From an uncultured Candidatus Binatia bacterium (GTDB lineage Bacteria; Desulfobacterota; Binatia; Bin18), in the NCBI GenBank assembly GCA_965214605.1, contig OZ243961.1, positions 2,752,001-2,816,000 on the forward strand: a stretch of DNA of 64,000 bases, in the 5' to 3' direction. Of the stretch, positions 1-64,000 are shown one piece after another; position 1 is the stretch's first letter; every line of letters begins with the position of its first letter. Made by a program: the position numbers and the translations under genes. Under the pieces are notes generated by a model. The model was not told where the DNA came from. It was given only the letters and a program-made list of their open reading frames with translations, and ran no database searches.

Positions 1-122
1 GCCTCAACATCACCCTCAAACCGCAGGGTTTGCAGGGGGAGGGCGGCCACAACCGTACTGGCTAGAGCTAGCCCGATGACGAGCCATCGAAAGCGGACGA
101 TCCATCGAAAAAATGACTCCAC
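1..122 (-). CDS. Membrane protein N-terminus, possibly MMPL/RND-family transporter (runs off window edge)
   Basis: Not in ORF track. GTG at 122 with AGGAGAG upstream; translates MESFFRWIVRFRWLVIGLALASTVVAALPLQTLRFEGDVE..., an amphipathic helix plus TM typical of MMPL N-termini. Confidence 0.5.
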   Translation of the reverse strand, partial: MESFFRWIVRFRWLVIGLALASTVVAALPLQTLRFEGDVE

Positions 123-131
123 GCTTCTCTC

Positions 132-230
132 CTATAGCAGGCTAGTCCGCGACCAAGCCGGCGGGATAGGGATGGGATTCTTCAGAACTGTCTCTGGTTT
201 AGCAGGCGCACGCCTCAGCTTCTCAAGCAT
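132..230 (-). CDS. 32-aa small ORF / possible leader peptide
   Basis: AGGAGG RBS before ATG 230; MLEKLRRAPAKPETVLKNPIPIPPAWSRTSLL*; stop overlaps RBS of the next gene. Confidence 0.35.
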   Translation of the reverse strand: MLEKLRRAPAKPETVLKNPIPIPPAWSRTSLL

Positions 231-252
231 AGTCTCCTCCTAGGAGCCTCCC

Positions 253-281
253 TTACTATGGAGAAGGGGGGTCTGCGTCAA
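253..281 (-). promoter_or_regulatory. Sigma70-like promoter
   Basis: TTGACG (281-276), 17 nt, TAGTAA (258-253). Confidence 0.45.
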
Positions 282-691
282 GGACGAAATCCGATTCTTG
301 TGAGAGGAACGAGGCAGAGATTCCAGGAGAGACCAAGAAGGCTCTTCTCTAGCAGAGACCATTCAGTCACAAGACCGACCTCTGTCATTGGGCTGCAACA
401 TCCTGACCTGGAGGATATTGTGTTCGACGGAGTGACACTTGGCTTACTGCAAAATGCGGAGCGGGCTTGAACGTGAGCGACGCTTTGAGGCTGTTGTGTT
501 CGAGGAGCAGACGCTGAAGATTGGGGCTGTCTCCAGAGAACAGCACCGCTGAGGCGGGCAAATACGCTGGGGGGTAGTGGAGTGTGCCTCTTGTTCCTCG
601 TGTTTCGGTTCTGGCTTCAGGAAATGTTCCTTGACTTCTCGGACAAGTTGTTGCAATGCCTTGGACATATTCTTCAAAGGGGGGTTGGGCT

Positions 692-1066
692 ATGGTTATG
701 AAGGACTATGCGGAGCAGACCTACGCGCTGCTGCGTATCATTACCGGGTTTCTGTTCTTTTTTCATGGCAGCCAAAAGCTGTTTGGCTTTCCGCTGGCGG
801 TTCCGGAGGCCCCGGCCTTCGTTATTTATGTGGCCGGCGGTATTGAGCTCGTTGGCGGGATTTTGGTCATGATTGGTTTCTACACGCGCTGGGCGGCCTT
901 TGTGTGTAGCGGTCTTATGGCGGCCGCCTACTGGATGGCGCATGGCATGAATGCCCTGTTGCCTATCGCCAATCAGGGCGAGCTTGCCGTTCTGTACTGC
1001 TTTGTGTTTTTGTATGTTTCGGCCCGGGGTGCTGGTGTGTGGAGTGTGGATGCGGCGAAAGCATGA
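692..1066 (+). CDS. DoxX family membrane protein
   Basis: LLRIITGFLFFFHGSQKLFG, ELVGG, TRWAAF and GELAVLYCFVFL motifs; start 692 or 698. Confidence 0.9.
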   Translation: MVMKDYAEQTYALLRIITGFLFFFHGSQKLFGFPLAVPEAPAFVIYVAGGIELVGGILVMIGFYTRWAAFVCSGLMAAAYWMAHGMNALLPIANQGELAVLYCFVFLYVSARGAGVWSVDAAKA

Positions 1067-1297
1067 CCGAAGGATTCCGCTTCCTGATAACAACGCCGGC
1101 CCAGACACTGATACAACCCACGGCGCTTTTTCCACCACCACCGGGAACAATCCGACTCTCTAAGACGAGTATAGCTGAGGCGTTTCTACGGAAATGAATG
1201 GGCAAAGACTGTCCAATTCAATGGTAAACCTGTCTGGAATCTGCGACCTGACGCGCGGAGAGAGAAAACTAGCCAACACTAAAGGTATGAGAGGTCG

Positions 1298-4200
1298 ATG
1301 ATGACGACACGACGGCCGCCCGATGACGAGAAACCTCCCTTATATACCTACAAATGTAAAGACGCAGAGTACGAACAGATCAAGGACAAGGTCCGTACAC
1401 AGATGTCTGCGGCGTTGAGTGGTAGACTCGGTCCGGAAGAGGAGCGCCGTTTTGCGGCCTGGTTCTGCGTTTACGGAGCGGAAACTTTTCGCCGCCGGCA
1501 TGAAGGCGGACCGTGGGCCTGGGAGACCATTTTTTCTGAGATTGGACACGCTCTCCCTGATAGTTATCAATCGATTTATAAGTGGGTAGAGACGGGTCTA
1601 GAACTCCTGAAGCGTCCCTTGTTGCAAAAGAGTGGTCGTCGTCGAGAGTTTCTGGTCACCCTCGCCTGTGAAGGCGGACTACCCCTGCTACTACTACGCA
1701 GAGAGAACACGCATCTGAGCCGTTACTTCCGCGAACTGTTGACTGCCGCTGCTCATCGAGTGCGCCACACCTCTCAAGCTGATGCGAGGAAAATGGCTCC
1801 TCACATTGCCGCACGCTATCTTCCTGCCTCTTTACGCCATGATGTTGTGTTTCAACTCAGCGGTGACTTGATCCAATCCATTATTGAACTTCAGGAGAAG
1901 GTCCATGAAGCGACTGACCCTATTGCGTCGCTGGATCGTCTGGAACCGCAGTGGCGGGACCGTCTGCCGTTATCAGTGGAAGATCATACGGTAGAAGCAT
2001 TGCTGAGAAATCTGATGGGGGAGGCCAAGAATCTTGCCCAGACAGAACGGCAACACTGGCGTTGGCGTTGTTTCCTTACTCGACGGGGGGAGAGTTGGAG
2101 TATTGAACGGCACCTGGAGTTGCCTAAGCGTGTGACCGGTGCCAGCCTGCAATCTTTGTTGGAGGACTGGGAGGATTCTCCTGCCCGCTTACGGGTACTG
2201 CTGCAAACGCCAAATGGCCCTAAGCCCATCGCGGTCCTCACGCGACATGAAGGGACAGGTGACCAAATGGTCTATCTGTGTGAAGGATTGCGCAGAGAAA
2301 TACGGTTGGAGGGGAGGGAGGCGGAAGCGGGAGCCCGTCTGTTCCTGAGTCAGGGAAGCAAAAAGATAGAGCTGCCGTCGGTGGGCGGACAGGAGCTTGG
2401 ACCTTTGCCGTGGGTGTTTATTGAGCGCGGTTCGGGCTGGGAGATGTGTAGCGAAGGATCAGTGCGGTGCCGCGAAGCGTCGGTGCGAATGTTGGCGCCG
2501 GATGGGGGGCACTGTGTAGCGGCTGACGTGCAATGGGAAGAACTGGGTCAGGCTCCTGACTTTGAGCGGACTCTGTATCAGATCGCAGGAACGGCCGAGT
2601 GGAAGCACTCGGGACTTGGTATCTGCAAGATACGTTGTGCTAGCCAGGAAGCGAGTGAAGAGCATTTTCTTTTGAGAGGTGATGAGCTGTCCGAGCTGTC
2701 AGCGGTTTTCAACCTTACCCAGCCCTTCCTAGGAATGCCGACCCTTTGGGTGACCGGGCAGGATGGGATACGCCGGATTAACAATGGTCTGCTTGAATGG
2801 CGTCCGGTGAACCCGCCTGAAAGCGACTGGCGTACAGACGCAGCGGCTTGCGCAGGCAAGGTATGGATACGGTATCGGGATACCGACGGCGCTCTACGCT
2901 TCCGTCGCCAAGTCGAGGTCGTACCGACTACTACCCGCGTTGAGGTGGCCCAAGTAGGCGCACCCACAGAGGAAGGCCTAATCCGTCTCTCTGGGCTGCC
3001 TGCAGTTCGGATTACTGTACCGGAGAGGGCGGGTTGTCAATTCCGTACGCGAGCGGTTGTTGATGGCGTGGAGATCGCCTGCCTGAGCCAAGAGAATCTC
3101 TCGCAATTTAGCGCTGACCTGCACTGGCCCGATGGTCGCGCACTGACGTTGACCTTGCCATTTCCTCGCTGGATGGCAGCCTTTGTTCGGGCCGGGCGGA
3201 TATTACCCCCAAAGCAATGCATGGTTCTAGACCGTTTAGCGGCTGTCCAGGCAGTGGTACAAACCCCTAATGTAGGAGAACGGTTCTATCTCAAAGGGAG
3301 GCTGAGGGCACGCGATTCGGTATACGACGGTCTGGAACTATGGGAATCTCTTCCTGCGACCAGTGAATGTATTGATTTTGATCTGCACCGTATTCAAGAC
3401 CGGCTTGGTTCAATGATGGCGGCGACTGATGACTTAGATGCTTTTGTTGCCTTAAGAATTGTCGACCAAGCGGGAACTCCCTTGGCCGAGCTGGAGATCG
3501 CGCGGTTCGATGTGGCGCTGAAGCCTGACCCTGCCCATAATCGCGTTATCCTTCCACTAGATGATCTAGAGCGGCTGAGTGATGATTGGGGGGAGCGCAT
3601 CACAGTCAGGATGCTGCCGCTGTGGGAGCCTTCTGCAATGCCAACCGAGTTAAACTATGACAACGCGGCTAAGGCGTGGATGATTCCTGATGAATCACAA
3701 CCGGGTCCCTGGTGGATACTCGGATACGATGCCGACTGGGCGCGTTTCCGGCCCCTCTTGTGGATCGTGGAAGGGGAAAAGACCGTTGCCGAATCCAGCG
3801 AGTTGGTACAGGCCGTGCGCGAACCGGATCCAGAGAGACGACAGGAAAAATTGCGGACGCTTGTCAACGACCTTGCCGCCGACGCAGAGCATGCCGACTG
3901 GACGCGTATATTCGACTACCTGCAGCTTACGCGGACGTATCCGGCTAGTAGCATTGATCTCTTTCGGCATTTGATAGGATGTCCTGAGGCTATGGTTATG
4001 GGGTTGCTTAAGAGTGGGGACGAAGAATTCAATCTGCTCTGGTCGCTCTCGGATCAGTTGCCGTTCTCCTGGTATTTGGTACCGGTCACTTGTTGGCATC
4101 TCGCTGCCAAACGTTATTTTGATACCCTGCGCGCCGGGCTGGGCGACTCAGATCCTGACGGCAGGCTGCTCGTGAGCGTGTTCGAAAAATTTCGGCAACG

Positions 4201-4660
4201 GGTTGCTGCCCGTCAGGGTTTTTTCAAGTCGGTGTGTGACTGGATCGGGGAGTGTCTATTCCCCGAGCAAAATTTTCCCAACAACGAACTGACGATAGCC
4301 CGCCGTCAGAAGGAATTACCCATCACATTCATACGGAAACACGAGCAAAAGCTGCAATCGAATCATGACTCTGAAGAAGAGTTTCCCTATGGTCCGAATG
4401 TTATGCAGTTGACTGAACAGCCGAATTTTCCCCCACAATTCTGCTATGACCACTTGGACCGTCGTTCTCGTCCGGTTCGCTGCGCCCCCTTTATAGCGGC
4501 CCAGATAAGCTTAGATGCTCAGGATTACTCTAAGAAGCTCTTGTTTGAACTACGCCAGTTACGCGATTTTGATCAAGAGTGGTTTGACCACGCCTTTGCT
4601 TGGGCGCTGTGTATTGGCCTTGCCGGGCGTCCCACTCTCGCAGAAGGAGTGCGTCCGTGA
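1298..4660 (+). CDS. druH: STY4851/ECs_5259-family protein; putative Druantia type III DruH
   Basis: 1120 aa; GPWAWETIF and FLVTLACEGGLP N-terminal motifs; GTGA overlap with the downstream DUF1998 helicase. Confidence 0.7.
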   Translation: MMTTRRPPDDEKPPLYTYKCKDAEYEQIKDKVRTQMSAALSGRLGPEEERRFAAWFCVYGAETFRRRHEGGPWAWETIFSEIGHALPDSYQSIYKWVETGLELLKRPLLQKSGRRREFLVTLACEGGLPLLLLRRENTHLSRYFRELLTAAAHRVRHTSQADARKMAPHIAARYLPASLRHDVVFQLSGDLIQSIIELQEKVHEATDPIASLDRLEPQWRDRLPLSVEDHTVEALLRNLMGEAKNLAQTERQHWRWRCFLTRRGESWSIERHLELPKRVTGASLQSLLEDWEDSPARLRVLLQTPNGPKPIAVLTRHEGTGDQMVYLCEGLRREIRLEGREAEAGARLFLSQGSKKIELPSVGGQELGPLPWVFIERGSGWEMCSEGSVRCREASVRMLAPDGGHCVAADVQWEELGQAPDFERTLYQIAGTAEWKHSGLGICKIRCASQEASEEHFLLRGDELSELSAVFNLTQPFLGMPTLWVTGQDGIRRINNGLLEWRPVNPPESDWRTDAAACAGKVWIRYRDTDGALRFRRQVEVVPTTTRVEVAQVGAPTEEGLIRLSGLPAVRITVPERAGCQFRTRAVVDGVEIACLSQENLSQFSADLHWPDGRALTLTLPFPRWMAAFVRAGRILPPKQCMVLDRLAAVQAVVQTPNVGERFYLKGRLRARDSVYDGLELWESLPATSECIDFDLHRIQDRLGSMMAATDDLDAFVALRIVDQAGTPLAELEIARFDVALKPDPAHNRVILPLDDLERLSDDWGERITVRMLPLWEPSAMPTELNYDNAAKAWMIPDESQPGPWWILGYDADWARFRPLLWIVEGEKTVAESSELVQAVREPDPERRQEKLRTLVNDLAADAEHADWTRIFDYLQLTRTYPASSIDLFRHLIGCPEAMVMGLLKSGDEEFNLLWSLSDQLPFSWYLVPVTCWHLAAKRYFDTLRAGLGDSDPDGRLLVSVFEKFRQRVAARQGFFKSVCDWIGECLFPEQNFPNNELTIARRQKELPITFIRKHEQKLQSNHDSEEEFPYGPNVMQLTEQPNFPPQFCYDHLDRRSRPVRCAPFIAAQISLDAQDYSKKLLFELRQLRDFDQEWFDHAFAWALCIGLAGRPTLAEGVRP

Positions 4661-7600
4661 GGATTTTCACTTCCCTGGCTGAGCAACTGAATCGAGGTGC
4701 AACGCGAGCCGCTCTGGGGCTCTTGAGTTTTCGTAGCGATGTGCTACGCGAACATCTACGGTGTTTATTCCAGAGTCCTCCTGGTACAGGTGACGCTTTC
4801 CTGGCCGATCCCGTCTTTGAAGCCACCTTTGGATGGCGTCCCGGCAAGACCAATCTTGGTGAGCTCTCCGGCAAGCTTCTCCATCCCGATATTGTCAAAG
4901 CACTGCGCGAACCGTACAAGAATTTCACTAAGGAATACACCTTTTCGGAACGCCCTTATCTGCACCAGTTAGAAGCCTGGCAGGCTCTCATCAAAGCAGA
5001 GCCACCACGTTCCGTGCTGGTAGCTAGTGACACCGGGTCTGGCAAGACGGAGTGCTTCCTGGTGCCTGTTTTACACGACTTGGCAAGCGAGTTGGATAGA
5101 CGCAAAAGTAGATTAACAGGCGTGCGTGCGCTATTTCTCTACCCCCTCAACGCCCTCATCAAAAGTCAACGTGACCGCCTGACAGCCTGGGCGGAACCCT
5201 TTGGCGGAGATATACGCTACTGTCTCTACAACGGTGATACACCGAATGAGGGAAAGCCCCAGTGGCGAAGTGAAGTTTGCGACAGGAAGACCCTACGGGC
5301 CAACCCGCCGCCAATCCTGGTCACGAATGCCACCATGCTGGAATATATGCTGGTACGCGCTGAAGATAAACCGATTCTGGAACAGTCTCAGGGTAAACTC
5401 CGCTGGATCGTTATTGATGAGGCGCATAACTACGTTGGCTCCCAGGCTGCAGAGCTAGCCCTTTTATTGCGCCGAGTACTTCATGCCTTTGACTGTCGTG
5501 CCGAAGAAGTGCATTTCGTTGCGACCTCGGCAACTATTGCTGGCTCAGGGAACAATGCCGAGGATTCGTTACGGGATTTCCTGGCCGATATTGCTGGGGT
5601 GCCTCCTAATCGGGTCTCAGTGGTGTGGGGAAAGCGCCATGTGCCCTCATTACCCGCAGTATCGCACGGCAGAAACCGCCGCTCCCCCGTAGATGTCTCC
5701 GCTCTTGGCGATCTCTCGCCCCAGGAACTCTTCAAGACATTAGCGAGAGACAGTCGGGTCCGCCACTGGCGCTCAGCCTTACTTAAGAAAGCCCATTCGC
5801 TCTCTCAGTTGGCTGAGATGGGCGGGGGCAATGATGACAAAACGGTTTGCCATACCAACACTACCTTGCGTCTTCTAGATTGGTGTACCCAGGCAGTAGA
5901 CCAAAAGGGCGAGCCGCTGTTGCCGCTCCGTTGCCACTTTTTCCAACGCGCCCTGAAAGGTCTCTGGGCCTGCGCGAATACCGACTGTCCCGGACGTCGT
6001 CAGACCCCTCTTGATGACCGAGACTGGCCTTTCGGCAAGGTTTTTCTGGAGCGTCGCCAGCTCTGTGATGCCTGCGAAAATCCAGTGTACGAGCTGGTAC
6101 AGTGCGGCGCATGTGGCGCCGAGTATCTTTCTGGTGAAGAGAAGGTAGTGGAGGAGGGAGACGAGCGTCTCGAACCGCGCCTGGCCCAGGATGAGGACGA
6201 ATTCCAGCAGGAATTGGAATCGTTGGTTGATGAAGATGATGCGGAAAGCGAAGAACCAGCGAAAGAAGAACCGCGTGATGGACTACTCCGCCTGCTAGTG
6301 AGGTCGGATATCGCCGAGTCCAATCCCGTTGGTTTACGGTCCAACGGCTTTCTCGACTGGGAGCAGCATGAAGGCATCCGGGTGCATCTGTTAGTGCCAG
6401 ACCCTGCTGATCGTTGCCTGCGTTGTCCCTGCTGCAATACTCGGGATAGATATGGCAATCTCTTCCGTCCGGTACGGTTGGGTGCCCCTTTCTTACTACA
6501 GACTGCTATCCCAATCTTGCTTCGGCACCTGCCGCCTTACGTGTCAAATACTACTGACCTGCCTTTTGGCGGACGACGTCTTATCAGCTTCACCGACAGC
6601 CGTCAGGGCACGGCACGCTTCGCAGTCAAGATGCGGCTTGAAACCGAGCGCGATTTCGTACGCGCCGTGCTTTATCACAGCGTGGCGGATCGAGCACGAT
6701 CGACTGATAGCCAAGATCTGGACAAATTGCGGCGGGACATAGCCGGGCTAGAGCAGGCCATCGACTCCTCGGATGGGCTGATCAAGGATGTGCTGACTAA
6801 GACGCGTGATGAAAAGCGTAACGAATTGCAGAGCTTATCTGCCCCTGCTCTCGGCCGTCTGAGCTGGCACGACGCGCAGGACAAATTGCTCAACAATCCC
6901 CGCTTTGAGCGTTGGCTATTGCCACCTCTACGCGAGCAGACGTTGGACTTGGTGGATCGTCGACTAGCCGAATTATGCTTATGGCGGGAGTTTTTTCGAC
7001 GGCCTAAACGACAGTTTTCCCTCGAAACGTTCGGATTACTGCAGCTTGGATATCCGGCAGTGGACAAGATCAATCGCGTCCCTCCCGTTGCGGCCCATCA
7101 CGGGGTGAAACTAGAGGAATGGCGATCGCTAGTCCGGGTGACACTTGATTTCTACATCCGAGGCGGCCAGTCAGTGACAATTCCCCGTGATATGTTGCGC
7201 TGGACCGGTTATCCGGGAAGCCCTACTCTGGTCATCGCGCCTAGACAGGAAAAAGTCACTAAAGACCAACGGTCCTGGCCGTCGGTACGCACTGCCGCCA
7301 CACGTCGCTCCCGTCTGGTACGGCTTCTGGCCTACGCTTTGAGATTGAATCCAGAACAGTCACAGGATCAGGGACAGATCCAGGAGTTCTTGGATGTTCT
7401 ATGGAAAGACGTGAAACCCTTATTAAACCGTACCGAGTCTGGCTATAATCTGGAACTCGGGCAACAGGCTGAGATCATGCAGGTGCGCGAAGCCTGGCTC
7501 TGTCCGGTGACACGCCGACTTTTGCCCGTCACGTTTCGTGGCGTTACGCCTTATCTCCCCGAAAAGCCGGATGATGATCTAGCACGTTGCCAGAAAGTCG

Positions 7601-10600
7601 ACATGCCCGTCGTGCCGCATCCCTTTTGGCTGGAGGCGGATCAAGAAGCAGCGGAGCAGTGGCTGGAGACAGACCCTGCTGTATGTCGTCTGCGCGACTT
7701 GGGGGTGTGGAGCAACATGAACGATCGTGTCGCCCGCTTTAGTCCCTATTTCCGTAGCGTCGAGCATTCGGCCCAGATTCAAGGCGTTACATTGAGCCAG
7801 CGCGAGAACGATTTTAAGGCTGGAAAGCTTAACCTGTTGATCTGTTCGACCACTATGGAGATGGGCGTCGACATTGGCGGTCTCACGGCAGTGGCCATGA
7901 ACAACGTCCCGCCTCACCCGGCTAATTTCCTTCAAAGGGCAGGACGCGCTGGGCGACGCCGTGAAAGGGCCGCCGTGAGCTTTACGCTCTGTAAAAGTAC
8001 TCCACACGGGGAAGAAGTGTTTCGGAATCCCTTGTGGCCCTTCACGACGGCTCTGTCGTCTCCCCGGGTTTCGTTGCAAAGTGCGCCAATCGTCCAGCGT
8101 CACATCAACGCCTTGAGCCTTGCGGCTTTTCTTGCGCAAGTGGGATCGGATAGTCTCCTGCGGCTCACAACGAGTTGGTTTTTTGAGAGTACGACTGACG
8201 ACAGCAGCGCTCCCGCAAAGCGCTTTCGTGATTGGTGTCAGACCGCCGCCAGGAATGATACCTTGCAGAATGGCATCCGCCAATTAGTGAGACACACCTG
8301 CCTTGACGGTCGCTCGGCTGAGGATTTGCTGGATAATACTGCTGGGATGCTCGGGCAGGTTGCTGATGCCTGGCATGCTGAAATCAACGCTCTGCTTGAG
8401 AGTCGTGAGATTGTCAAAACGCGAACGGAGAATAGTAAACCTGAGCGTGCCGTCAATTTACAACTGGAACGAATTCGTCGAGAATACCTCCTGAGCGAGT
8501 TAACGACGCGAAACTTTCTCCCCGGCCATGGTTTCCCGACTAACTTGGTCTCGCTCGTCACGACCACAATGGAAGAGCTGAAGCGTCGGCGACAGCAGCG
8601 CGAGGACAATCGTGCGGTACGCAACGGCTACCCTGCCCGCCAATTATCGCTTGCCATCCGTGACTATGCCCCCGGCACCGACACGGTGCTTGATGGTCGG
8701 GTGTACCGCAGCGACGGGGTGACGCTTAACTGGCATGTGCCTGTGGACCAGGAAGGACCGCGGGAAATACAATCCTTGCGCTGGGTGTGGCGTTGTCGGT
8801 CCTGTGGTGCCAGCGGGACTCGTCCGACCATGCCTCAGAGCTGTTTCCATTGTGGTGATAAGCCTTGCCTGACCCGCTTCGAGTATCTGCAGCCAGCAGG
8901 TTTTGCTGTTGACGTCCGCTCGCAGCCGCACAATGACATCACCATCCCCCAATACATTCCAGTCCGTGACCCCCTGATTTTTTTGGAAGGCACGGCTTGG
9001 CTCTCTCTGCCGTCATCAAGGCTGGGACGGTATCGCGTTAGTACTCATGGTTCCCTATTCCATCGTACTGACGGACTACATGGTAAGGGGTTCGCGGTCT
9101 GCCTACGCTGCGGTCGGGCTGACTCGATGGTTACAAACGAACGCCTGCCAGGTGTGTTTGCTGACGAACGCGGGAATCCTATTCCTCACAAGCGGTTACG
9201 CGGTGGGAAAAAGAACGATAAGGAAAAAGCCTGTCCCGGTAGTAATGAGCCGTGGGCCATAAAGCAAAACCTTCGCTTGGGGCTGGTGACGCATACCGAG
9301 GTCTTGGAAATACAACTGCGTGATCCGACTAACGACTGTCCCGTTGACGACATCACGGCGTATTCGCTATCCGTAGCCCTACGCCGAGCGCTCACCCAGT
9401 GGCTTGGAATTGAGGAACAGGAAGTTGGTTGTACAGTCGCACTAAGGCGAGGCAGAGAAGAAGAACGGGTGTACTCCAGCTATCTGTTTGATACTGCCAG
9501 TGGCGGAGCTGGCTACGTCTCTCAAGCGATTAATTGGTTCCCAGAGCTATTCCGTCGGGCCCAGGATATCTTGACATGTCCTCAGCGGCAATGCGACCTA
9601 GTGTGTCATGCTTGTCTGCTGACATACGACACCCAGCACCAGTTGGATAAACTCGACAGACATAAGCCGCTTGCGTTGCTGAGCGACACGTTCCTCAACG
9701 CATTAACCCTCCCTTCCGCCCTTCAGGTGTTTGGACCCAAGACTCGCTTAGAGATGGAGCCATTAGGACAGGCGCTTAGCCGTGAATTGCAGCGCCATGC
9801 TGTAAAAGAGATTCGTATCTTTCTGGGCGGCGAAGCGAAGGACTGGACACCATTGGATTGGCGATTGCATGATGAGCTCCTCCGTCTCAGAGACATACCC
9901 CTTAGCGTTCGCTTGATCGTACCTCGGACCACTCTGAACCGATTGGAATCCTCTCAACGTAATGACCTCGCTGCACTAGCCAGCGCGATAAGGGCTAAGG
10001 TTTATCTCCCTGAAACCACGCCATATACCGATAAGCCCACATTAGTAATGGAAATTGATGGCGAGAAGAGATCCACCTGTTGGGCCGCCAGCACTGTGGA
10101 TGCTTTGGCGCCAAGCGCATATTGGGGGAGTGGAGAGGATGGGGCGCAGTTCGTCCGCATTGAATACGACCGCCCCTTGTCGCGCAGCATTTCAAACCGC
10201 TGGCACCAGGAGGATGTCAACGAGTTACGTTCCACGCCGGGCGCTCTACACGAGATTTCTATCGGAAAGGAGCTAGATGGTTCTTCTCACCAATTTGGGC
10301 CTCGGGCATGGCAATTGGTCTTTGATAAAGTTCCCGAACTCCAAGAGCGGTTCGATGGAAGTCAACCGCTCGCTGAACTACACTACAGCGACCGTTATCT
10401 ACGCTCTCCACTTGCCGTGCTACTGCTGAGGGGAATAGTGAGCACGCTCGGTCGCTATCCGGGTGGAATTGTCGTTAATACCCGTCTATCGGTCGCCACT
10501 AGTCAATTGCGGCGAAATGATATCGCAGATCCCTTGTTGTTCTGGCATGACTGGCGAGATGCTAGTGACAGACGGACCGTCTTTGAAAATGTTTTTGAAG

Positions 10601-10899
10601 GATTGGGGCAATTTACGTTCTCTGAGTCAATACCTAACCGACTGCCTCATGCACGAGAACTCCGATTGACCTGGATTGACGACGTTGCCTGTATCATACG
10701 ATTCGACCAGGGCATGGGTTATTGGCATGGTAAACCTCGTGCTCCTGAATCACAGGGAAGCTTCCCGTTTGAGCGACCTGTGGCGAAGCAGATTGAGTGG
10801 TTTAAATTACGTGAGATTGATATTCAAGCAGGGCATCCGTCCCATCCCACCTATTGGTATGTCAGCCCAGTTCAAAAAGCTGTCTCAATGCGTCCATGA
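4657..10899 (+). CDS. druE: Large DEAH-box helicase with Zn motifs and DUF1998; putative Druantia DruE
   Basis: TGSGKT, LYPLNAL, DEAH, SAT, TTMEMGVDIG, QRAGRAGR; several CxxC; DUF1998 YLFDTASGGAGY...CxxxCxxCL; GTG 4657 overlaps upstream TGA. Confidence 0.8.
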   Translation: MRIFTSLAEQLNRGATRAALGLLSFRSDVLREHLRCLFQSPPGTGDAFLADPVFEATFGWRPGKTNLGELSGKLLHPDIVKALREPYKNFTKEYTFSERPYLHQLEAWQALIKAEPPRSVLVASDTGSGKTECFLVPVLHDLASELDRRKSRLTGVRALFLYPLNALIKSQRDRLTAWAEPFGGDIRYCLYNGDTPNEGKPQWRSEVCDRKTLRANPPPILVTNATMLEYMLVRAEDKPILEQSQGKLRWIVIDEAHNYVGSQAAELALLLRRVLHAFDCRAEEVHFVATSATIAGSGNNAEDSLRDFLADIAGVPPNRVSVVWGKRHVPSLPAVSHGRNRRSPVDVSALGDLSPQELFKTLARDSRVRHWRSALLKKAHSLSQLAEMGGGNDDKTVCHTNTTLRLLDWCTQAVDQKGEPLLPLRCHFFQRALKGLWACANTDCPGRRQTPLDDRDWPFGKVFLERRQLCDACENPVYELVQCGACGAEYLSGEEKVVEEGDERLEPRLAQDEDEFQQELESLVDEDDAESEEPAKEEPRDGLLRLLVRSDIAESNPVGLRSNGFLDWEQHEGIRVHLLVPDPADRCLRCPCCNTRDRYGNLFRPVRLGAPFLLQTAIPILLRHLPPYVSNTTDLPFGGRRLISFTDSRQGTARFAVKMRLETERDFVRAVLYHSVADRARSTDSQDLDKLRRDIAGLEQAIDSSDGLIKDVLTKTRDEKRNELQSLSAPALGRLSWHDAQDKLLNNPRFERWLLPPLREQTLDLVDRRLAELCLWREFFRRPKRQFSLETFGLLQLGYPAVDKINRVPPVAAHHGVKLEEWRSLVRVTLDFYIRGGQSVTIPRDMLRWTGYPGSPTLVIAPRQEKVTKDQRSWPSVRTAATRRSRLVRLLAYALRLNPEQSQDQGQIQEFLDVLWKDVKPLLNRTESGYNLELGQQAEIMQVREAWLCPVTRRLLPVTFRGVTPYLPEKPDDDLARCQKVDMPVVPHPFWLEADQEAAEQWLETDPAVCRLRDLGVWSNMNDRVARFSPYFRSVEHSAQIQGVTLSQRENDFKAGKLNLLICSTTMEMGVDIGGLTAVAMNNVPPHPANFLQRAGRAGRRRERAAVSFTLCKSTPHGEEVFRNPLWPFTTALSSPRVSLQSAPIVQRHINALSLAAFLAQVGSDSLLRLTTSWFFESTTDDSSAPAKRFRDWCQTAARNDTLQNGIRQLVRHTCLDGRSAEDLLDNTAGMLGQVADAWHAEINALLESREIVKTRTENSKPERAVNLQLERIRREYLLSELTTRNFLPGHGFPTNLVSLVTTTMEELKRRRQQREDNRAVRNGYPARQLSLAIRDYAPGTDTVLDGRVYRSDGVTLNWHVPVDQEGPREIQSLRWVWRCRSCGASGTRPTMPQSCFHCGDKPCLTRFEYLQPAGFAVDVRSQPHNDITIPQYIPVRDPLIFLEGTAWLSLPSSRLGRYRVSTHGSLFHRTDGLHGKGFAVCLRCGRADSMVTNERLPGVFADERGNPIPHKRLRGGKKNDKEKACPGSNEPWAIKQNLRLGLVTHTEVLEIQLRDPTNDCPVDDITAYSLSVALRRALTQWLGIEEQEVGCTVALRRGREEERVYSSYLFDTASGGAGYVSQAINWFPELFRRAQDILTCPQRQCDLVCHACLLTYDTQHQLDKLDRHKPLALLSDTFLNALTLPSALQVFGPKTRLEMEPLGQALSRELQRHAVKEIRIFLGGEAKDWTPLDWRLHDELLRLRDIPLSVRLIVPRTTLNRLESSQRNDLAALASAIRAKVYLPETTPYTDKPTLVMEIDGEKRSTCWAASTVDALAPSAYWGSGEDGAQFVRIEYDRPLSRSISNRWHQEDVNELRSTPGALHEISIGKELDGSSHQFGPRAWQLVFDKVPELQERFDGSQPLAELHYSDRYLRSPLAVLLLRGIVSTLGRYPGGIVVNTRLSVATSQLRRNDIADPLLFWHDWRDASDRRTVFENVFEGLGQFTFSESIPNRLPHARELRLTWIDDVACIIRFDQGMGYWHGKPRAPESQGSFPFERPVAKQIEWFKLREIDIQAGHPSHPTYWYVSPVQKAVSMRP

Positions 10900-10922
10900 G
10901 GAGCTATACTGAAAGGGAATCT

Positions 10923-11450
10923 ATGCCTGAGTTTGCCTTTTCTGCCTATGTCAAGGTTGATGAGAACCGCTATCGGGAACGCTATGGTCTTGATTTTGAG
11001 GACTTCGAACCGGGTCAGGTGTTTCAACATCGGCCGGGCATCACCATCTCCCAGCAGGATAATGTGGAGGAGACGGTCGATACCCTCAATCAGGCCATGC
11101 TGCACTTTGACGCCGACTATGCGTCCCGGACCGAGTGGCAGAAGCCGCTGGGGGTCAGCACGCTAACGCTGCAACGGCTGATGGGGCTGACATGGAAGAC
11201 GTTTAATAAAAAAATGCGGATCTGGCGCTGGTCAGAAATCAAGATGACCGCTCCGGTGTTCGGCGGTGATACGCTGTACGCCGAGAGTGAAATCAAAGAA
11301 AAAGCCGACGCCGCAGACAACGCGGACTGTGGTCAGTTGACCGTTGTGACGCGGGGTATCAATCAGGACGGCAAGCTCGTGTGCACGATGGAGTACGCCG
11401 TGCTGATGTATAAACGTGACAGCATTCCGTTTGACAAGGTCGGCTACTAA
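10923..11450 (+). CDS. MaoC-family (hotdog) dehydratase
   Basis: GLDFEDFEPGQVFQHRPG, LHFDADYA, PVFGGDTLYAESEI. Confidence 0.85.
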   Translation: MPEFAFSAYVKVDENRYRERYGLDFEDFEPGQVFQHRPGITISQQDNVEETVDTLNQAMLHFDADYASRTEWQKPLGVSTLTLQRLMGLTWKTFNKKMRIWRWSEIKMTAPVFGGDTLYAESEIKEKADAADNADCGQLTVVTRGINQDGKLVCTMEYAVLMYKRDSIPFDKVGY

Positions 11451-11475
11451 TCGTGCGATACCCAGGATAGGCACT

Positions 11476-11997
11476 ATGACGACGTTTTACTCGCACCGAA
11501 AAGTGGCCGAGAACACCTATATCGAAGTGGCCGGGATCGAGTTTGAGGACTTTGCCGAGGGACAGATTTTTGAGCATCGTCCGGGCCGAACCTTTACCGC
11601 TGAAGAAAGCCGGCTACACGCAATCCGCTCGCTAGATCTGTCCATGCGTCATGTTGATGCGGTCTATAACGAGAAGATCTATGGCGGGCAAGAGATTGTT
11701 AGCGAGCCTTTCCTCATCAGTGTGGTGACCGCGCTGACGACCAAGACGTTTGGCAAAGTAGTGGCCAATCTGGGCTGGACCAACATTCAGTGCCCGGTTT
11801 CGGTTCGCGCCGGGGATACGATTTATGCCGAATCCGAGATCCTCGGGAAACGGGAATCTCGCTCCCGTCCCCAGCAGGGTGTTATGCACGTCAAAACGCG
11901 GGCTCTGAACCAAGACGGGGAAGAAGTGTGCTCGTTTGAGCGGCGGTTTTTGCTCTACAAGCGCGGTCAGGGGCCGTATGAGACGGCGGGCTATTAA
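11476..11997 (+). CDS. MaoC-family (hotdog) dehydratase paralogue
   Basis: FEDFAEGQIFEHRPGRT, VANLGW, GDTIYAESEILGKRESRSRP. Confidence 0.85.
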   Translation: MTTFYSHRKVAENTYIEVAGIEFEDFAEGQIFEHRPGRTFTAEESRLHAIRSLDLSMRHVDAVYNEKIYGGQEIVSEPFLISVVTALTTKTFGKVVANLGWTNIQCPVSVRAGDTIYAESEILGKRESRSRPQQGVMHVKTRALNQDGEEVCSFERRFLLYKRGQGPYETAGY

Positions 11998-12941
11998 GCC
12001 GCGAACACGCCGTGGCTGACCTTGTTAAAATAGGTCATATCAGGATTTGTCATCGACTCCCCGACCTTGGAGTCAAGCCGCCGCTTCACGACCTGCGTGG
12101 CCCAGCGGCCGATTTCGACAATTTTGTCGAGATGCACGCCGGTCTCAATACCGAGACCGTTTAGCATATAGATCAACTCTTCAGATGACAGATTGCCGCT
12201 GGCACCGGGTGCGTTCGGACAACCGCCCAAGCCGCCACAGGCACTCTCTAGCACGCTGACTCCCATCTCCATGGCCGCATAACAGTTGGCCAGAGCCATG
12301 CCGCAGGTGTTGTGAAAATGGGCGGTCAGGACGGAGACCGGGACTCCTTCGTCAATACACGCCTGGATAATGGCTTGAATCGACTTTGGCGTCCCCACCC
12401 CGATGCTGTCCCCGAGCCCAATCTCACAGCAGCCCATGTGATAGAAGCGGGCAACGAGTTTCCCCACTGTGGCGGCGTCGACTTCCCCCTCATACGGACA
12501 CCCGGCCACGCACGAGACCGCTCCCCTCAGACCAATCCCGTGTTTCTTTGCCGCAGCGGCAACCGGCTCAAAGCGGGCAAAACTCTCTTCGATCGTGCAG
12601 TTAATATTGGCTTTGCTAAACCCTTCGGTCGCACTTCCAAAAATTGTGATATACCTGACCTTTGCCTTCAGGGCATCCTGAAAGCCGCGCATATTGGGAA
12701 CGAGGACGCTATATTCAACCCCAGGTTTTTGTGTGATCTGAGCCGCAACCTGATCGGTCAGCTGCATGGCCGGAATCACCCGGGGGCTGACAAACTCGCC
12801 GATTTCAATCGAAGGAAGTCCAGCATCGGTCAGACGATCAATCAACTCAACCCGGAAATCAACAGGGATAAGATATGGAAAGCCCTCAAGCCCATCACGG
12901 GCGGTGAGATCAACAATTTTGACTGCGCTCGGCAATGCCAT
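11994..12941 (-). CDS. hmgL: Hydroxymethylglutaryl-CoA lyase family
   Basis: RDGL, FVSP, HFHNT, GLGGCPxAPGASGN. Confidence 0.8.
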   Translation of the reverse strand: MALPSAVKIVDLTARDGLEGFPYLIPVDFRVELIDRLTDAGLPSIEIGEFVSPRVIPAMQLTDQVAAQITQKPGVEYSVLVPNMRGFQDALKAKVRYITIFGSATEGFSKANINCTIEESFARFEPVAAAAKKHGIGLRGAVSCVAGCPYEGEVDAATVGKLVARFYHMGCCEIGLGDSIGVGTPKSIQAIIQACIDEGVPVSVLTAHFHNTCGMALANCYAAMEMGVSVLESACGGLGGCPNAPGASGNLSSEELIYMLNGLGIETGVHLDKIVEIGRWATQVVKRRLDSKVGESMTNPDMTYFNKVSHGVFAA

Positions 12942-13038
12942 AGGAGTGTCGCTCCCTCTCCGGAAAATGCAAACGGCCCAGCGGAGTCTATCAAGCTTGT
13001 CAGGGACGTGCAAGCGGCCGCGTCAGGAGGCAAGACCA

Positions 13039-13608
13039 ATGAAAGCAGCACTCCCGTCTATCAATACCGCTCGGCTGCGGCTGCGTCCGTGTCGGCAGGA
13101 CGATATCGACGTATTGCACCACATATGGATCGATCCCGGGGTCCGCAAATATGTGTGGGACGATCAGCTCATTGGTCGCCAACAGGCGGCTGAGGTGGTC
13201 GAGGTGAGCCTGGTGCAGTTTCAGCAGCAAGGACATGGCTTGTGGGTGATGAGGTGCGGTCGAGACGAGACGTGTATTGGCTTTTGCGGCTTTTGGCTGT
13301 TCCATCAACCCGCCCAACTGGAGTTGCTGTACGGCCTTGTTCCGCACTACTGGAACAGAGGGCTGGCCACCGAAGCGGCCCGGGCCCTGCTGCGGTTTGG
13401 CTTTGAAGAGCATGGCTTTACGGCAATCACTGCCAGTACGGATGTCCCCAATACGGCCTCAGTCCGAGTGATGGAAAAGATCGGAATGCGCTTCTCCAAA
13501 CGCGAATTGAGCAACGGTCTGGAGACGCTTTATTACACCATCTCGCGCCAAACCTTCTGTTGGAGCGGAGAGCCGTATCAGCTTGAGTGGAGACGCGAAA
13601 AAATCTGA
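13039..13608 (+). CDS. GNAT N-acetyltransferase (RimJ/RimL type)
   Basis: TARLRLRP, YWNRGLATEAA, NTASVRVMEKIGM; AGGAGG RBS. Confidence 0.9.
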   Translation: MKAALPSINTARLRLRPCRQDDIDVLHHIWIDPGVRKYVWDDQLIGRQQAAEVVEVSLVQFQQQGHGLWVMRCGRDETCIGFCGFWLFHQPAQLELLYGLVPHYWNRGLATEAARALLRFGFEEHGFTAITASTDVPNTASVRVMEKIGMRFSKRELSNGLETLYYTISRQTFCWSGEPYQLEWRREKI

Positions 13609-14730
13609 ACGTGCTGGCCTAGGTCAAAGTGGAACAGATCGGTCAGAATCGCCTCCACGACCTTGAGTTCGGCCTGAAAGTCAAGTCCTGCACTTTGGAG
13701 CGTGGACAGCCGCCCGGCCCCGTACCAGGCTCCAAGCAGGGTACCGAGAAACGAGGCCAGCGTGTCGGTCTGGCCACAGCTATGGGCGATGGTGCGCAGA
13801 GCGACGGCCGGATCGTCGGGCGCGTAGGCAATCGTCGCCGTGATGTGGGCTAGGGCACGGTACGGATCGTGCGTTCCTCCCAGAAAGGCGTGGGTGAGAA
13901 AGGGTGGGGTCGGTGGATCGAAGACCTGCTGTTTAAAGGCGGCATTGAGGGTTCCCTCTGTCTCGCCGCGCAGCCCGGTGCCGAGCCGTGCCATCGCTTC
14001 CAGCAGCCTGCGTAGGGCTGTGGCGTGCCTCCTGCTGAGATGCGGCCAGCTCATCCAACACGGCGTGGCCGTGGCCGAAGAACCAGTCGCCAAAAGAGTC
14101 CGTCTGCGCGGGTTCATTGACCGCCAGCGATACCAGTGTGGCCAGAAAGGCGGTGACATCTTTGGCATAGCCCTGGTCCAGACATGCCTGCTGTCGGTAT
14201 AGAGCAAAGGTTTCAAGTGGAGTCGTGCCGTGTCGGACGGCGGCCATTTCCAGATACAGGAAGAGGCCAAAAACCCCCGGAATTCCTGGACTGAACAAAC
14301 CTTCACTACGATTTTCTTCTTGCGCTTGGAACATATCTAGCCAGGACTTGAGATGATCTCGACAGGCGAACGAATACCACTCGGGATACAGAGGCTCATG
14401 CCGGAGCGCAGCCATGAAGTCTCGCAAAGACGCTTCGCTAAACGGCCGTTTGTCCACTGCGTGAGCAATCGCCGCTAGCCAGGGGTGGAGGATACACAGG
14501 CGATAGCAGGTTTCGTGGGTCGGCATACCGATCGTCTTGGTATGCACAATCGCCGGCAGCCAGGTTCCCCAGGCTTCGCCCCACTCGGGCATGTCACGGG
14601 CAGTCAAAGTTTTGGGTAGCGGGTCTGGAGTCGGCGTTTCCTGGCCTTTCTGGGCGGCGCCAAACGCATCGCCATAGGCTCCAAGCAGGAGCATGCCTCT
14701 GATTTTGTCATCAAATGTGCCTGGGTTCAT
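13578..14730 (-). pseudogene. ADP-ribosylglycohydrolase-like gene split by a frameshift near 14025
   Basis: N-terminal KIRGMLLLGAYGDAFGA in one frame; C-terminal GQTDTLASFLGTLLGAWYG in the adjacent frame. Confidence 0.65.
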
Positions 14731-14791
14731 GTCTCTTCTCTTGCAGACGGCTTGGGTGCTCTTTAGCACGTGGGCTGGGTCGCCAAAACTC

Positions 14792-14824
14792 AAACGCCCC
14801 GAAGTCGTGGCCGCTTCGGGGCGT
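14792..14824 (-). terminator. Intrinsic terminator after tRNA
   Basis: ACGCCCCGAAG/CTTCGGGGCGT stem followed by a T-rich run on the minus strand. Confidence 0.7.
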
Positions 14825-14829
14825 CAAAC

Positions 14830-14906
<77 letters not shown>

Positions 14907-14974
14907 TCAAGAAAAGAAAACAACACAAGAACCGTGCTGCTCGCCCTTATGCATATCGACTGTGCCGGGCGAAG

Positions 14975-15859
14975 TCAAGACCGGGAGCCGGAGAGAAGAC
15001 CGACGGCTCGTTTGAGGGACTGGACCTCGACCGGGGCGAGCGGACGATAGGCGCCTGGGACGAGGTCGCTAAGCAGGAGCGGACCAAACCGGACCCGAAT
15101 CAGTTTTTCGACCGGATAGCCGATGGCGTCGCACATCTGTCGAACTTCGTGGCGGCGTCCTTGGTGTAAGGTGAGCTCAATCCAGGTTTTCCGCTCGCTG
15201 CGCCGGATGGTATGGATCTCGACCGGTCCACTCAGTCTGCCGTCGGCCAGAGGCACGCCGTTCTTTAACCTGGTGAGTATGCGTGGTGAACACTTGCCCG
15301 TCAGCTTGACGTGGTAGGTCCGGGGAATCTGGTAGCGCGGATGAAGCAGGCGAGCGGTCAGTTCTCCGTCATTGGTCAACAATAACAGCCCGGCTGAGTG
15401 ATAGTCGAGCCGACCGACCGGAAAGACGCGCTCACGTACCTTGCCTAGCAGCTCACGAACTGTTGTGCGTCTCTCTGGATCGGCCAGCGTACTGACCACG
15501 CCGGTCGGTTTGTTGAGGAGAAAGTACAGCCAGGACAAGTCGAACGACACGGCCTGGCCGTCGACGACGATGGTGTCATGTTTTGGATCCGCCGTCGTTC
15601 CCAGCCGGGTGATCGTCTGGCCGTTGACCTGGACCTTGCCGGCTTGGATCAGCGTCTCCGCTTTTCGCCGTGAACTCACCCCGGCTTGACTCAACAGCTT
15701 GTGCAGGCGCTGCGCTCGCGCGGGGCGCGTCGGCTGGAGTGGCTGGTCCGCTTGGGAGACCGGGGCATTGTGGGCGGTCCGGTGTGGCTTCCTGGCCGTT
15801 TGCTCTGCGGTGTGGCGCGTCTTCGACTGCCCCCTTGGGGCTCGGGATATCTTGGGCAT
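14975..15859 (-). CDS. rluB: 23S rRNA pseudouridine synthase (RluB/RsuA family)
   Basis: S4 domain RLHKLLSQAGVSSRRKAE; NKPTG; PVGRLD; follows scpB. Confidence 0.85.
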   Translation of the reverse strand: MPKISRAPRGQSKTRHTAEQTARKPHRTAHNAPVSQADQPLQPTRPARAQRLHKLLSQAGVSSRRKAETLIQAGKVQVNGQTITRLGTTADPKHDTIVVDGQAVSFDLSWLYFLLNKPTGVVSTLADPERRTTVRELLGKVRERVFPVGRLDYHSAGLLLLTNDGELTARLLHPRYQIPRTYHVKLTGKCSPRILTRLKNGVPLADGRLSGPVEIHTIRRSERKTWIELTLHQGRRHEVRQMCDAIGYPVEKLIRVRFGPLLLSDLVPGAYRPLAPVEVQSLKRAVGLLSGSRS

Positions 15860-16460
15860 GTGGCTCTCCGCCGTTGGCGATGGTACTCGCGACGTCTCCC
15901 CCGCGCACGCTGTCGAAGGCCTGGTCGGCTAAGGAGTTGAGGCTTGGTTCGTGGATGTCGGGTAGCGGCGGTAAATCGTTGAGGTCGCTCAGACCAAAAA
16001 GTTCCAAAAACTGGGAAGTTGTCCCGTACACCCAGGGCCGACCGGGCACATCTTTGCGGCCCATTTCACGAATCAGCTTTTTGGTGAGCAGTGAGTGCAG
16101 GACGCCGTCGATCGTCACTCCACGCACCGCCTCGATATCCAGCTTGGTGATGGGCTGACGGTAGGCAATAATGGCCAGGGTCTCCAAGGCCGCCCGACTC
16201 AGTCTCCCGGGTTTTTCTTGCAGCAGAACCTTGACGTATTCCGCGTTATCCGGCGTGGTGCGAAACTGGTAGCCACCGGCCACCTCGGCAAAGAGAATAC
16301 CGCGGCCTGCATCTTGGTATTCGCGGCGCAGGAGCGCTATGGCTGGTTTGACTTCTGCTGGTGTCACACCAATGACTTCTGACAGTCGGCGGAGAGAGAT
16401 CGGGTTGCCAGCGGCAAAGATCAGGCTTTCGGCGATCGGTTTGAGCTCGGTGGGGTCCAT
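15576..16460 (-). CDS. scpB: SMC-Scp complex subunit ScpB (long C-terminal tail)
   Basis: LSRAALETLAIIAYRQPIT, PGRPWVYGTT, FLELFGL. Confidence 0.9.
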   Translation of the reverse strand: MDPTELKPIAESLIFAAGNPISLRRLSEVIGVTPAEVKPAIALLRREYQDAGRGILFAEVAGGYQFRTTPDNAEYVKVLLQEKPGRLSRAALETLAIIAYRQPITKLDIEAVRGVTIDGVLHSLLTKKLIREMGRKDVPGRPWVYGTTSQFLELFGLSDLNDLPPLPDIHEPSLNSLADQAFDSVRGGDVASTIANGGEPHAQDIPSPKGAVEDAPHRRANGQEATPDRPQCPGLPSGPATPADAPRASAAPAQAVESSRGEFTAKSGDADPSRQGPGQRPDDHPAGNDGGSKT

Positions 16461-16474
16461 AGCGGCATTGCGGC

Positions 16475-17218
16475 TTAGAGTTGCTCTAGGCCGTGCGGGA
16501 GCGGGGTGTCCGGACTGACGGCTAAGCTTAGGAGAATAGGACCAAAGGGATCCCTTTGGTGCACATCGATCATGCGACTCCTGACCAACTCTAAGCTGGC
16601 CAAGAAGGTCACTGCAATCTGTAACCGGGTCGTGTCGGCCGAGAATAATTCGGTGAAGGTGATGCGGCTGCGTTCCCGGAGGAGATCAAGGACTAATCCC
16701 ACCCGCTCGCGCAAGGAGATCTGCTCAAGGGCGATCTCGTATACCAGCTTGGGCTCGGCCTTTTTCAGCAGGTCCTGGAAGGCGTCGAGCAAGTCCCATA
16801 GACCGACATCGTGCACGTGCTCAGTCCGTTCTTCATTGGGCAGCGGCGGGCGGCTAAAGACATCCCGTCCTAGCAGCGGCTTACGGCTGAGCGTTTCTGC
16901 GGCTTCCTTAAAGCGCTGATATTCCAGCAGTTGCCGGGCCAGCTCGGCCCGCGGGTCGGGGCCGAGCTCCTCCACTCCATCCGCCTCCTGTGCGGGCAGC
17001 AACAGGCGCGACTTGAGGTGGAGCAGAGTAGCGGCCATGACGAGATATTCTCCGGCCAGGTCAAGATCGAGCTGTTGCAGGAGGTCCAGATAGTCGAGGT
17101 ATTGATCGGTGATGCTGGCAATCGGAATGTCCGAGAGGGAGACCTCGTTCTTTTTGACCAAGTGCAGGAGGAGGTCGAGGGGTCCCTCAAAGACATCGAG
17201 CCTGACACGGTATGCCAT
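16475..17218 (-). CDS. scpA: Segregation/condensation protein ScpA (kleisin)
   Basis: FEGPLDLLLHL, YLVMAATL, KSRLLLP, VTFLASLEL. Confidence 0.95.
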   Translation of the reverse strand: MAYRVRLDVFEGPLDLLLHLVKKNEVSLSDIPIASITDQYLDYLDLLQQLDLDLAGEYLVMAATLLHLKSRLLLPAQEADGVEELGPDPRAELARQLLEYQRFKEAAETLSRKPLLGRDVFSRPPLPNEERTEHVHDVGLWDLLDAFQDLLKKAEPKLVYEIALEQISLRERVGLVLDLLRERSRITFTELFSADTTRLQIAVTFLASLELVRSRMIDVHQRDPFGPILLSLAVSPDTPLPHGLEQL

Positions 17219-17235
17219 CGTTTGTTGTTGCGATG

Positions 17236-17886
17236 CTACAGCAGAGCGTTTAAGAGAAAGATGGTGACCGGACGAATGATATCTCCTAGGACTCCGGTCA
17301 CGAGCAGGCCGATAATGATGAACATCCCGTAGGGCTCAAGCCGCGCTAGGGGGAAAGCCAAGCCCTGGGGCAACAGGCCAACGGCCACCCGTCCGCCGTC
17401 TAGGGGAGGTACGGGGAAGAGGTTGAAGACCGCCAAGGCAACATTGATAATAATACTGGCTGTGAGCATGGCCGCCACCAGACCCATGGCCGCCGGTTGA
17501 GACAGGGGGAGATCGGACGGCGGCTGACCTGCATGGAAGTGTTGAAGAAGAAAGGCTGAAATCAGAGCTAAGAACAGATTCATAGCCGGGCCGGCCGCCG
17601 CAACATAGACCATATCCCGACGTGGATTGTGGAGATTGGCAAAGTTGACCGGGACGGGTTTAGCGTAGCCGAACAGGAAGGGCGAGCCTGTCACAATCAG
17701 TAGCAGCGGGAGTAAGACGGTGCCGAACAGATCGACATGGACAAGTGGGTTGAGGCTGAGCCGTCCGAGCCGGGCTGCGGTTGAATCCCCTAGTCGGTAG
17801 GCCGTATAGCCGTGGGCCAACTCGTGCAGGACGACCGCCACCAGCACTGGAACTGACCAAAAGGCGATTTTTATCGCAAGCTCCAT
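17236..17886 (-). CDS. Site-2 protease (M50) family
   Basis: HELAH, YAKPVPVN, NLFPVPPLDG. Confidence 0.9.
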   Translation of the reverse strand: MELAIKIAFWSVPVLVAVVLHELAHGYTAYRLGDSTAARLGRLSLNPLVHVDLFGTVLLPLLLIVTGSPFLFGYAKPVPVNFANLHNPRRDMVYVAAAGPAMNLFLALISAFLLQHFHAGQPPSDLPLSQPAAMGLVAAMLTASIIINVALAVFNLFPVPPLDGGRVAVGLLPQGLAFPLARLEPYGMFIIIGLLVTGVLGDIIRPVTIFLLNALL

Positions 17887-18125
17887 GCCCCACAGTGTAT
17901 AGCTTGACGGTTGGAGAGACAAGAGACTGGAGGCGGCAGAAAGGGGGCCCCTGATGACCACTTGTCAACAAGAGCGCATCATTCACCTGTCACCAGAGGG
18001 AAGCGTCCAGCCTGCCTGGCTCAGGGGAGTGTGTAGACGGGAGCCAGAGAGCCCAAGCCGTGTCACCTCCGAATGAGACCGCCGCTGAAAGATATCGGTG
18101 CTCTCCTCCTAATGAGGAGAATCAG

Positions 18126-20288
18126 TCATCGAATGATCTCTCTTACATCCGCTTGGCCGTGCTTCTCAGAGCTTGGGATATCGGGCAGGATCTGGCCGGT
18201 TCGGGTGAACTCGTACAGCCGTTCCTGAGAGCGAATTGGGGGAGTGGTCGCTCTGCGCAGGTAGTGCGAGCGACCGTCGGCCAAGACTTCCCGGGCCTTG
18301 GTTGAGTCGGCTAGCTGAATGTCCAAAATATGCCCGAGTTGGGTTTGGAGCTTGGGATCAAGCACGGGAAAGGCAACCTCGACCCGGTAGTCAAGGTTGC
18401 GTGGCATCCAGTCGGCGGAGGCTAAAAAGTACTCCGGATCGCCGGCGTTCTGAAAATAGAAGATACGGGCGTGCTCCAGAAAGCGGTCAATAATAGAAAT
18501 CACACGGATATTGTCCGACACGCCCGCAAGACCGGGTCGTAAGCAGCAGATGCCGCGGACAATGAGATCGATCTGCACTCCGGCCTGGCTGGCGGCGTAG
18601 AGTTCTTCGATGAGGGTTTTGTCAACCAAACTGTTGAGCTTGGCAATGAGTCGAGCCGGGCGGTTGGCTTGGGCGTGCTCGATTTCACGCCGGATACGGG
18701 CGATCATGCCGTCTCTCAGCTGGGTCGGGGCAACCAAGAGATGATGAAAGTCCTGGGGCTCGGTATAGCCAGTCAACATATTGAACAGCTGGGTCAGATC
18801 TTCCCCAAATGATTCCTCACAGGTGAACAGCCCTAGGTCACCGTAGATAGTACTGGTTTTGACATTGTAGTTGCCGGTCGCCAGGTGGCAGTAACGACGA
18901 ATTCCGTCCGCCTCTTGACGGACGACTAAGCAGGCTTTGCAGTGGGTCTTGTAGCCGACCAAGCCGTACACTACATGCGCGCCGACCTCTTCCAAGGCCC
19001 GTGCCCAGGAAATATTGGCCTCTTCGTCAAAGCGAGCGCGCAGCTCAACCAAGACCGCGACTTCCTTGCCGGCTTCGGCAGCCTTGGTCAGCGCCTGTGC
19101 GATCGGCGAGCTGGGGCTCACCCGGTAGAGGGTCATTTTAATGGCCAGGACTTTAGGATCACGGGTGGCTTCTTCGACAAAATTAGTGACCGCGTCAAAG
19201 GACTGATAGGGGTGGTGGACCAAAATGTCATTGTCTTGGATCGCCTGCCAGATGCTCGTCGTGCGCTCAAACGCCGGAACCGACAGCTGCGGCAGGGGCC
19301 GATCTTTGAGCTGCGGCAGGTCGACTGCGGCGTAGAGCTGGAACAGATCGGTAAAAGCGGTGAAGCCCTTACTGGCGTATAAGTCGGACGGTTGCAGGTC
19401 AAGCTCGTCCACCAATAGAGACAAAATGTTGGTCGGCAGATCCGTGTCGTGCTGGAGCCGCACGGCGGTGCCCATGCGTCGCTCACGCATAGCCTCCTCA
19501 ATGCTGGTCAGTATATCTTCTAAGCGATCCTCGGGCAGCTCAAAGTCGGCGTCACGGGTTACGCGCACCGCATGACAGGACAAAATCTCATAGCCCCGGT
19601 ACAGGCGTGGTAAGTAGTGTTGCAAAACGTCTTCGAGCAAAATAAAGGCGTACTGGCCGGACTCGGTGGGCAGAGAGATAAAACGCGGCACCACATGACT
19701 CGGAATATGGACCATGGCCAGGGGGGTACGCGGCAGATGCGACCGGCTCAGCGACCGCAGCCCGGCTACTAGGTACAGCGAGCGATTGGCCAAATGCGGG
19801 AAGGGGTGGCCGGGGTCGATTGCTAGGGGAGTGAGGACCGGAAAGAGGGTTTTGCGAAAAAAGTTTTCAAGAAAGCGTTCCTGCTCGACGTCTAAGGCCG
19901 GCGGCGTGACAAACTGCACCCCCGCCTCGGCGAGTTGGGGGTGGATGGTGTCTAAAAAGCAGCGGTGTTGCTCATCGACGAGTTCATGAATCCGAGCCGA
20001 GATGGCTGCTAGTACCTGACTCGGCGTCAGTCCGTCCGGGCCAACTCGAAAGTTCCCCTCGCTAATCTGTCGCTTGACACCGGCGACGCGGACCATGAAG
20101 AATTCGTCCAGATTTGAGCTGAAGATGGACAGGAACTTGATCCGTTCCAACAAGGGGACACTCTCGTCCTGGGCTTCTTCCAGGACCCGTTTATTGAACT
20201 CTAGCCAAGACAGCTCTCGGTTGATAAAAGGGAGTTCTCCGGTCGGGGATGCCGGGGGTGTCGAAAGTTTCTCGCATGAGGATGCCAT
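18126..20288 (-). CDS. ppk1: Polyphosphate kinase 1
   Basis: NRELSWLEFNKRVL, SNLDEFFMVRVA, HHPY, KTHCK, TGNYN, RFLEHAR, SADWMPRN; AAGGAGG RBS. Confidence 0.97.
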   Translation of the reverse strand: MASSCEKLSTPPASPTGELPFINRELSWLEFNKRVLEEAQDESVPLLERIKFLSIFSSNLDEFFMVRVAGVKRQISEGNFRVGPDGLTPSQVLAAISARIHELVDEQHRCFLDTIHPQLAEAGVQFVTPPALDVEQERFLENFFRKTLFPVLTPLAIDPGHPFPHLANRSLYLVAGLRSLSRSHLPRTPLAMVHIPSHVVPRFISLPTESGQYAFILLEDVLQHYLPRLYRGYEILSCHAVRVTRDADFELPEDRLEDILTSIEEAMRERRMGTAVRLQHDTDLPTNILSLLVDELDLQPSDLYASKGFTAFTDLFQLYAAVDLPQLKDRPLPQLSVPAFERTTSIWQAIQDNDILVHHPYQSFDAVTNFVEEATRDPKVLAIKMTLYRVSPSSPIAQALTKAAEAGKEVAVLVELRARFDEEANISWARALEEVGAHVVYGLVGYKTHCKACLVVRQEADGIRRYCHLATGNYNVKTSTIYGDLGLFTCEESFGEDLTQLFNMLTGYTEPQDFHHLLVAPTQLRDGMIARIRREIEHAQANRPARLIAKLNSLVDKTLIEELYAASQAGVQIDLIVRGICCLRPGLAGVSDNIRVISIIDRFLEHARIFYFQNAGDPEYFLASADWMPRNLDYRVEVAFPVLDPKLQTQLGHILDIQLADSTKAREVLADGRSHYLRRATTPPIRSQERLYEFTRTGQILPDIPSSEKHGQADVREIIR

Positions 20289-21219
20289 GTCGGACTCCTC
20301 CTTGGGGAAGAACGGTGAGGCTTGAGAAACCGCTGCGCAGCATGATCTCCTCAACCGTCACCATACCGGCGACAATAGTATCAGCCCGTTCAGCCTTGAG
20401 GCCAGGGTAGACACGTTCTTCAGCAGGAATTGTTCCCAATTGTTCGAGGAACGTGGTAATTACAGACCGCTGTAGCGGGAAAAGTTTGTTTTGACAAGAT
20501 GGCGGCTTTTTGCGGCGTGGCAAGGACGATGACCTCTTCTTTGATCGGCGGCTCTCCCCGGCCTCCCTGTTGGCCTTATTCATGCGACACAGGGCGCGGA
20601 TAGTGCCTCCGAGTCCGATCAATTCTTCATGTGCTTGAGCCGGAGCGAGGACGTCGGCTAGCTGGGCGGCGATTTCCCGGCGCAGACCGACCATTTCGTC
20701 CGGACGTGGCGGGTCATGGCGAAAGAAGCGGGCGGTTGTCCGGACCACCCCGAGTGGCAGGCTGACGGCCGACACGATGTGGCCGTTGCTGATGCGGGTG
20801 AGTTGGAGGCTGCCGCCACCCAGATCAAGGACTAGACCGTTCCATTCGGGCCAACGACGGAGCACGGTCTGGGCACCGAGACACGCCTCTTCTTCGCCGC
20901 TCAGGATGTGAACGCTGAGCCCGGCGTCCCGGTGCAGAGGGTCAAGCAGGCTCATTTTATTGGCCGCGTCCCGGACCGCGGCGGTGGCTACTCCAATCCT
21001 GCGCGTGTCTTCACCACGGATTTCGTTCAGGAAGCGGTCGACCGCTTTGAGCGTTTTCCGAACGGCCGACGGCTTGAGAAGCCCGGAAGCACCGCAGCCT
21101 AAGCGGGTCGACACCCGCTGCTGAGACAGAATCTCAAAACCCTGTCCCGGCTTGATACGGGCGGTGAGCAAACGGACGGCGTTTGATCCCAGATCGACAA
21201 GGGCGATACGTTCAGACAT
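20191..21219 (-). CDS. ppx: Ppx/GppA exopolyphosphatase (short form)
   Basis: DLGSNAVRL, ATAAVRDA, SGEEEA, DLGGGSLQL, GGTIR. Confidence 0.9.
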   Translation of the reverse strand: MSERIALVDLGSNAVRLLTARIKPGQGFEILSQQRVSTRLGCGASGLLKPSAVRKTLKAVDRFLNEIRGEDTRRIGVATAAVRDAANKMSLLDPLHRDAGLSVHILSGEEEACLGAQTVLRRWPEWNGLVLDLGGGSLQLTRISNGHIVSAVSLPLGVVRTTARFFRHDPPRPDEMVGLRREIAAQLADVLAPAQAHEELIGLGGTIRALCRMNKANREAGESRRSKKRSSSLPRRKKPPSCQNKLFPLQRSVITTFLEQLGTIPAEERVYPGLKAERADTIVAGMVTVEEIMLRSGFSSLTVLPQGGVRHGILMRETFDTPGIPDRRTPFYQPRAVLARVQ

Positions 21220-21469
21220 AGTTGCCAGGGAGCGGGCGATCTACGGTTTCTGGAACGGGTAGACCGTCTCCTGAAATTCCTCCTCCAATCTGCCGAGGTC
21301 GTTTTCTCCTCAAGAGGGCCTGCCTCCACCTCAACACAAGCTCTTTGGAGCCCGTCGTGTTGTGTTTTGTCGGAGTTCTCCAGAAATTAGGTACTTCAGT
21401 CGGGGAGCAATTGCAGGAATCTCTCCGTTATTTTCCTTAGAGGCAGCATATTGTCCGTACACAGCATGT

Positions 21470-21498
21470 GTTACAGGAGTGTTACAGCCGCATGAAAT
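21470..21498 (-). promoter_or_regulatory. Pho box upstream of ppx-ppk1
   Basis: Minus strand ATTTCAT-gcgg-CTGTAAC-actc-CTGTAAC, 11-bp periodicity. Confidence 0.65.
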
Positions 21499-22019
21499 AT
21501 GGACGTTTTAGAGGAAAAAGATGGGGAGTAACCCCAGGGAGCCCTCCCGACAGGCGAGGGATAAAGGTGCGGGGAACGCTTTCTTGATAGACTGTGTGGG
21601 ATGAGAATACGGTGCGGCTCGTTTGACGGCGCTTGTCTTGATGAGGGGTCTCGGTATTGAGGAGCTTCGCTCAGATGTGTGGTGTGCCCTTTTTCACCCC
21701 TCTGTCAAACAGAGACTCAGTTCCTGCCCAGTACTAGTTGAAATCAGGTTGATGATGAACACCCGGACACTCGCCCGGGGTTCTGCATCCTGTCACCTCA
21801 CCCCTTCCCACTCCTGCTCTGCGATCAAGAAGAACAGTCGCCGAGGGGAGTGGTGATGATGGGCTATCCCGGCCCGGATCACGATTGGTAGCAGCAGCAT
21901 CCCGGTTTTCCGTGTCCCTTCTATTCGTCTCGGTGTGTTAAGCCCCCTCCCCATAGCTCCCCGCCTAAGGGGCTGATAGGGAAAGAACACCCAAGTGCCT
22001 GTCCACCCGAGTCTGTGCC

Positions 22020-23399
22020 ATGACGTCGACTTCGGTCCCTCAAGCGATATCTCTTGACCGTGACGCTGCCCTTGCCGACCTGGTGATTGCGGCAGAATTA
22101 GGTCAGAATGAGCGGGTTCGAACGGGTATCACGAGTTTGCACCCCGCCGACATCGCCGACCTCCTCGACGTGCTTGAAGAAGCCGAGACCAAACAGCGGG
22201 TCTTCGGTTTTCTGCCGCCTCAGCTGGCCTCTGAGGTGTTGAGCTTTGTTGCCCCGCCCACCCAAGAAATTTTGACCCGGGAGTTGTCCGACGCTGCCCT
22301 GGGCACGGTCGTCAAACACCTCAAATCGGACGACGCGGTTGATCTGCTGGCGACGCTGTCTCCTCAGCGGACGAGCGCCGTGCTGGCGTACGTCTCTGGA
22401 GAGCTGGCCGCCGAGATCAGCCAGCTGATGCGCCATCCCGAAGATGTCGCCGGCGGCATTATGCAGACCGAGTATATCGCGGTTGGGGAAGGGGCTCGGG
22501 TTGAGCAGGCGATTGAAACCATCCGCGCCCATGTGGATGAGATCAGCGATTTGCACAGCGTTTTTATTGTCAATACGGTCGGCCATCTCGTCGGTGTCCT
22601 GCCGCTCAGAAAGCTAATCCTGGCTCGCCCAACCGATCTGGTCGAACGCATTATGGCTCGTCAGGTGATCTCGGTCCGGGTCGATCTCGATCAGGAAGAC
22701 GTCGCCCAGGTGTGTCAAAAATACGACCTGGTGTCCCTGCCGGTGGTGGACGCCGCGGGGAAGTTAGTCGGGTTGATCATGGTCGATGATGTGGTCGACG
22801 TACTCGAAGAAGAAGCCACCGAAGACATCTATAAGCTGGCCAACCTGAGTCAGGAAGAAGAGGTATTTGAACCGCCGTGGCGGTCAATTCGGCACCGTCT
22901 GCCGTGGTTGGGGCTCAATCTGATCACGACCAGCCTGAGTGCGGCGGTGATTGCCCTGTTTGAAGACACGATTCAGGCCTTGGCCGTGGCCGCGGCGTTC
23001 ATGACCATTGTCGCCGCCCAAGGAGGGAATGCCGGCATTCAGACTTTGACCGTGACGGTGCGCGGCTTGGCGCTGGGCGAGGTGAGTCTGAAGCATGCCA
23101 GGCGGGTGTTGTTCAAAGAGCTGAGTGTGGGGCTGGGCAACGGGGTGATTCTGGGCGTCATTGCCGGAGCGGTTGCATATCTGTGGGAGGGAAGTCCCCT
23201 GCTGGGCGGGGTGTTGGCCCTGGCGCTCGTTCTTAACCTGGTGGTGGCGGCTTTCGTGGGCACTGTAGTGCCGTTTTTGTTGGACCGCAGCGGGATCGAC
23301 CCAGCGGTGGCGTCCAACGTCTTTGTCACCGCTTGTACCGATATTTTTGGCTTCTTTTCCTTTTTAGGAATTCTGGCCCTGTTGTGGGGCTTGGTATAA
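22020..23399 (+). CDS. mgtE: Magnesium transporter MgtE
   Basis: LHPADIAD, SDDAVD, AGGIM, CBS pair, GGNAGIQ, IDPAVAS. Confidence 0.95.
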   Translation: MTSTSVPQAISLDRDAALADLVIAAELGQNERVRTGITSLHPADIADLLDVLEEAETKQRVFGFLPPQLASEVLSFVAPPTQEILTRELSDAALGTVVKHLKSDDAVDLLATLSPQRTSAVLAYVSGELAAEISQLMRHPEDVAGGIMQTEYIAVGEGARVEQAIETIRAHVDEISDLHSVFIVNTVGHLVGVLPLRKLILARPTDLVERIMARQVISVRVDLDQEDVAQVCQKYDLVSLPVVDAAGKLVGLIMVDDVVDVLEEEATEDIYKLANLSQEEEVFEPPWRSIRHRLPWLGLNLITTSLSAAVIALFEDTIQALAVAAAFMTIVAAQGGNAGIQTLTVTVRGLALGEVSLKHARRVLFKELSVGLGNGVILGVIAGAVAYLWEGSPLLGGVLALALVLNLVVAAFVGTVVPFLLDRSGIDPAVASNVFVTACTDIFGFFSFLGILALLWGLV

Positions 23400-23467
23400 G
23401 TGGCCCTCCCGTTGGGCCGGATGACTTCCTTGGGGTGGTGAGGTGCTCAGCCGAGCGGTCCTGACTC

Positions 23468-24697
23468 CTAGCGGGTGCTGTTCAGCGCATAGTCCACAAT
23501 GTCAAAATTCCGTATATGGGCCCGACTCGCGTAGGCATCGGCAACCGGCTCTGACACAATAAACGGCACCTGCTGCTCGCTGAGCCCGCCGTGTGAACGG
23601 AGAGGGACATTGCGGAGCTGTGAGAGATCGTGCTCTACAGGGCTCGTGCCAAGAGCCGTATCTTGATCCCCAATCACGACCAGATCGCCCTCGCGGTCGG
23701 GCGGCAGGCCAAACTGTGTGCACGCCTGTTCGCGTTCATAAACGGCGGCGACGCCGGTCAGTTCTTGTATAACGCCGCCGACTGTGTGGGTTGTGAGGGA
23801 CGGGCAGTAGACGCGGACGAAGGAGCCTAGGGCGCCGTGATGGACGACATACGGATCGGTGATGGGGCAGATGACACGGGTTGTGCCGGGTTCAAAATGG
23901 TGATCTAGGACCTCCTGCAGAAAAATCACCCGAGGTTTGAAATTCATGCCATGATCGGCCGTTAGCGCGACTGTGGCGCCTTTTTCGGCAAACTCGCCCA
24001 GCCGGGCATCTAGGCTATGATAAAAGGCGTCAGCCTCAGGACGACCTGGGGCATGTTTATGTTGCACATAATCGCTCAAGGACAGATACATGAAATCCGG
24101 CCGCTCGCGTTCAAGGAGACGCAGGCCGGCGTCCAAGACAAACAGCGATACGTCGGCCGAGTAGACCTTGGGTTGCTCCCGTCCAACGAGGTCGAGAACG
24201 TGGCTGATGCCGTTGTCCTCTGTTGTACACTTGGCCGCCCGTTCAGCAGAGAAACACACGCCGCCCCTGAGCCGATGTCCGAGCATACGGCGCAGTTTGT
24301 CTTTGGCGGTGATAATCACCACCTTGCAGCCGTTGTGGGACAGTACGGCCGGCAGCGTGTCACAGCGCACATAGGCCGGATCGTCCAGCATGACTGCCTG
24401 GTTTTTGAGCGGATCGAAAAAATAGTTGCCCGAAATCCCGTGTACGGACTGAGGCGCACCAGTGACAATCGACAGGTTGTTGGGATTGGTAAAGGTCGGG
24501 ACCGCGGCTTCAGCAATGGTGGCAAAGCCGGTGTCGCAGAAGGCTTGCAGGTTGGGAAGAATCCCCTTGTCAAGCCCCCGCTCAATATAGGCTGGGTCGC
24601 AGCCGTCAACGCATACCACGACCACTGGTCGACGTGGAACGGCGTAGGTTCGATTCTGCAAACTCACCGTTGGGGCTGAAGCGGGCATGAGCGACAT
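23468..24697 (-). CDS. phnA: Phosphonoacetate hydrolase
   Basis: VCVDGC, PTFTNPNNLSIVTG, DYVQHK, TADHGM, LRSHGG. Confidence 0.92.
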   Translation of the reverse strand: MSLMPASAPTVSLQNRTYAVPRRPVVVVCVDGCDPAYIERGLDKGILPNLQAFCDTGFATIAEAAVPTFTNPNNLSIVTGAPQSVHGISGNYFFDPLKNQAVMLDDPAYVRCDTLPAVLSHNGCKVVIITAKDKLRRMLGHRLRGGVCFSAERAAKCTTEDNGISHVLDLVGREQPKVYSADVSLFVLDAGLRLLERERPDFMYLSLSDYVQHKHAPGRPEADAFYHSLDARLGEFAEKGATVALTADHGMNFKPRVIFLQEVLDHHFEPGTTRVICPITDPYVVHHGALGSFVRVYCPSLTTHTVGGVIQELTGVAAVYEREQACTQFGLPPDREGDLVVIGDQDTALGTSPVEHDLSQLRNVPLRSHGGLSEQQVPFIVSEPVADAYASRAHIRNFDIVDYALNSTR

Positions 24698-24800
24698 ATA
24701 CCTGACTTTCCGCTCAGCAAGAAGAGTCGGGCGTCGGTCAGCGAGTGCACCTCTCCACTGGCCGCTGCAAGACTTTCTCAGCAGCCCGCCCGGCGCCGGG

Positions 24801-24995
24801 TTAGTCGTCTGTCGTGGGTGTTTGTTCGATTTGGATCAGGGCGCTTTGAAAAGCTTGAACCGAAACCCGATAGTCGCGCATCAGGCGACGCGCATCGACA
24901 AGGTCTTCGGGACGGGTCCGTAAGTGTTGAACGAGACGGGAAGCTGGCTCCTGTTGCTCGATGTCGGAGGAGGCGGAGTTTGCATCCGGATCCAT
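24801..24995 (-). CDS. Small hypothetical protein (64 aa)
   Basis: GAAAGGA RBS before ATG; helical-looking sequence; same strand as and upstream of phnA. Confidence 0.55.
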   Translation of the reverse strand: MDPDANSASSDIEQQEPASRLVQHLRTRPEDLVDARRLMRDYRVSVQAFQSALIQIEQTPTTDD

Positions 24996-25577
24996 AAATA
25001 TTCCTTTCTGACTGATAGATTTGTGTTGAGGAACACGTTAACAGACACACCTCAGTCCGCAAGGGGGGACACGAAGAGCTGACAAACAGAGTGGCCGTTT
25101 CTGTCACGATACCTCGGCAGCTCCTCGCAAAAGCCTTGATACATGAGGAACTTCGGCTGAGAGACCTCTGCAACATCGAAGCGGAAGTTGACCAAACAGC
25201 ATGATGTTACAAAAAAATAGGCAATGACATTAAAATAACGATGTTTGTCTTTCTGTCGTTCTGAATATTTTTAGAAGTAAGATGAACAAAAAGGACGTTC
25301 TCTCACGCGATTTTCTGCACAGCACGGCCCGTCCTCAGGTCTACGGGAGAGCGTTAGAAGTCCGAGGAGACGACAAGAGCAGCTCGGACAGCCTGTATCT
25401 GCGTTATGCCGATTACCCGCGGCAGACTCTACGCACAGACTACTAGCTGCAGTGGGCGCGTGTGGGGAGCTGTCTGCGAGGTGATGCTGACGATTATAAA
25501 ATATTCTAATATTTTTTTAAATTTTAATTCTTCATTGCTTATATTCCAATTTCTTGTGTATCTGCTATGCTCTGAAG

Positions 25578-25670
25578 GAGTCGACTCACGACATGCATCG
25601 TTGAGATCTCCCCAACTCAACGAAGGCATAAGCCCGCAGGTTTCCCCTCCTTTTTCCTGCGGGCTTTTTT
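25578..25670 (+). ncRNA. Candidate small RNA (two hairpins with C-rich loops, ending in an intrinsic terminator)
   Basis: AT-rich tract and TGcTATGCT extended -10 upstream; stems TCGTTGAG/CTCAACGA and AAGCCCGCAGG/CCTGCGGGCTT followed by T run. Confidence 0.45.
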
Positions 25671-26150
25671 CATGCGGCTGGCTCCAAGACTTTTTGGAAG
25701 ATTGAAGATGGTCTGCACTTACAACTCCCACCCTAGTGCTCAACCTTCAATACGGGTCCCCTCACTATCACCGGCCGCGAACACCGGCTGAACGATGGCC
25801 GCTTGCAACAGGGGGCCCATCGCTTGAGCGATGCTGGTAGACCAACGTCCTGGCGCAATCTGTTTGAAAGCCGCATCCGTCCATCTGAGATTATCCTCAG
25901 AACGGGTGCTGTTCTGAGTGAAGAAGACCGTAGTTTGAGGACCAAGATTTTACCTCCGACCGAGAGGTCGGTGTGACTCCCCCGGAGGACGAGCAGGGCG
26001 ATAATAACCACAGCCCCGACTCTATCGAGTGAGAGCCCTGGGATAGATGAGGCCCATGTGTACCGCGAGTCCATGTTACAAGAATGTGAAATTTAGGGCC
26101 TGGTGGTCGATTTTTGTGGACCACAATTGGCGACTTTGCTAATGGTGGAC

Positions 26151-26665
26151 ATGCGGGTCGGGACTAACGGCTTCGGCTGCATAGGACGCCTCAGTTTGCA
26201 CATCGCCTGGGCGTGGTTGGACATCGTCCACGAGATCACAGGTGCGCAACCCATCTGCTGGATTTAATCCGGTTCACGGTCGCTGCCCGCTCGGCATTCG
26301 GACTGAGAACGAAACCATGTGGCTTGAGAGCAAACTGATGTCTTTCAGCACTTTCACCCGAACCGCTGGGGATGTCCGACATTGGGGTCAGTATCGTTGG
26401 CGAGTGCTCAGGACAGTGCCGCCCCCCGGAACTGTGGCAGCCCGACTTGAATGCTGGGGGGCTTTGGGACAGGGTTGGCCCTGGTGCTGCAAGCCGGTGG
26501 TATCCCGTACTCTCTGTCATTGTTGGGCTGATCTTTGCGGTCAACTCGTCGGTTCACTCGTATATGATTCTGGCCTACACTAATGCTGACTAGGTCACAC
26601 TGAACGGTTGGATGTTCCTACATGATAAACGCGACCGGTCAGCTGCTCGGGACGCTGCTGCTGCC
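26151..26665 (+). pseudogene. Collapsed remnant of a gapdh-arsJ arsenate-resistance pair
   Basis: MRVGTNGFGCIGRL, ...VHGR and GVSIVGECSG (GAPDH) joined to FAVNSSVHSYMILAY and VGCSYMINATGQLLGTLL (ArsJ C-terminus), with stops and frameshifts. Confidence 0.7.
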
Positions 26666-26749
26666 GATCGGTCGTCTACTTCAGATGGAGGAAAAAGGAG
26701 ACGATGATCTCATCCGACTCGGAAGACCGTCATTGTCAACTTTTCTAGT

Positions 26750-28447
26750 ATGATGCTGCCACGCCGACAATTTTTGCGCTATCTGGGGATAGGAACATAC
26801 GCGGCACTATGCAATCCCCTGCTCCTCGCCGCTACTGCACCACGAGCGAGTGGTGCGGCCTGGAGACCGTCGTTTTTTGATCCCATCGTCCCCAGCACCG
26901 CCGACCGACTCAGGCTGCCGGCCGGCTACCGAGCCGACCTGCTTGGCGTATGGGGAGATGAGCTGGGCTTTCCCGACTCGACCCAAAACCGCGAGCTGAC
27001 CTTTGGGTATAATAACGACTTTCTGGCCTATTTTCCCGTTGCCTCCCGGCAGGACGATACCGCGGCTGAGCAGGGCGTGCTGTGGGTCAACCACGAGTAC
27101 CCTAACCCGCTCTTTGTCAGCGGTTACAGTCGTGCAGACGCCAAGGCCGACCGACCCAAAACGGTAGAACAGATACGGGCCGAAAAGCGCAGTATGGGTG
27201 GCAGTGTGCTCTACCTCCGGCGGGAGGCAAACGGGGGCTGGACGCGAGAGTATCATTATCGCTATACCCGTCGCTTCACCGCCTGCGGTCCGCGCTTTGA
27301 TTTTGATGGACCGGCGGCCGAAGCCATCGCCAACCTGAGTGGGCGCCAGGACTGCTCCGGCACGCTGGCCAACTGTTCGGGTGGGGTCACGCCTTGGGAC
27401 AGCGTGCTGTCGTGCGAAGAAAACTACCAGGTCTACAATGCAGAGTTTCGATGGAGGGATCAGCCCGACGAGGCCCTTGCCGACATACAGTTTGGCTGGG
27501 TGGTTGAGGTAGACCCCTTTGGCGAACTGCCGCCCGTCAAGCACACGAGCCTGGGCCGCTTCAACCATGAGAATGTCGCGCTGCGCCATGACGGGCCGAC
27601 CGGGCGGCTCGTGGTGTATCTCGGTGACGACCGGGCCGATCAGTTTGTGTACAAGTTTGTCAGCGCCCAGCCGTTTTCTGCCTCGGCCTCGCGGCTTGAG
27701 CAGCGGGCGGTGCTGAGCCGGGGGACCCTATACGCCGCCGACTTTCGGCACGGCAGGTGGCTGGCGCTGGACTGGGAGGTGCAGAAAAACCGTGACAAAT
27801 GGCAGCAATATAATAGGGGACGGAGAGAAGATGAACCGGCTCTCAACTCGCAGGCCGATCTTCTCATCCATCCCCGGATCGCGGCCCAGGTGTTAGGCGC
27901 CACGCCCCTGGACCGGCCCGAGGACTGTGAAATACATCCGGCCGACGGTTCGGTGTACATTGCGCTGACCAATAATATACCGCGGGCTAACTTCTACGGT
28001 CAGATCGTGCGCTTGATAGAGGACAACGACAATCCCGAAGGAGAGCGCTTTCGGTTTGAATTGTTTCTGCTCGGCGGCCGCGAGAGCGGCCTGGCCTGCC
28101 CCGATAATCTGGCCTTTGACAGGCAGGGCAATCTGTGGGTGGCATGTGATATGAGCAGCTCGCTCCTGGGTCAAGATCCCTATCAGCCGTTTGGCAACAA
28201 CGGGCTGTTTGTTGTGCCTACCTCCGGCCCCGGAGCCGGCCAAGCCTCTCAATTCGCCTCCGGTCCCAAAGACTGCGAACTCACCGGTCCGTGGTTCAGT
28301 CCCAACGACCAGACGCTGTTCCTGTCCGTCCAGCATCCGGGAGAAAACAGCCCCAGCCTTGAGCGGCTGTCAAGCCACTGGCCGCACGGCAGCCCAACCC
28401 TCCCCCGCCCAGGCGTGGTAGCGATTCGCGGCTTTCCCCGGTCCTGA
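26750..28447 (+). CDS. phoX: PhoX-family (DUF839) alkaline phosphatase, Tat-exported
   Basis: RRQFL Tat motif; VNHEY, NCSGGVTPW, SCEEN, GRFNHE, DRPED, CPDN, ELTGP, VQHPGE. Confidence 0.92.
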   Translation: MMLPRRQFLRYLGIGTYAALCNPLLLAATAPRASGAAWRPSFFDPIVPSTADRLRLPAGYRADLLGVWGDELGFPDSTQNRELTFGYNNDFLAYFPVASRQDDTAAEQGVLWVNHEYPNPLFVSGYSRADAKADRPKTVEQIRAEKRSMGGSVLYLRREANGGWTREYHYRYTRRFTACGPRFDFDGPAAEAIANLSGRQDCSGTLANCSGGVTPWDSVLSCEENYQVYNAEFRWRDQPDEALADIQFGWVVEVDPFGELPPVKHTSLGRFNHENVALRHDGPTGRLVVYLGDDRADQFVYKFVSAQPFSASASRLEQRAVLSRGTLYAADFRHGRWLALDWEVQKNRDKWQQYNRGRREDEPALNSQADLLIHPRIAAQVLGATPLDRPEDCEIHPADGSVYIALTNNIPRANFYGQIVRLIEDNDNPEGERFRFELFLLGGRESGLACPDNLAFDRQGNLWVACDMSSSLLGQDPYQPFGNNGLFVVPTSGPGAGQASQFASGPKDCELTGPWFSPNDQTLFLSVQHPGENSPSLERLSSHWPHGSPTLPRPGVVAIRGFPRS

Positions 28448-28502
28448 GCCGACGAGAGATGTCGCCGCTCCATATCGAATTTCGATACGCGTCGTGTGAG
28501 GG

Positions 28503-28558
28503 GCGTAACGGACAAATAACTGCTCTGTCATTCTCCCGTAACATTATTTTTCTACCTT
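28503..28558 (+). promoter_or_regulatory. Tandem Pho box plus -10 for the porin-pst operon
   Basis: GCGTAAC, AAATAAC, CTGTCAT, CCGTAAC at 28503/28514/28525/28536; TACCTT 10 nt after the last half-site. Confidence 0.7.
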
Positions 28559-28598
28559 CCTTTCCAACTCTATAGGGAAGGAAGGAGAAGGAAGCGAT

Positions 28599-29978
28599 AT
28601 GAAGAGACAAGGCAGCTTGCTGTGCGGTGGGCTTATCGCTGCAGGATTCCTGTTGGCGAGTCCTGCATTTGCGCAAGAGAAAAGCGTGGCGGTTGAGATT
28701 CTCGACATCCTCAAGGCCAACGGACAGATCAGCGACGAGCAATACCGCGCTCTGATGAAGAAAGCCCAGGCTGAAGAGGAGAAGGTTGAGGCAGCGGCCG
28801 CCAAGAGCGAGGAGAAAAAGCCCGCCCCCAAGACCATGCGCGTTTACTGGTCATCAGGGCTGCGAATGAAGTCCAATGACGGAAATTTCTCGCTGAAGGT
28901 CGGCGGTCGGATCATGAACGACTGGGCGATCTACAGCACCGACAGCGACACGCCTGACACGTTTCGGAGTATTGGGGACGGGACAGAGTTTCGGCGGGCA
29001 AGGATGTACCTCGAAGGCGAGATCTATAAGAACATCAAGTACAAAGCCCAGTACGACTTTGGTGGCCAGGACGCCGACTTTAAAGACGTGTACATCGAAC
29101 TGAAAAAGATTCCCACTCTGGGCAATCTTAGGATCGGACATTTCAAAGAACCGATGTCGCTTGAAGAGTTGACCAGCAGCAAGTACATCACCTTTATGGA
29201 ACGCTCGCTGTCGAACGTGTTTGTCCAGGGCCGTAACACCGGCTTCCAGATTGCGAACAGTTTTGCCGACAAGCGGGCGACCGCCGCGATTGGCGTGTTC
29301 CGCGATGTAGGCGACTCAGGCAATGGGTTTGGGAAGAATTCAGACTATAATGTGACCGCCCGTGTAACCGCTCTGCCGTGGTATGAGGACAAGGGGAAGC
29401 GGCTCCTGCACGTCGGCTTTGGGTACACCCACGAATTCCGTCACGATGCAGAGAGCATGGTCCGTTTTCGGGCGCGGCCGGAAGCCCATCTGGGGCCGCG
29501 CTTTGTCGATACCAAGGCTTTTCCGGCTAAGAGCGTCGATTCTTTCAACCCTGAGTTTGCCGCGGTCTACGGGCCGTTCTCGCTGCAGGGCGAGTACATG
29601 TTCACTGAGGTGAACTCAAAAGAATATGACGACCCGAGTTTTGATGGGGCCTACCTCTACGGTAGCGTATTCCTGACCCCGGACGATTATCGTCGGTACA
29701 AGATCTCGAGTGGAGCCTTTGATCGGGTCAAGCCGGCCAGAGATCTGAGCTGGAGCGGGGGCGGGTTTGGAGCGATTGAGGCAGCGGTGCGCTACTCCCA
29801 GCTCGATCTGACCAACGGTATGATCCGGGGGGGAACGCTCAGTACTCTTACTGCGGGGCTCAACTGGTACCTAAACCCGAATGTCCGCTTCATGCTGAAC
29901 TACGTTTATGCCGACCAGAAGCACCCCCACGACTTTGAGGCGGACATCGTTCAGATGCGCGCCCAGGTCGATTTCTAA
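28599..29978 (+). CDS. OprO/OprP phosphate-selective porin
   Basis: Signal peptide; EFRRAR, GHFKEPMSLEELTSS, FMERS, GLNWYLN; C-terminal Phe. Confidence 0.9.
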   Translation: MKRQGSLLCGGLIAAGFLLASPAFAQEKSVAVEILDILKANGQISDEQYRALMKKAQAEEEKVEAAAAKSEEKKPAPKTMRVYWSSGLRMKSNDGNFSLKVGGRIMNDWAIYSTDSDTPDTFRSIGDGTEFRRARMYLEGEIYKNIKYKAQYDFGGQDADFKDVYIELKKIPTLGNLRIGHFKEPMSLEELTSSKYITFMERSLSNVFVQGRNTGFQIANSFADKRATAAIGVFRDVGDSGNGFGKNSDYNVTARVTALPWYEDKGKRLLHVGFGYTHEFRHDAESMVRFRARPEAHLGPRFVDTKAFPAKSVDSFNPEFAAVYGPFSLQGEYMFTEVNSKEYDDPSFDGAYLYGSVFLTPDDYRRYKISSGAFDRVKPARDLSWSGGGFGAIEAAVRYSQLDLTNGMIRGGTLSTLTAGLNWYLNPNVRFMLNYVYADQKHPHDFEADIVQMRAQVDF

Positions 29979-30045
29979 ACGCTCATCGCCGGCGGCCACG
30001 GCTGGCCGCCATGTTGCACCAGTATTCCAACGGAAGGAAATTGTT

Positions 30046-31020
30046 ATGAAAATGAAGAAATTTGCAGTCCTTATCACCGGACTCGTGCTGAGTCTGGCCA
30101 TCAGCGGTCCGGCCGTCGGCCAGGTGACAGTGGACCCCAATCTGCCCGCCTATGAGAAGGTCAGCGGTATCTCAGGCAGTCTCAACAGTGTGGGTTCGGA
30201 TACCCTCAACAACCTGATGACCCTGTGGGCCGAGGGATTCAAAAAGGTCTATCCAAATGTGAACATCCAGATTGAGGGCAAGGGGTCAAGCACTGCGCCA
30301 CCGGCCCTGATTGAGGCCACCGCCCAGTTGGGTCCTATGTCGCGGGCGATGAAGAGCAGCGAGATGGACAAATTTGAGAAGGAGTTCGGCTATAAGGCTA
30401 CCCCGCTGCGGACCTCACTCGACTCTTTGGCCGTGTTTGTAAATAAAGACAACCCACTCCAGGGCCTGTCGCTGGACCAGATCGATGCCATGTTCTCTAA
30501 AACCTTGCGCTGCGGGGCGGCAAAAGAAGTCACGGTCTGGGGCGACCTCGGTCTGGGTGGTGAGTGGGCCGCCGTGCCAATTAGCCTGTACGGTCGTAAC
30601 TCCGCCTCCGGGACCTATGGCTTCTTTAAAAAGCAGGCCTTGTGCAGAGGCGACTACAAAGATACGGTCAAAGAGCAGCCGGGTTCAGCCTCTGTGGTGC
30701 AGGGGGTGAGCGAGGATAAAAACGCCGCCGGGTATAGTGGTATCGGCTATACCACCTCTGGCGTGCGGGCGCTGGCCCTGTCCAAGAACGGCGCCAACTA
30801 CATTGAGCCGACCCAGGAGACTGTGGGCTCGGGTCAGTATCCGCTGTCGCGCTTCCTGTTCATCTACATCAACAAAACGCCCAGCAAACCGGTTGATCCC
30901 CTAGTCCGCGAATTTGCCAAGTTTATATTCAGCAAAGAGGGGCAGGAAGTCGTGGTAAAGGACGGGTACTATCCCGTCTCTGCCCAGATCGTTACCCAAG
31001 AACGGGCCAAGCTCGACTAG
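30046..31020 (+). CDS. pstS: Phosphate ABC transporter substrate-binding protein
   Basis: VGSDTL, GKGSSTA, GRNSASGTY, YPLSR. Confidence 0.95.
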   Translation: MKMKKFAVLITGLVLSLAISGPAVGQVTVDPNLPAYEKVSGISGSLNSVGSDTLNNLMTLWAEGFKKVYPNVNIQIEGKGSSTAPPALIEATAQLGPMSRAMKSSEMDKFEKEFGYKATPLRTSLDSLAVFVNKDNPLQGLSLDQIDAMFSKTLRCGAAKEVTVWGDLGLGGEWAAVPISLYGRNSASGTYGFFKKQALCRGDYKDTVKEQPGSASVVQGVSEDKNAAGYSGIGYTTSGVRALALSKNGANYIEPTQETVGSGQYPLSRFLFIYINKTPSKPVDPLVREFAKFIFSKEGQEVVVKDGYYPVSAQIVTQERAKLD

Positions 31021-31058
31021 GCAATGTTTGTGTGTCCGGGCTCAATTCCAAACAAGCC

Positions 31059-31088
31059 GGGAGGGGGGACAGGCCCCCCTCCCCCTTT
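31059..31088 (+). terminator. Stem-loop after pstS (partial terminator or mRNA stabiliser)
   Basis: GGGAGGGGGG-ACAGG-CCCCCCTCCC. Confidence 0.5.
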
Positions 31089-31173
31089 CCTGCTCCACCA
31101 CGATGGTGGTAACCTAGAGGGCGAGATATGAACGCCTCTCGCCCTTGTCTGTCAGGCCGGCGTTGAGAGTCTC

Positions 31174-33510
31174 ATGTCAGAATCACGACAACGCGTCGAA
31201 ACGCGACCGTCCTCCCCCTATTCCACCGACCGGGCCAAGGTCGATGTTCGGTTGTCGGCGACCGAGGATAAAGGCCGGCTACGCCGTAAGAAGATCTACG
31301 ATAAGGCCGTCGGCTTGATGATTACCTTTGGCGGTATTGCGGTTATTCTGAGTATTGCCGCTATCCTGTTCGTGATCGTGGCTGAGACGTTGCCTCTGTG
31401 GTCGGCGCCCAAGACAGAATTTGGTGGCGCGGTCGCGCTGTCCGAGGTGCTCGATGGGCAGGACGCTCGTCCGATCGCCTTTGGTGTTGAAGAATACCAA
31501 GAGATCGCCTATGTGGTGACCGAGCACGGCGTGCTGTACTTCGTCTCGCTTAAGGACCACACCGTCCTCCACGACTACGAAATACGCCAGCTCCAGGGAC
31601 AACGCCCGACCGCGGTGTATCAGAACGATTTTGAGCACAGCCTGGCGATCGCAACGGCAAACGGGAGCGTCGTGCCGGTGGATGTCGGCTTTGTGATTAG
31701 CTATGATGACCAGAGCAGACGCATTATTACGCCCCGCGTTGGCGAGGAGGAGGCAATTCTTGTCGATCCTCAGGGACGGGCTATTCAGCAGCTCGTGTAC
31801 CGGACCGGGGAAGATGACGAGGGCATACGTATTGCGGCGCTGCTCGGTCCACGCTCCCTGCTGTTCTACTCCCAGATTGAGCACGAGTCGTTTCTAGGCC
31901 CGACCGAGACCCAGGAAAATCGGCGCGAGCTTTCCTCCGAACTGCCGGCCGATGTCACTGCTCTGGCCCTGGACTCCTTTCTCACCAACCTCTTGGTCAG
32001 CACGACCGACGGCCAGCTGTTGCACTGGCAAGTCGAGGATCCGGCCGCGCCGCGTTTGATCCATAGCTTTCCCGTCGGCGACACCCGGAGCGTGTTCGCG
32101 ACGACCCTGGGCTGGATCTTGGGCGAGCGCTCGGTCATGGTCGGCGATAACAGCGGCGGGGTGAGCGTCTGGTTTCAGGTCCGCGACCAAGACGCACCGC
32201 GCGATAGCCCGTACCGTAAGATTCATGTCCTTCAATCCCATCCCGCCGCGTTGACGACGATGAAGCCGTCGGCTCGTAATAAAGGCTTTCTCACGGCCGA
32301 TTCCCTCGGAAACATCCTGCTCCACCACGCCACCTCGGAGCAAACCCTGGTCGAACTGCACACCGACCGGGGAGCGGGAATTGAGATGTTGTCCTTTGCG
32401 CCACGCGCCAACGGCGTCTTTGCCATTGATAGCCAGGCTACGCTGTTCGACTGGTCGCTTGATAACCCGCACCCCGAGATCACCCTGACTACCCTGTTTG
32501 GCAAGGTGTGGTACGAGGGCTATCAAGAGCCCGATTATACCTGGCAGTCGAGCAGTGGAACCGATGATTTTGAGCCGAAGTTCAGCCTCTCGCCGCTGGC
32601 CTACGGCACGATCAAAGGGACGTTTTACGCGCTCTTGCTCGCGATTCCGCTCAGCCTGTGCGGGGCGCTCTACACCTCTCAGTTCATGCATCCGAGCCTG
32701 CGCAATGTGGTCAAGCCCTCGGTCGAGGTGATGGCCGCCCTGCCTAGTGTTGTCTTGGGTTTTTTTGCCGGACTGTGGTTGGCGCCGCTGGTGGCCGATA
32801 TGATGCCGGCCATTTTTCTGATGCTGTTTGTCTTGCCGGGCGTGACCCTAGTCGCCGCCTTCGTCTGGCATATGGTCCCGCTGTCGGTCCGAAACACCCT
32901 GAAACCGGGGATTGAGTTGGTCTTTCTGGCTCCGCTGCTAGTGCTGGTGGTGTACGCCTGTGTGGCTCTCAACGATCCGATAGAGGCCACCTTCTTTGCC
33001 AACGATTTTCCCCAGTGGCTGTACGCCACCACCGGCTCCCGCTACGACCCACGGAACTCGCTGATCGTCGGCTTTGCCATGGGCTTTGCCGTTATCCCCA
33101 TTATCTACACTATTTGTGAGGATGCTTTCTCAAACGTGCCCCAGCACTTGGTATCTGGTTCGCTAGCGCTGGGAGCAAACCGCTGGCAGACCGCGGTCCG
33201 GGTGGTCCTGCCAACGGCCAGCCCGGGGGTCTTTTCGGCGATCATGATCGGCTTTGGCCGGGCGGTGGGGGAAACCATGATTGTGTTGATGGCAACCGGT
33301 AACACGCCGGTCATGGATTTCGATCCGTTTAGCGGCTTTCGCGCCTTGTCGGCCAATATCGCGGTTGAGATTCCCGAGGCGCCCCACGGCGACACCTTGT
33401 ACCGGATCCTCTTTTTGGCCGCCCTGCTGCTGTTTGGGTTGACCTTTGTGCTGAATACCGCGGCCGAGGTGGTACGACAGAACCTACGCGAGCGTTACAG
33501 CAAGATCTGA
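31174..33510 (+). CDS. pstC: Phosphate ABC permease PstC, long form with periplasmic beta-propeller-like domain
   Basis: KVWYEGY, EVMAALPSVVLG, SLALGA, GRAVGETMIVLMATGN. Confidence 0.92.
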   Translation: MSESRQRVETRPSSPYSTDRAKVDVRLSATEDKGRLRRKKIYDKAVGLMITFGGIAVILSIAAILFVIVAETLPLWSAPKTEFGGAVALSEVLDGQDARPIAFGVEEYQEIAYVVTEHGVLYFVSLKDHTVLHDYEIRQLQGQRPTAVYQNDFEHSLAIATANGSVVPVDVGFVISYDDQSRRIITPRVGEEEAILVDPQGRAIQQLVYRTGEDDEGIRIAALLGPRSLLFYSQIEHESFLGPTETQENRRELSSELPADVTALALDSFLTNLLVSTTDGQLLHWQVEDPAAPRLIHSFPVGDTRSVFATTLGWILGERSVMVGDNSGGVSVWFQVRDQDAPRDSPYRKIHVLQSHPAALTTMKPSARNKGFLTADSLGNILLHHATSEQTLVELHTDRGAGIEMLSFAPRANGVFAIDSQATLFDWSLDNPHPEITLTTLFGKVWYEGYQEPDYTWQSSSGTDDFEPKFSLSPLAYGTIKGTFYALLLAIPLSLCGALYTSQFMHPSLRNVVKPSVEVMAALPSVVLGFFAGLWLAPLVADMMPAIFLMLFVLPGVTLVAAFVWHMVPLSVRNTLKPGIELVFLAPLLVLVVYACVALNDPIEATFFANDFPQWLYATTGSRYDPRNSLIVGFAMGFAVIPIIYTICEDAFSNVPQHLVSGSLALGANRWQTAVRVVLPTASPGVFSAIMIGFGRAVGETMIVLMATGNTPVMDFDPFSGFRALSANIAVEIPEAPHGDTLYRILFLAALLLFGLTFVLNTAAEVVRQNLRERYSKI

Positions 33511-33534
33511 GGATGGTTGGACTGAGGGAGGGCT

Positions 33535-35163
33535 GTGAATAAGTATTTCTGGAAGAGCGGCGATCCGTTTATCTGGCTGACCGGCGGAGCACTGGGTTTT
33601 AGTCTGCTCATGATCGTTGCCTTGCTCTGGATCGTGGCGGTCAACGCTTTGGGCTTTTTCTGGCCCGACCGGCTCCTAATGGCCCGCCTCAGCGATGGAA
33701 CCGAGTTAATGGGCCAGGTCCGTGACCACGAACAAATTCCCCAGACCGCAGACGGTCATGATGTCAAGTATCGGACCCAGTTTCAGGTTGCCAACCGCGA
33801 CCTCTACGGGGTGGATTTTCGCTGGATCAACGACGACCTGATCGTCGACCGCTGGTATCCGAAAGAGGCGATCTACTTTGAGCGTCTGGAGTGGGGGGCC
33901 TTGTTCGGCTTTCTCAGTTCGGTCAGCGTTGACGGTCAGGTGGTGGCAGAGGGCTTTGAGCAGAGTTGGCGGGCCTTCCAGGACCTCCACCCTCAGACAG
34001 AAGGCATCCGCCACCAGATTGAGCGTATCGAACGTCAGGAAGTCGGGAATATCAACTACGAGATTGAAAGGCTGCGCTTGCGTATTCGGGGCATTGAGCG
34101 ACGCGAAAATGACCCCCAACGCGCGACCGAGCGTATTCGTCCCCTTGAACAAGAGATGGCGGCCTGGCAGCAACGCTATGAGGAAATTGCCGAGCGGCTG
34201 TCGGCCCTGTATCAAAAAAACGCGCGCTACGAGATTGTGGTGCAGGCTGCCGGTGGAAAACACAAAAACCTGCCGCTTGCCCAAGTCGTCCGGGCCTTTC
34301 TACCCAACCAGCTGAGCTGGAGTGAGAAGGCCGAGCTGTATGCGACCAGACTCTGGGAGTTTGTTTGGGAAAATCCACGCGAGTCAAATACCGAAGGTGG
34401 TGTCTTCCCGGCCATTTTCGGTACGGTCATGATGGTCATCATCATGAGTATCGTGGTCGTCCCGTTCGGGGTGGTGGCGGCCCTGTATCTACGTGAATAC
34501 GCCCGACAAGGACCCCTCGTCCGTGCGGTACGGATTGCAGTCAACAACCTGGCCGGCGTGCCCTCAATTGTGTTTGGGGTGTTCGGCCTGGGCTTTTTCA
34601 TTTATCTGATCGGCGGGTCGATTGATTCCTTTTTCTATGAAGACGCCCTCCCGACCCCGACCTATGGGACCGGCGGGATCTTGTGGGCCTCGCTGACCCT
34701 GGCGCTGTTGACGGTGCCGGTTGTCATTGTCGCTACCGAAGAGTCCCTGTCGGCTATTCCGCGCGAGTGGCGCGAGGGCTCTTTAGCCTTGGGGGCTACC
34801 AAGTGGGAAACCCTGCGTAAGATCGTCATTCCCGGCGCCTTACCCGGTATTCTGACCGGAGCTATCCTGGCTATGGCACGCGGAGCCGGAGAAGTGGCGC
34901 CGCTGATGATTACCGGGGTGGTCAAGCTAGCCCCGAATCTGCCGCTCGATGGACACTGGCCATTTTTTCATCTAGACAGAAAATTTATGCACCTGGGGTT
35001 TCATATTTACGACGTCGGTTTTCAGTCGCCCAACGTCGAGGCGGCCAAGCCGATGGTATTTATGACGACCTTGTTGTTGATCGGCATTGTGATTGCCCTC
35101 AATCTTACCGCCATTATGGTACGTAACCGTCTGCGCAGTAAGCTCCGCTTTGGCACCTTCTGA
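33535..35163 (+). CDS. pstA: Phosphate ABC permease PstA (long form)
   Basis: [37 protein letters not shown]. Confidence 0.93.
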
Positions 35164-35180
35164 AAGAGAGGTACGAGCGT

Positions 35181-36032
35181 ATGTCAAAAGACCTCCTGGC
35201 CTCGACTTCCGACGTCGTCGTTTTCCCTCCGGGCGAGCGCGGAAACGGGAAAGAGCCGCTCTCTTTGACGGCTGGCGCGGCGGTTGAAATTCGTATCCGA
35301 GACCTGAGTCTGCACTACGGGAGCAAGCAGGCCCTGTACAATATCGACATGGATATCGAACGGGAGAAAGTGACTGCCTATATCGGCCCGTCGGGGTGTG
35401 GCAAGTCGACCCTGCTGCGCTGCCTCAACCGGCTGAACGACCTGGTCGACGGGGTCAAGATGAGCGGTAGTATCAATATCGGCGGAACGGAAATACTCGA
35501 CCCCGGCTTGGATGTCACTGAGCTGCGCAAAAAAGTCGGCATGGTCTTCCAAAAACCCAACCCGTTTCCCAAAACAATTTACGAAAACATCGCCTATGGG
35601 CCACGCATTTTAGGGATCAGCCAGAAGGCGCGCTTAGACGACATTGTGGAGAAAAGCCTCAAGAACGCCGCCCTGTGGGAGGAGGTCAAAGACCGTCTGC
35701 ATGAAAATGCCCTGGCGCTGTCGGGCGGCCAGCACCAACGCCTCTGTATCGCTCGTACTATCGCGGTTGAGCCCGAGGTCGTGTTGATGGATGAACCTTG
35801 CTCGGCCTTGGATCCGATCGCCACCACAAAAATCGAAGAGTTAATCCACCAACTCAAACAAGACTACACCATTGTCATTGTCACCCATAATATGCAGCAG
35901 GCCGCGCGGGTGTCCGATTACACCGCCTTTCTGTATCTGGGCAAGCTGATCGAGTTTGGCAATACGGATAAGCTGTTCACCACCCCGGAGAAAAAAGAGA
36001 CCGAGGACTACATCACTGGCCGTTTCGGCTAG
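35181..36032 (+). CDS. pstB: Phosphate ABC ATPase
   Basis: [36 protein letters not shown]. Confidence 0.97.
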
Positions 36033-36091
36033 AAAAGGGGATCGTGCTGCCACAAGCGGGACATGCCGATCACTTTTTATGTGAGGTGCCT

Positions 36092-36781
36092 ATGCCGTTA
36101 CATACCGATCGACAGTACGAGGAAGAGCTACAACAGCTGCGCGCCAAGGTGTTGGAGATGGGCGGACTCGTCGAAAAACAGATCGGCGATGCGATGACCT
36201 CGCTCACCCGGCGCGATTCTGAGTTAGCCAAACGGACGATTCCGCGTGACCATATGGTCAACTATCTGGATGTGACGATTGACGAGGCGTGTACACGCCT
36301 GCTGGCGCTCCATCAGCCGGCGGCACGGGATCTGCGCTTTATCATGACGAGCATGAAGATTGCGACCGATCTGGAACGGATCGGCGATATCGCCCAAAAC
36401 ATATGCGAACGGACGTTGGAACTCAATGAAGAGCCGCCCCTACACCCATACGTGGATCTGCCGCGTATGGCTGAGTGGGCGCGTTCAATGTTACGCGATA
36501 GCCTAGATGCCTTTGTCCGTGAGGATATTGAGCTGGCGCTCGACGTGTGTCAACGCGACGAGTTCATCGATCAGCAGACGGCCGAGGTGTTCAACCGTCT
36601 GTTGGGCCGGATGACACAAGAGCCCAAAACCGTCACCCGTTCCACCCGTATCTTGTTTCTGGCAAAGTACTTGGAACGTATCGCCGACCACGCAACCAAT
36701 ATCGGAGAGATGGTTGTCTATATGGCCAAGGGCAAGAACATTCGGCATATTTCGCCGGTGCCAAGCTCGGTCTCGCTGTAG
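36092..36781 (+). CDS. phoU: Phosphate signalling protein PhoU
   Basis: QPAARDLR, DLERIGD, LERIADHATNI. Confidence 0.95.
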   Translation: MPLHTDRQYEEELQQLRAKVLEMGGLVEKQIGDAMTSLTRRDSELAKRTIPRDHMVNYLDVTIDEACTRLLALHQPAARDLRFIMTSMKIATDLERIGDIAQNICERTLELNEEPPLHPYVDLPRMAEWARSMLRDSLDAFVREDIELALDVCQRDEFIDQQTAEVFNRLLGRMTQEPKTVTRSTRILFLAKYLERIADHATNIGEMVVYMAKGKNIRHISPVPSSVSL

Positions 36782-36879
36782 TGCTGCGCTTGAGGGGGCA
36801 GGAGGTCACACGCAGACGAAACGATGACGGTCACCCATCTCGGGAAGGGGACTCCTCGTGCACTTTTGCGAAAGCCGCG

Positions 36880-37608
36880 ATGTCTGAGGCTACACGGAAA
36901 ATTCTGATTGTTGAGGATGAAGACGATATTCGCAGCCTGGTACGCTACAATTTGGAGGCCGAGGGCTTTACGGTTGTGGACACCAGCGATGGCGAACACG
37001 GCCTGCATCTGGCGGCCAAAGAGCGGCCGGCACTGATCATCCTTGACCTGATGTTGCCGGGCTTATCCGGGCTGGAGGTGTGTCGCCTGCTGCGTGCCCA
37101 AGAGGACACTGCTCGGGTGCCGATTCTGATTCTAACCGCCCGAGCCGACGAGCTTGACAAGGTCCTAGGGTTAGAGATCGGAGCCGACGACTACGTCACT
37201 AAACCGTTTAGCCCGCGTGAGTTGGTCGCCCGGGTGAAAGCGATTCTCCGTCGCTCATACGGGCAGCCGAATGAACGGCCCCACGAATATTATGAAAAGG
37301 GCTGGCTGCGGATTGATTTTGATACCTACGAGGTCATCCGCGGTGGCGAGCCGGTTGAGCTGGGTTTGCGCGAGTTTGATCTGTTGAAATTTTTTGTCCG
37401 TCATCCGCACCGTGTCTTTAGTCGGAGCCAAATCCTCGATTTGGTGTGGGGTCCTGACGTGTATGTCGAGCCCCGTACGGTCGACGTCCACATCCGGCGG
37501 CTGCGGCAGCGCGTTGAGCGCGATGCCCCTAAGCCGACGTTGATCCTGACCGTACGGGGAGTCGGCTACAAGTTTAATCCCGAGGCCTTGGAGAAAAAAG
37601 GTGGCTGA
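36880..37608 (+). CDS. phoB: OmpR-family response regulator PhoB
   Basis: LDLMLP, GADDYVTKPFS, RTVDVHIRRLR, TVRGVGY; context. Confidence 0.88.
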   Translation: MSEATRKILIVEDEDDIRSLVRYNLEAEGFTVVDTSDGEHGLHLAAKERPALIILDLMLPGLSGLEVCRLLRAQEDTARVPILILTARADELDKVLGLEIGADDYVTKPFSPRELVARVKAILRRSYGQPNERPHEYYEKGWLRIDFDTYEVIRGGEPVELGLREFDLLKFFVRHPHRVFSRSQILDLVWGPDVYVEPRTVDVHIRRLRQRVERDAPKPTLILTVRGVGYKFNPEALEKKGG

Positions 37609-39223
37609 TGACGACCTGAGGAAGCGGAAGAGGTCATCGCCTCCCTCGTATCGACTGAGCACCGCCATTGTCGTGTTCCCAAGCCTGGCCTGTGCGGGGC
37701 TGTTGGGAATGGTGGGTTTTTACACCCTGCCCGAAGGCGGTCGCCCGGCCTGGCTGTGGTATGCGGCGCTTGGCTTGGGGCTGTTTGCGCTGTTGGGAGC
37801 TTTTTTCTTGGGTCGGAGCGTGGCGCGGTGTCTTGCTGGCTTGCAGGTCTGGGTCTCTGCCGCCCCGGAGGGCGTCCTGCCCCCCGGCCCGCTGGTGCGC
37901 AAAGCCGATGAGATCAGGAGTGTCGAAGACGCCCTCTCTCAGTTGCTGCAAGCGCAACGCGAACAGGTGCGACGTTTACACAACGCCCGCCACGTTCTTG
38001 AGGTGGTACTCCAGAGCATGACCGAAGGAGTCATCGTGCTGGACGCGAGCAGCCATATTCGTTTCTCCAACCGGGCCGCCCACGCACTCTTGGGCCTGCC
38101 TGAAGAGGTCGACTTTCAGGCCAAGCCCCTGGTGGACCTCTCCCGCCATCCTGCTCTCCACGACATGGTCCGGGCCGTGCTTGATAGCCCACCCGGGGCC
38201 GAGGCCCTGACCCAGGAGATTGAGATAGAGGGAGAGCAGGCCCGCTCGCTGGCGGTCAGCGCGATTCAGATGAACGTCTCTTCCCATTTCCTGCCCTGGC
38301 AAAAGAGGGATGGAGAGAGGAACGCGAGCAAGGCGGGCGATGATGATCCCTTCCTTGGCAAGATCGCCTCACCGACCTTGGCGGTGAGTGGGATCATTCT
38401 GGCTCTGCACGATCTAACCGAACTCAAACAGCTCGAAGCTGTCCGGGCCGATTTTGTGGCCAACGTCTCGCATGAGCTGCGCACCCCCCTGACCGCAATT
38501 AAGGGCTATGCCGAAACCCTGTTGAACGGGGCGCTCAACGATCTGCCTATCGTTACCCGCTTCCTGGCCATTATCGACCGTCACTCAGAGCGTCTCAGCC
38601 GTTTGATTGACGATCTGCTCACCCTGTCCGACCTTGAGCTAGGCAAAACCGAACTGCACCGCGACACGATTGTGTTGAGTCAGCTGATTGATGAGGTGTT
38701 CGAGCTGCTCAAAGACAAGGCCGCCAGCGGTCAGGTGCGGCTGAGTGCTGCGGTGCCGGAGTCCTTACCCGCGCTGTCTGGCGACGCCGACCGGCTCCAC
38801 CAGGTCCTGCTGAATCTCGTTGATAACGCTGTCAAATACACGCCCCCAGGTGGGTGGGTAACGGTCTCCGCTCGCACTGCAGCAACCTCGGACCTGAACG
38901 GCGACAACGTGGACGGTGAGAGCGACCCGAGTCTACAAGAGAGCATCGCCCACGTTGACGGGAGGGGCAATGGGCGGGCCGGCTCTGGCTGGCTGGAGGT
39001 AGCGGTTACCGATACCGGCTGCGGTATTCCTGCGGCTGATATTCCACGCCTGACCCAACGCTTTTACCGGGCCGATAAGGCTCGCTCACGGGAACTCGGT
39101 GGGACCGGACTCGGTCTGGCTATTGTCAAGCATATTGTCCAGGCTCACGGCGGATTTTTGCATATCGAGAGTCAGCTCGACAGAGGGACGACGATGCAGA
39201 TCTTTTTACCGTTCGACGGTTAG
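37601..39223 (+). CDS. phoR: Sensor histidine kinase PhoR
   Basis: 2 TM, PAS, DFVANVSHELRTP, NAVKY, GGTGLGLAIVKH. Confidence 0.88.
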   Translation: MADDDLRKRKRSSPPSYRLSTAIVVFPSLACAGLLGMVGFYTLPEGGRPAWLWYAALGLGLFALLGAFFLGRSVARCLAGLQVWVSAAPEGVLPPGPLVRKADEIRSVEDALSQLLQAQREQVRRLHNARHVLEVVLQSMTEGVIVLDASSHIRFSNRAAHALLGLPEEVDFQAKPLVDLSRHPALHDMVRAVLDSPPGAEALTQEIEIEGEQARSLAVSAIQMNVSSHFLPWQKRDGERNASKAGDDDPFLGKIASPTLAVSGIILALHDLTELKQLEAVRADFVANVSHELRTPLTAIKGYAETLLNGALNDLPIVTRFLAIIDRHSERLSRLIDDLLTLSDLELGKTELHRDTIVLSQLIDEVFELLKDKAASGQVRLSAAVPESLPALSGDADRLHQVLLNLVDNAVKYTPPGGWVTVSARTAATSDLNGDNVDGESDPSLQESIAHVDGRGNGRAGSGWLEVAVTDTGCGIPAADIPRLTQRFYRADKARSRELGGTGLGLAIVKHIVQAHGGFLHIESQLDRGTTMQIFLPFDG

Positions 39224-39253
39224 GAACAGCCCGACGCGGCATTCGAGGTGCGG

Positions 39254-39895
39254 TCAGACTTCGTGTGCTGAACGTTCCAGCGCCTGCAGAATCAAGTCTG
39301 CCGTCCCTGATTGGCCCCACACGCTCGAATCAATCAACATGTGATAGCGGCTCGGGTTACGCCAATCATCGTGGTAGAAGGTATGGACATAGTCAGCGCG
39401 CAGACGATCCATGCCGGTAATTCGCCGCTCGGCTTCCTCGTGCAAGAGGCTCTCGACTTCCATCACCCGCTTGATACGGGTCTGGAGCGGGGCGACGAGA
39501 AAGACGTGCAGTGCAGTCGGCTGCTGGGCCAGGACATAATTCCCGCCTCGGCCGACAATAATCGCCTGTCCGCCCTCGGCCACCTCTTCAATCAGAGACC
39601 GGGTCATCCGGACGAGTTGGGCGTCGTTGAGCCACAGCGGCGGTGGAATGTCGTAGGCTGACTCAAAGCCGCCCATGCCGAACAGACCGACCATACGCTC
39701 AATAAAGGAATCGACCCGTTCGTCTTTGGAGTCGATATACTCTTCCGACACCTTGTACTGGGTGGCGATTTTGCGAACGATCTCCTTTTCCCACACAGTC
39801 CAGCCCAAGCGGCGGCCGAGGTCGTGAGCAATACGGCTCCCGCCACTGCCATACATGTGAGAAATAGTCAGGACCGACTTGGTTCCGCTAACCAT
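39254..39895 (-). CDS. Cytidylate kinase-like family protein
   Basis: TISHMYGSGG, IIVGRGG, YHMLIDSS. Confidence 0.8.
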   Translation of the reverse strand: MVSGTKSVLTISHMYGSGGSRIAHDLGRRLGWTVWEKEIVRKIATQYKVSEEYIDSKDERVDSFIERMVGLFGMGGFESAYDIPPPLWLNDAQLVRMTRSLIEEVAEGGQAIIVGRGGNYVLAQQPTALHVFLVAPLQTRIKRVMEVESLLHEEAERRITGMDRLRADYVHTFYHDDWRNPSRYHMLIDSSVWGQSGTADLILQALERSAHEV

Positions 39896-39991
39896 AGCGG
39901 CCTCCTTTTGAAGCAGAGAGATCGGCCATCATCACTCTCTGTGTTAGCATAACACACTGGTCTCGGGGAACGATGCCGACCACCCTGTGCA

Positions 39992-40582
39992 TCAGCCGTG
40001 CAGTTCCGTTGCGATAATGTAGGTTTCTGCCGAACTTTTGCGCGTCGCCTGGGGTTTACTCGTCTTGACCGTCGTAAAGCTGGTGCGCAGGTCTGCCAGC
40101 AAGGCTCTGTGACCACTATCCATAAACGCCTTGAGTAGGAAGGCTCCGCCCGGTCTGAGGAGGCGGGCGGTGCACGATACGGCAGCCCGACTGAGTTCCC
40201 GGCTACGCGTCTCGTCACGCTCACGGATTCCGCTCAGCTTTGGGGCCATATCGGACAGCAGGATATCGGCCGGTCCGTCGAGCAAGCTGAGCAGCTGGCG
40301 CTGTTGGGCCGGGTCGGTGGCATCGCCCTGGACCGCAGTCACATTGTCTGCCTTGAGAGGGGCGATGGGTTCCAGATCAATGCCGATGACCTTGCCCCGG
40401 GGACCGACGAGCTCAGCCGCCACCTGTAGCCAGCCACCGGGCCAGGCGCCGAGATCGATAACCCGCTGACCGGGCCGCAGCAGACCAAAGCTGTGACTGA
40501 GTTCGAGCAGTTTATAGGCGGCCCGCGAGCGATAGCCGGCCTGCTTGGCCTTTTTATAAAAGACGTCTTTCCGCTTGTACAC
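39992..40582 (-). CDS. rlmE: 23S rRNA Um2552 methyltransferase
   Basis: GYRSRAAYKL, DLGAWPGGW, SDMAP. Confidence 0.93.
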   Translation of the reverse strand: MYKRKDVFYKKAKQAGYRSRAAYKLLELSHSFGLLRPGQRVIDLGAWPGGWLQVAAELVGPRGKVIGIDLEPIAPLKADNVTAVQGDATDPAQQRQLLSLLDGPADILLSDMAPKLSGIRERDETRSRELSRAAVSCTARLLRPGGAFLLKAFMDSGHRALLADLRTSFTTVKTSKPQATRKSSAETYIIATELHG

Positions 40583-40593
40583 AGAGGGCGCTT

Positions 40594-41361
40594 TTACTTT
40601 GGTGCCATCCGAATCGCTCCATCAAGACGGATGGTCTCTCCGTTTAACATCACGTTTTCAACAATATGGCAGGCCAGCGCGGCGTATTCGGCCGGGGTGC
40701 CCAGGCGCTGGGGAAACGGAATACTGGCCCCCAGGGACTGTCGGGCCGCTTCGGGCAAACCCATCAGCATCGGAGTTTCAAAGATCCCCGGTGCAATCGT
40801 GCAGCAGCGTATGCCGTCCCGAGACAGGTCGCGGGCAATCGGCAGGGTCATGCCCACCACCCCGCCTTTTGAGGCCGAGTAGGCCGCCTGTCCGATTTGT
40901 CCGTCAAAGGCGGCAACCGAGGCGGTGTTAATGATCACGCCCCGTTCCCCGTCTGCCGTGGGTTCGTTTTTGGCCATCTGAGCGGCGGCAAGACGAATGG
41001 CGTTAAACGTCCCGATGAGGTTGACTTCAATAGTGCGTTTGAACGGGCCGAGGTCCAGAGGCGCGCCTTTGCCCAGAGTCCTGCCGGCGGTTGCAATACC
41101 GGCACAGTTGACCAACGCATGGATTGTGCCAAAGGCAGCGGCCGTCTTGTCAATGGCCGCCGCAATCTGGTCTTCGTCGGTCACGTCGGCCTCAACAAAC
41201 AGCGCGTTATCGCCCAGCTCTCGGGTAGTTGCTGCCCCGCGTGAACGACTAAGATCAAGGATGGCGACCTTGGCACCTTTGGCAATCAGGGCTCGGCTCG
41301 TGCCCTCTCCTAGTCCCGAACCACCACCGGTCACAACGGCAACAGTTTTTTGAATATCCAT
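40594..41361 (-). CDS. SDR, 3-hydroxyacyl-CoA dehydrogenase type II (HSD17B10-like)
   Basis: [34 protein letters not shown]. Confidence 0.9.
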
Positions 41362-41431
41362 CTCTCTCCTCTCGGCTATCAGTTTCCAGTTTCGCGTTCC
41401 CTGAGGCTCTTCGTTCCATCCGGGCTGCTTT

Positions 41432-44400
41432 TTAAATCCCACGCGGCCGGATATAGCGCTGGTAGACTTTGGGCAGCTCGGTCGGCAGCGAGGCCACATC
41501 GTCGAGCACCAAGTAGCGCGACGGTTCGCACATCTCGCGTAAATAATCATGGCCGGCCTTATCAACCGTCAGACAGAAGGTCAGCACCCCGGCCTCTTCG
41601 GCTTCGCGCAGGGCAACCATGGTGTCCCGAATACCGTACGTCGTGGAGCGTCGATCCGGACCGTAATCCATGTCTTGAGGAAAGCCATCACTCAGCAGGA
41701 TTAAGAGCTTGACCCGACACGCCATCTCTTTGAGTTTTTCCAAAGAATGCCGCACCGCCGGGCCCATCCGGGTCGAGCGTTTGGGTTCGATGGCGCCGAT
41801 GCGCCCTTTGACTGTCGGCGACAAAGCCTCGACAAACGACTTGACGTGGTAGAATTCGATGTTGTCCTTTCCCTGGCCTGAGAAACCATAGATGGCGTAG
41901 GAGTCGCCGATCTCTTCGAGGGCCTCTGCCATGAGCACCAAGGTCTCTTTGGTGACGTCGATAATGCGGCGCGGAGCGGCACGGGCTGGGGGCGCCTGCC
42001 GGTCATCGGACTCTTTGTCTCCGGCGTCACGCGCCAGCGGCTCGTCCGTTGAGGCGCTCATATCGAGCAAAAAGAGGGCGGCCACATCGCGCTCGGTCTG
42101 ACGCCGTTCGGTGTACAGCTTGGCCGAGGGAACGAGCCGGGTGCGCATATCGACCACCGCCGTCACCACGGCGTTCAGATCATACTCGTGGCCGTCTTCA
42201 AGGCCACGCACCAGCCGATACTGTTCCGGCCGGATGCGTTGGAACTCGTGCTTGATAGCCGGGGTAAGGGCCGTATAATTGTTGAGCGTCTGAGCAAAGA
42301 ATTCGCCGGCGTCACCGGTCAGAACGATCTCCCGTAAGCGACACCAACGGGTGCGGTAGTCGGCGATCTGATAGTCCCACTCGTCATAGTAAAAGGTCAG
42401 GCCTTCTTCGCGTTGGGGGTGACGGTGGACGCCCGGAATGGCCGGATCGTTCGTGGCGGTGATTTGCTCCATGTCGCCTTGGCCCGGAAGTTTCCCAGTC
42501 AAGTCGCTGACGTATAGCCCTTGAGGAGTGAGCTTGTTCTGCTTGCCCTCACGAATCTGGAGGTCGACACCAGCCTCAATCAGGGCTTTGAGTTCTTCGG
42601 CCGACAGGGGACTCTCGCCCTCTTCCTCCTCCGTTTTGTCCTCTAACTGCAACTTGGGCATATCGATCGGCTCTTGAGCCGGCGGTGGACTCTCGTCATC
42701 ATCCATGTCCGGATCAATCAACGCATCACCGCTCAATTTGTCAAAGACGAGAGAGCCAAAGTCCGAAGCGTCGTCCGGGTTGAGACGAGCGGCGGCCAGC
42801 GAGGATAGGAGCCGCAGGTAGATCTTGGCCGCTGTTATGGCCGAGTCGTACACCGACCAAGTGGACGCTGTATTCTGTTGGAATCGGAGATTGTCCTCAT
42901 GCACTTTGTGCCCGTTTGTGGTGAGCTGATGGGCAGAGGGCAGCAGGTCTGACCACAGTGCGCTCAGGGAAACGAGGGTTTCGGGCAGCAGGGAGGGCAG
43001 GGACGCGTCGTTCAGCCACGTCACGTCTGCGCTGAGGCCTCGATAGACCGTGGCCAGGCAGGCTTGGACACGCTGGGTTTCGGTGAGTACAAACAGTGCC
43101 TCAACAATGTCGGGATGAACAAAGCAGCGAAAATACTCGGCGAGGCCGCCTACCGGAGTCGCATCTTTACGCATGATTTGACGGACCGCGGGCGGGAGAT
43201 CTGACCAGAGCCGGCCAAGCGAGAACTCGTAGGTGCCGAACTCGCGGCGGCCGGCCTGCTGAGCGGCTAAGGTACGGAACAACCGAAAGTTTTCCTCGTA
43301 GGTCTCAAAGACCTCAATCCGGCCCGGCAGGGGAAGTTCCTCGCCGCAGCTCATGGCTTCTTCAAGCGCGGGTGGGTAGGAGAAAAACTCTTGGCGTCGA
43401 ATGCCGACGGGGGTGCCGGTCAACATCTGGACGTATTTACGCAGCAATTCCTGGACATCGTCGAGATCAATGCCCGGAGACATCTGGCGCAGGACCTGAA
43501 AGCTGGTGCGTGACTCCAGGGCAAAATAGGCGAGCCCGGCCTCGGGGGTGTCGACGGCGATGCGCGCGCCTGTTGCTAACCAGTCCTGGAGCCCCTTATG
43601 ACCGGTTTCTTCATACGCCCGGGGTAAGGCCCGGAGCAGCGGCGGGATGGCAGCCGGAAAGGTGTTGGCGAGGCTGATCAAGCGGTGTTGCAGGTCTGGC
43701 TGTTGAGCCAGCCCCACGGCCTTGGCCACCGGTTCCAGCAACGGGAGTAGACCCGCGACCGCTGGCGGGACTGAACGAATCACCGGGGTCAGGGCGGACA
43801 GATAAAAAGACCGCAGCACTGGACTGAGGCTTGACAGGGTTGGTGGCAGACCAAAAAAAATCTCATTGGCCGCTGTGGCAGATCGGTCGGCCGCCTGTTG
43901 GACGGTGGACAGAAACGCCAGACGTTGGGGCTGACTCAAGGCCACAAAACCGTCTGGCAAACGTGTATAAAACGTCCACGGTCCAGACTCTTGGACCAGG
44001 ACGCCGAGTTTTGCCCAGGCCGCTATTTCCTCGGGACTCAGCACTGGGAGGGCGGCGGCTGCCGACGAGAAATAGGACACGGCCAGAAACTCCCCCTTCC
44101 AGCCTTTGCAGCCCAGCAGAAGCCGCCCCTGCTCGGCCCAAGCACGCAGGCGCGGGCCAAAGGGGACGGGCAGCTGATCAAAAAGCGGGGCCGAGGCTTG
44201 GAAGAACTGTGTCCCAAGGCGACGTGAGACCCGCAGGACATCACGACCGATCGCGACCCATTCTTGGGCCTGCTCAAGGCCGCGCCGTCGTACCAAGTCA
44301 GGTGGAATCGCAAAATAGGCAACCGCGCCGTCGCGTGAAGCTGGAACTTGCCCAGCCAAGTCCTCGCCGACTGCCGTCCAGCGTCCAAAACCCTCGGCGC

Positions 44401-44614
44401 CAAACACCCGCCAGGCGGTCGGCGCTTGACGACAAAAGGCTTGGGCCAGGGTCAGTGAGATCTCGGCCAGCCGGTCCCCTGTGCTCAGAATCGTCTCGCG
44501 TACCTCGGATGTCAGCGCTTCGAGTTCGGCCGACAGCGTCCGGCCCGGTTCGTCTCCAAGCAGATGGCGGGTATCAAACCACAGGTGACGGAGGGAAGAC
44601 ATCAGAGATAACAC
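41432..44614 (-). CDS. NorD/CbbO-type large vWA adaptor protein
   Basis: [37 protein letters not shown]; start 44614 or 44602. Confidence 0.8.
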
Positions 44615-44637
44615 CGAAGAGGACCGGCCGCCCCGCT

Positions 44638-45552
44638 TTAGACGTAGGTCAACCAGTGCCTATAGCTGCTGTCCGTTCCCTTGGTGAGGGCAAAGAAACG
44701 CTGTTGGAGGAAACGAGTCACTGCTCCGGGGGTCTCGCCGCGGATAGGTCGGTCGTCGAGTTCGCGGATAGGGGTCACTTCCGCGGCCGTGCCGGTGAAG
44801 AAAACCTCGTCAGCAAGATAGATATCGTCTCGCGTGAGGGGTTCTTCGGACAGGGGATAGCCGCCGTCGCGTAGCAGGGTGATCACCGTGTCGCGGGTGA
44901 TGCCGGGCAGCAGTGAGGTGGAGAGGGGTGGGGTTCTGATTTTCCCCTTACGGACGACAAAAATATTTTCGCCCGGACCTTCAGCCACATGGCCCTCGGT
45001 ATCTAACAACAGGGCTTCGTCATAGCCTAAAGCCCACACTTCCTGTCCGGCTAAAATGGCGTTCAGATAGGTTCCGACCGCTTTTGCTTTAGTCATCAGG
45101 GTATTGACGTGGAAGCGCTGAAAGGACGAGGTCTTAACCCGAATCCCGTTTTTCAGACCCTCTTCACCCAGGTAAGCTCCCCACGCCCAAGCGGCGACCG
45201 CCACCCGAATGGGGTTTGTCCGGGCATGCAACCCACGGTCGCCCTCGCCGACAAACACGAGCGGTCGGATATAGCACTCTTTGAGATTATTGACCCGGAC
45301 CGTTTCTAAACACGCGTGGGTGAGGTGCTCAGGCGTAAACGGAATTTTGAGATCAAGGATATGGGCCGAGTCAAATAAACGCTCAATATGCTCGGCAAGA
45401 CGGAAGACTGCCGAACGGCCGTCCTCACCGGCGTAGCAACGAATGCCCTCAAACACGCCGACGCCGTAGTGGAGGGTGTGAGTGAGCACATGCACATTGG
45501 CCTCGTGCCAAGCGACAAACTCGCCGTCCATCCAAATTTTGCCGTTTTCCAC
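44638..45552 (-). CDS. ilvE: Branched-chain amino acid aminotransferase
   Basis: LHYGVGVFEG, EGPGEN, LPGITR, GTAAEVTP. Confidence 0.95.
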   Translation of the reverse strand: MENGKIWMDGEFVAWHEANVHVLTHTLHYGVGVFEGIRCYAGEDGRSAVFRLAEHIERLFDSAHILDLKIPFTPEHLTHACLETVRVNNLKECYIRPLVFVGEGDRGLHARTNPIRVAVAAWAWGAYLGEEGLKNGIRVKTSSFQRFHVNTLMTKAKAVGTYLNAILAGQEVWALGYDEALLLDTEGHVAEGPGENIFVVRKGKIRTPPLSTSLLPGITRDTVITLLRDGGYPLSEEPLTRDDIYLADEVFFTGTAAEVTPIRELDDRPIRGETPGAVTRFLQQRFFALTKGTDSSYRHWLTYV

Positions 45553-45850
45553 GCCGTCCTCCTTCGCAAGAAGCTCCCTGCAAATCAGAACACTTAGCGA
45601 AAGTCAATGGAGGAATGGGGAGCTCTTATGGGACGTACTGTCCATGGATGCGCGAAGATGGATTGTTCCCTTTATGAAGTTGATAGCGGTTCTATTGGTT
45701 GGAGTCTTATGCACAGGGACCAGTGCGGTTGGGGCGGTTCGTTACGGGAGTGCGCGACAAGAGCAAAGTAGAGCGGGACCGCCCGCTCTACTTTGTCGGG
45801 CTGCTTTCATTCATTCCTGTCGATCGAAATGTTGACGAAAAAAGAGAAAC

Positions 45851-46849
45851 TCACGCCTCCTCTGTGTCGTGTAAGATCTGTCTGGCTTTCCTAGAGCCGG
45901 TTTTTGTGCCGTGTCTGCGGGCCGCTAGCCGGGCGAGAGAAATATGGCCTAGGAAGTGCTGCTGCTCGACTAGATGCAGCCGGGCCGAAAACGCGGTCTT
46001 GTCAAGCACGGCGAGCTCGCCGCCGATGAGGACCACGTTGCCCCCCACCACGGGAACCACCACGCTGCGCGGCCACGCCATCTCGAAGGTTGTACGGGCG
46101 GCCTCATAGCTGGAGATGCCTGAGTGCAGGTTAGTGGCAACCACACCGCCCGGAGCCAGACAGGCTCGACATTCGGTGTAAAATTCTTGGGTGGTCAAAT
46201 GGTATGGCACACCCTCAACGCGGTAGGCGTCGAGCAAGATCAGGTCATAGAACCGCCGGCCAGCGGTCTGGCGCAGATATTCCCGGCCGTCCTGGACGGT
46301 GATCTGTTGGCGGCCGTCTTGGATAATGCCAAAGAAGCGTTCGGCTGCCTCAACGACAAGCGCATCAAGCTCAACGGTATGCAGCGTCACTCGCTCCAGA
46401 TAGTGGTGGAGCACCATTTGCAAGCGTCCCCCGCCCAGGCCGATGAGGAGAATGCGTAGGGATTGGGGCCGCCAGATCAGAGGGAGGAGCATGGCTTGGG
46501 TATAGGCTGAGGGGAGCACAAGGGGGTCACTGAGGTCAAGCCGTGACTCGATTTCCTCAACCTGGCTGCGCGGGTGGCGGTAACACAGCAAGAGCTGGTT
46601 TCTTGTGCGGCGGACAATGATGTGGTTATAGGCCGAGACCTGCTCGTGCACGATGCCGGACCGAGCTGCGGCACGGACGGCGGCCAGACGTTGGCAAATG
46701 GCGGCCAAGTTGTGCTTTTGCCAGGCGGAGAAGACGGCCGGACGAGGGGGAGAGGTGAACGACGCTCTCTTGGTGATGAGGAGGTCCTCATCGCTGCCCT
46801 TTGAGGAGCGTGCCGAGAGTCTGTGCCGCATCCAACTCATCCAGCTCAT
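45851..46849 (-). CDS. Spermidine synthase-like SAM-dependent methyltransferase
   Basis: IGLGGG, VELD, DGR, LLDAY, TQEFY; start uncertain. Confidence 0.75.
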   Translation of the reverse strand: MSWMSWMRHRLSARSSKGSDEDLLITKRASFTSPPRPAVFSAWQKHNLAAICQRLAAVRAAARSGIVHEQVSAYNHIIVRRTRNQLLLCYRHPRSQVEEIESRLDLSDPLVLPSAYTQAMLLPLIWRPQSLRILLIGLGGGRLQMVLHHYLERVTLHTVELDALVVEAAERFFGIIQDGRQQITVQDGREYLRQTAGRRFYDLILLDAYRVEGVPYHLTTQEFYTECRACLAPGGVVATNLHSGISSYEAARTTFEMAWPRSVVVPVVGGNVVLIGGELAVLDKTAFSARLHLVEQQHFLGHISLARLAARRHGTKTGSRKARQILHDTEEA

Positions 46850-46926
46850 TGAGAGTGTCCGACCTAGGCTGCGTGGGCCGCTCGGTCTTGCCCGCTCAGC
46901 CTTACCTCGGGTCCGTATTTATGGTG

Positions 46927-47343
46927 TCATTTGACCGTGGCGATGGCGAGGCGGTGAAGACCCTCAGTCCGAGCCAGATCCATCACACTCACCACCCGAC
47001 CGTGCTGAACCTCTTGGTCGGCGCGGACCACGAGTGTAATCTCACTGCCCTTTTCCCGCTCGGCCTGGAACACGTCCTGAAGTCGCTCAAGGCTCGTCTC
47101 TTGTTCGTTCAAAAACAGGCCGCCGCTCTTGTCTAGACTCACGGTGAGGCGTTTTCGTTCCACTTGAGGGACAGCTGAAGAGGCCTCGGGCAGGCTGACG
47201 TCAACCTGTCCTTCTCTAGCCTGATTAAATGTGGCTAGAAAGCTGAAAGTGATGAAGAAGAAGATGAACATGTTCATGATGATGTCGGTCAGCGCCACCG
47301 AGTCGAGGCTCAGGTTGGGTTGTGAGTGCTTGCTAAACTGCAT
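46927..47343 (-). CDS. ExbD/TolR family protein
   Basis: ALTDIIMNMFIFF TM with conserved Asp, VSLP, RAD. Confidence 0.88.
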   Translation of the reverse strand: MQFSKHSQPNLSLDSVALTDIIMNMFIFFFITFSFLATFNQAREGQVDVSLPEASSAVPQVERKRLTVSLDKSGGLFLNEQETSLERLQDVFQAEREKGSEITLVVRADQEVQHGRVVSVMDLARTEGLHRLAIATVK

Positions 47344-47998
47344 CGCTGAGCGACTCCTGGAGCTGAGCTTGGGTGAGCATGTCGACGAGGCTTTCGGTAT
47401 GTTCTTCGGTGAGTCGGGTCAGATATCTGACCCGGGTGGTGAGGTGATGATAGATCAGATAGTACGGAATCGTCACACTGAGACCGGCGGCGGTGGTAAT
47501 CATGGCTTCGTAGATGCCGCCAGCCAATATATTAATTGTAATCTGATCGCCCATTGCCTCCCAGCTCATAAAGGCGCGGATCAGACCAATAATGGTGCCC
47601 AGAAATCCCAACATCGGTGCCACCCCAACCACAGCGGCTAGTATGCCCAGATAGGACTCCAGACCGGCGACTACAGCCCCGCCTAAACGTTCAAGCCGCC
47701 GGGTCAATTCGCTAGAAGCGAACTCACGGTACACAATGGCGGCTTCAAACAGCCGACTGAGCGGGCTGGTGTATTCCCGGCAGACGCTCAGAGCGAGCGA
47801 GATATTGCCCTCGGCCAGCTGTGCCTCAAGACGTCGGTTGAGGGTGCTGAGGTGGTTCCGAAAGCGCCACAGGGACCAGAATTTGGCCAGTACAACGGCC
47901 AAGGCGACTACCGACAGGGCGGCGATTATGAACAGTACGGTGCCGCCCTTGGCTAGAAAGAGCCAGACTCCTTGATCTGTTGGTGAAATGGTGATCGT
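47333..47998 (-). CDS. MotA/TolQ/ExbB proton channel protein (no canonical start before the first TM)
   Basis: APMLGFLGTIIGLI, LAGGIYEAMITTAAGL; frame open upstream through GVWLFLAKGG to a stop at 48010. Confidence 0.8.
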   Translation of the reverse strand, partial: TITISPTDQGVWLFLAKGGTVLFIIAALSVVALAVVLAKFWSLWRFRNHLSTLNRRLEAQLAEGNISLALSVCREYTSPLSRLFEAAIVYREFASSELTRRLERLGGAVVAGLESYLGILAAVVGVAPMLGFLGTIIGLIRAFMSWEAMGDQITINILAGGIYEAMITTAAGLSVTIPYYLIYHHLTTRVRYLTRLTEEHTESLVDMLTQAQLQESLSDAV

Positions 47999-48065
47999 GA
48001 TATCCTTTCAGCCTTTTTTGTTATCACGCTCACCGTTTTTGGCATAGCCCGGTCTTTGCCGTCGA

Positions 48066-50501
48066 TTAGACTTCACAGTTCTTGGTCACGAAATCCTGGA
48101 TCTGTTTTTTGAGCTGCGGGTCTCCTAGTCGGTTCAGCATGGCTCGGATCCCACGGGCGGTCCGACAGCCGGCCTGCGCGTTGCCAAGCGAGACGTTCAG
48201 AACGGCGGCCTCGTACGAGCCGCGAAACCAGATGGGATCCCCGGCCTGTGAGTCTTGGAGCATTTCCTCCCAGTAGGCCAGCGCTTGTTTCTTATTGCCG
48301 TTGACTTCGGCGATACGGGCTAAGCCGGCCAGGGAGACCAGGGAATAGGCTCCATCCTGGAGGTCGGCGTACAGGGTGGCCGCCTGGTCGTAATCTCTGA
48401 CATCCAGATACAGCTGGGCTAGCTCATATTTGAATTTGTCTTGGGATTCGTCGGCGGCAAAGTCGTTGCGGGCAATTTTATCGCTGTACAGGCGGGCCAG
48501 GGTCCGTTTGGCGGCCTGAAGATTTTCCGCGTCGTTCCGTTTTGTGAGGGTCCGAATGTCTTGCACTAAGACCTGGTCAAGGGCTGTGAGCAGTTCGAGA
48601 CGTTTGGCGGTGTCATAGTTGGCAAAGATGGCGTCCACGTTCTTTTCCAGCTCAACAAACAACCCGGCCTTCTCCAGCGTAATCAGCCGGACGCGGGCCA
48701 CAGTTTCAAAGGCATCTTTATGGACCGGATACTGTTGCTCGAAATCCTCTAACAGATCGGCGATCTGGGCGGCGTGAGTGTCGGTGTCCTCGCTGAGTAA
48801 GACCGCATGCATAAACTTGACCCGGCCGCGATAGTTCCTGAGATTATCGCGTTTTTTGCCCCTGGGATTCTGCCCCTCAAACGCGGCGCTACTCTCCTCA
48901 AAGGCGACCAGAGCGCCGGCGATCCGTTCTTTGAGGTCGTCGGAGCTGATCCCTAGATCTTTGTCGGGATCTTCTTCCCACTGTTCGTAGATTGAGAAGT
49001 AGCTCTGGAGGGTGGCAAAGTCGGCCCGGAACCGAAATTCGGTATTGCCGCGAACTTTCTGGTACGCATTCACGGCTTCGAGATAATTTTCCTGCCCGTG
49101 GTGATACTCGCCAAGTCGAAAGTGCGCCTCGTGCAAAGCTTTTGACCGGTTCTTGGGATCGCGCCTGATGAGCTCTCTGGCGGCGTCCACATACAGGCGA
49201 CCGTTGGTCTGATTCTGTGACCGGGCAAACAGGGCCTCGGCAGCTTTAAAACGCAGGTAGGAGGCGTTGATCACATTTTTGGACGGCTGGCTCTTTAAGT
49301 AGCTGTCTAGGGCGGTGATCGCCTGGCGTGACCTCCCGATTCTCAGCAGGGCGTCGCCGAGATAATACTGGGCGTCCTGCTTATAGCGCTGGGCGCGCGG
49401 GTCGTCTGATTCCAGGACCGTCCGGAGGACCGGAACGGCCTTAGAGTACTGGCCTTTGCGAATAAAGGTTGCCGCGTTGTTCCACGGCAGATAGGGGTTG
49501 AGGGCGAGCTTTTCGTCTTCGTTGAGCTCTTTGGCTAGCAGGGCATCGACCCTGTTCTTCCACGAGGTGTCGGCATTTTGAGATTCTTTGACCCCCAACG
49601 CCAGACCGATTGCCCGTTCCCGGGTCTCTTTGCGCTGTCTGCCCCGTTCTTGCAGGCTGCGCTCAAACAGGCTGGTGGCTTCGACTAGCTGTTGTTCGAG
49701 CAGGTCTTCGGGCGAGGGACCTTGGTTGGGGCGCCTTCCGGTCCTGGCCAAACGGCGGGTCTCTTTGAGGGCGTTGCGGACCTTGGCACGCATGCTAGTG
49801 CTGGTCGCCCGATCTTTCAGCAGCGTCTCAAAGTCTCTGATCGCCCAGTCATACTCGCCAAACTCACGCTCGCTCAGAGCACGTCCAAACAGGGCTTCAC
49901 GTTTGACGCTCGACGCCGGCCCGGAGGCGAACTCGGTGAAGCCGTTAATCGCCTCTTCGAGCAGTCTGGTTTGCCGTTCGCCCTCATACACAAAGGATCC
50001 GATATAATTGAGCCAGTTCAGAAAATACAACGAGCGGGCGGCCACATCCTGGGCGTCTCTCCACCTCGCCTCTTCATAGAGCGCCTCAAGATCACCGTCG
50101 ACAGCCATGATCTCTTGCATCCAGCGCTCCATAGCGTCGGTGTTGGCCTTGTAGATATCTTGCAGGGGCGCACTCAGGTCGGTGTAAATCTGCCGTACGG
50201 TCGAACGGTTGGTCTTGACTGCGGTGGCGAGATCGGAGGCCGCGACAAACTCCATGGCCAGCGGCCCAATGGCCGCGATGGCGTCGAGCTGGCCGTTCTT
50301 GCCGTTGTTCTTCAGCGTATTGGCGCGGCTTTTTGCCTGGGCGCTCCGGGACGACAAGTCCGAGATTGTCGCCGCGCTACTTGAACGAGGGGCTGTAAGG
50401 CCGAACACCCAGGTCAACAGGACACACACAACAACGTGAATACGGAACGCGGAACGTCTTTGAGGCCCACGCTTCATCGTTCTGATTGCTGCACTCATCA
50501 T
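48066..50501 (-). CDS. Exported TPR-repeat protein (811 aa)
   Basis: Signal-peptide-like N-terminus; TPR-like units (AQYYLGDALL, AHFRLGEYH, KYELAQLY). Confidence 0.75.
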   Translation of the reverse strand: MMSAAIRTMKRGPQRRSAFRIHVVVCVLLTWVFGLTAPRSSSAATISDLSSRSAQAKSRANTLKNNGKNGQLDAIAAIGPLAMEFVAASDLATAVKTNRSTVRQIYTDLSAPLQDIYKANTDAMERWMQEIMAVDGDLEALYEEARWRDAQDVAARSLYFLNWLNYIGSFVYEGERQTRLLEEAINGFTEFASGPASSVKREALFGRALSEREFGEYDWAIRDFETLLKDRATSTSMRAKVRNALKETRRLARTGRRPNQGPSPEDLLEQQLVEATSLFERSLQERGRQRKETRERAIGLALGVKESQNADTSWKNRVDALLAKELNEDEKLALNPYLPWNNAATFIRKGQYSKAVPVLRTVLESDDPRAQRYKQDAQYYLGDALLRIGRSRQAITALDSYLKSQPSKNVINASYLRFKAAEALFARSQNQTNGRLYVDAARELIRRDPKNRSKALHEAHFRLGEYHHGQENYLEAVNAYQKVRGNTEFRFRADFATLQSYFSIYEQWEEDPDKDLGISSDDLKERIAGALVAFEESSAAFEGQNPRGKKRDNLRNYRGRVKFMHAVLLSEDTDTHAAQIADLLEDFEQQYPVHKDAFETVARVRLITLEKAGLFVELEKNVDAIFANYDTAKRLELLTALDQVLVQDIRTLTKRNDAENLQAAKRTLARLYSDKIARNDFAADESQDKFKYELAQLYLDVRDYDQAATLYADLQDGAYSLVSLAGLARIAEVNGNKKQALAYWEEMLQDSQAGDPIWFRGSYEAAVLNVSLGNAQAGCRTARGIRAMLNRLGDPQLKKQIQDFVTKNCEV

Positions 50502-50522
50502 GTGGGTTTACTCCTCATTCAA

Positions 50523-51758
50523 CTAGCTCAGGTCTCGCAGGAAGCGTTCCATTTCCGTTTCAAACCGACTGCCAAAGGTCAGGACGAGGATCTGCCTGGT
50601 CAGCTGTCTCTCGTCGGTCAGCGGAATGAACTCTCCCCCTCCGGCTTTGGCGATTGAGGCCATGGTGTCCCGGAACTCCTGATAAAAATCGGGCAAGGGG
50701 GATGGGCTAAAGGCGACGTTTGTCAGATGGGCGGTCTGTTTCCACAAGGCTCGCTCAAAGTCTTCATGCATCTTGTCGGCCAGGTCCATGGCGCTCACAT
50801 AGCCGCCCCCGGCCCGGAAGCTCTGGGCGAGATTGAGAATACTGCTGACTGATTCGGGGTGCGGAGAAGAGCCCGACACCACGACCACAATCCGCCGCGA
50901 GTTCTTGCGCCAGCTGAAATCGTGAATCGCCACATCAACGCCCTCGTACACCGCTTCGGGCCAGTCGCCCCCGCCACCGGCTTCGAGGGTGTCGAGAAAG
51001 CTCTGCAGCTTCGAGGTGTTGAAGCTGAAATCGACCCAGCGGGTGACGAACTCTTCGCCCCGATCACGATAGGCCACAATGCCAACTCGGGTGGTATCGA
51101 CCATGTTTTGGAGCGCTTCGATCATGTTGCTGAGGCGCTCTCGGACCGACTCAATCACAAACTGCATGCTGTCGGTCGCGTCCACGACAAGAGCGACGTC
51201 AATCCCGACCCGACGGAGACCACCGACGCGGTCGCCGATGTCACCGCCGACCACACCGTTGAGCGATCCGCTCAGATTGGTGATCTGGGTAGTCAGCCCT
51301 TTGAGATCATCAGAGGTACGACCTACCTGAATCGTGACCGGACTGAAGGCGTTACTCACAATCGGCAAGGCGGTCGGCTTGATGGCCGCGACACGGCCAG
51401 CCAACGGCGGGGGGCCCTCCGACCACTTCTTAACCTTCTTATGCGGCAGCATATCCATTGATAAGGCCCCGGGTAGGTCTCGCAGAGACGGCTCACCCTC
51501 CCAGTCGTCCGGATTTTGTTCGTCGACCTGCGCCGCCGGGTCTTGCGCCGCCGGTAGGGCAGCCACTTTTATGAGCTTGCGGTCGTTGTTGATTACGGTC
51601 ACGGCGGTGGTGGCAAACACCGACAGCAGCAGTAGATGGGCGACGGTGGAGACGGCAAACCAGCGCGCGTTCTTGCCGAACCGGCCTCTGGAAAGCCACA
51701 GGTCTTCTTGGATGTCGGTGACACCGGGCTGGATGTGTTCTTTTTCAGCAGAAGCCAT
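50523..51758 (-). CDS. Membrane-anchored vWA protein with TonB/TolA-like SxxxH helix
   Basis: TM WFAVSTVAHLLLL; low-complexity linker; vWA VVDATDSM, GIVAYRD, GGGDWPEA. Confidence 0.8.
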   Translation of the reverse strand: MASAEKEHIQPGVTDIQEDLWLSRGRFGKNARWFAVSTVAHLLLLSVFATTAVTVINNDRKLIKVAALPAAQDPAAQVDEQNPDDWEGEPSLRDLPGALSMDMLPHKKVKKWSEGPPPLAGRVAAIKPTALPIVSNAFSPVTIQVGRTSDDLKGLTTQITNLSGSLNGVVGGDIGDRVGGLRRVGIDVALVVDATDSMQFVIESVRERLSNMIEALQNMVDTTRVGIVAYRDRGEEFVTRWVDFSFNTSKLQSFLDTLEAGGGGDWPEAVYEGVDVAIHDFSWRKNSRRIVVVVSGSSPHPESVSSILNLAQSFRAGGGYVSAMDLADKMHEDFERALWKQTAHLTNVAFSPSPLPDFYQEFRDTMASIAKAGGGEFIPLTDERQLTRQILVLTFGSRFETEMERFLRDLS

Positions 51759-51809
51759 AGGAGTACTCCTCCTCTTCCGGCTCCTCTCAGAGCCGAAGAG
51801 CGTGCGGTC

Positions 51810-52229
51810 TTAGCCCGCCCCCTGCTGGGCGGCGATGGCAATCTGGTTCGCACCGGCCCGCTGGGCAGCCGATAGAATTTTGACGGCCTCGCCCAGAATG
51901 ACCGATTGGTCGCCCTCAAGGACGACCGGGACATCCTGCATCGTCTCGATAATGGGCCGCAGATACAGTTCTAATTCTGCCAGAGCGACCGGCTGATTAT
52001 TGACAAAAATTTCTTTCTGGGGCGTTACCGTGACAATGATCTGGCGCGGTTCGGACTCGGTTTCTTGGACTCGTGGCAGATCAATTGTGGCGCCCGACTG
52101 GACCATCGCCACACTGGTCACCATAAAGATGATCAGCAGGACGAGGAAGATATCGGTCAGGGGGGTGATGTTGATCTCGGACATGACCTCATCACGTCCG
52201 CCCCTTTTCTTCGGACCGTTCATTGCCAT
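51810..52229 (-). CDS. ExbD/TolR family protein
   Basis: SEINITPLTDIFLVLLIIFMV. Confidence 0.92.
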   Translation of the reverse strand: MAMNGPKKRGGRDEVMSEINITPLTDIFLVLLIIFMVTSVAMVQSGATIDLPRVQETESEPRQIIVTVTPQKEIFVNNQPVALAELELYLRPIIETMQDVPVVLEGDQSVILGEAVKILSAAQRAGANQIAIAAQQGAG

Positions 52230-52244
52230 GTCTGTGTCTCCTTC

Positions 52245-52895
52245 CTAAGCGGCGGACTGGACCGCTTCTTTTCTGCTGGTGCGGATCGCGTCGATAATGC
52301 GATCCGCACCAATCGTCATGGCGGTATCAATACGTTCCAGCTTGGTATTGAAATAATTGTAGAAGATAACCGCAATAATGGCGACCGCTAAGCCCAGCGC
52401 CGTGGCCACCAGGGCCTCAGAAATACCGCCGGCCACAATGGCAAATCCGCCGCTGCCCTCGACCGCCATGTTTTGGAAAGATTTGATGATCCCGACGACC
52501 GTGCCCAGCAGGCCAATAAACGGTGCACTCACACCGGTGGTGGCCAGAATCCAGATTGCGCCCTTGAGCCCCTCGGTCTCTTCAAGGCGGCGCTCTTCGG
52601 CCAGGCTGGACAACTGCTCGGTGGATTCGTCCTGCTGGCGAGAGATAATCTCGCCGAACACCCGACCGGCCGGCTCTTTGCTCTGCCCCTGGCTGGTCTC
52701 TAAGGCGGCATTAAAATCACCCTGCTGCAAGGGAGTGACCAGGTCTCTGGCCAGATGTAAGGTTTTCGTCATAATCCCTCTCAGGGTCCATAGCCGCTCC
52801 AGAATGATGGTGATACACACCACCGACATGATGATAAGCGGGTAGCTGACATACCAGCCCTGGTGAATCATATCCATTACGCTTAAGCCTTCCAC
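52245..52895 (-). CDS. MotA/TolQ/ExbB proton channel protein
   Basis: APFIGLLGTVVGII, GISEALVATALGL; GTG 52895 with AAGGAGG. Confidence 0.9.
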   Translation of the reverse strand: MEGLSVMDMIHQGWYVSYPLIIMSVVCITIILERLWTLRGIMTKTLHLARDLVTPLQQGDFNAALETSQGQSKEPAGRVFGEIISRQQDESTEQLSSLAEERRLEETEGLKGAIWILATTGVSAPFIGLLGTVVGIIKSFQNMAVEGSGGFAIVAGGISEALVATALGLAVAIIAVIFYNYFNTKLERIDTAMTIGADRIIDAIRTSRKEAVQSAA

Positions 52896-52959
52896 GTTCC
52901 TGTCCTCCTTGTGGTTAAAAACGATGATCTCTAGATGGTTGCCATCGTCCACTTTTGTG

Positions 52960-53565
52960 TTACTGACCCAGATTTTCCTCTTTGGTCGAAGAGGGAGGGG
53001 GCGGTTCTGGACCAACGAAGTTGTCTGGCACGGCGAACTCGTGCAGAAATTGCTCAAGCCAGTCGATCTCGGCCTTGTGGTGGATGAGGCCGTGTTCAAT
53101 AATCTTGGCCTGGGTGGGAGTGACCTTTTTTTGGGCTGTCCAGTAGGTCTGTTGATCGACAATCCAAGCCAACCGTTTTTGGGCCCATTTCAGATGTTTG
53201 TTCAGGGCAGCGCGCAGTTCGTCGGGCTTGATGAAATGCCCAAAGGCTAAGGCCGCGTTAAGGGGATCAAACACCTTCTCTCGGCTCTTGGTGTCAAATA
53301 ACAGGCGACGCAGCTCGGTCTGCAGATACCCACGACCGGCCGAGGTGATCTGGTAAATCTGCCGCATCGGATAGCGCCCTTTCTGTTCGGCCCAGGCTTT
53401 CTCCACATATCCGGAACGTTCGAGCTGGCCGAGGTTGTAGTACAGCGATCCCCCGCTGAGATTGATATACGTTGCGTATAGCCGCCGTTCGACCTCCTGA
53501 CGCAGCTCGTAGCCGTGATACGGTTGCTCGGACAGAAGACCAAGAATGACGAGTTGAACGCTCAC
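52960..53565 (-). CDS. PadR-family transcriptional regulator
   Basis: ILGLL, HGYEL, GSLYYNL, YQITSAG; long C-terminal helical domain. Confidence 0.9.
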   Translation of the reverse strand: MSVQLVILGLLSEQPYHGYELRQEVERRLYATYINLSGGSLYYNLGQLERSGYVEKAWAEQKGRYPMRQIYQITSAGRGYLQTELRRLLFDTKSREKVFDPLNAALAFGHFIKPDELRAALNKHLKWAQKRLAWIVDQQTYWTAQKKVTPTQAKIIEHGLIHHKAEIDWLEQFLHEFAVPDNFVGPEPPPPSSTKEENLGQ

Positions 53566-53583
53566 AAAATATCCTTCCTAAAA

Positions 53584-53778
53584 TAGTTCACGTGGACTAA
53601 TTGCATAAAGGGCTGATAAACACAATATCAAGAGCCAATATCCAAGAAACGAGCGGCGGCCTGTATTAAGCGGCTGAGCTACGTCCGGTAGACGCAATTG
53701 AATCGGCTTTGTGCCGGGGTTTACTCTCCTCAGAGTAGTTTGCACGGACTACATAAGCGAGATTCAAAATTTTGTCAA
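53584..53778 (-). promoter_or_regulatory. Promoter with two TAGT-N8-ACTA inverted repeats (putative PadR operators)
   Basis: TAGTtcacgtggACTA 53584-53599; TAGTttgcacggACTA 53736-53751; TTGACA (53778-53773), 17 nt, TATGTA. Confidence 0.6.
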
Positions 53779-53827
53779 GAAAAATTTCGAAGAAAAACGC
53801 TCGGCTCCCTGTCTTCGTTATGGAGAA

Positions 53828-54529
53828 TTACGTCACATGATCTTTCTCAATCACCCCCCGCTCGTGGAGTAAGTTGAGAATAATATCAAGGCTATGGTCC
53901 CACAGCTTGACCTTGAGCTGGTCGTACAAGGTGAAGTTGGCCAGCCGTAACATGGGTCGTTTATCGACAAAGTCGATGACATTGATGCAGCCAAAGTCCT
54001 GCTCAATATTAAACACACGGCCGTCGGTGAGACCCAGAACGGAGGCCAGCAGGGCGTTATTGCTCCCACCGTGGGCAACGACGAGCAGCGTCCGCCAGTC
54101 GGCTTGGGCCAGGATTGTCTCCAGAAACCGTTCCCCGCGTTCTCGGACCTGGCGGAAACTCTCGCCGCCCAGATAGGGCTCGTCCCAGCCGGTGGCCGGA
54201 CTGGTAAAGAACCGCTGGACGGAGCGGAAAATATCGGTCAGGTTCTGCGTGGCGGTCAATTCATCACTCGGGGTGATCTCTGTCAGGTTTGGGTCGAGGT
54301 GGACCTTGAGGCCCGTCTCGTCGGCAATAATCCTGGCAGTTTCGTGGGCGCGTGACAGCGGGCTGGAATAGATGCGGTCAAGACGGACAGCGTGAAACAG
54401 AAGGGCCGCGGTAGCGATTTGTTCTCGGCCGCGCTCGGTCAGGGCTCCGTTGCCGATCGCTCCCTCGTTGGCGGTCCGCTGATACAAGGTTTCTCCGTGG
54501 CGCATGAGATAGATCCGGCGGCGCTCCAT
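53828..54529 (-). CDS. Histidine phosphatase family protein
   Basis: MRHGET, SSPLSRAHETA, GES, VAHGG. Confidence 0.88.
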   Translation of the reverse strand: MERRRIYLMRHGETLYQRTANEGAIGNGALTERGREQIATAALLFHAVRLDRIYSSPLSRAHETARIIADETGLKVHLDPNLTEITPSDELTATQNLTDIFRSVQRFFTSPATGWDEPYLGGESFRQVRERGERFLETILAQADWRTLLVVAHGGSNNALLASVLGLTDGRVFNIEQDFGCINVIDFVDKRPMLRLANFTLYDQLKVKLWDHSLDIILNLLHERGVIEKDHVT

Positions 54530-54554
54530 GGTGGTCTCCCTTTGCACCGGAGTG

Positions 54555-56075
54555 CTAATAGGCCTTGGCAAAAATGATCCGGCGACGGCTCGGCTGGCCG
54601 CTCAGCACACACGTGCCTTCTTCTTCTGGAGCGTTGAGCGGAATACACCGAATCGTGACGTTCAGATCATTTTTGATCGTCTCTTCAACCTCCGGCTGGC
54701 CACTCCAGTGGCTGAGAGCAAAGCCGGCGTGAATCTCCGGTTTGTCAGGCTTGTGAGGGGTGAAGAAATCGTACAGGTCGGCCTTTGAGTCAATGCGGTG
54801 CGTATGTTGATCCCGAAAGCTGCGGGCTCGGTCGAGCAGAGTGTGCTGGATGTCGTCGAGTTGGGTACTGAGCGTTGCGACGAACTCGGTCCGCGACTGG
54901 CTGAAGCGCTCTGAGTGCTGTCGGTCGCGGCGACCGACAAAGACCGCGTCGTTTTCAAGTTCACGCTGGCCGACCTCAAGACGGATGGGCACGCCTTTTT
55001 TAATCCACGACCAGACCTTTTCTCCACCCGAGGCGTCCCGCACATCAAGTTCGACCTGCAGAGGCTGGTCATCGTAGCGCAGGCTCCGCAGCTCTTGGGC
55101 CAACCGCTCGCAGTAGGCTGAAATCTTGGCCCGATTACCCTTGCGCAGCAGGGGCAAAATAACGACCTGACGAGGAGCGAGTTTGGGGGGCAGGACGAGG
55201 CCGTTATCGTCACTATGGGTCATGATTAAACCACCGATGAGGCGGGTCGACACTCCCCATGAGGTCGTCCAGGCGTAGGCTTGCTGGCCGCTGGTATCAG
55301 CGAACCGAATCTCGGACGACCGGGCAAAATTCTGTCCTAAAAAGTGTGAGGTGCCGGCCTGGAGCGCCTTGCGGTCCTGCATCATGGCTTCGATAGAATA
55401 GGTCGATACCGCACCGGGGAAGCGCTCGCTCTGGGTCTTTTCGCCTTTAATCACCGGAATCGCCATGTAACGCTCGGCAAAATCGGTGTACACGTCGAGC
55501 ATGCGGATGGTCTCTTGTTGGGCTTCTTCGGCGGTGGCGTGAACCGTATGACCCTCCTGCCAGAGGAATTCAGCGGTGCGCAGAAAAATACGCGGCCGCA
55601 TTTCCCAACGCACGACGTTGGCCCACTGATTGATCAGCAGCGGCAGGTCGCGGTAGGATTGGACCCACTTGGCAAATGTCGCCCCAATAATGGTTTCGGA
55701 GGTGGGGCGGACCACTAAGGGTTCGGTCAGTTCTCCGGACGGAACGAGCTGGCCGTCCGGTCCGGCCTCCAGCCGATGGTGGGTGACCACGGCACATTCT
55801 TTGGCAAAGCCTTCGACGTGTTCGGCCTCTTTTTGCATAAAGCTGAGCGGAATAAAGAGTGGGAAATAGGCGTTTTGATGGCCGGTGGCCTTGAACATGG
55901 CGTCTAAGACCCGCTGGATGTTCTCCCACAGGCTATAGCCCCAGGGCTTGATGACCATGCAGCCCCGGACCGCTGAGGTTTCGGCTAGATCAGCGGCCCG
56001 GATGATCTGTTGGTACCACTCGGTGTAGTCTTCTTCTCGGGTGGGAGAAATCGCCGTCTTCAGGGCTCGTTTCAT
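54555..56075 (-). CDS. proS: Proline-tRNA ligase (archaeal/eukaryote-like type)
   Basis: RPTSET, QWANVVRWE, FLWQEGHT, SWGVSTR, C-terminal FAKAY. Confidence 0.95.
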   Translation of the reverse strand: MKRALKTAISPTREEDYTEWYQQIIRAADLAETSAVRGCMVIKPWGYSLWENIQRVLDAMFKATGHQNAYFPLFIPLSFMQKEAEHVEGFAKECAVVTHHRLEAGPDGQLVPSGELTEPLVVRPTSETIIGATFAKWVQSYRDLPLLINQWANVVRWEMRPRIFLRTAEFLWQEGHTVHATAEEAQQETIRMLDVYTDFAERYMAIPVIKGEKTQSERFPGAVSTYSIEAMMQDRKALQAGTSHFLGQNFARSSEIRFADTSGQQAYAWTTSWGVSTRLIGGLIMTHSDDNGLVLPPKLAPRQVVILPLLRKGNRAKISAYCERLAQELRSLRYDDQPLQVELDVRDASGGEKVWSWIKKGVPIRLEVGQRELENDAVFVGRRDRQHSERFSQSRTEFVATLSTQLDDIQHTLLDRARSFRDQHTHRIDSKADLYDFFTPHKPDKPEIHAGFALSHWSGQPEVEETIKNDLNVTIRCIPLNAPEEEGTCVLSGQPSRRRIIFAKAY

Positions 56076-56782
56076 GCCGCTCCTCCGTGTCTGTCCACGC
56101 GGTCGCTGAGCAGAGTCTCTGCCAAGCGTAGGTCGTCTGGAGTGGTGATCTTAAAATTGCGCCGCTCTCCGGGCACAATCTGGACTCTGCCACCAAATTT
56201 TTCGATAAGTGCCGCGTCATCGGTGACGCGAATCGCTTTGGCTAGGGCACGCTGGTGGGCCTCTCTGATGAGTTCGACACGGAAGGTCTGGGGAGTCTGC
56301 GCCAGCCAGACCTCTTGGCGCGGCAGCGTCTCGACAACGGTCCGGTTGGAATCACTCCGTTTGAGCGTGTCGGCCGCTGGCACCGCAACGAGCGCTGCCC
56401 CGGCCTGGCTGGCAACCCGAATGCTGTTGGCGATGATGGTTGGGCTGATAAATGGACGGGCGGCGTCGTGAATCACCACGATCTCACACCCCGAATCAAG
56501 CGCGGTGAGGCCAAGACGGACCGAGTCCTGGCGTTGGGGGCCACCGTGTGACAGGCGTATGGCACGCCGAAACGGTCCGTGGGCTTGGAGCAACTCACGA
56601 CACAGGTTTTCGCGTTCAGGCGCAATGACCACAACAAGGGTGGACAGCAGAGGGGAGTGGTCGAGGCTACGCAGCGTGTGTATGAGGAGGGGAACGCCAC
56701 ACACTGGCAGAAATGGCTTAGGGACACGCGTTCCCAAGCGTTCGCCCTTGCCGGCTGCAACAATAACTGCGTTCACGTGCAT
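56072..56782 (-). CDS. ispD: 2-C-methyl-D-erythritol 4-phosphate cytidylyltransferase
   Basis: AAGKGER, RQDSV, IHDAARP, QTPQ, TDDA, KITT. Confidence 0.95.
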   Translation of the reverse strand: MHVNAVIVAAGKGERLGTRVPKPFLPVCGVPLLIHTLRSLDHSPLLSTLVVVIAPERENLCRELLQAHGPFRRAIRLSHGGPQRQDSVRLGLTALDSGCEIVVIHDAARPFISPTIIANSIRVASQAGAALVAVPAADTLKRSDSNRTVVETLPRQEVWLAQTPQTFRVELIREAHQRALAKAIRVTDDAALIEKFGGRVQIVPGERRNFKITTPDDLRLAETLLSDRVDRHGGAA

Positions 56783-56851
56783 AGGAAAAACAAAGGCCGG
56801 GAATACCCCAGCCTCTGCCATTGAGATTGAAACCAGACTAACCTTGCCGAC

Positions 56852-57334
56852 TTAATGGGCGAAAATGGTTTTCAGGTCATCGATAATTTTCTCTTCGGTA
56901 TGTGCACTGGCTATGGAGAGCTCTTTGACGAGCAGGTTGCGGGCCGTGTCGAGCATTTTCCGCTCCCCAAACGACAGCTCTTTGTCGGCTTTAAGTACAA
57001 ACAGATCGCGCAGCACTTTGGCAATTTCTAACACCGAGCCGGTTTTGATCATTTCGGTATACTCTCGGTGCCGCCGGTTCCAGGTCTGTTGATCGACTTC
57101 AATTTTTTTTGTGCGCAGGATGCGATAGACTTTTCTGACCATTTCTTTGCTGATGACCGGCCGTAGTCCTGCCGCTGCAACGTTGGTGGTCGGGATCATG
57201 ATAGTCATCTCGCTCTCTAGAATCCGCAACACATAGAACTTCTGCTCATGGCCAGATATGCTCTTCGCCTGCATCCCCTCAATCACCCCTACACCGTGGC
57301 CAGGATAGACGACCTTCTCCCCAATCTTGAACAT
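56852..57334 (-). CDS. carD: CarD/CdnL RNA polymerase-binding regulator
   Basis: VVYPGHGVG, WNRR, LSFGERKML. Confidence 0.9.
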   Translation of the reverse strand: MFKIGEKVVYPGHGVGVIEGMQAKSISGHEQKFYVLRILESEMTIMIPTTNVAAAGLRPVISKEMVRKVYRILRTKKIEVDQQTWNRRHREYTEMIKTGSVLEIAKVLRDLFVLKADKELSFGERKMLDTARNLLVKELSIASAHTEEKIIDDLKTIFAH

Positions 57335-57425
57335 CGGCTTCCCTCCTAGCGGCATTCAGGACCGGAGAATGGTAGCGGATTCGGCCGCTGGCGTCAAATT
57401 CCTAACTATTCGAAAACAGACAACT

Positions 57426-58004
57426 TTATTCATCTGCCAGTAGTAGAATTTCGACCGCGCGTCCGTGCCCAACTTGGGATCCGACCCACCTAGCAAGGCG
57501 GGCCCTCAGGTACTTACTGCGGAACATGTCGTGGATTCGTTCCGTTTCTGTTGGATCGTCTATGAATCGGGCCCTGCCAGAAAAATGAAAATCGCCAATC
57601 CTCAAGCCTATTCGATTATTTTTCTTGAGGTTTTGATACCAAGCGGTCTTGCCGTTGTTGCCGGCCTGGATATAGAAGCGGGAGGGGTCGTGCTCATAAA
57701 TAAACCAGACGAGGACGCTGCGCAGCTTGCCGCTTTTTCGGCCTATCGTCATAATTTCGACAATCGACTCTGCGGCGTGCGCTTCAAGCTCTACCCGGAG
57801 GCGGTCGGCTAGCTGGGCGCGCGCGATTCTCTTGGCCTGAGGGTCAGGGTGCTCCACCCGGACATCCTGAACCGCTTCAGGATTGGCCTGGGTGGGGCCG
57901 GACTCTTGGGCCAAACTGTCTAGCACGGCCCATCCGGCCAAGCTGGGCCCGAGGCTCAAGCTGCAAAATAGCAAAACATAGTGTCGCAGGCCGATTCGCG
58001 TCAT
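57426..58004 (-). CDS. Deazaflavin-dependent nitroreductase-like (split barrel) protein with N-terminal signal/TM
   Basis: TIGRKSGKLR, WYQNLKKN; hydrophobic N-terminus. Confidence 0.65.
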   Translation of the reverse strand: MTRIGLRHYVLLFCSLSLGPSLAGWAVLDSLAQESGPTQANPEAVQDVRVEHPDPQAKRIARAQLADRLRVELEAHAAESIVEIMTIGRKSGKLRSVLVWFIYEHDPSRFYIQAGNNGKTAWYQNLKKNNRIGLRIGDFHFSGRARFIDDPTETERIHDMFRSKYLRARLARWVGSQVGHGRAVEILLLADE

Positions 58005-58187
58005 TGCTCCCTCCTAATCATGGGCATCTACCAGGCCGATACTCCCATCATTGCCGTTCTGGTGGGCCGATACAATCCTACCGGGCTGGGAATGGAGTTG
58101 GAGTGTCCCCTTTTCCAAACAACAGAGAGTGTGGTAGCCTTGAGCAACTCTAGACTTCACGTCCTATTTGTTTAAGGAGGAATCCGC

Positions 58188-58526
58188 ATGGCTACGCAAT
58201 ATTATTTTCGGGTCGCCGATGAAGCTATTGAGGTGCAAACCGGTACGCACGCTTCCCCCAATATCACGATTTCCATGAAGGAGAGTGATTATCTTGATAT
58301 GATAAACGGGAAATTGAACGGGCAGATGGCCTTTATGAGCGGCAAGCTCAAAATCACAGGCAATATGGGGCTAGCAATGCGGCTGCAAGGGCTGTTTAAG
58401 GCCCGCGGCTCGGATGATGCCGAGGTGACCTCGGTCCAAGAGGTTATTGACGGTTCGGCCGATAACTTCAACAAATCGGCCGCCAAAGGTCTCGACGCGG
58501 TCTTTCAGTTTGATCTGAGCGACTGA
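58188..58526 (+). CDS. SCP2 sterol/lipid-binding domain protein (apparently permuted)
   Basis: [26 protein letters not shown]; TAAGGAGG RBS. Confidence 0.8.
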
Positions 58527-58574
58527 GTCGCTGCCCTCCCTCTCTCGCTTCACGGGTCTTTCCCAAGCTCCCAC

Positions 58575-59771
58575 ATGCCGACCCACACCTTCATTGGCCT
58601 AATGTCCGGCACCTCGCACGACGGGATTGACGCCGCGCTCGTCGATATCACCTTTGCCCACAAACGTTTTCAGACTCGCCAGCGGGCGTTTCGCGCTTTT
58701 CCGTACACGCGCCCTGTGCGTGAGCGTTTATTGCGGCTCAGTCAGGGGGCTGCGGTTCAGGCTGGTGAGGTCGCTCAGGTCAATGTGCTGCTAGGCGAGC
58801 TGTTTGCCAAAGCCGCGCTCAGGCTGTGTCAGGCAGCCCAGGTCTCTTGTGACCGCGTGGTGGCGATTGGTTCACACGGGCATACGATCTACCATCAACC
58901 CCGTCAGCGACCAGGACCGGGCTCCACCCTGCAAATCGGTGAGCCGGCCGTTATTGCCGCCCGGACAGGTATCACCACGGTGGCCGATTTTCGACCCGCC
59001 GATGTGGCGATGGGCGGAGAGGGCGCCCCTCTCGCCCCCTATGTCCATTACCTCTTGTTTCACCAGCCCCAGCGCTCGGTCGCTGTCCACAATATCGGCG
59101 GAATCGCCAACCTGAGCTATTTGCCTGCCCATGCTGGGCTCGACGGCGTCCTCGCCTTTGATACCGGTCCCGGTAATATGGTCATTGACGGAGTGGTACA
59201 GGCGGTCAGCGGGGGAAAAAGGCTCTACGATAAAGAGGGGCGTATGGCTCGCCGCGGCAGGGTCCACAAGCCCTTATTGGCCGAACTCTTGCGCCATCCG
59301 TATTTTCGACGTCGACCGCCCAAATCAACCGGCCGCGAGGAGTTTGGTGCGTCGTATATCCGAGACTTCCTCAGCCGGGCGTCGCGCCTAGAGGCCGAGG
59401 ATCAGGTTGCCACAGCCACAGCCTTGACGGTCGAAAGCATGGCGCGCGCCTACCGTACCTTTGTGTGCCGCCGGGGTGCGCTCGATGAGATTGTGCTGAC
59501 CGGCGGTGGGAGCCTCAACCCGGTGCTCGGTGAGTGGTTGGCCGAGGCACTGCCGCACATCCGGGTACGGACCTTGGAAAAACTCGGATTTGAAAGCCAG
59601 GCTCTTGAGGCGCTGGCCTTCGCGGTGCTGGCCTATGCAACGCTCCATGGCCTCCCGGCGAATGTGCGTGGCGCAACCGGCGCTCGGGCCCAGGTCGTGC
59701 TCGGCAAAGTGGTACCGGGACGCAACTATCGCACAACCCGGATCACAGAGCCTCATGGCGAAGGAGGATAA
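58575..59771 (+). CDS. anmK: Anhydro-N-acetylmuramic acid kinase
   Basis: GLMSGTSxDG, GSHG, DFR, GGEGAPL, NIGGIAN, FDTGPGN, KSTGREEF. Confidence 0.93.
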   Translation: MPTHTFIGLMSGTSHDGIDAALVDITFAHKRFQTRQRAFRAFPYTRPVRERLLRLSQGAAVQAGEVAQVNVLLGELFAKAALRLCQAAQVSCDRVVAIGSHGHTIYHQPRQRPGPGSTLQIGEPAVIAARTGITTVADFRPADVAMGGEGAPLAPYVHYLLFHQPQRSVAVHNIGGIANLSYLPAHAGLDGVLAFDTGPGNMVIDGVVQAVSGGKRLYDKEGRMARRGRVHKPLLAELLRHPYFRRRPPKSTGREEFGASYIRDFLSRASRLEAEDQVATATALTVESMARAYRTFVCRRGALDEIVLTGGGSLNPVLGEWLAEALPHIRVRTLEKLGFESQALEALAFAVLAYATLHGLPANVRGATGARAQVVLGKVVPGRNYRTTRITEPHGEGG

Positions 59772-59775
59772 TCAC

Positions 59776-60900
59776 ATGCCGAAACGTGTGGTCGTTATTC
59801 CCGGTGATGACGCCGCCCCAGAGGCGATGGCACCAACGCTTGATATCCTAAAAAGTCTGGCCCTGGACATAGAGTTTACTGAATTTCCAAGTGGGCAAGA
59901 AGGAGTCGAACAGTACGGGTCGCGAAGAGACTTTCACCAGGCCTTATGCAAAGCGATTGATCAATCCGACACAACCCTGTTTGGCTCAACAAACGGCACG
60001 ACCGGTGGGATTAGCTATCTGCGCTGGGGTAAGCAGACCTATGCCAACGTGCGCCCGACCCGTTGGCTGCCCGGTTTCCGGAGCCCGTTGAAACAGCCCG
60101 AGGGCATAGACCTGGTCATTGTGCGTGAAAACCTCGAAGACCTGTATATGGGGATTGAGGGCGACCTTGGAGTACTGTCAGCTCTGCCTGAGACGAGTGT
60201 GACGAGCTATTTGACGAAAAAACCTTTGGATACGACGCTCACCGGTAAATTCGCCATCAAGGTAATCACCGTCCAAGCGACCCAACGGGTCGTCCGCTTT
60301 GCGTGTGAGCTGGCCCGCAAGCGTAAGGTTCGTGGCGGTCGTGGCCTGGTCACCTGTACGAGCAAGTATAATATGCTGCGTACCAGCGACGGCTTATTTC
60401 GACAGGTTGCTGAAGAGACAGTCAGAGAATACCCCGATATTGAGTATAACCAGTACATTGTCGATGACTTTGCCCACCGTCTAGTGATAGACCCAGGTCA
60501 ATTTGATGTGGTGGTGATGCCGAATCTGTACGGGGACTTGCTCTCAGACGCGGCTTCCGGAACGATTGGCGGTCTTGGTTTAGCACCCAGCGGCTGTTAC
60601 GGTCAGGACTACGCCTATTTTGAGTCCGCCCATGGCACGGCCCCAGATATTGCTGGCCGCAATATTATTAATCCGACGGCAACCTTACTGTCGGCCGCGC
60701 TGATGATGGAATATCTCGGCTGGCAGGACGCGGCGACCTCTCTTGAGGCGGCTCTCGCCCGCGTCTATGCCGAGGGCACGGTTCTCACTCCCGATCAGGG
60801 TGGCTCGTCCTCGACCACCGACTTCTGTCGTGCGGTCAAAGACTATGTTCTTGATCGCGCGAGACACCTCAACGGGGCGTCTCGCGAAAAACACCGGTGA
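59776..60900 (+). CDS. Isocitrate/isopropylmalate dehydrogenase family
   Basis: YANVRP, VRENLEDLY, PNLYGDLLSD, FESAHGTAPDIAG. Confidence 0.9.
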   Translation: MPKRVVVIPGDDAAPEAMAPTLDILKSLALDIEFTEFPSGQEGVEQYGSRRDFHQALCKAIDQSDTTLFGSTNGTTGGISYLRWGKQTYANVRPTRWLPGFRSPLKQPEGIDLVIVRENLEDLYMGIEGDLGVLSALPETSVTSYLTKKPLDTTLTGKFAIKVITVQATQRVVRFACELARKRKVRGGRGLVTCTSKYNMLRTSDGLFRQVAEETVREYPDIEYNQYIVDDFAHRLVIDPGQFDVVVMPNLYGDLLSDAASGTIGGLGLAPSGCYGQDYAYFESAHGTAPDIAGRNIINPTATLLSAALMMEYLGWQDAATSLEAALARVYAEGTVLTPDQGGSSSTTDFCRAVKDYVLDRARHLNGASREKHR

Positions 60901-60991
60901 GAGTCTACTGAGAGTCTACGGTTTCACAAGCGGTCCCCCCGTCAAAGAGGTCTGAGGGTAGGAACGGCGCAGAGAGACGAGGCGTCACCCT

Positions 60992-61153
60992 CTACTGTAC
61001 GCTGTTGAGTTTGCTGCGGCCTCGTTTGATGACAATAACGTCTTGCCCGTTTACGCGTAGGGTACGACGGTCGGCAGAGGCTTGGGACGACGCTTTGCGG
61101 GCGCGGTCTTCACGCCATTTTTTCAGCTGCTTTTCTAGGTTTTTCTGACTCAC
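60992..61153 (-). CDS. 53-aa basic small protein (not in ORF track)
   Basis: GAGGAGG-atat-GTG; MSQKNLEKQLKKWREDRARKASSQASADRRTLRVNGQDVIVIKRGRSKLNSVQ*. Confidence 0.6.
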   Translation of the reverse strand: MSQKNLEKQLKKWREDRARKASSQASADRRTLRVNGQDVIVIKRGRSKLNSVQ

Positions 61154-61185
61154 ATATCCTCCTCTCAACTGTTCTCGTGTCAGGC

Positions 61186-62940
61186 TTAGCTGTCGATAAA
61201 TGCCTCGAGGCTTTTCGCCCGGGTCGGATTGCGTAATTTCCGCAGCGCCTTGGCCTCAATCTGACGGATGCGTTCGCGGGTGACGGCGAAGCGTTGGCCG
61301 ACTTCTTCTAGCGTATAATCGGTTCTTTCGTCGATACCGAAGCGCATGCGCAGAATCTGCTCTTCACGGGGGGTGAGCGTGGCGAGCACTTTGCGGGTTT
61401 GCTCTTCGAGACTCAGCGCCATTGCGGCATCGGCCGGAGATAAGGTTTGGCGATCCTCGACGAAATCGCCCAGCGAGCTCTCTTCGTCATCGCCGATCGG
61501 GGTTTCTAGGGACACGGGTTCTTTGACAATCTTGAGGACCTTCCGGACCCTGTCGGCTGGCACTTCCATCTGGGCGGCGATCTCCTCGGGGGAGGGTTCG
61601 CGCCCGAGCTGTTGGACAAGATAACGCGAGGTGCGGAGCACTTTGTTGATCGTTTCGATCATATGGACGGGAATGCGGATCGTTCGGGCTTGGTCGGCAA
61701 TCGCGCGACTGACCGACTGGCGAATCCACCACGTGGCATAGGTCGAGAATTTGTATCCACGTTGATACTCGAATTTTTCCACCGCTCGCATCAGGCCAAT
61801 ATTCCCTTCTTGGATGAGGTCCAAGAAGCCGAGACCACGGTTGACGTAGCGTTTTGCAATACTGACAACGAGACGGAGATTGGCCTCAATTAAACATCGT
61901 TTGCCTTCTTTGGCCTGGGCTTCGCCGCGAGTGATGCTTGACAGCGAGCTGAGCAAGTCCTCGGTGTTAATACCTAGACGGGCTTCAATTTTTTGGAGGT
62001 CCCGGCGCCTGGCGCAGATCTCCTTATCGGCTTTTTGGATTTTCTGGATCTGGGTTTTGCTCAGCTGCCCGGACCGTCCGCCGCCCACCCGCTGCGCCCC
62101 GGATCTCAGCCCCCGGGCCAGAGCAACGATCTCGGAGGCTTTGCGATGGACAATTTCTTCCTGAAAACGGATCGCCCGCTGGCACTCTTTTATTTGATCG
62201 CCCACCTCTTTGAAAGCGTTGACAAGGCGATTAATCTGGTCTTGACCAAGGGAAACGCCTTCTAGGACGAGCCGTGTTTTTGCTTTTATATCAAGCGCTT
62301 TTTGGATCGTCCTTTGCCGTTCTTGGGCGGACAGACGCCCACGCTTGTGCTCAAGCTTCTCTAGTTCCCCGGCGATCCGTCTCAGAGACCGCATCTTGCC
62401 GAGAAACAGCTCAGTCCGGTGGTCTTCTCTGTCGGGTGCCTCGCCGTCGTCGTCGTCGCCAAAGATAAAGCGGGGCTCGATTTCTTCTTGTTTGAGCTTA
62501 TCGCCTAAGGAAAGGACGTAGCGCAGGGCTAGGGGCGACGAAAAAACTTCCTGTTTGATGCGTTTTTCGCCGGCCTCAATTTCTTTGGCAATCGTCACCT
62601 CTTCTTCACGGCTCAACAGTGGGATATTCCCCATCTCCTGGAGATACATGCGAACCGGGTCGGAGGTGTCTGTGATTTGTGGCTCTTCGACTGTAACCGT
62701 CTCTTCCTCCCAATCGCCCTCTCCACGTTTGGGAATATCGATGCTGATATTATTCTCGTCGTCGAGCACGGTGGGCGCTTCAACGTCTATTTCCTCGAGA
62801 ATGGACATCACGCTGTCAATGTCTTCTGCTGGTGCGGCTTTTGAAGCAGCAAGGACAGATTTGTCTGTCGAGGGGCGCGCGATTTTTTCGTTTGAGGCGG
62901 GAGGCGGCTTTTTCCTGTTGGTTTCTTTGCGTTTTTCCAT
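61186..62940 (-). CDS. rpoD: RpoD-like sigma70 factor
   Basis: [58 protein letters not shown]. Confidence 0.85.
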
Positions 62941-63143
62941 AGGATCCCGATACCTCCTCTGTATGTGAACTGGTGTGTGTGAACTGACGGCACAGTTCAA
63001 GCGAAGGGCTCCGATGTGAGTCCGGGTGAAGACGGGGGAACAGAACGTCCCCCTGGAATATTTTTGCCTAAGCTGTACAAATTTGTTTAGGAAGGCTGCC
63101 CAGCCAGGCTCTACATCCTAAGTCTGAGGCGTAAAGTTTACCT

Positions 63144-63173
63144 ATCCTATAGAATGCCTAGCCAAGAAGTCAA
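63144..63173 (-). promoter_or_regulatory. Sigma70-like promoter upstream of the rpoD-like gene
   Basis: TTGACT, 18 nt, TAGGAT. Confidence 0.4.
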
Positions 63174-63246
63174 GAGAGAAATCAAGACACCGGTCAACAT
63201 AACAATCCTTACAATCCTTGGTCCAGCATGATGAGGAGAACTCGAC

Positions 63247-64000
63247 TTATGGCCGTGGGATCATGCCGACGGTTCGGGCCGCCCCAATAGCGGTGGCATA
63301 CTCAGCATGGGGAGGGATATTCAAGTCCACCCCACGCCGTGGGGTCAGGGCTGCTATCCGTTTTTTGAACGCCTCTAAGCGGACCAGTTTTCCGGTAAAC
63401 ACGATGTGTTTATGGTGATGGGTCTGCGCCGCGAACATGCTCAGGGTAAAGGTAATCCAGGCGACCATATTGATTAGGCCCAGCGCCTTGTCGGCTTGAG
63501 TCGGATCGGTCCGGAGTTTCCCAAAGTGGCTGGCGACGGCTTTGGCCGGGACAATACCGACCGGTCCACCTGCAATGTCACCGACGGTCAGATCAACCTC
63601 TGACAAATCTCCCTGGGCGGCCAGCTCCTCAAGCGTATCCAGCTGGGTGATCCCGAGAAAATGGCGTGCCAGACCGCGCAGCGTGCCTCCCCCAATGCCG
63701 GTGCCGCCCAGGTGCCGGATCTGGTCCTTGCGAACAGAGACCAGAGCGGTGCCGGTGCCAAGGGAAACGACCAGAGCGTCCGACTTTCCTGCCAAGCTGC
63801 TTCCGCCCACCCCAATCGCGGTGATTTCTGGAACCTTCACTATCGGCACCCCAAAGATCTCGTCCGCCAACTGGTGGCTCCCCCCGCCGCTGGCGGCAAT
63901 TGCCTGGATGTCGGACAGGGTCCGCCCGGCGCTATGCAACAGCTTGCTTAAAGCCCCGGCCGCCGCTGCCAGTGGGTCGTTGGTTTCTATCGTTTGAACT
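63247..64000 (-). CDS. Type II pantothenate kinase (5' end outside window)
   Basis: VSLGTG, GGTGIGGGT, VDLTVGDI, ASHFGK, YATAIGA. Confidence 0.8.
   Translation of the reverse strand, partial: VQTIETNDPLAAAAGALSKLLHSAGRTLSDIQAIAASGGGSHQLADEIFGVPIVKVPEITAIGVGGSSLAGKSDALVVSLGTGTALVSVRKDQIRHLGGTGIGGGTLRGLARHFLGITQLDTLEELAAQGDLSEVDLTVGDIAGGPVGIVPAKAVASHFGKLRTDPTQADKALGLINMVAWITFTLSMFAAQTHHHKHIVFTGKLVRLEAFKKRIAALTPRRGVDLNIPPHAEYATAIGAARTVGMIPRP

Follow-up and report, generated by a model that had tools for sequence, protein, structure and literature searches.

A seven-gene operon in the window analyzed here (the whole stretch of 64,000 nucleotides, positions 2752001-2816000, from an uncultured bacterium that is probably a member of the Binatia) probably encodes a PadR-controlled third Ton/Tol-like system, separate from the TonB and Tol-Pal systems of the same genome. 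In the mechanism that we favor, ExbB1 and ExbD1 would assemble in the inner membrane as a 5:2 motor driven by protons, and a 411-aa vWA protein would dock on the rim of this motor via its single TM helix (Ser37-x3-His41), as TonB and TolA do. Just outside the membrane, a conserved box (W86 to L99) probably engages ExbD on its periplasmic side. A disordered linker of ~110 residues would span the periplasm, and the vWA head, with its modified metal site, would grip a partner. The best candidate for this partner is the co-encoded secreted TPR solenoid of 770 aa, or something that the TPR protein holds at the outer envelope, and proton flow would then pull on or remodel it. An earlier note on this DNA had proposed the vWA protein as a TonB/TolA-like transducer for ExbBD; the motif, the conserved gene neighborhood and the existence of Ton and Tol sets elsewhere in the genome speak for this proposal, but the case for the target and for the second motor is weaker. 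The cluster is a real system, and it belongs to a recently proposed class.

The ORF list, combined with Pfam and NCBIfam searches of the window, resolves seven genes in the order padR-exbB1-exbD1-vWA-TPR-exbB2-exbD2, all on the minus strand, with spacings of 82, 15, 51, 21 and 70 nt and then an 11-nt overlap of exbB2 and exbD2. Order and strand are as the earlier note placed them, and the strings AVSTVAHLLLL, DATDS and SGSSPH that it quoted were all found in the translations. The first gene (52960..53565) encodes a PadR-family transcriptional regulator of 201 aa (PF03551, E 5.6e-17) with a Vir_act_alpha_C-type C-terminal domain. ExbB1 (52245..52877; MotA_ExbB E 4.6e-31) is a MotA/TolQ/ExbB proton-channel subunit of 210 aa, counted from ATG 52877, which we picked as the likely true start within an ORF spanning 52245-53162. 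ExbD1 (51810..52229; 139 aa; Pfam ExbD E 3.4e-26), an ExbD/TolR subunit with a TM Asp (ITPLTDIF), is the best-conserved protein of the cluster, with 98% identity in locus L042 compared to 86% for the vWA protein. Next come the candidate force transducer, built as TM-linker-vWA (50523..51758; 411 aa; VWA at residues 187-317, E 1.3e-10), and the all-alpha TPR solenoid (48066..50501; 811 aa), which matches several Pfam TPR families and carries a cleavable signal peptide. ExbB2, the second MotA/TolQ/ExbB subunit (47333..47995; Pfam E 3.5e-24), has ~220 aa if ATC 47995 is its start, and is listed in the ORF table as 47333-47902; ExbD2, the second ExbD/TolR subunit (46927..47343; 138 aa; Pfam ExbD E 8.2e-24), likewise has a TM Asp (ALTDII). 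On the same strand, 77 nt downstream of exbD2, lies a gene for a spermidine-synthase-like methyltransferase-fold protein (45851..46849; Spermine_synth E 2.4e-10). This gene follows exbD2, or the TPR gene directly, in 6 of 20 loci of the class and in 5 of 52 further loci; it is a conserved neighbor, perhaps co-transcribed, and we make no claim that it belongs to the machine.

The AF2 model of the vWA protein contains a helix at residues 31-61, a stretch with pLDDT <50 at residues 59-179 and a vWA domain at residues 173-410 with pLDDT ~90. The candidate topology is a cytoplasmic N-terminus, a TM helix, a disordered Pro/Gly/acidic linker and a periplasmic vWA head. Within the predicted helix, Ser37-x3-His41 (51636..51650, minus strand) is the motor-docking signature of TonB and TolA, with Phe48 at the Leu position of the motif; the residue at +7 from the His is Phe or Leu. 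Among the aligned homologues of the class the His is kept in 19/19 and the Ser in 18/19, and H41 is invariant in both homologue alignments (A1 and A2). The motif also lies within the TM helix in 44 of the 52 further loci, which come from named MAG records. The other eight comprise three loci cut by a contig end, one with a broken frame, three that lack a nearby motor and have a long N-terminus of another kind, and one in which the pattern match fell outside any hydrophobic helix and was not counted. A second conserved feature, the juxtamembrane box W86-EGEPSLRDLPGAL-99 (51462..51503, minus strand), emerged from the homologue alignments, with G88, P90 and L99 invariant in A2 and L92 nearly invariant in A1. 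By analogy with the motor box of TonB and TolA (PMC12204202), this candidate motor box would contact ExbD; the AF2 monomer model predicts no β-strand in it. Pfam and NCBIfam gave neither a TonB_C nor a TolA match for the vWA protein, and the NCBIfam search gave no family match of any kind.

The gene set around this protein is conserved along with it. The vWA protein was found in 36 of the 41 genomes of the class sample. ExbB, ExbD and vWA genes share one strand in 19/20 class loci, with a TPR match in 17/20, through four gene orders, and exbB1 adjoins exbD1 and the vWA gene in 19/20. In the 52 further loci, ExbB and ExbD genes flank the vWA gene in 39, and a TPR gene is present as well in 36. 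In each of two alphaproteobacterial loci, L092 and L093, Pfam searches recovered an SxxxH-vWA gene together with ExbB and two ExbD genes; the exbD genes are adjacent there, as they also are in a distant class member (L040). The combination of vWA, ExbB, ExbD and TPR was recovered by Pfam from two MAGs, one of Myxococcales and one labeled ‘Deltaproteobacteria’. Five Planctomycetota homologues of the vWA protein (L086-L088, L091 and L094), which share GGGD and keep DAPP, were rejected as members because they have no SxxxH helix and no ExbB or ExbD within 8 kb by tblastn. Among the flanking and inserted genes of 11 relatives' loci we found no extra conserved partner such as an outer-membrane protein; these ORFs are unrelated (molybdopterin oxidoreductase, amidohydrolase, MMPL and others) or unassigned, and since ORF picking is crude in GC-rich DNA, a small conserved partner could be missed. 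The earlier note had named three outcomes that would count against a transducer: an SxxxH motif not conserved in homologues, a cluster not conserved, and homologues lying beside TonB-dependent receptors and a standard TonB. The motif is conserved, the gene set stays together through four orders, and the loci of the vWA homologues are not beside TonB or TonB-dependent receptors, so that the proposal withstands all three.

A canonical MIDAS vWA domain has five metal-site residues, in the arrangement DxSxS ... T ... D. The vWA domain here (50529..51242, minus strand) does not match this five-residue set: it has D193-x-T195-x-S197, then G262-GGD265 at the expected Thr and S295-GSSPH300 at the expected fifth Asp, in agreement with the remark of the earlier note that the site starts normally with DATDS and that the downstream Asp position reads SGSSPH. 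Of the 52 further loci, 48 have DxTxS as the first motif and 51 have GGGD; the last position reads (S/T)PPH in 38 and DAPP in 9. Judged from these alignments, the loss of the fifth Asp is a conserved lineage trait and not decay. Because this Asp is missing, metal-dependent ligand binding by the vWA head is uncertain. In a Foldseek search the head matched the BatB vWA domain best (3ibs, E 1.6e-9), followed by integrin I-domains, with TM values by target length of 0.63-0.67.

The TPR protein was modeled by AF2 with a mean pLDDT of 87 and helices only, and has a conserved DGDLEALYE motif and two C-terminal Cys. Its predicted signal peptide marks it as an exported protein. A His in its N-terminal hydrophobic stretch had made it a candidate for a second membrane-anchored transducer, which we rejected because the spacing is S-x4-H and the N-termini of the homologues are ordinary, cleavable signal peptides without a conserved His. 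The fold search returned generic TPR scaffolds only, with TM <=0.25 over the whole model. The earlier note had the vWA protein working on the TPR protein or its clients and had asked for a complex prediction of the two. The co-occurrence of the genes agrees with this pairing, but the complex prediction is weak: the runs had a median score of 0.40 (0.40, 0.27 and 0.45), against 0.00 for the best of three controls, and shared at least 45% of contacts with a partner pLDDT of at least 70. Of 157 solved complexes, 116 reach the mark of this method, as do 2 of 215 mismatched pairs, yet at scores <=0.60 only 18 of the 157 solved complexes pass and both passing mismatches fall there. The resulting grade, ‘weak support’, is wrong in the majority of cases, except for a pairing that was likely beforehand. 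At that grade, the model suggests that the vWA protein may bind the TPR protein.

A different use of the TPR protein has to be weighed here. In the Campylobacter flagellar motor, the TPR proteins PflA and PflB hold the stator units in place. By the same token, the TPR protein might be a periplasmic scaffold that positions the motor units, including ExbB2-ExbD2, while the vWA head binds some other envelope component encoded elsewhere. In its co-occurrence, the TPR gene is tied to the motor genes as closely as to the vWA gene, which together with the weak vWA-TPR prediction would fit such a scaffold, and two chains of a Campylobacter periplasmic flagellar scaffold (9hmf_K and 9hmf_L) match the TPR model at ranks 10 and 21. 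These matches are generic, however, with TM values by query length of 0.21 and 0.14 and an rmsd of 27 to 39 A, and the chains rank beside many unrelated eukaryotic TPR scaffolds. We consider this arrangement unlikely, and retain the TPR protein as the best candidate for the partner of the vWA head.

The sequence upstream of padR (53584..53778, minus strand) was read by eye for promoter and operator elements. It contains a -35 hexamer TTGACA (53778-53773), separated by a 17-nt spacer from a -10 hexamer TATGTA (53755-50), and two copies of a palindrome, TAGTC-N6-RACTA: the first (53736-53751) begins within the -10 hexamer and the second (53584-53599) lies directly ahead of the ribosome-binding site. 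The end coordinate that the earlier note gave to this locus, 53778, falls on the -35 hexamer of the conserved padR promoter. In the 64-kb window, for which 0.04 occurrences are expected, the palindrome occurs twice, both times upstream of padR. A CTTGAC-17-TATRTAGTC..AACTA-like layout was seen upstream of padR in 12 relatives' loci checked by eye, with some copies degenerate. A consensus promoter/terminator scan of 45700-54700 gave counts no higher than in shuffled sequence, and the padR promoter was not among its calls. Genome-wide, the palindrome is not enriched (6 sites); since this is below the 12 matches of a control pattern, no wider PadR regulon is indicated. padR heads the cluster in 9/20 class loci and in 6/52 further loci, all in the window's own or the neighboring family. 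The conserved putative PadR promoter and operator are a lineage-specific trait of this cluster. We infer that PadR represses the operon, and such control suggests a conditional function, not a housekeeping one.

The second motor pair differs from the first in its distribution. exbB2 orthologues were found in 21 of 41 genomes, and ExbB2-ExbD2 is confined to the window's own family and one neighboring family of the same order, with none found in the rest of the class; in some genomes the pair is split from the core by unrelated genes or placed on another contig. ExbD2 is 26% identical to ExbD1 over 74 residues. The first TM segment of ExbB2 is encoded upstream of the first ATG, GTG or TTG, and the candidate start, ATC 47995, lies 7 nt after AAGGA. 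The same layout, with no canonical start for exbB2, recurs in 6 of the 7 other genomes of the genus, which makes 7 of 8 with the window included; the eighth has ATG, as do four genomes from other genera. The apparent start codon of exbB2 is AUC or AUU, and this would be a lineage-specific feature. The earlier note had placed two motor pairs in one machine; both are present at the locus, but the restriction of ExbB2-ExbD2 to two families, in some genomes apart from the core, suits better an accessory second motor that would have been gained within the window's order, outside the core. No transducer of its own was identified for ExbB2-ExbD2, which counts against the explanation that we favor. 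A bolder reading, improbable when its parts are taken jointly, is a two-stator, PadR-gated device in which the anciently diverged pairs ExbB1D1 and ExbB2D2 would share the vWA arm or the TPR scaffold. As parts of the same joint reading, the AUC/AUU start would keep the second motor at a low, separately tuned level, the exchange of the MIDAS Asp for a Ser/His site would bring a different metal or ligand chemistry, and PadR would switch the machine on upon an envelope-active small molecule. If true, this would be a conditional force-generating envelope organelle without a described counterpart.

Genome-wide family searches, together with Pfam searches of the 33 other ORFs of the window, agree with the earlier statement that the window holds no TonB_C protein, TonB-dependent receptor, TolB or Pal. 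The genome has two TonB_C (PF03544) matches, at 0.679 and 1.273 Mb, and nine TonB-dependent receptor matches, the nearest at 2,719,339, outside the window. TolB (0.678 Mb) and OmpA/Pal matches (0.677, 0.762, 2.578 and 2.873 Mb) all lie outside it too, with the TolB and Pal genes of the Tol-Pal cluster at 0.677 to 0.679 Mb. There are exactly four ExbD genes in the genome, of which one belongs to a TolQ-TolR-TolA-TolB-Pal cluster and one to an ExbB-ExbB-ExbD-TonB cluster, and the genome's own TolA carries an SxxxH helix as well (LSVALH). These findings bear on the possibility that the operon is a Tol-Pal-like integrity or division module, in which the TPR protein acts like CpoB/YbgF and the vWA head replaces the C-terminal domain of TolA and binds, at the septum, a partner that is in the outer membrane or linked to peptidoglycan. 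The best-scoring models are TolQ for ExbB1 (112.8 bits) and TolR for ExbD1 (82.1 bits), and the TPR protein has a weak tol_pal_ybgF match (E 1.2e-8, 35.6 bits against a cut-off of 90.1), but all these NCBIfam matches fall below the curated cut-offs, the genome already has a complete Tol-Pal cluster at another site, and PadR control points away from a housekeeping function. We regard such a role as quite unlikely. It concerns the cellular role, and is compatible with the mechanics of our favored explanation.

In Myxococcus, the Agl-Glt system combines the AglRQS motor with the TonB-like proteins GltG and GltJ and the vWA adhesin CglB. An adhesion or gliding device of this type, in which the motor would move an adhesin-like vWA head that couples finally to the substratum, is a role suggested for the vWA class in the available text of a 2025 paper (PMC12204202), and MAGs of Myxococcales and Polyangiaceae contain close homologues of the cluster. 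Here, however, ~110 residues tie the vWA head to the inner membrane and it carries no signal for export to the outer membrane, and Pfam searches found no outer-membrane barrel or other gliding genes among the window ORFs. CglB itself is described, in an abstract (bioRxiv 10.1101/2020.07.22.216333), as an outer-membrane lipoprotein and is not TonB-like, and a gliding device is, in our judgment, very unlikely. Least plausible is a Bat-like complex (BatA-E type) of membrane vWA and TPR proteins whose ExbBD neighbors really serve the canonical TonB: BatB is the closest structure to the vWA domain and the TPR protein has a weak, sub-threshold NCBIfam match to Leptospira BatC (25 bits, cut-off 175), but neither a MoxR ATPase nor DUF58 was among the window ORFs scanned with Pfam, the vWA protein is assigned to no NCBIfam family, the motor genes and the SxxxH helix accompany the vWA gene through four gene orders, and the canonical TonB has its own adjacent ExbB and ExbD.

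To our knowledge, TonB and TolA were long held to be the sole arms through which motors of the ExbBD/TolQR type pass proton-motive energy across the periplasm. With the Ton system, the operon shares ExbB/ExbD-family motor genes, an N-terminal SxxxH TM helix, a flexible periplasm-spanning linker and a globular C-terminal head, but it has no TonB_C and no nearby TonB-dependent receptor, and the genome has a separate TonB cluster. With TolQ-TolR-TolA and CpoB, it shares motor subunits that score best against the TolQ and TolR models, a co-encoded TPR protein and the SxxxH helix, but TolB, Pal and the C-terminal domain of TolA are missing and the TolQ, TolR and YbgF scores are below curated cut-offs. 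The Bat operon, with its vWA proteins BatA and BatB and TPR proteins BatC and BatE, resembles it in pairing a membrane-anchored vWA protein with co-encoded TPR proteins, and provides in BatB the closest solved structure; it differs in the MoxR and DUF58 partners, which are absent here, and the vWA protein has no NCBIfam Bat match. We know of no Bat protein that is linked to ExbBD or has an SxxxH anchor. Agl-Glt has in common a TolQR-type motor that works with TonB-like, TPR and vWA proteins, but there the vWA domain belongs to a lipoprotein of the outer membrane, distinct from the TonB-like proteins, whereas here anchor and vWA head are joined in one polypeptide, and the window contains none of the other Glt genes.

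The closest counterparts are the ‘vWA force transducers’, predicted computationally with the same architecture and mechanism (Mol Biol Evol 2025, PMC12204202). The common features are a single TM helix with an SHLS-type Ser/His signature, a disordered linker that includes a conserved box (here a candidate motor box), a C-terminal vWA fold, adjacency to tolQ/exbB and tolR/exbD genes, and a co-occurring TPR gene; the likeness to the Tichowtungia aerotolerans type protein is one of described architecture. As far as the available text of that paper goes, the class spans Proteobacteria, Planctomycetes, Verrucomicrobia, Bacteroidetes and Rhodothermaeota, its main text has 0 matches for ‘Binat’ or ‘Desulfobacterota’, and it states that no deletion phenotypes are on record for class members; some of its ‘Proteobacteria’ entries could be Binatia MAGs filed as ‘Deltaproteobacteria bacterium’. 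Our literature search found no experiment on any member of the class. The term ‘uncharacterized’, which the earlier note applied to this machine, is thus true at the bench, but the class and its mechanism were already published as a prediction. Since that prediction came first, the locus adds no new concept; it adds a clean, well-conserved example in a lineage that the available text of PMC12204202 does not name. The PVC loci described there run in the order TPR, tolQ, two different tolR, vWA, while the order here is exbB, one exbD, vWA, TPR and a second exbB-exbD pair. A tolR-like pair beside one tolQ-like gene is not what the window shows: one exbD follows exbB1 and the second goes with its own exbB2. 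The paired tolR is typical of the class and not defining, because that text says ‘often’. Further differences from the published transducers are that the operon here starts with padR and its conserved operator, and that Binatia-type proteins have (S/T)PPH at the fifth MIDAS Asp. The features that are lineage-specific here are the PadR promoter/operator, the second motor pair, the SPPH-type fifth MIDAS position and the AUC/AUU start of exbB2. The invariant His, the conserved juxtamembrane box, the lineage-specific change in the metal site and the PadR operator offer testable handles, and a defined operator could reveal the inducing signal. If a third arm with an adhesion-type head is indeed widespread, many bacteria would be doing unsuspected mechanical work on their envelope.

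The stretch at 46927-53778 holds seven closely spaced minus-strand genes, and ORF calling with Pfam and NCBIfam assignments bore out the order proposed in the earlier note: padR (52960-53565), exbB1 (end 52245, ATG 52877 being the likely start), exbD1 (51810-52229), the gene for a 411-aa vWA protein (50523-51758), the gene for an 811-aa TPR protein (48066-50501), exbB2 (ending at 47333) and exbD2 (46927-47343). In operon order the genes are separated by 82, 15, 51, 21 and 70 nt, exbB2 and exbD2 overlap by 11 nt, and the transmembrane Asp is retained in both ExbD1 and ExbD2. The motifs quoted in that note, AVSTVAHLLLL, DATDS and SGSSPH, were all found in window proteins. Its statement that the window lacks TonB_C, a TonB-dependent receptor, TolB and Pal was also correct: in whole-genome family searches every match to TonB_C, TonB-dependent receptor, TolB or OmpA/Pal falls outside the window, and a Pfam scan of 33 other window ORFs detected none of TonB_C, TonB-dependent receptor, TolB and Pal.

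Of 41 sampled genomes, spanning genus to class, 36 carry the vWA protein, and its relatives at 52-58% identity come mostly from 'Candidatus Binatia bacterium' records, with a few under other MAG labels. In 19 of 20 loci from this class sample, ExbB, ExbD and vWA form a same-strand group, and a TPR match is present in 17 of the 20. Four gene orders occur among these loci (exbB-exbD-vWA-TPR; vWA-TPR-exbB-exbD; vWA-exbB-exbD-TPR; exbB-exbD-exbD-x-vWA), and the retention of the same four genes through such rearrangements is the strongest evidence that exbB, exbD, vWA and TPR would work together. In a separate set of 52 further loci from public MAG records, the vWA gene is flanked by ExbB and ExbD in 39, with TPR also present in 36. 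Outside the class, Pfam assignments confirmed the module in a Myxococcales MAG, a 'Deltaproteobacteria' MAG and two alphaproteobacterial loci; in both alphaproteobacterial loci an SxxxH-vWA gene accompanies ExbB and two ExbD genes. A spermidine-synthase-like gene (window 45851-46849, minus strand) follows exbD2, and such a gene stands there or directly after the TPR gene in 6/20 class loci and 5/52 further loci; in a Planctomycetota MAG, a related vWA gene is followed by the gene of a 990-aa Spermine_synth-domain protein (L087:9458-12427, a relative's locus). This neighbour could reflect a functional link or coincidence.

An AlphaFold2 model of the vWA protein, built on 16 homologues, resolves a TM helix (31-61), a disordered segment (59-179, pLDDT < 50) and a confident vWA domain (173-410). 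Since basic residues precede the TM helix, the vWA head is predicted to be periplasmic. The closest solved folds to this head in a structure search were BatB (3ibs, E 1.6e-9), integrin alpha-1 I-domains and Rpn10, and neither Pfam nor NCBIfam detected TonB_C or TolA similarity in the protein. The TM helix carries Ser37-x3-His41, the SxxxH signature by which TonB and TolA dock on their motors. The earlier note had pointed to this motif, and it is conserved: across the window protein and 18 class homologues the His is kept in 19/19 and the Ser in 18/19 (one Ala), neither curated alignment (A1 or A2) varies at H41, and a Ser-x3-His helix lies ahead of the vWA domain in 44 of the 52 further loci, which came from a pattern scan of public genomes. 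The other eight comprise three contig-end cuts, one broken frame, three long-N-terminus proteins without a nearby motor, and one regex match outside any hydrophobic helix. A conserved box, W86-EGEPSLRDLPGAL-99, sits immediately outside the membrane; within it G88, P90 and L99 are invariant in A2. By analogy with the TonB/TolA 'motor box' described in the text of PMC12204202, we infer that this box may be its counterpart, a reading held at that level because the monomer model has no strand there. The vWA protein thus looks like a TonB with a different head, and we consider it probable that it is a motor-coupled transducer.

The metal site of the head departs from the usual vWA MIDAS. It opens with D193-x-T195-x-S197; a conserved GGGD265 occupies the expected Thr site, and S295-GSSPH300 occupies the expected site of the last Asp. 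The remark that the MIDAS starts normally with DATDS and reads SGSSPH at the Asp position was therefore right, and the change is moreover lineage-wide. In the further loci DxTxS is found in 48/52 and GGGD in 51/52, and the last motif reads (S/T)PPH in 38/52, all 38 being Binatia-type, motor-linked clusters; DAPP, with the Asp kept, occurs in 9/52, most of them loci of Planctomycetota or Alphaproteobacteria and a few from elsewhere. Decay of a single gene would be one explanation of the altered last position, and the distribution of (S/T)PPH argues against it and for a trait fixed in the lineage, in which the His is invariant.

Homologues of the TPR protein begin with ordinary cleavable signal peptides, and the model of the protein is an all-helical solenoid (mean pLDDT 87) matched only by generic TPR scaffolds, among them, at low TM-score, two Campylobacter periplasmic stator scaffold chains. 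Pairing of the vWA protein with the TPR protein had been put forward as a check on the proposal. Complex prediction of TPR 60-811 with vWA 172-411 gave a median score of 0.40 (runs 0.40, 0.27 and 0.45), graded 'weak support', in the range at or below 0.60 where just 18/157 solved complexes pass the mark and where both passing mismatched pairs fall; overall, 116/157 solved complexes reach the mark, against 2/215 mismatched pairs. The best of three controls scored 0.00, at least 45% of contacts agreed between runs, and partner pLDDT was at least 70. The predicted complex would thus be a hint, not proof, and that the TPR protein is the direct target of the vWA protein is a tentative reading, to which we give somewhat less than an even chance.

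A family search of the source genome (4.37 Mb, 99.99% complete) gave seven MotA/ExbB-family matches and exactly four ExbD genes. One ExbD-family gene belongs to a TolQ-TolR-TolA-TolB-Pal cluster at 0.677-0.681 Mb and one ExbD gene to an ExbB-ExbB-ExbD-TonB cluster at 1.273-1.275 Mb; with these assigned to separate Tol-Pal and Ton clusters, both window motor pairs are additional. Pairwise identity among the four motors is only 25-38%, and they are therefore old paralogues. The Ton cluster, outside the window (G000:C1:1272749-1274777, contig coordinates of this genome), contains two ExbB-like genes, one of which encodes 461 aa and has a long extension at the N-terminus. In the genome's TonB ORF, taken from its first start codon, the N-terminal hydrophobic stretch has no His, whereas TolA reads LSVALH. 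A further MotA/ExbB-family gene outside the window (G000:C1:2714456-2714788) has no ExbD match beside it, and a TonB-dependent receptor lies about 5 kb away (2719339-2720652).

Orthologues of ExbB2 (at least 58% identity) were found in 21/41 genomes: 8/8 of the genus, 19/24 other family members, and one genome of the next family, in which the ExbB2 and vWA genes are on different contigs. None was detected among the other ten families of the 41-genome sample, nor in five family members whose genomes are 74-96% complete. Several genomes have a molybdopterin oxidoreductase or other DNA between the TPR gene and exbB2. This patchy distribution, together with the separation from the TPR gene, argues that ExbB2-ExbD2 is an accessory rather than a core component.

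The first transmembrane helix of ExbB2 is encoded upstream of the first ATG, GTG or TTG (window 47902-48010, minus strand), in a frame whose nearest upstream stop is the TGA at 48008-48010. In the window and four other genus genomes the sequence here is TGA-AAG-GAT-ATC-ACG-ATC-ACC, without a canonical start; ATT occupies the same place in two more genus members, and the remaining genus member has ATG, as do four genomes of other genera. Thus 7/8 genus genomes (the window and 6/7 others) have no canonical exbB2 start. The likely start is the ATC at 47995, 7 nt after AAGGA, and the conserved AAGGA with ATC or ATT suggests a non-AUG (AUC/AUU) start in these seven genomes.

Ahead of padR, we read by eye a TTGACA, a 17-nt spacer and TATGTA. 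The palindrome TAGTC-N6-RACTA starts within the -10 hexamer (53736-53751) and recurs just ahead of the ribosome-binding site (53584-53599); these are its only two sites in the window, against 0.04 expected, with no enrichment elsewhere in the genome. The padR upstream regions of 12 relatives, also read by eye, show a comparable layout, with some copies degenerate. We infer that the operon is under autoregulated PadR control. A leading padR is confined to clusters of the window's own family and the neighbouring family. The padR leader (53566-53780) is about 190 nt in the genus, with two operator-like palindromes; the other family members inspected mostly have one promoter-proximal copy, near the start codon.

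Elsewhere in the window, a minus-strand gene at 41432-44614 encodes a 1060-aa protein with a weak C-terminal vWA match (Pfam E 0.0012, below cut-off), a DMSAST MIDAS start and no NCBIfam family; it is kept beside ilvE in two genus relatives (loci L023 and L042), and its neighbour is a short-chain dehydrogenase, with no adjoining AAA+ gene. Positions 18126-39220 form a phosphate-starvation neighbourhood. Genes for polyphosphate kinase, MgtE, a type I phosphodiesterase, PhoX and phosphate porin O/P are accompanied there by a PhoB/PhoR-like two-component pair, a PstS-like binding protein, an ABC ATPase and two ABC permeases that are long (778 and 542 aa). At 1298-10896 (plus strand), a 1120-aa ORF without Pfam match precedes the gene of a 2099-aa DEAD/Helicase_C protein that carries an MZB domain, the Zn-binding domain of MrfA type.

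The operon is real and strongly conserved, and belongs to a recently predicted kind. The text of PMC12204202 (Mol Biol Evol 2025;42:msaf138) describes proteins in which an SHLS-motif TM helix is joined to a C-terminal vWA domain by a disordered linker that contains a motor box. Their genes adjoin an uncharacterised TPR gene as well as tolQ-like and tolR-like genes, and in an AF3 model there the helix docks on the motor through a conserved His. Its text reports no phenotype, and our literature search found no experimental follow-up of the class. Because the mechanism was already proposed there, the transducer mechanism of the earlier note, well supported by sequence evidence, is not new. Its text contains neither 'Binat' nor 'Desulfobacterota'; the taxa that the article names are Proteobacteria, Planctomycetes, Verrucomicrobia, Bacteroidetes and Rhodothermaeota. 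The window shares with the class the SxxxH helix, the disordered linker, the vWA head and the neighbouring motor and TPR genes, and its lineage-specific traits are putative PadR control, an accessory second motor, an altered metal site and a predicted non-AUG start.
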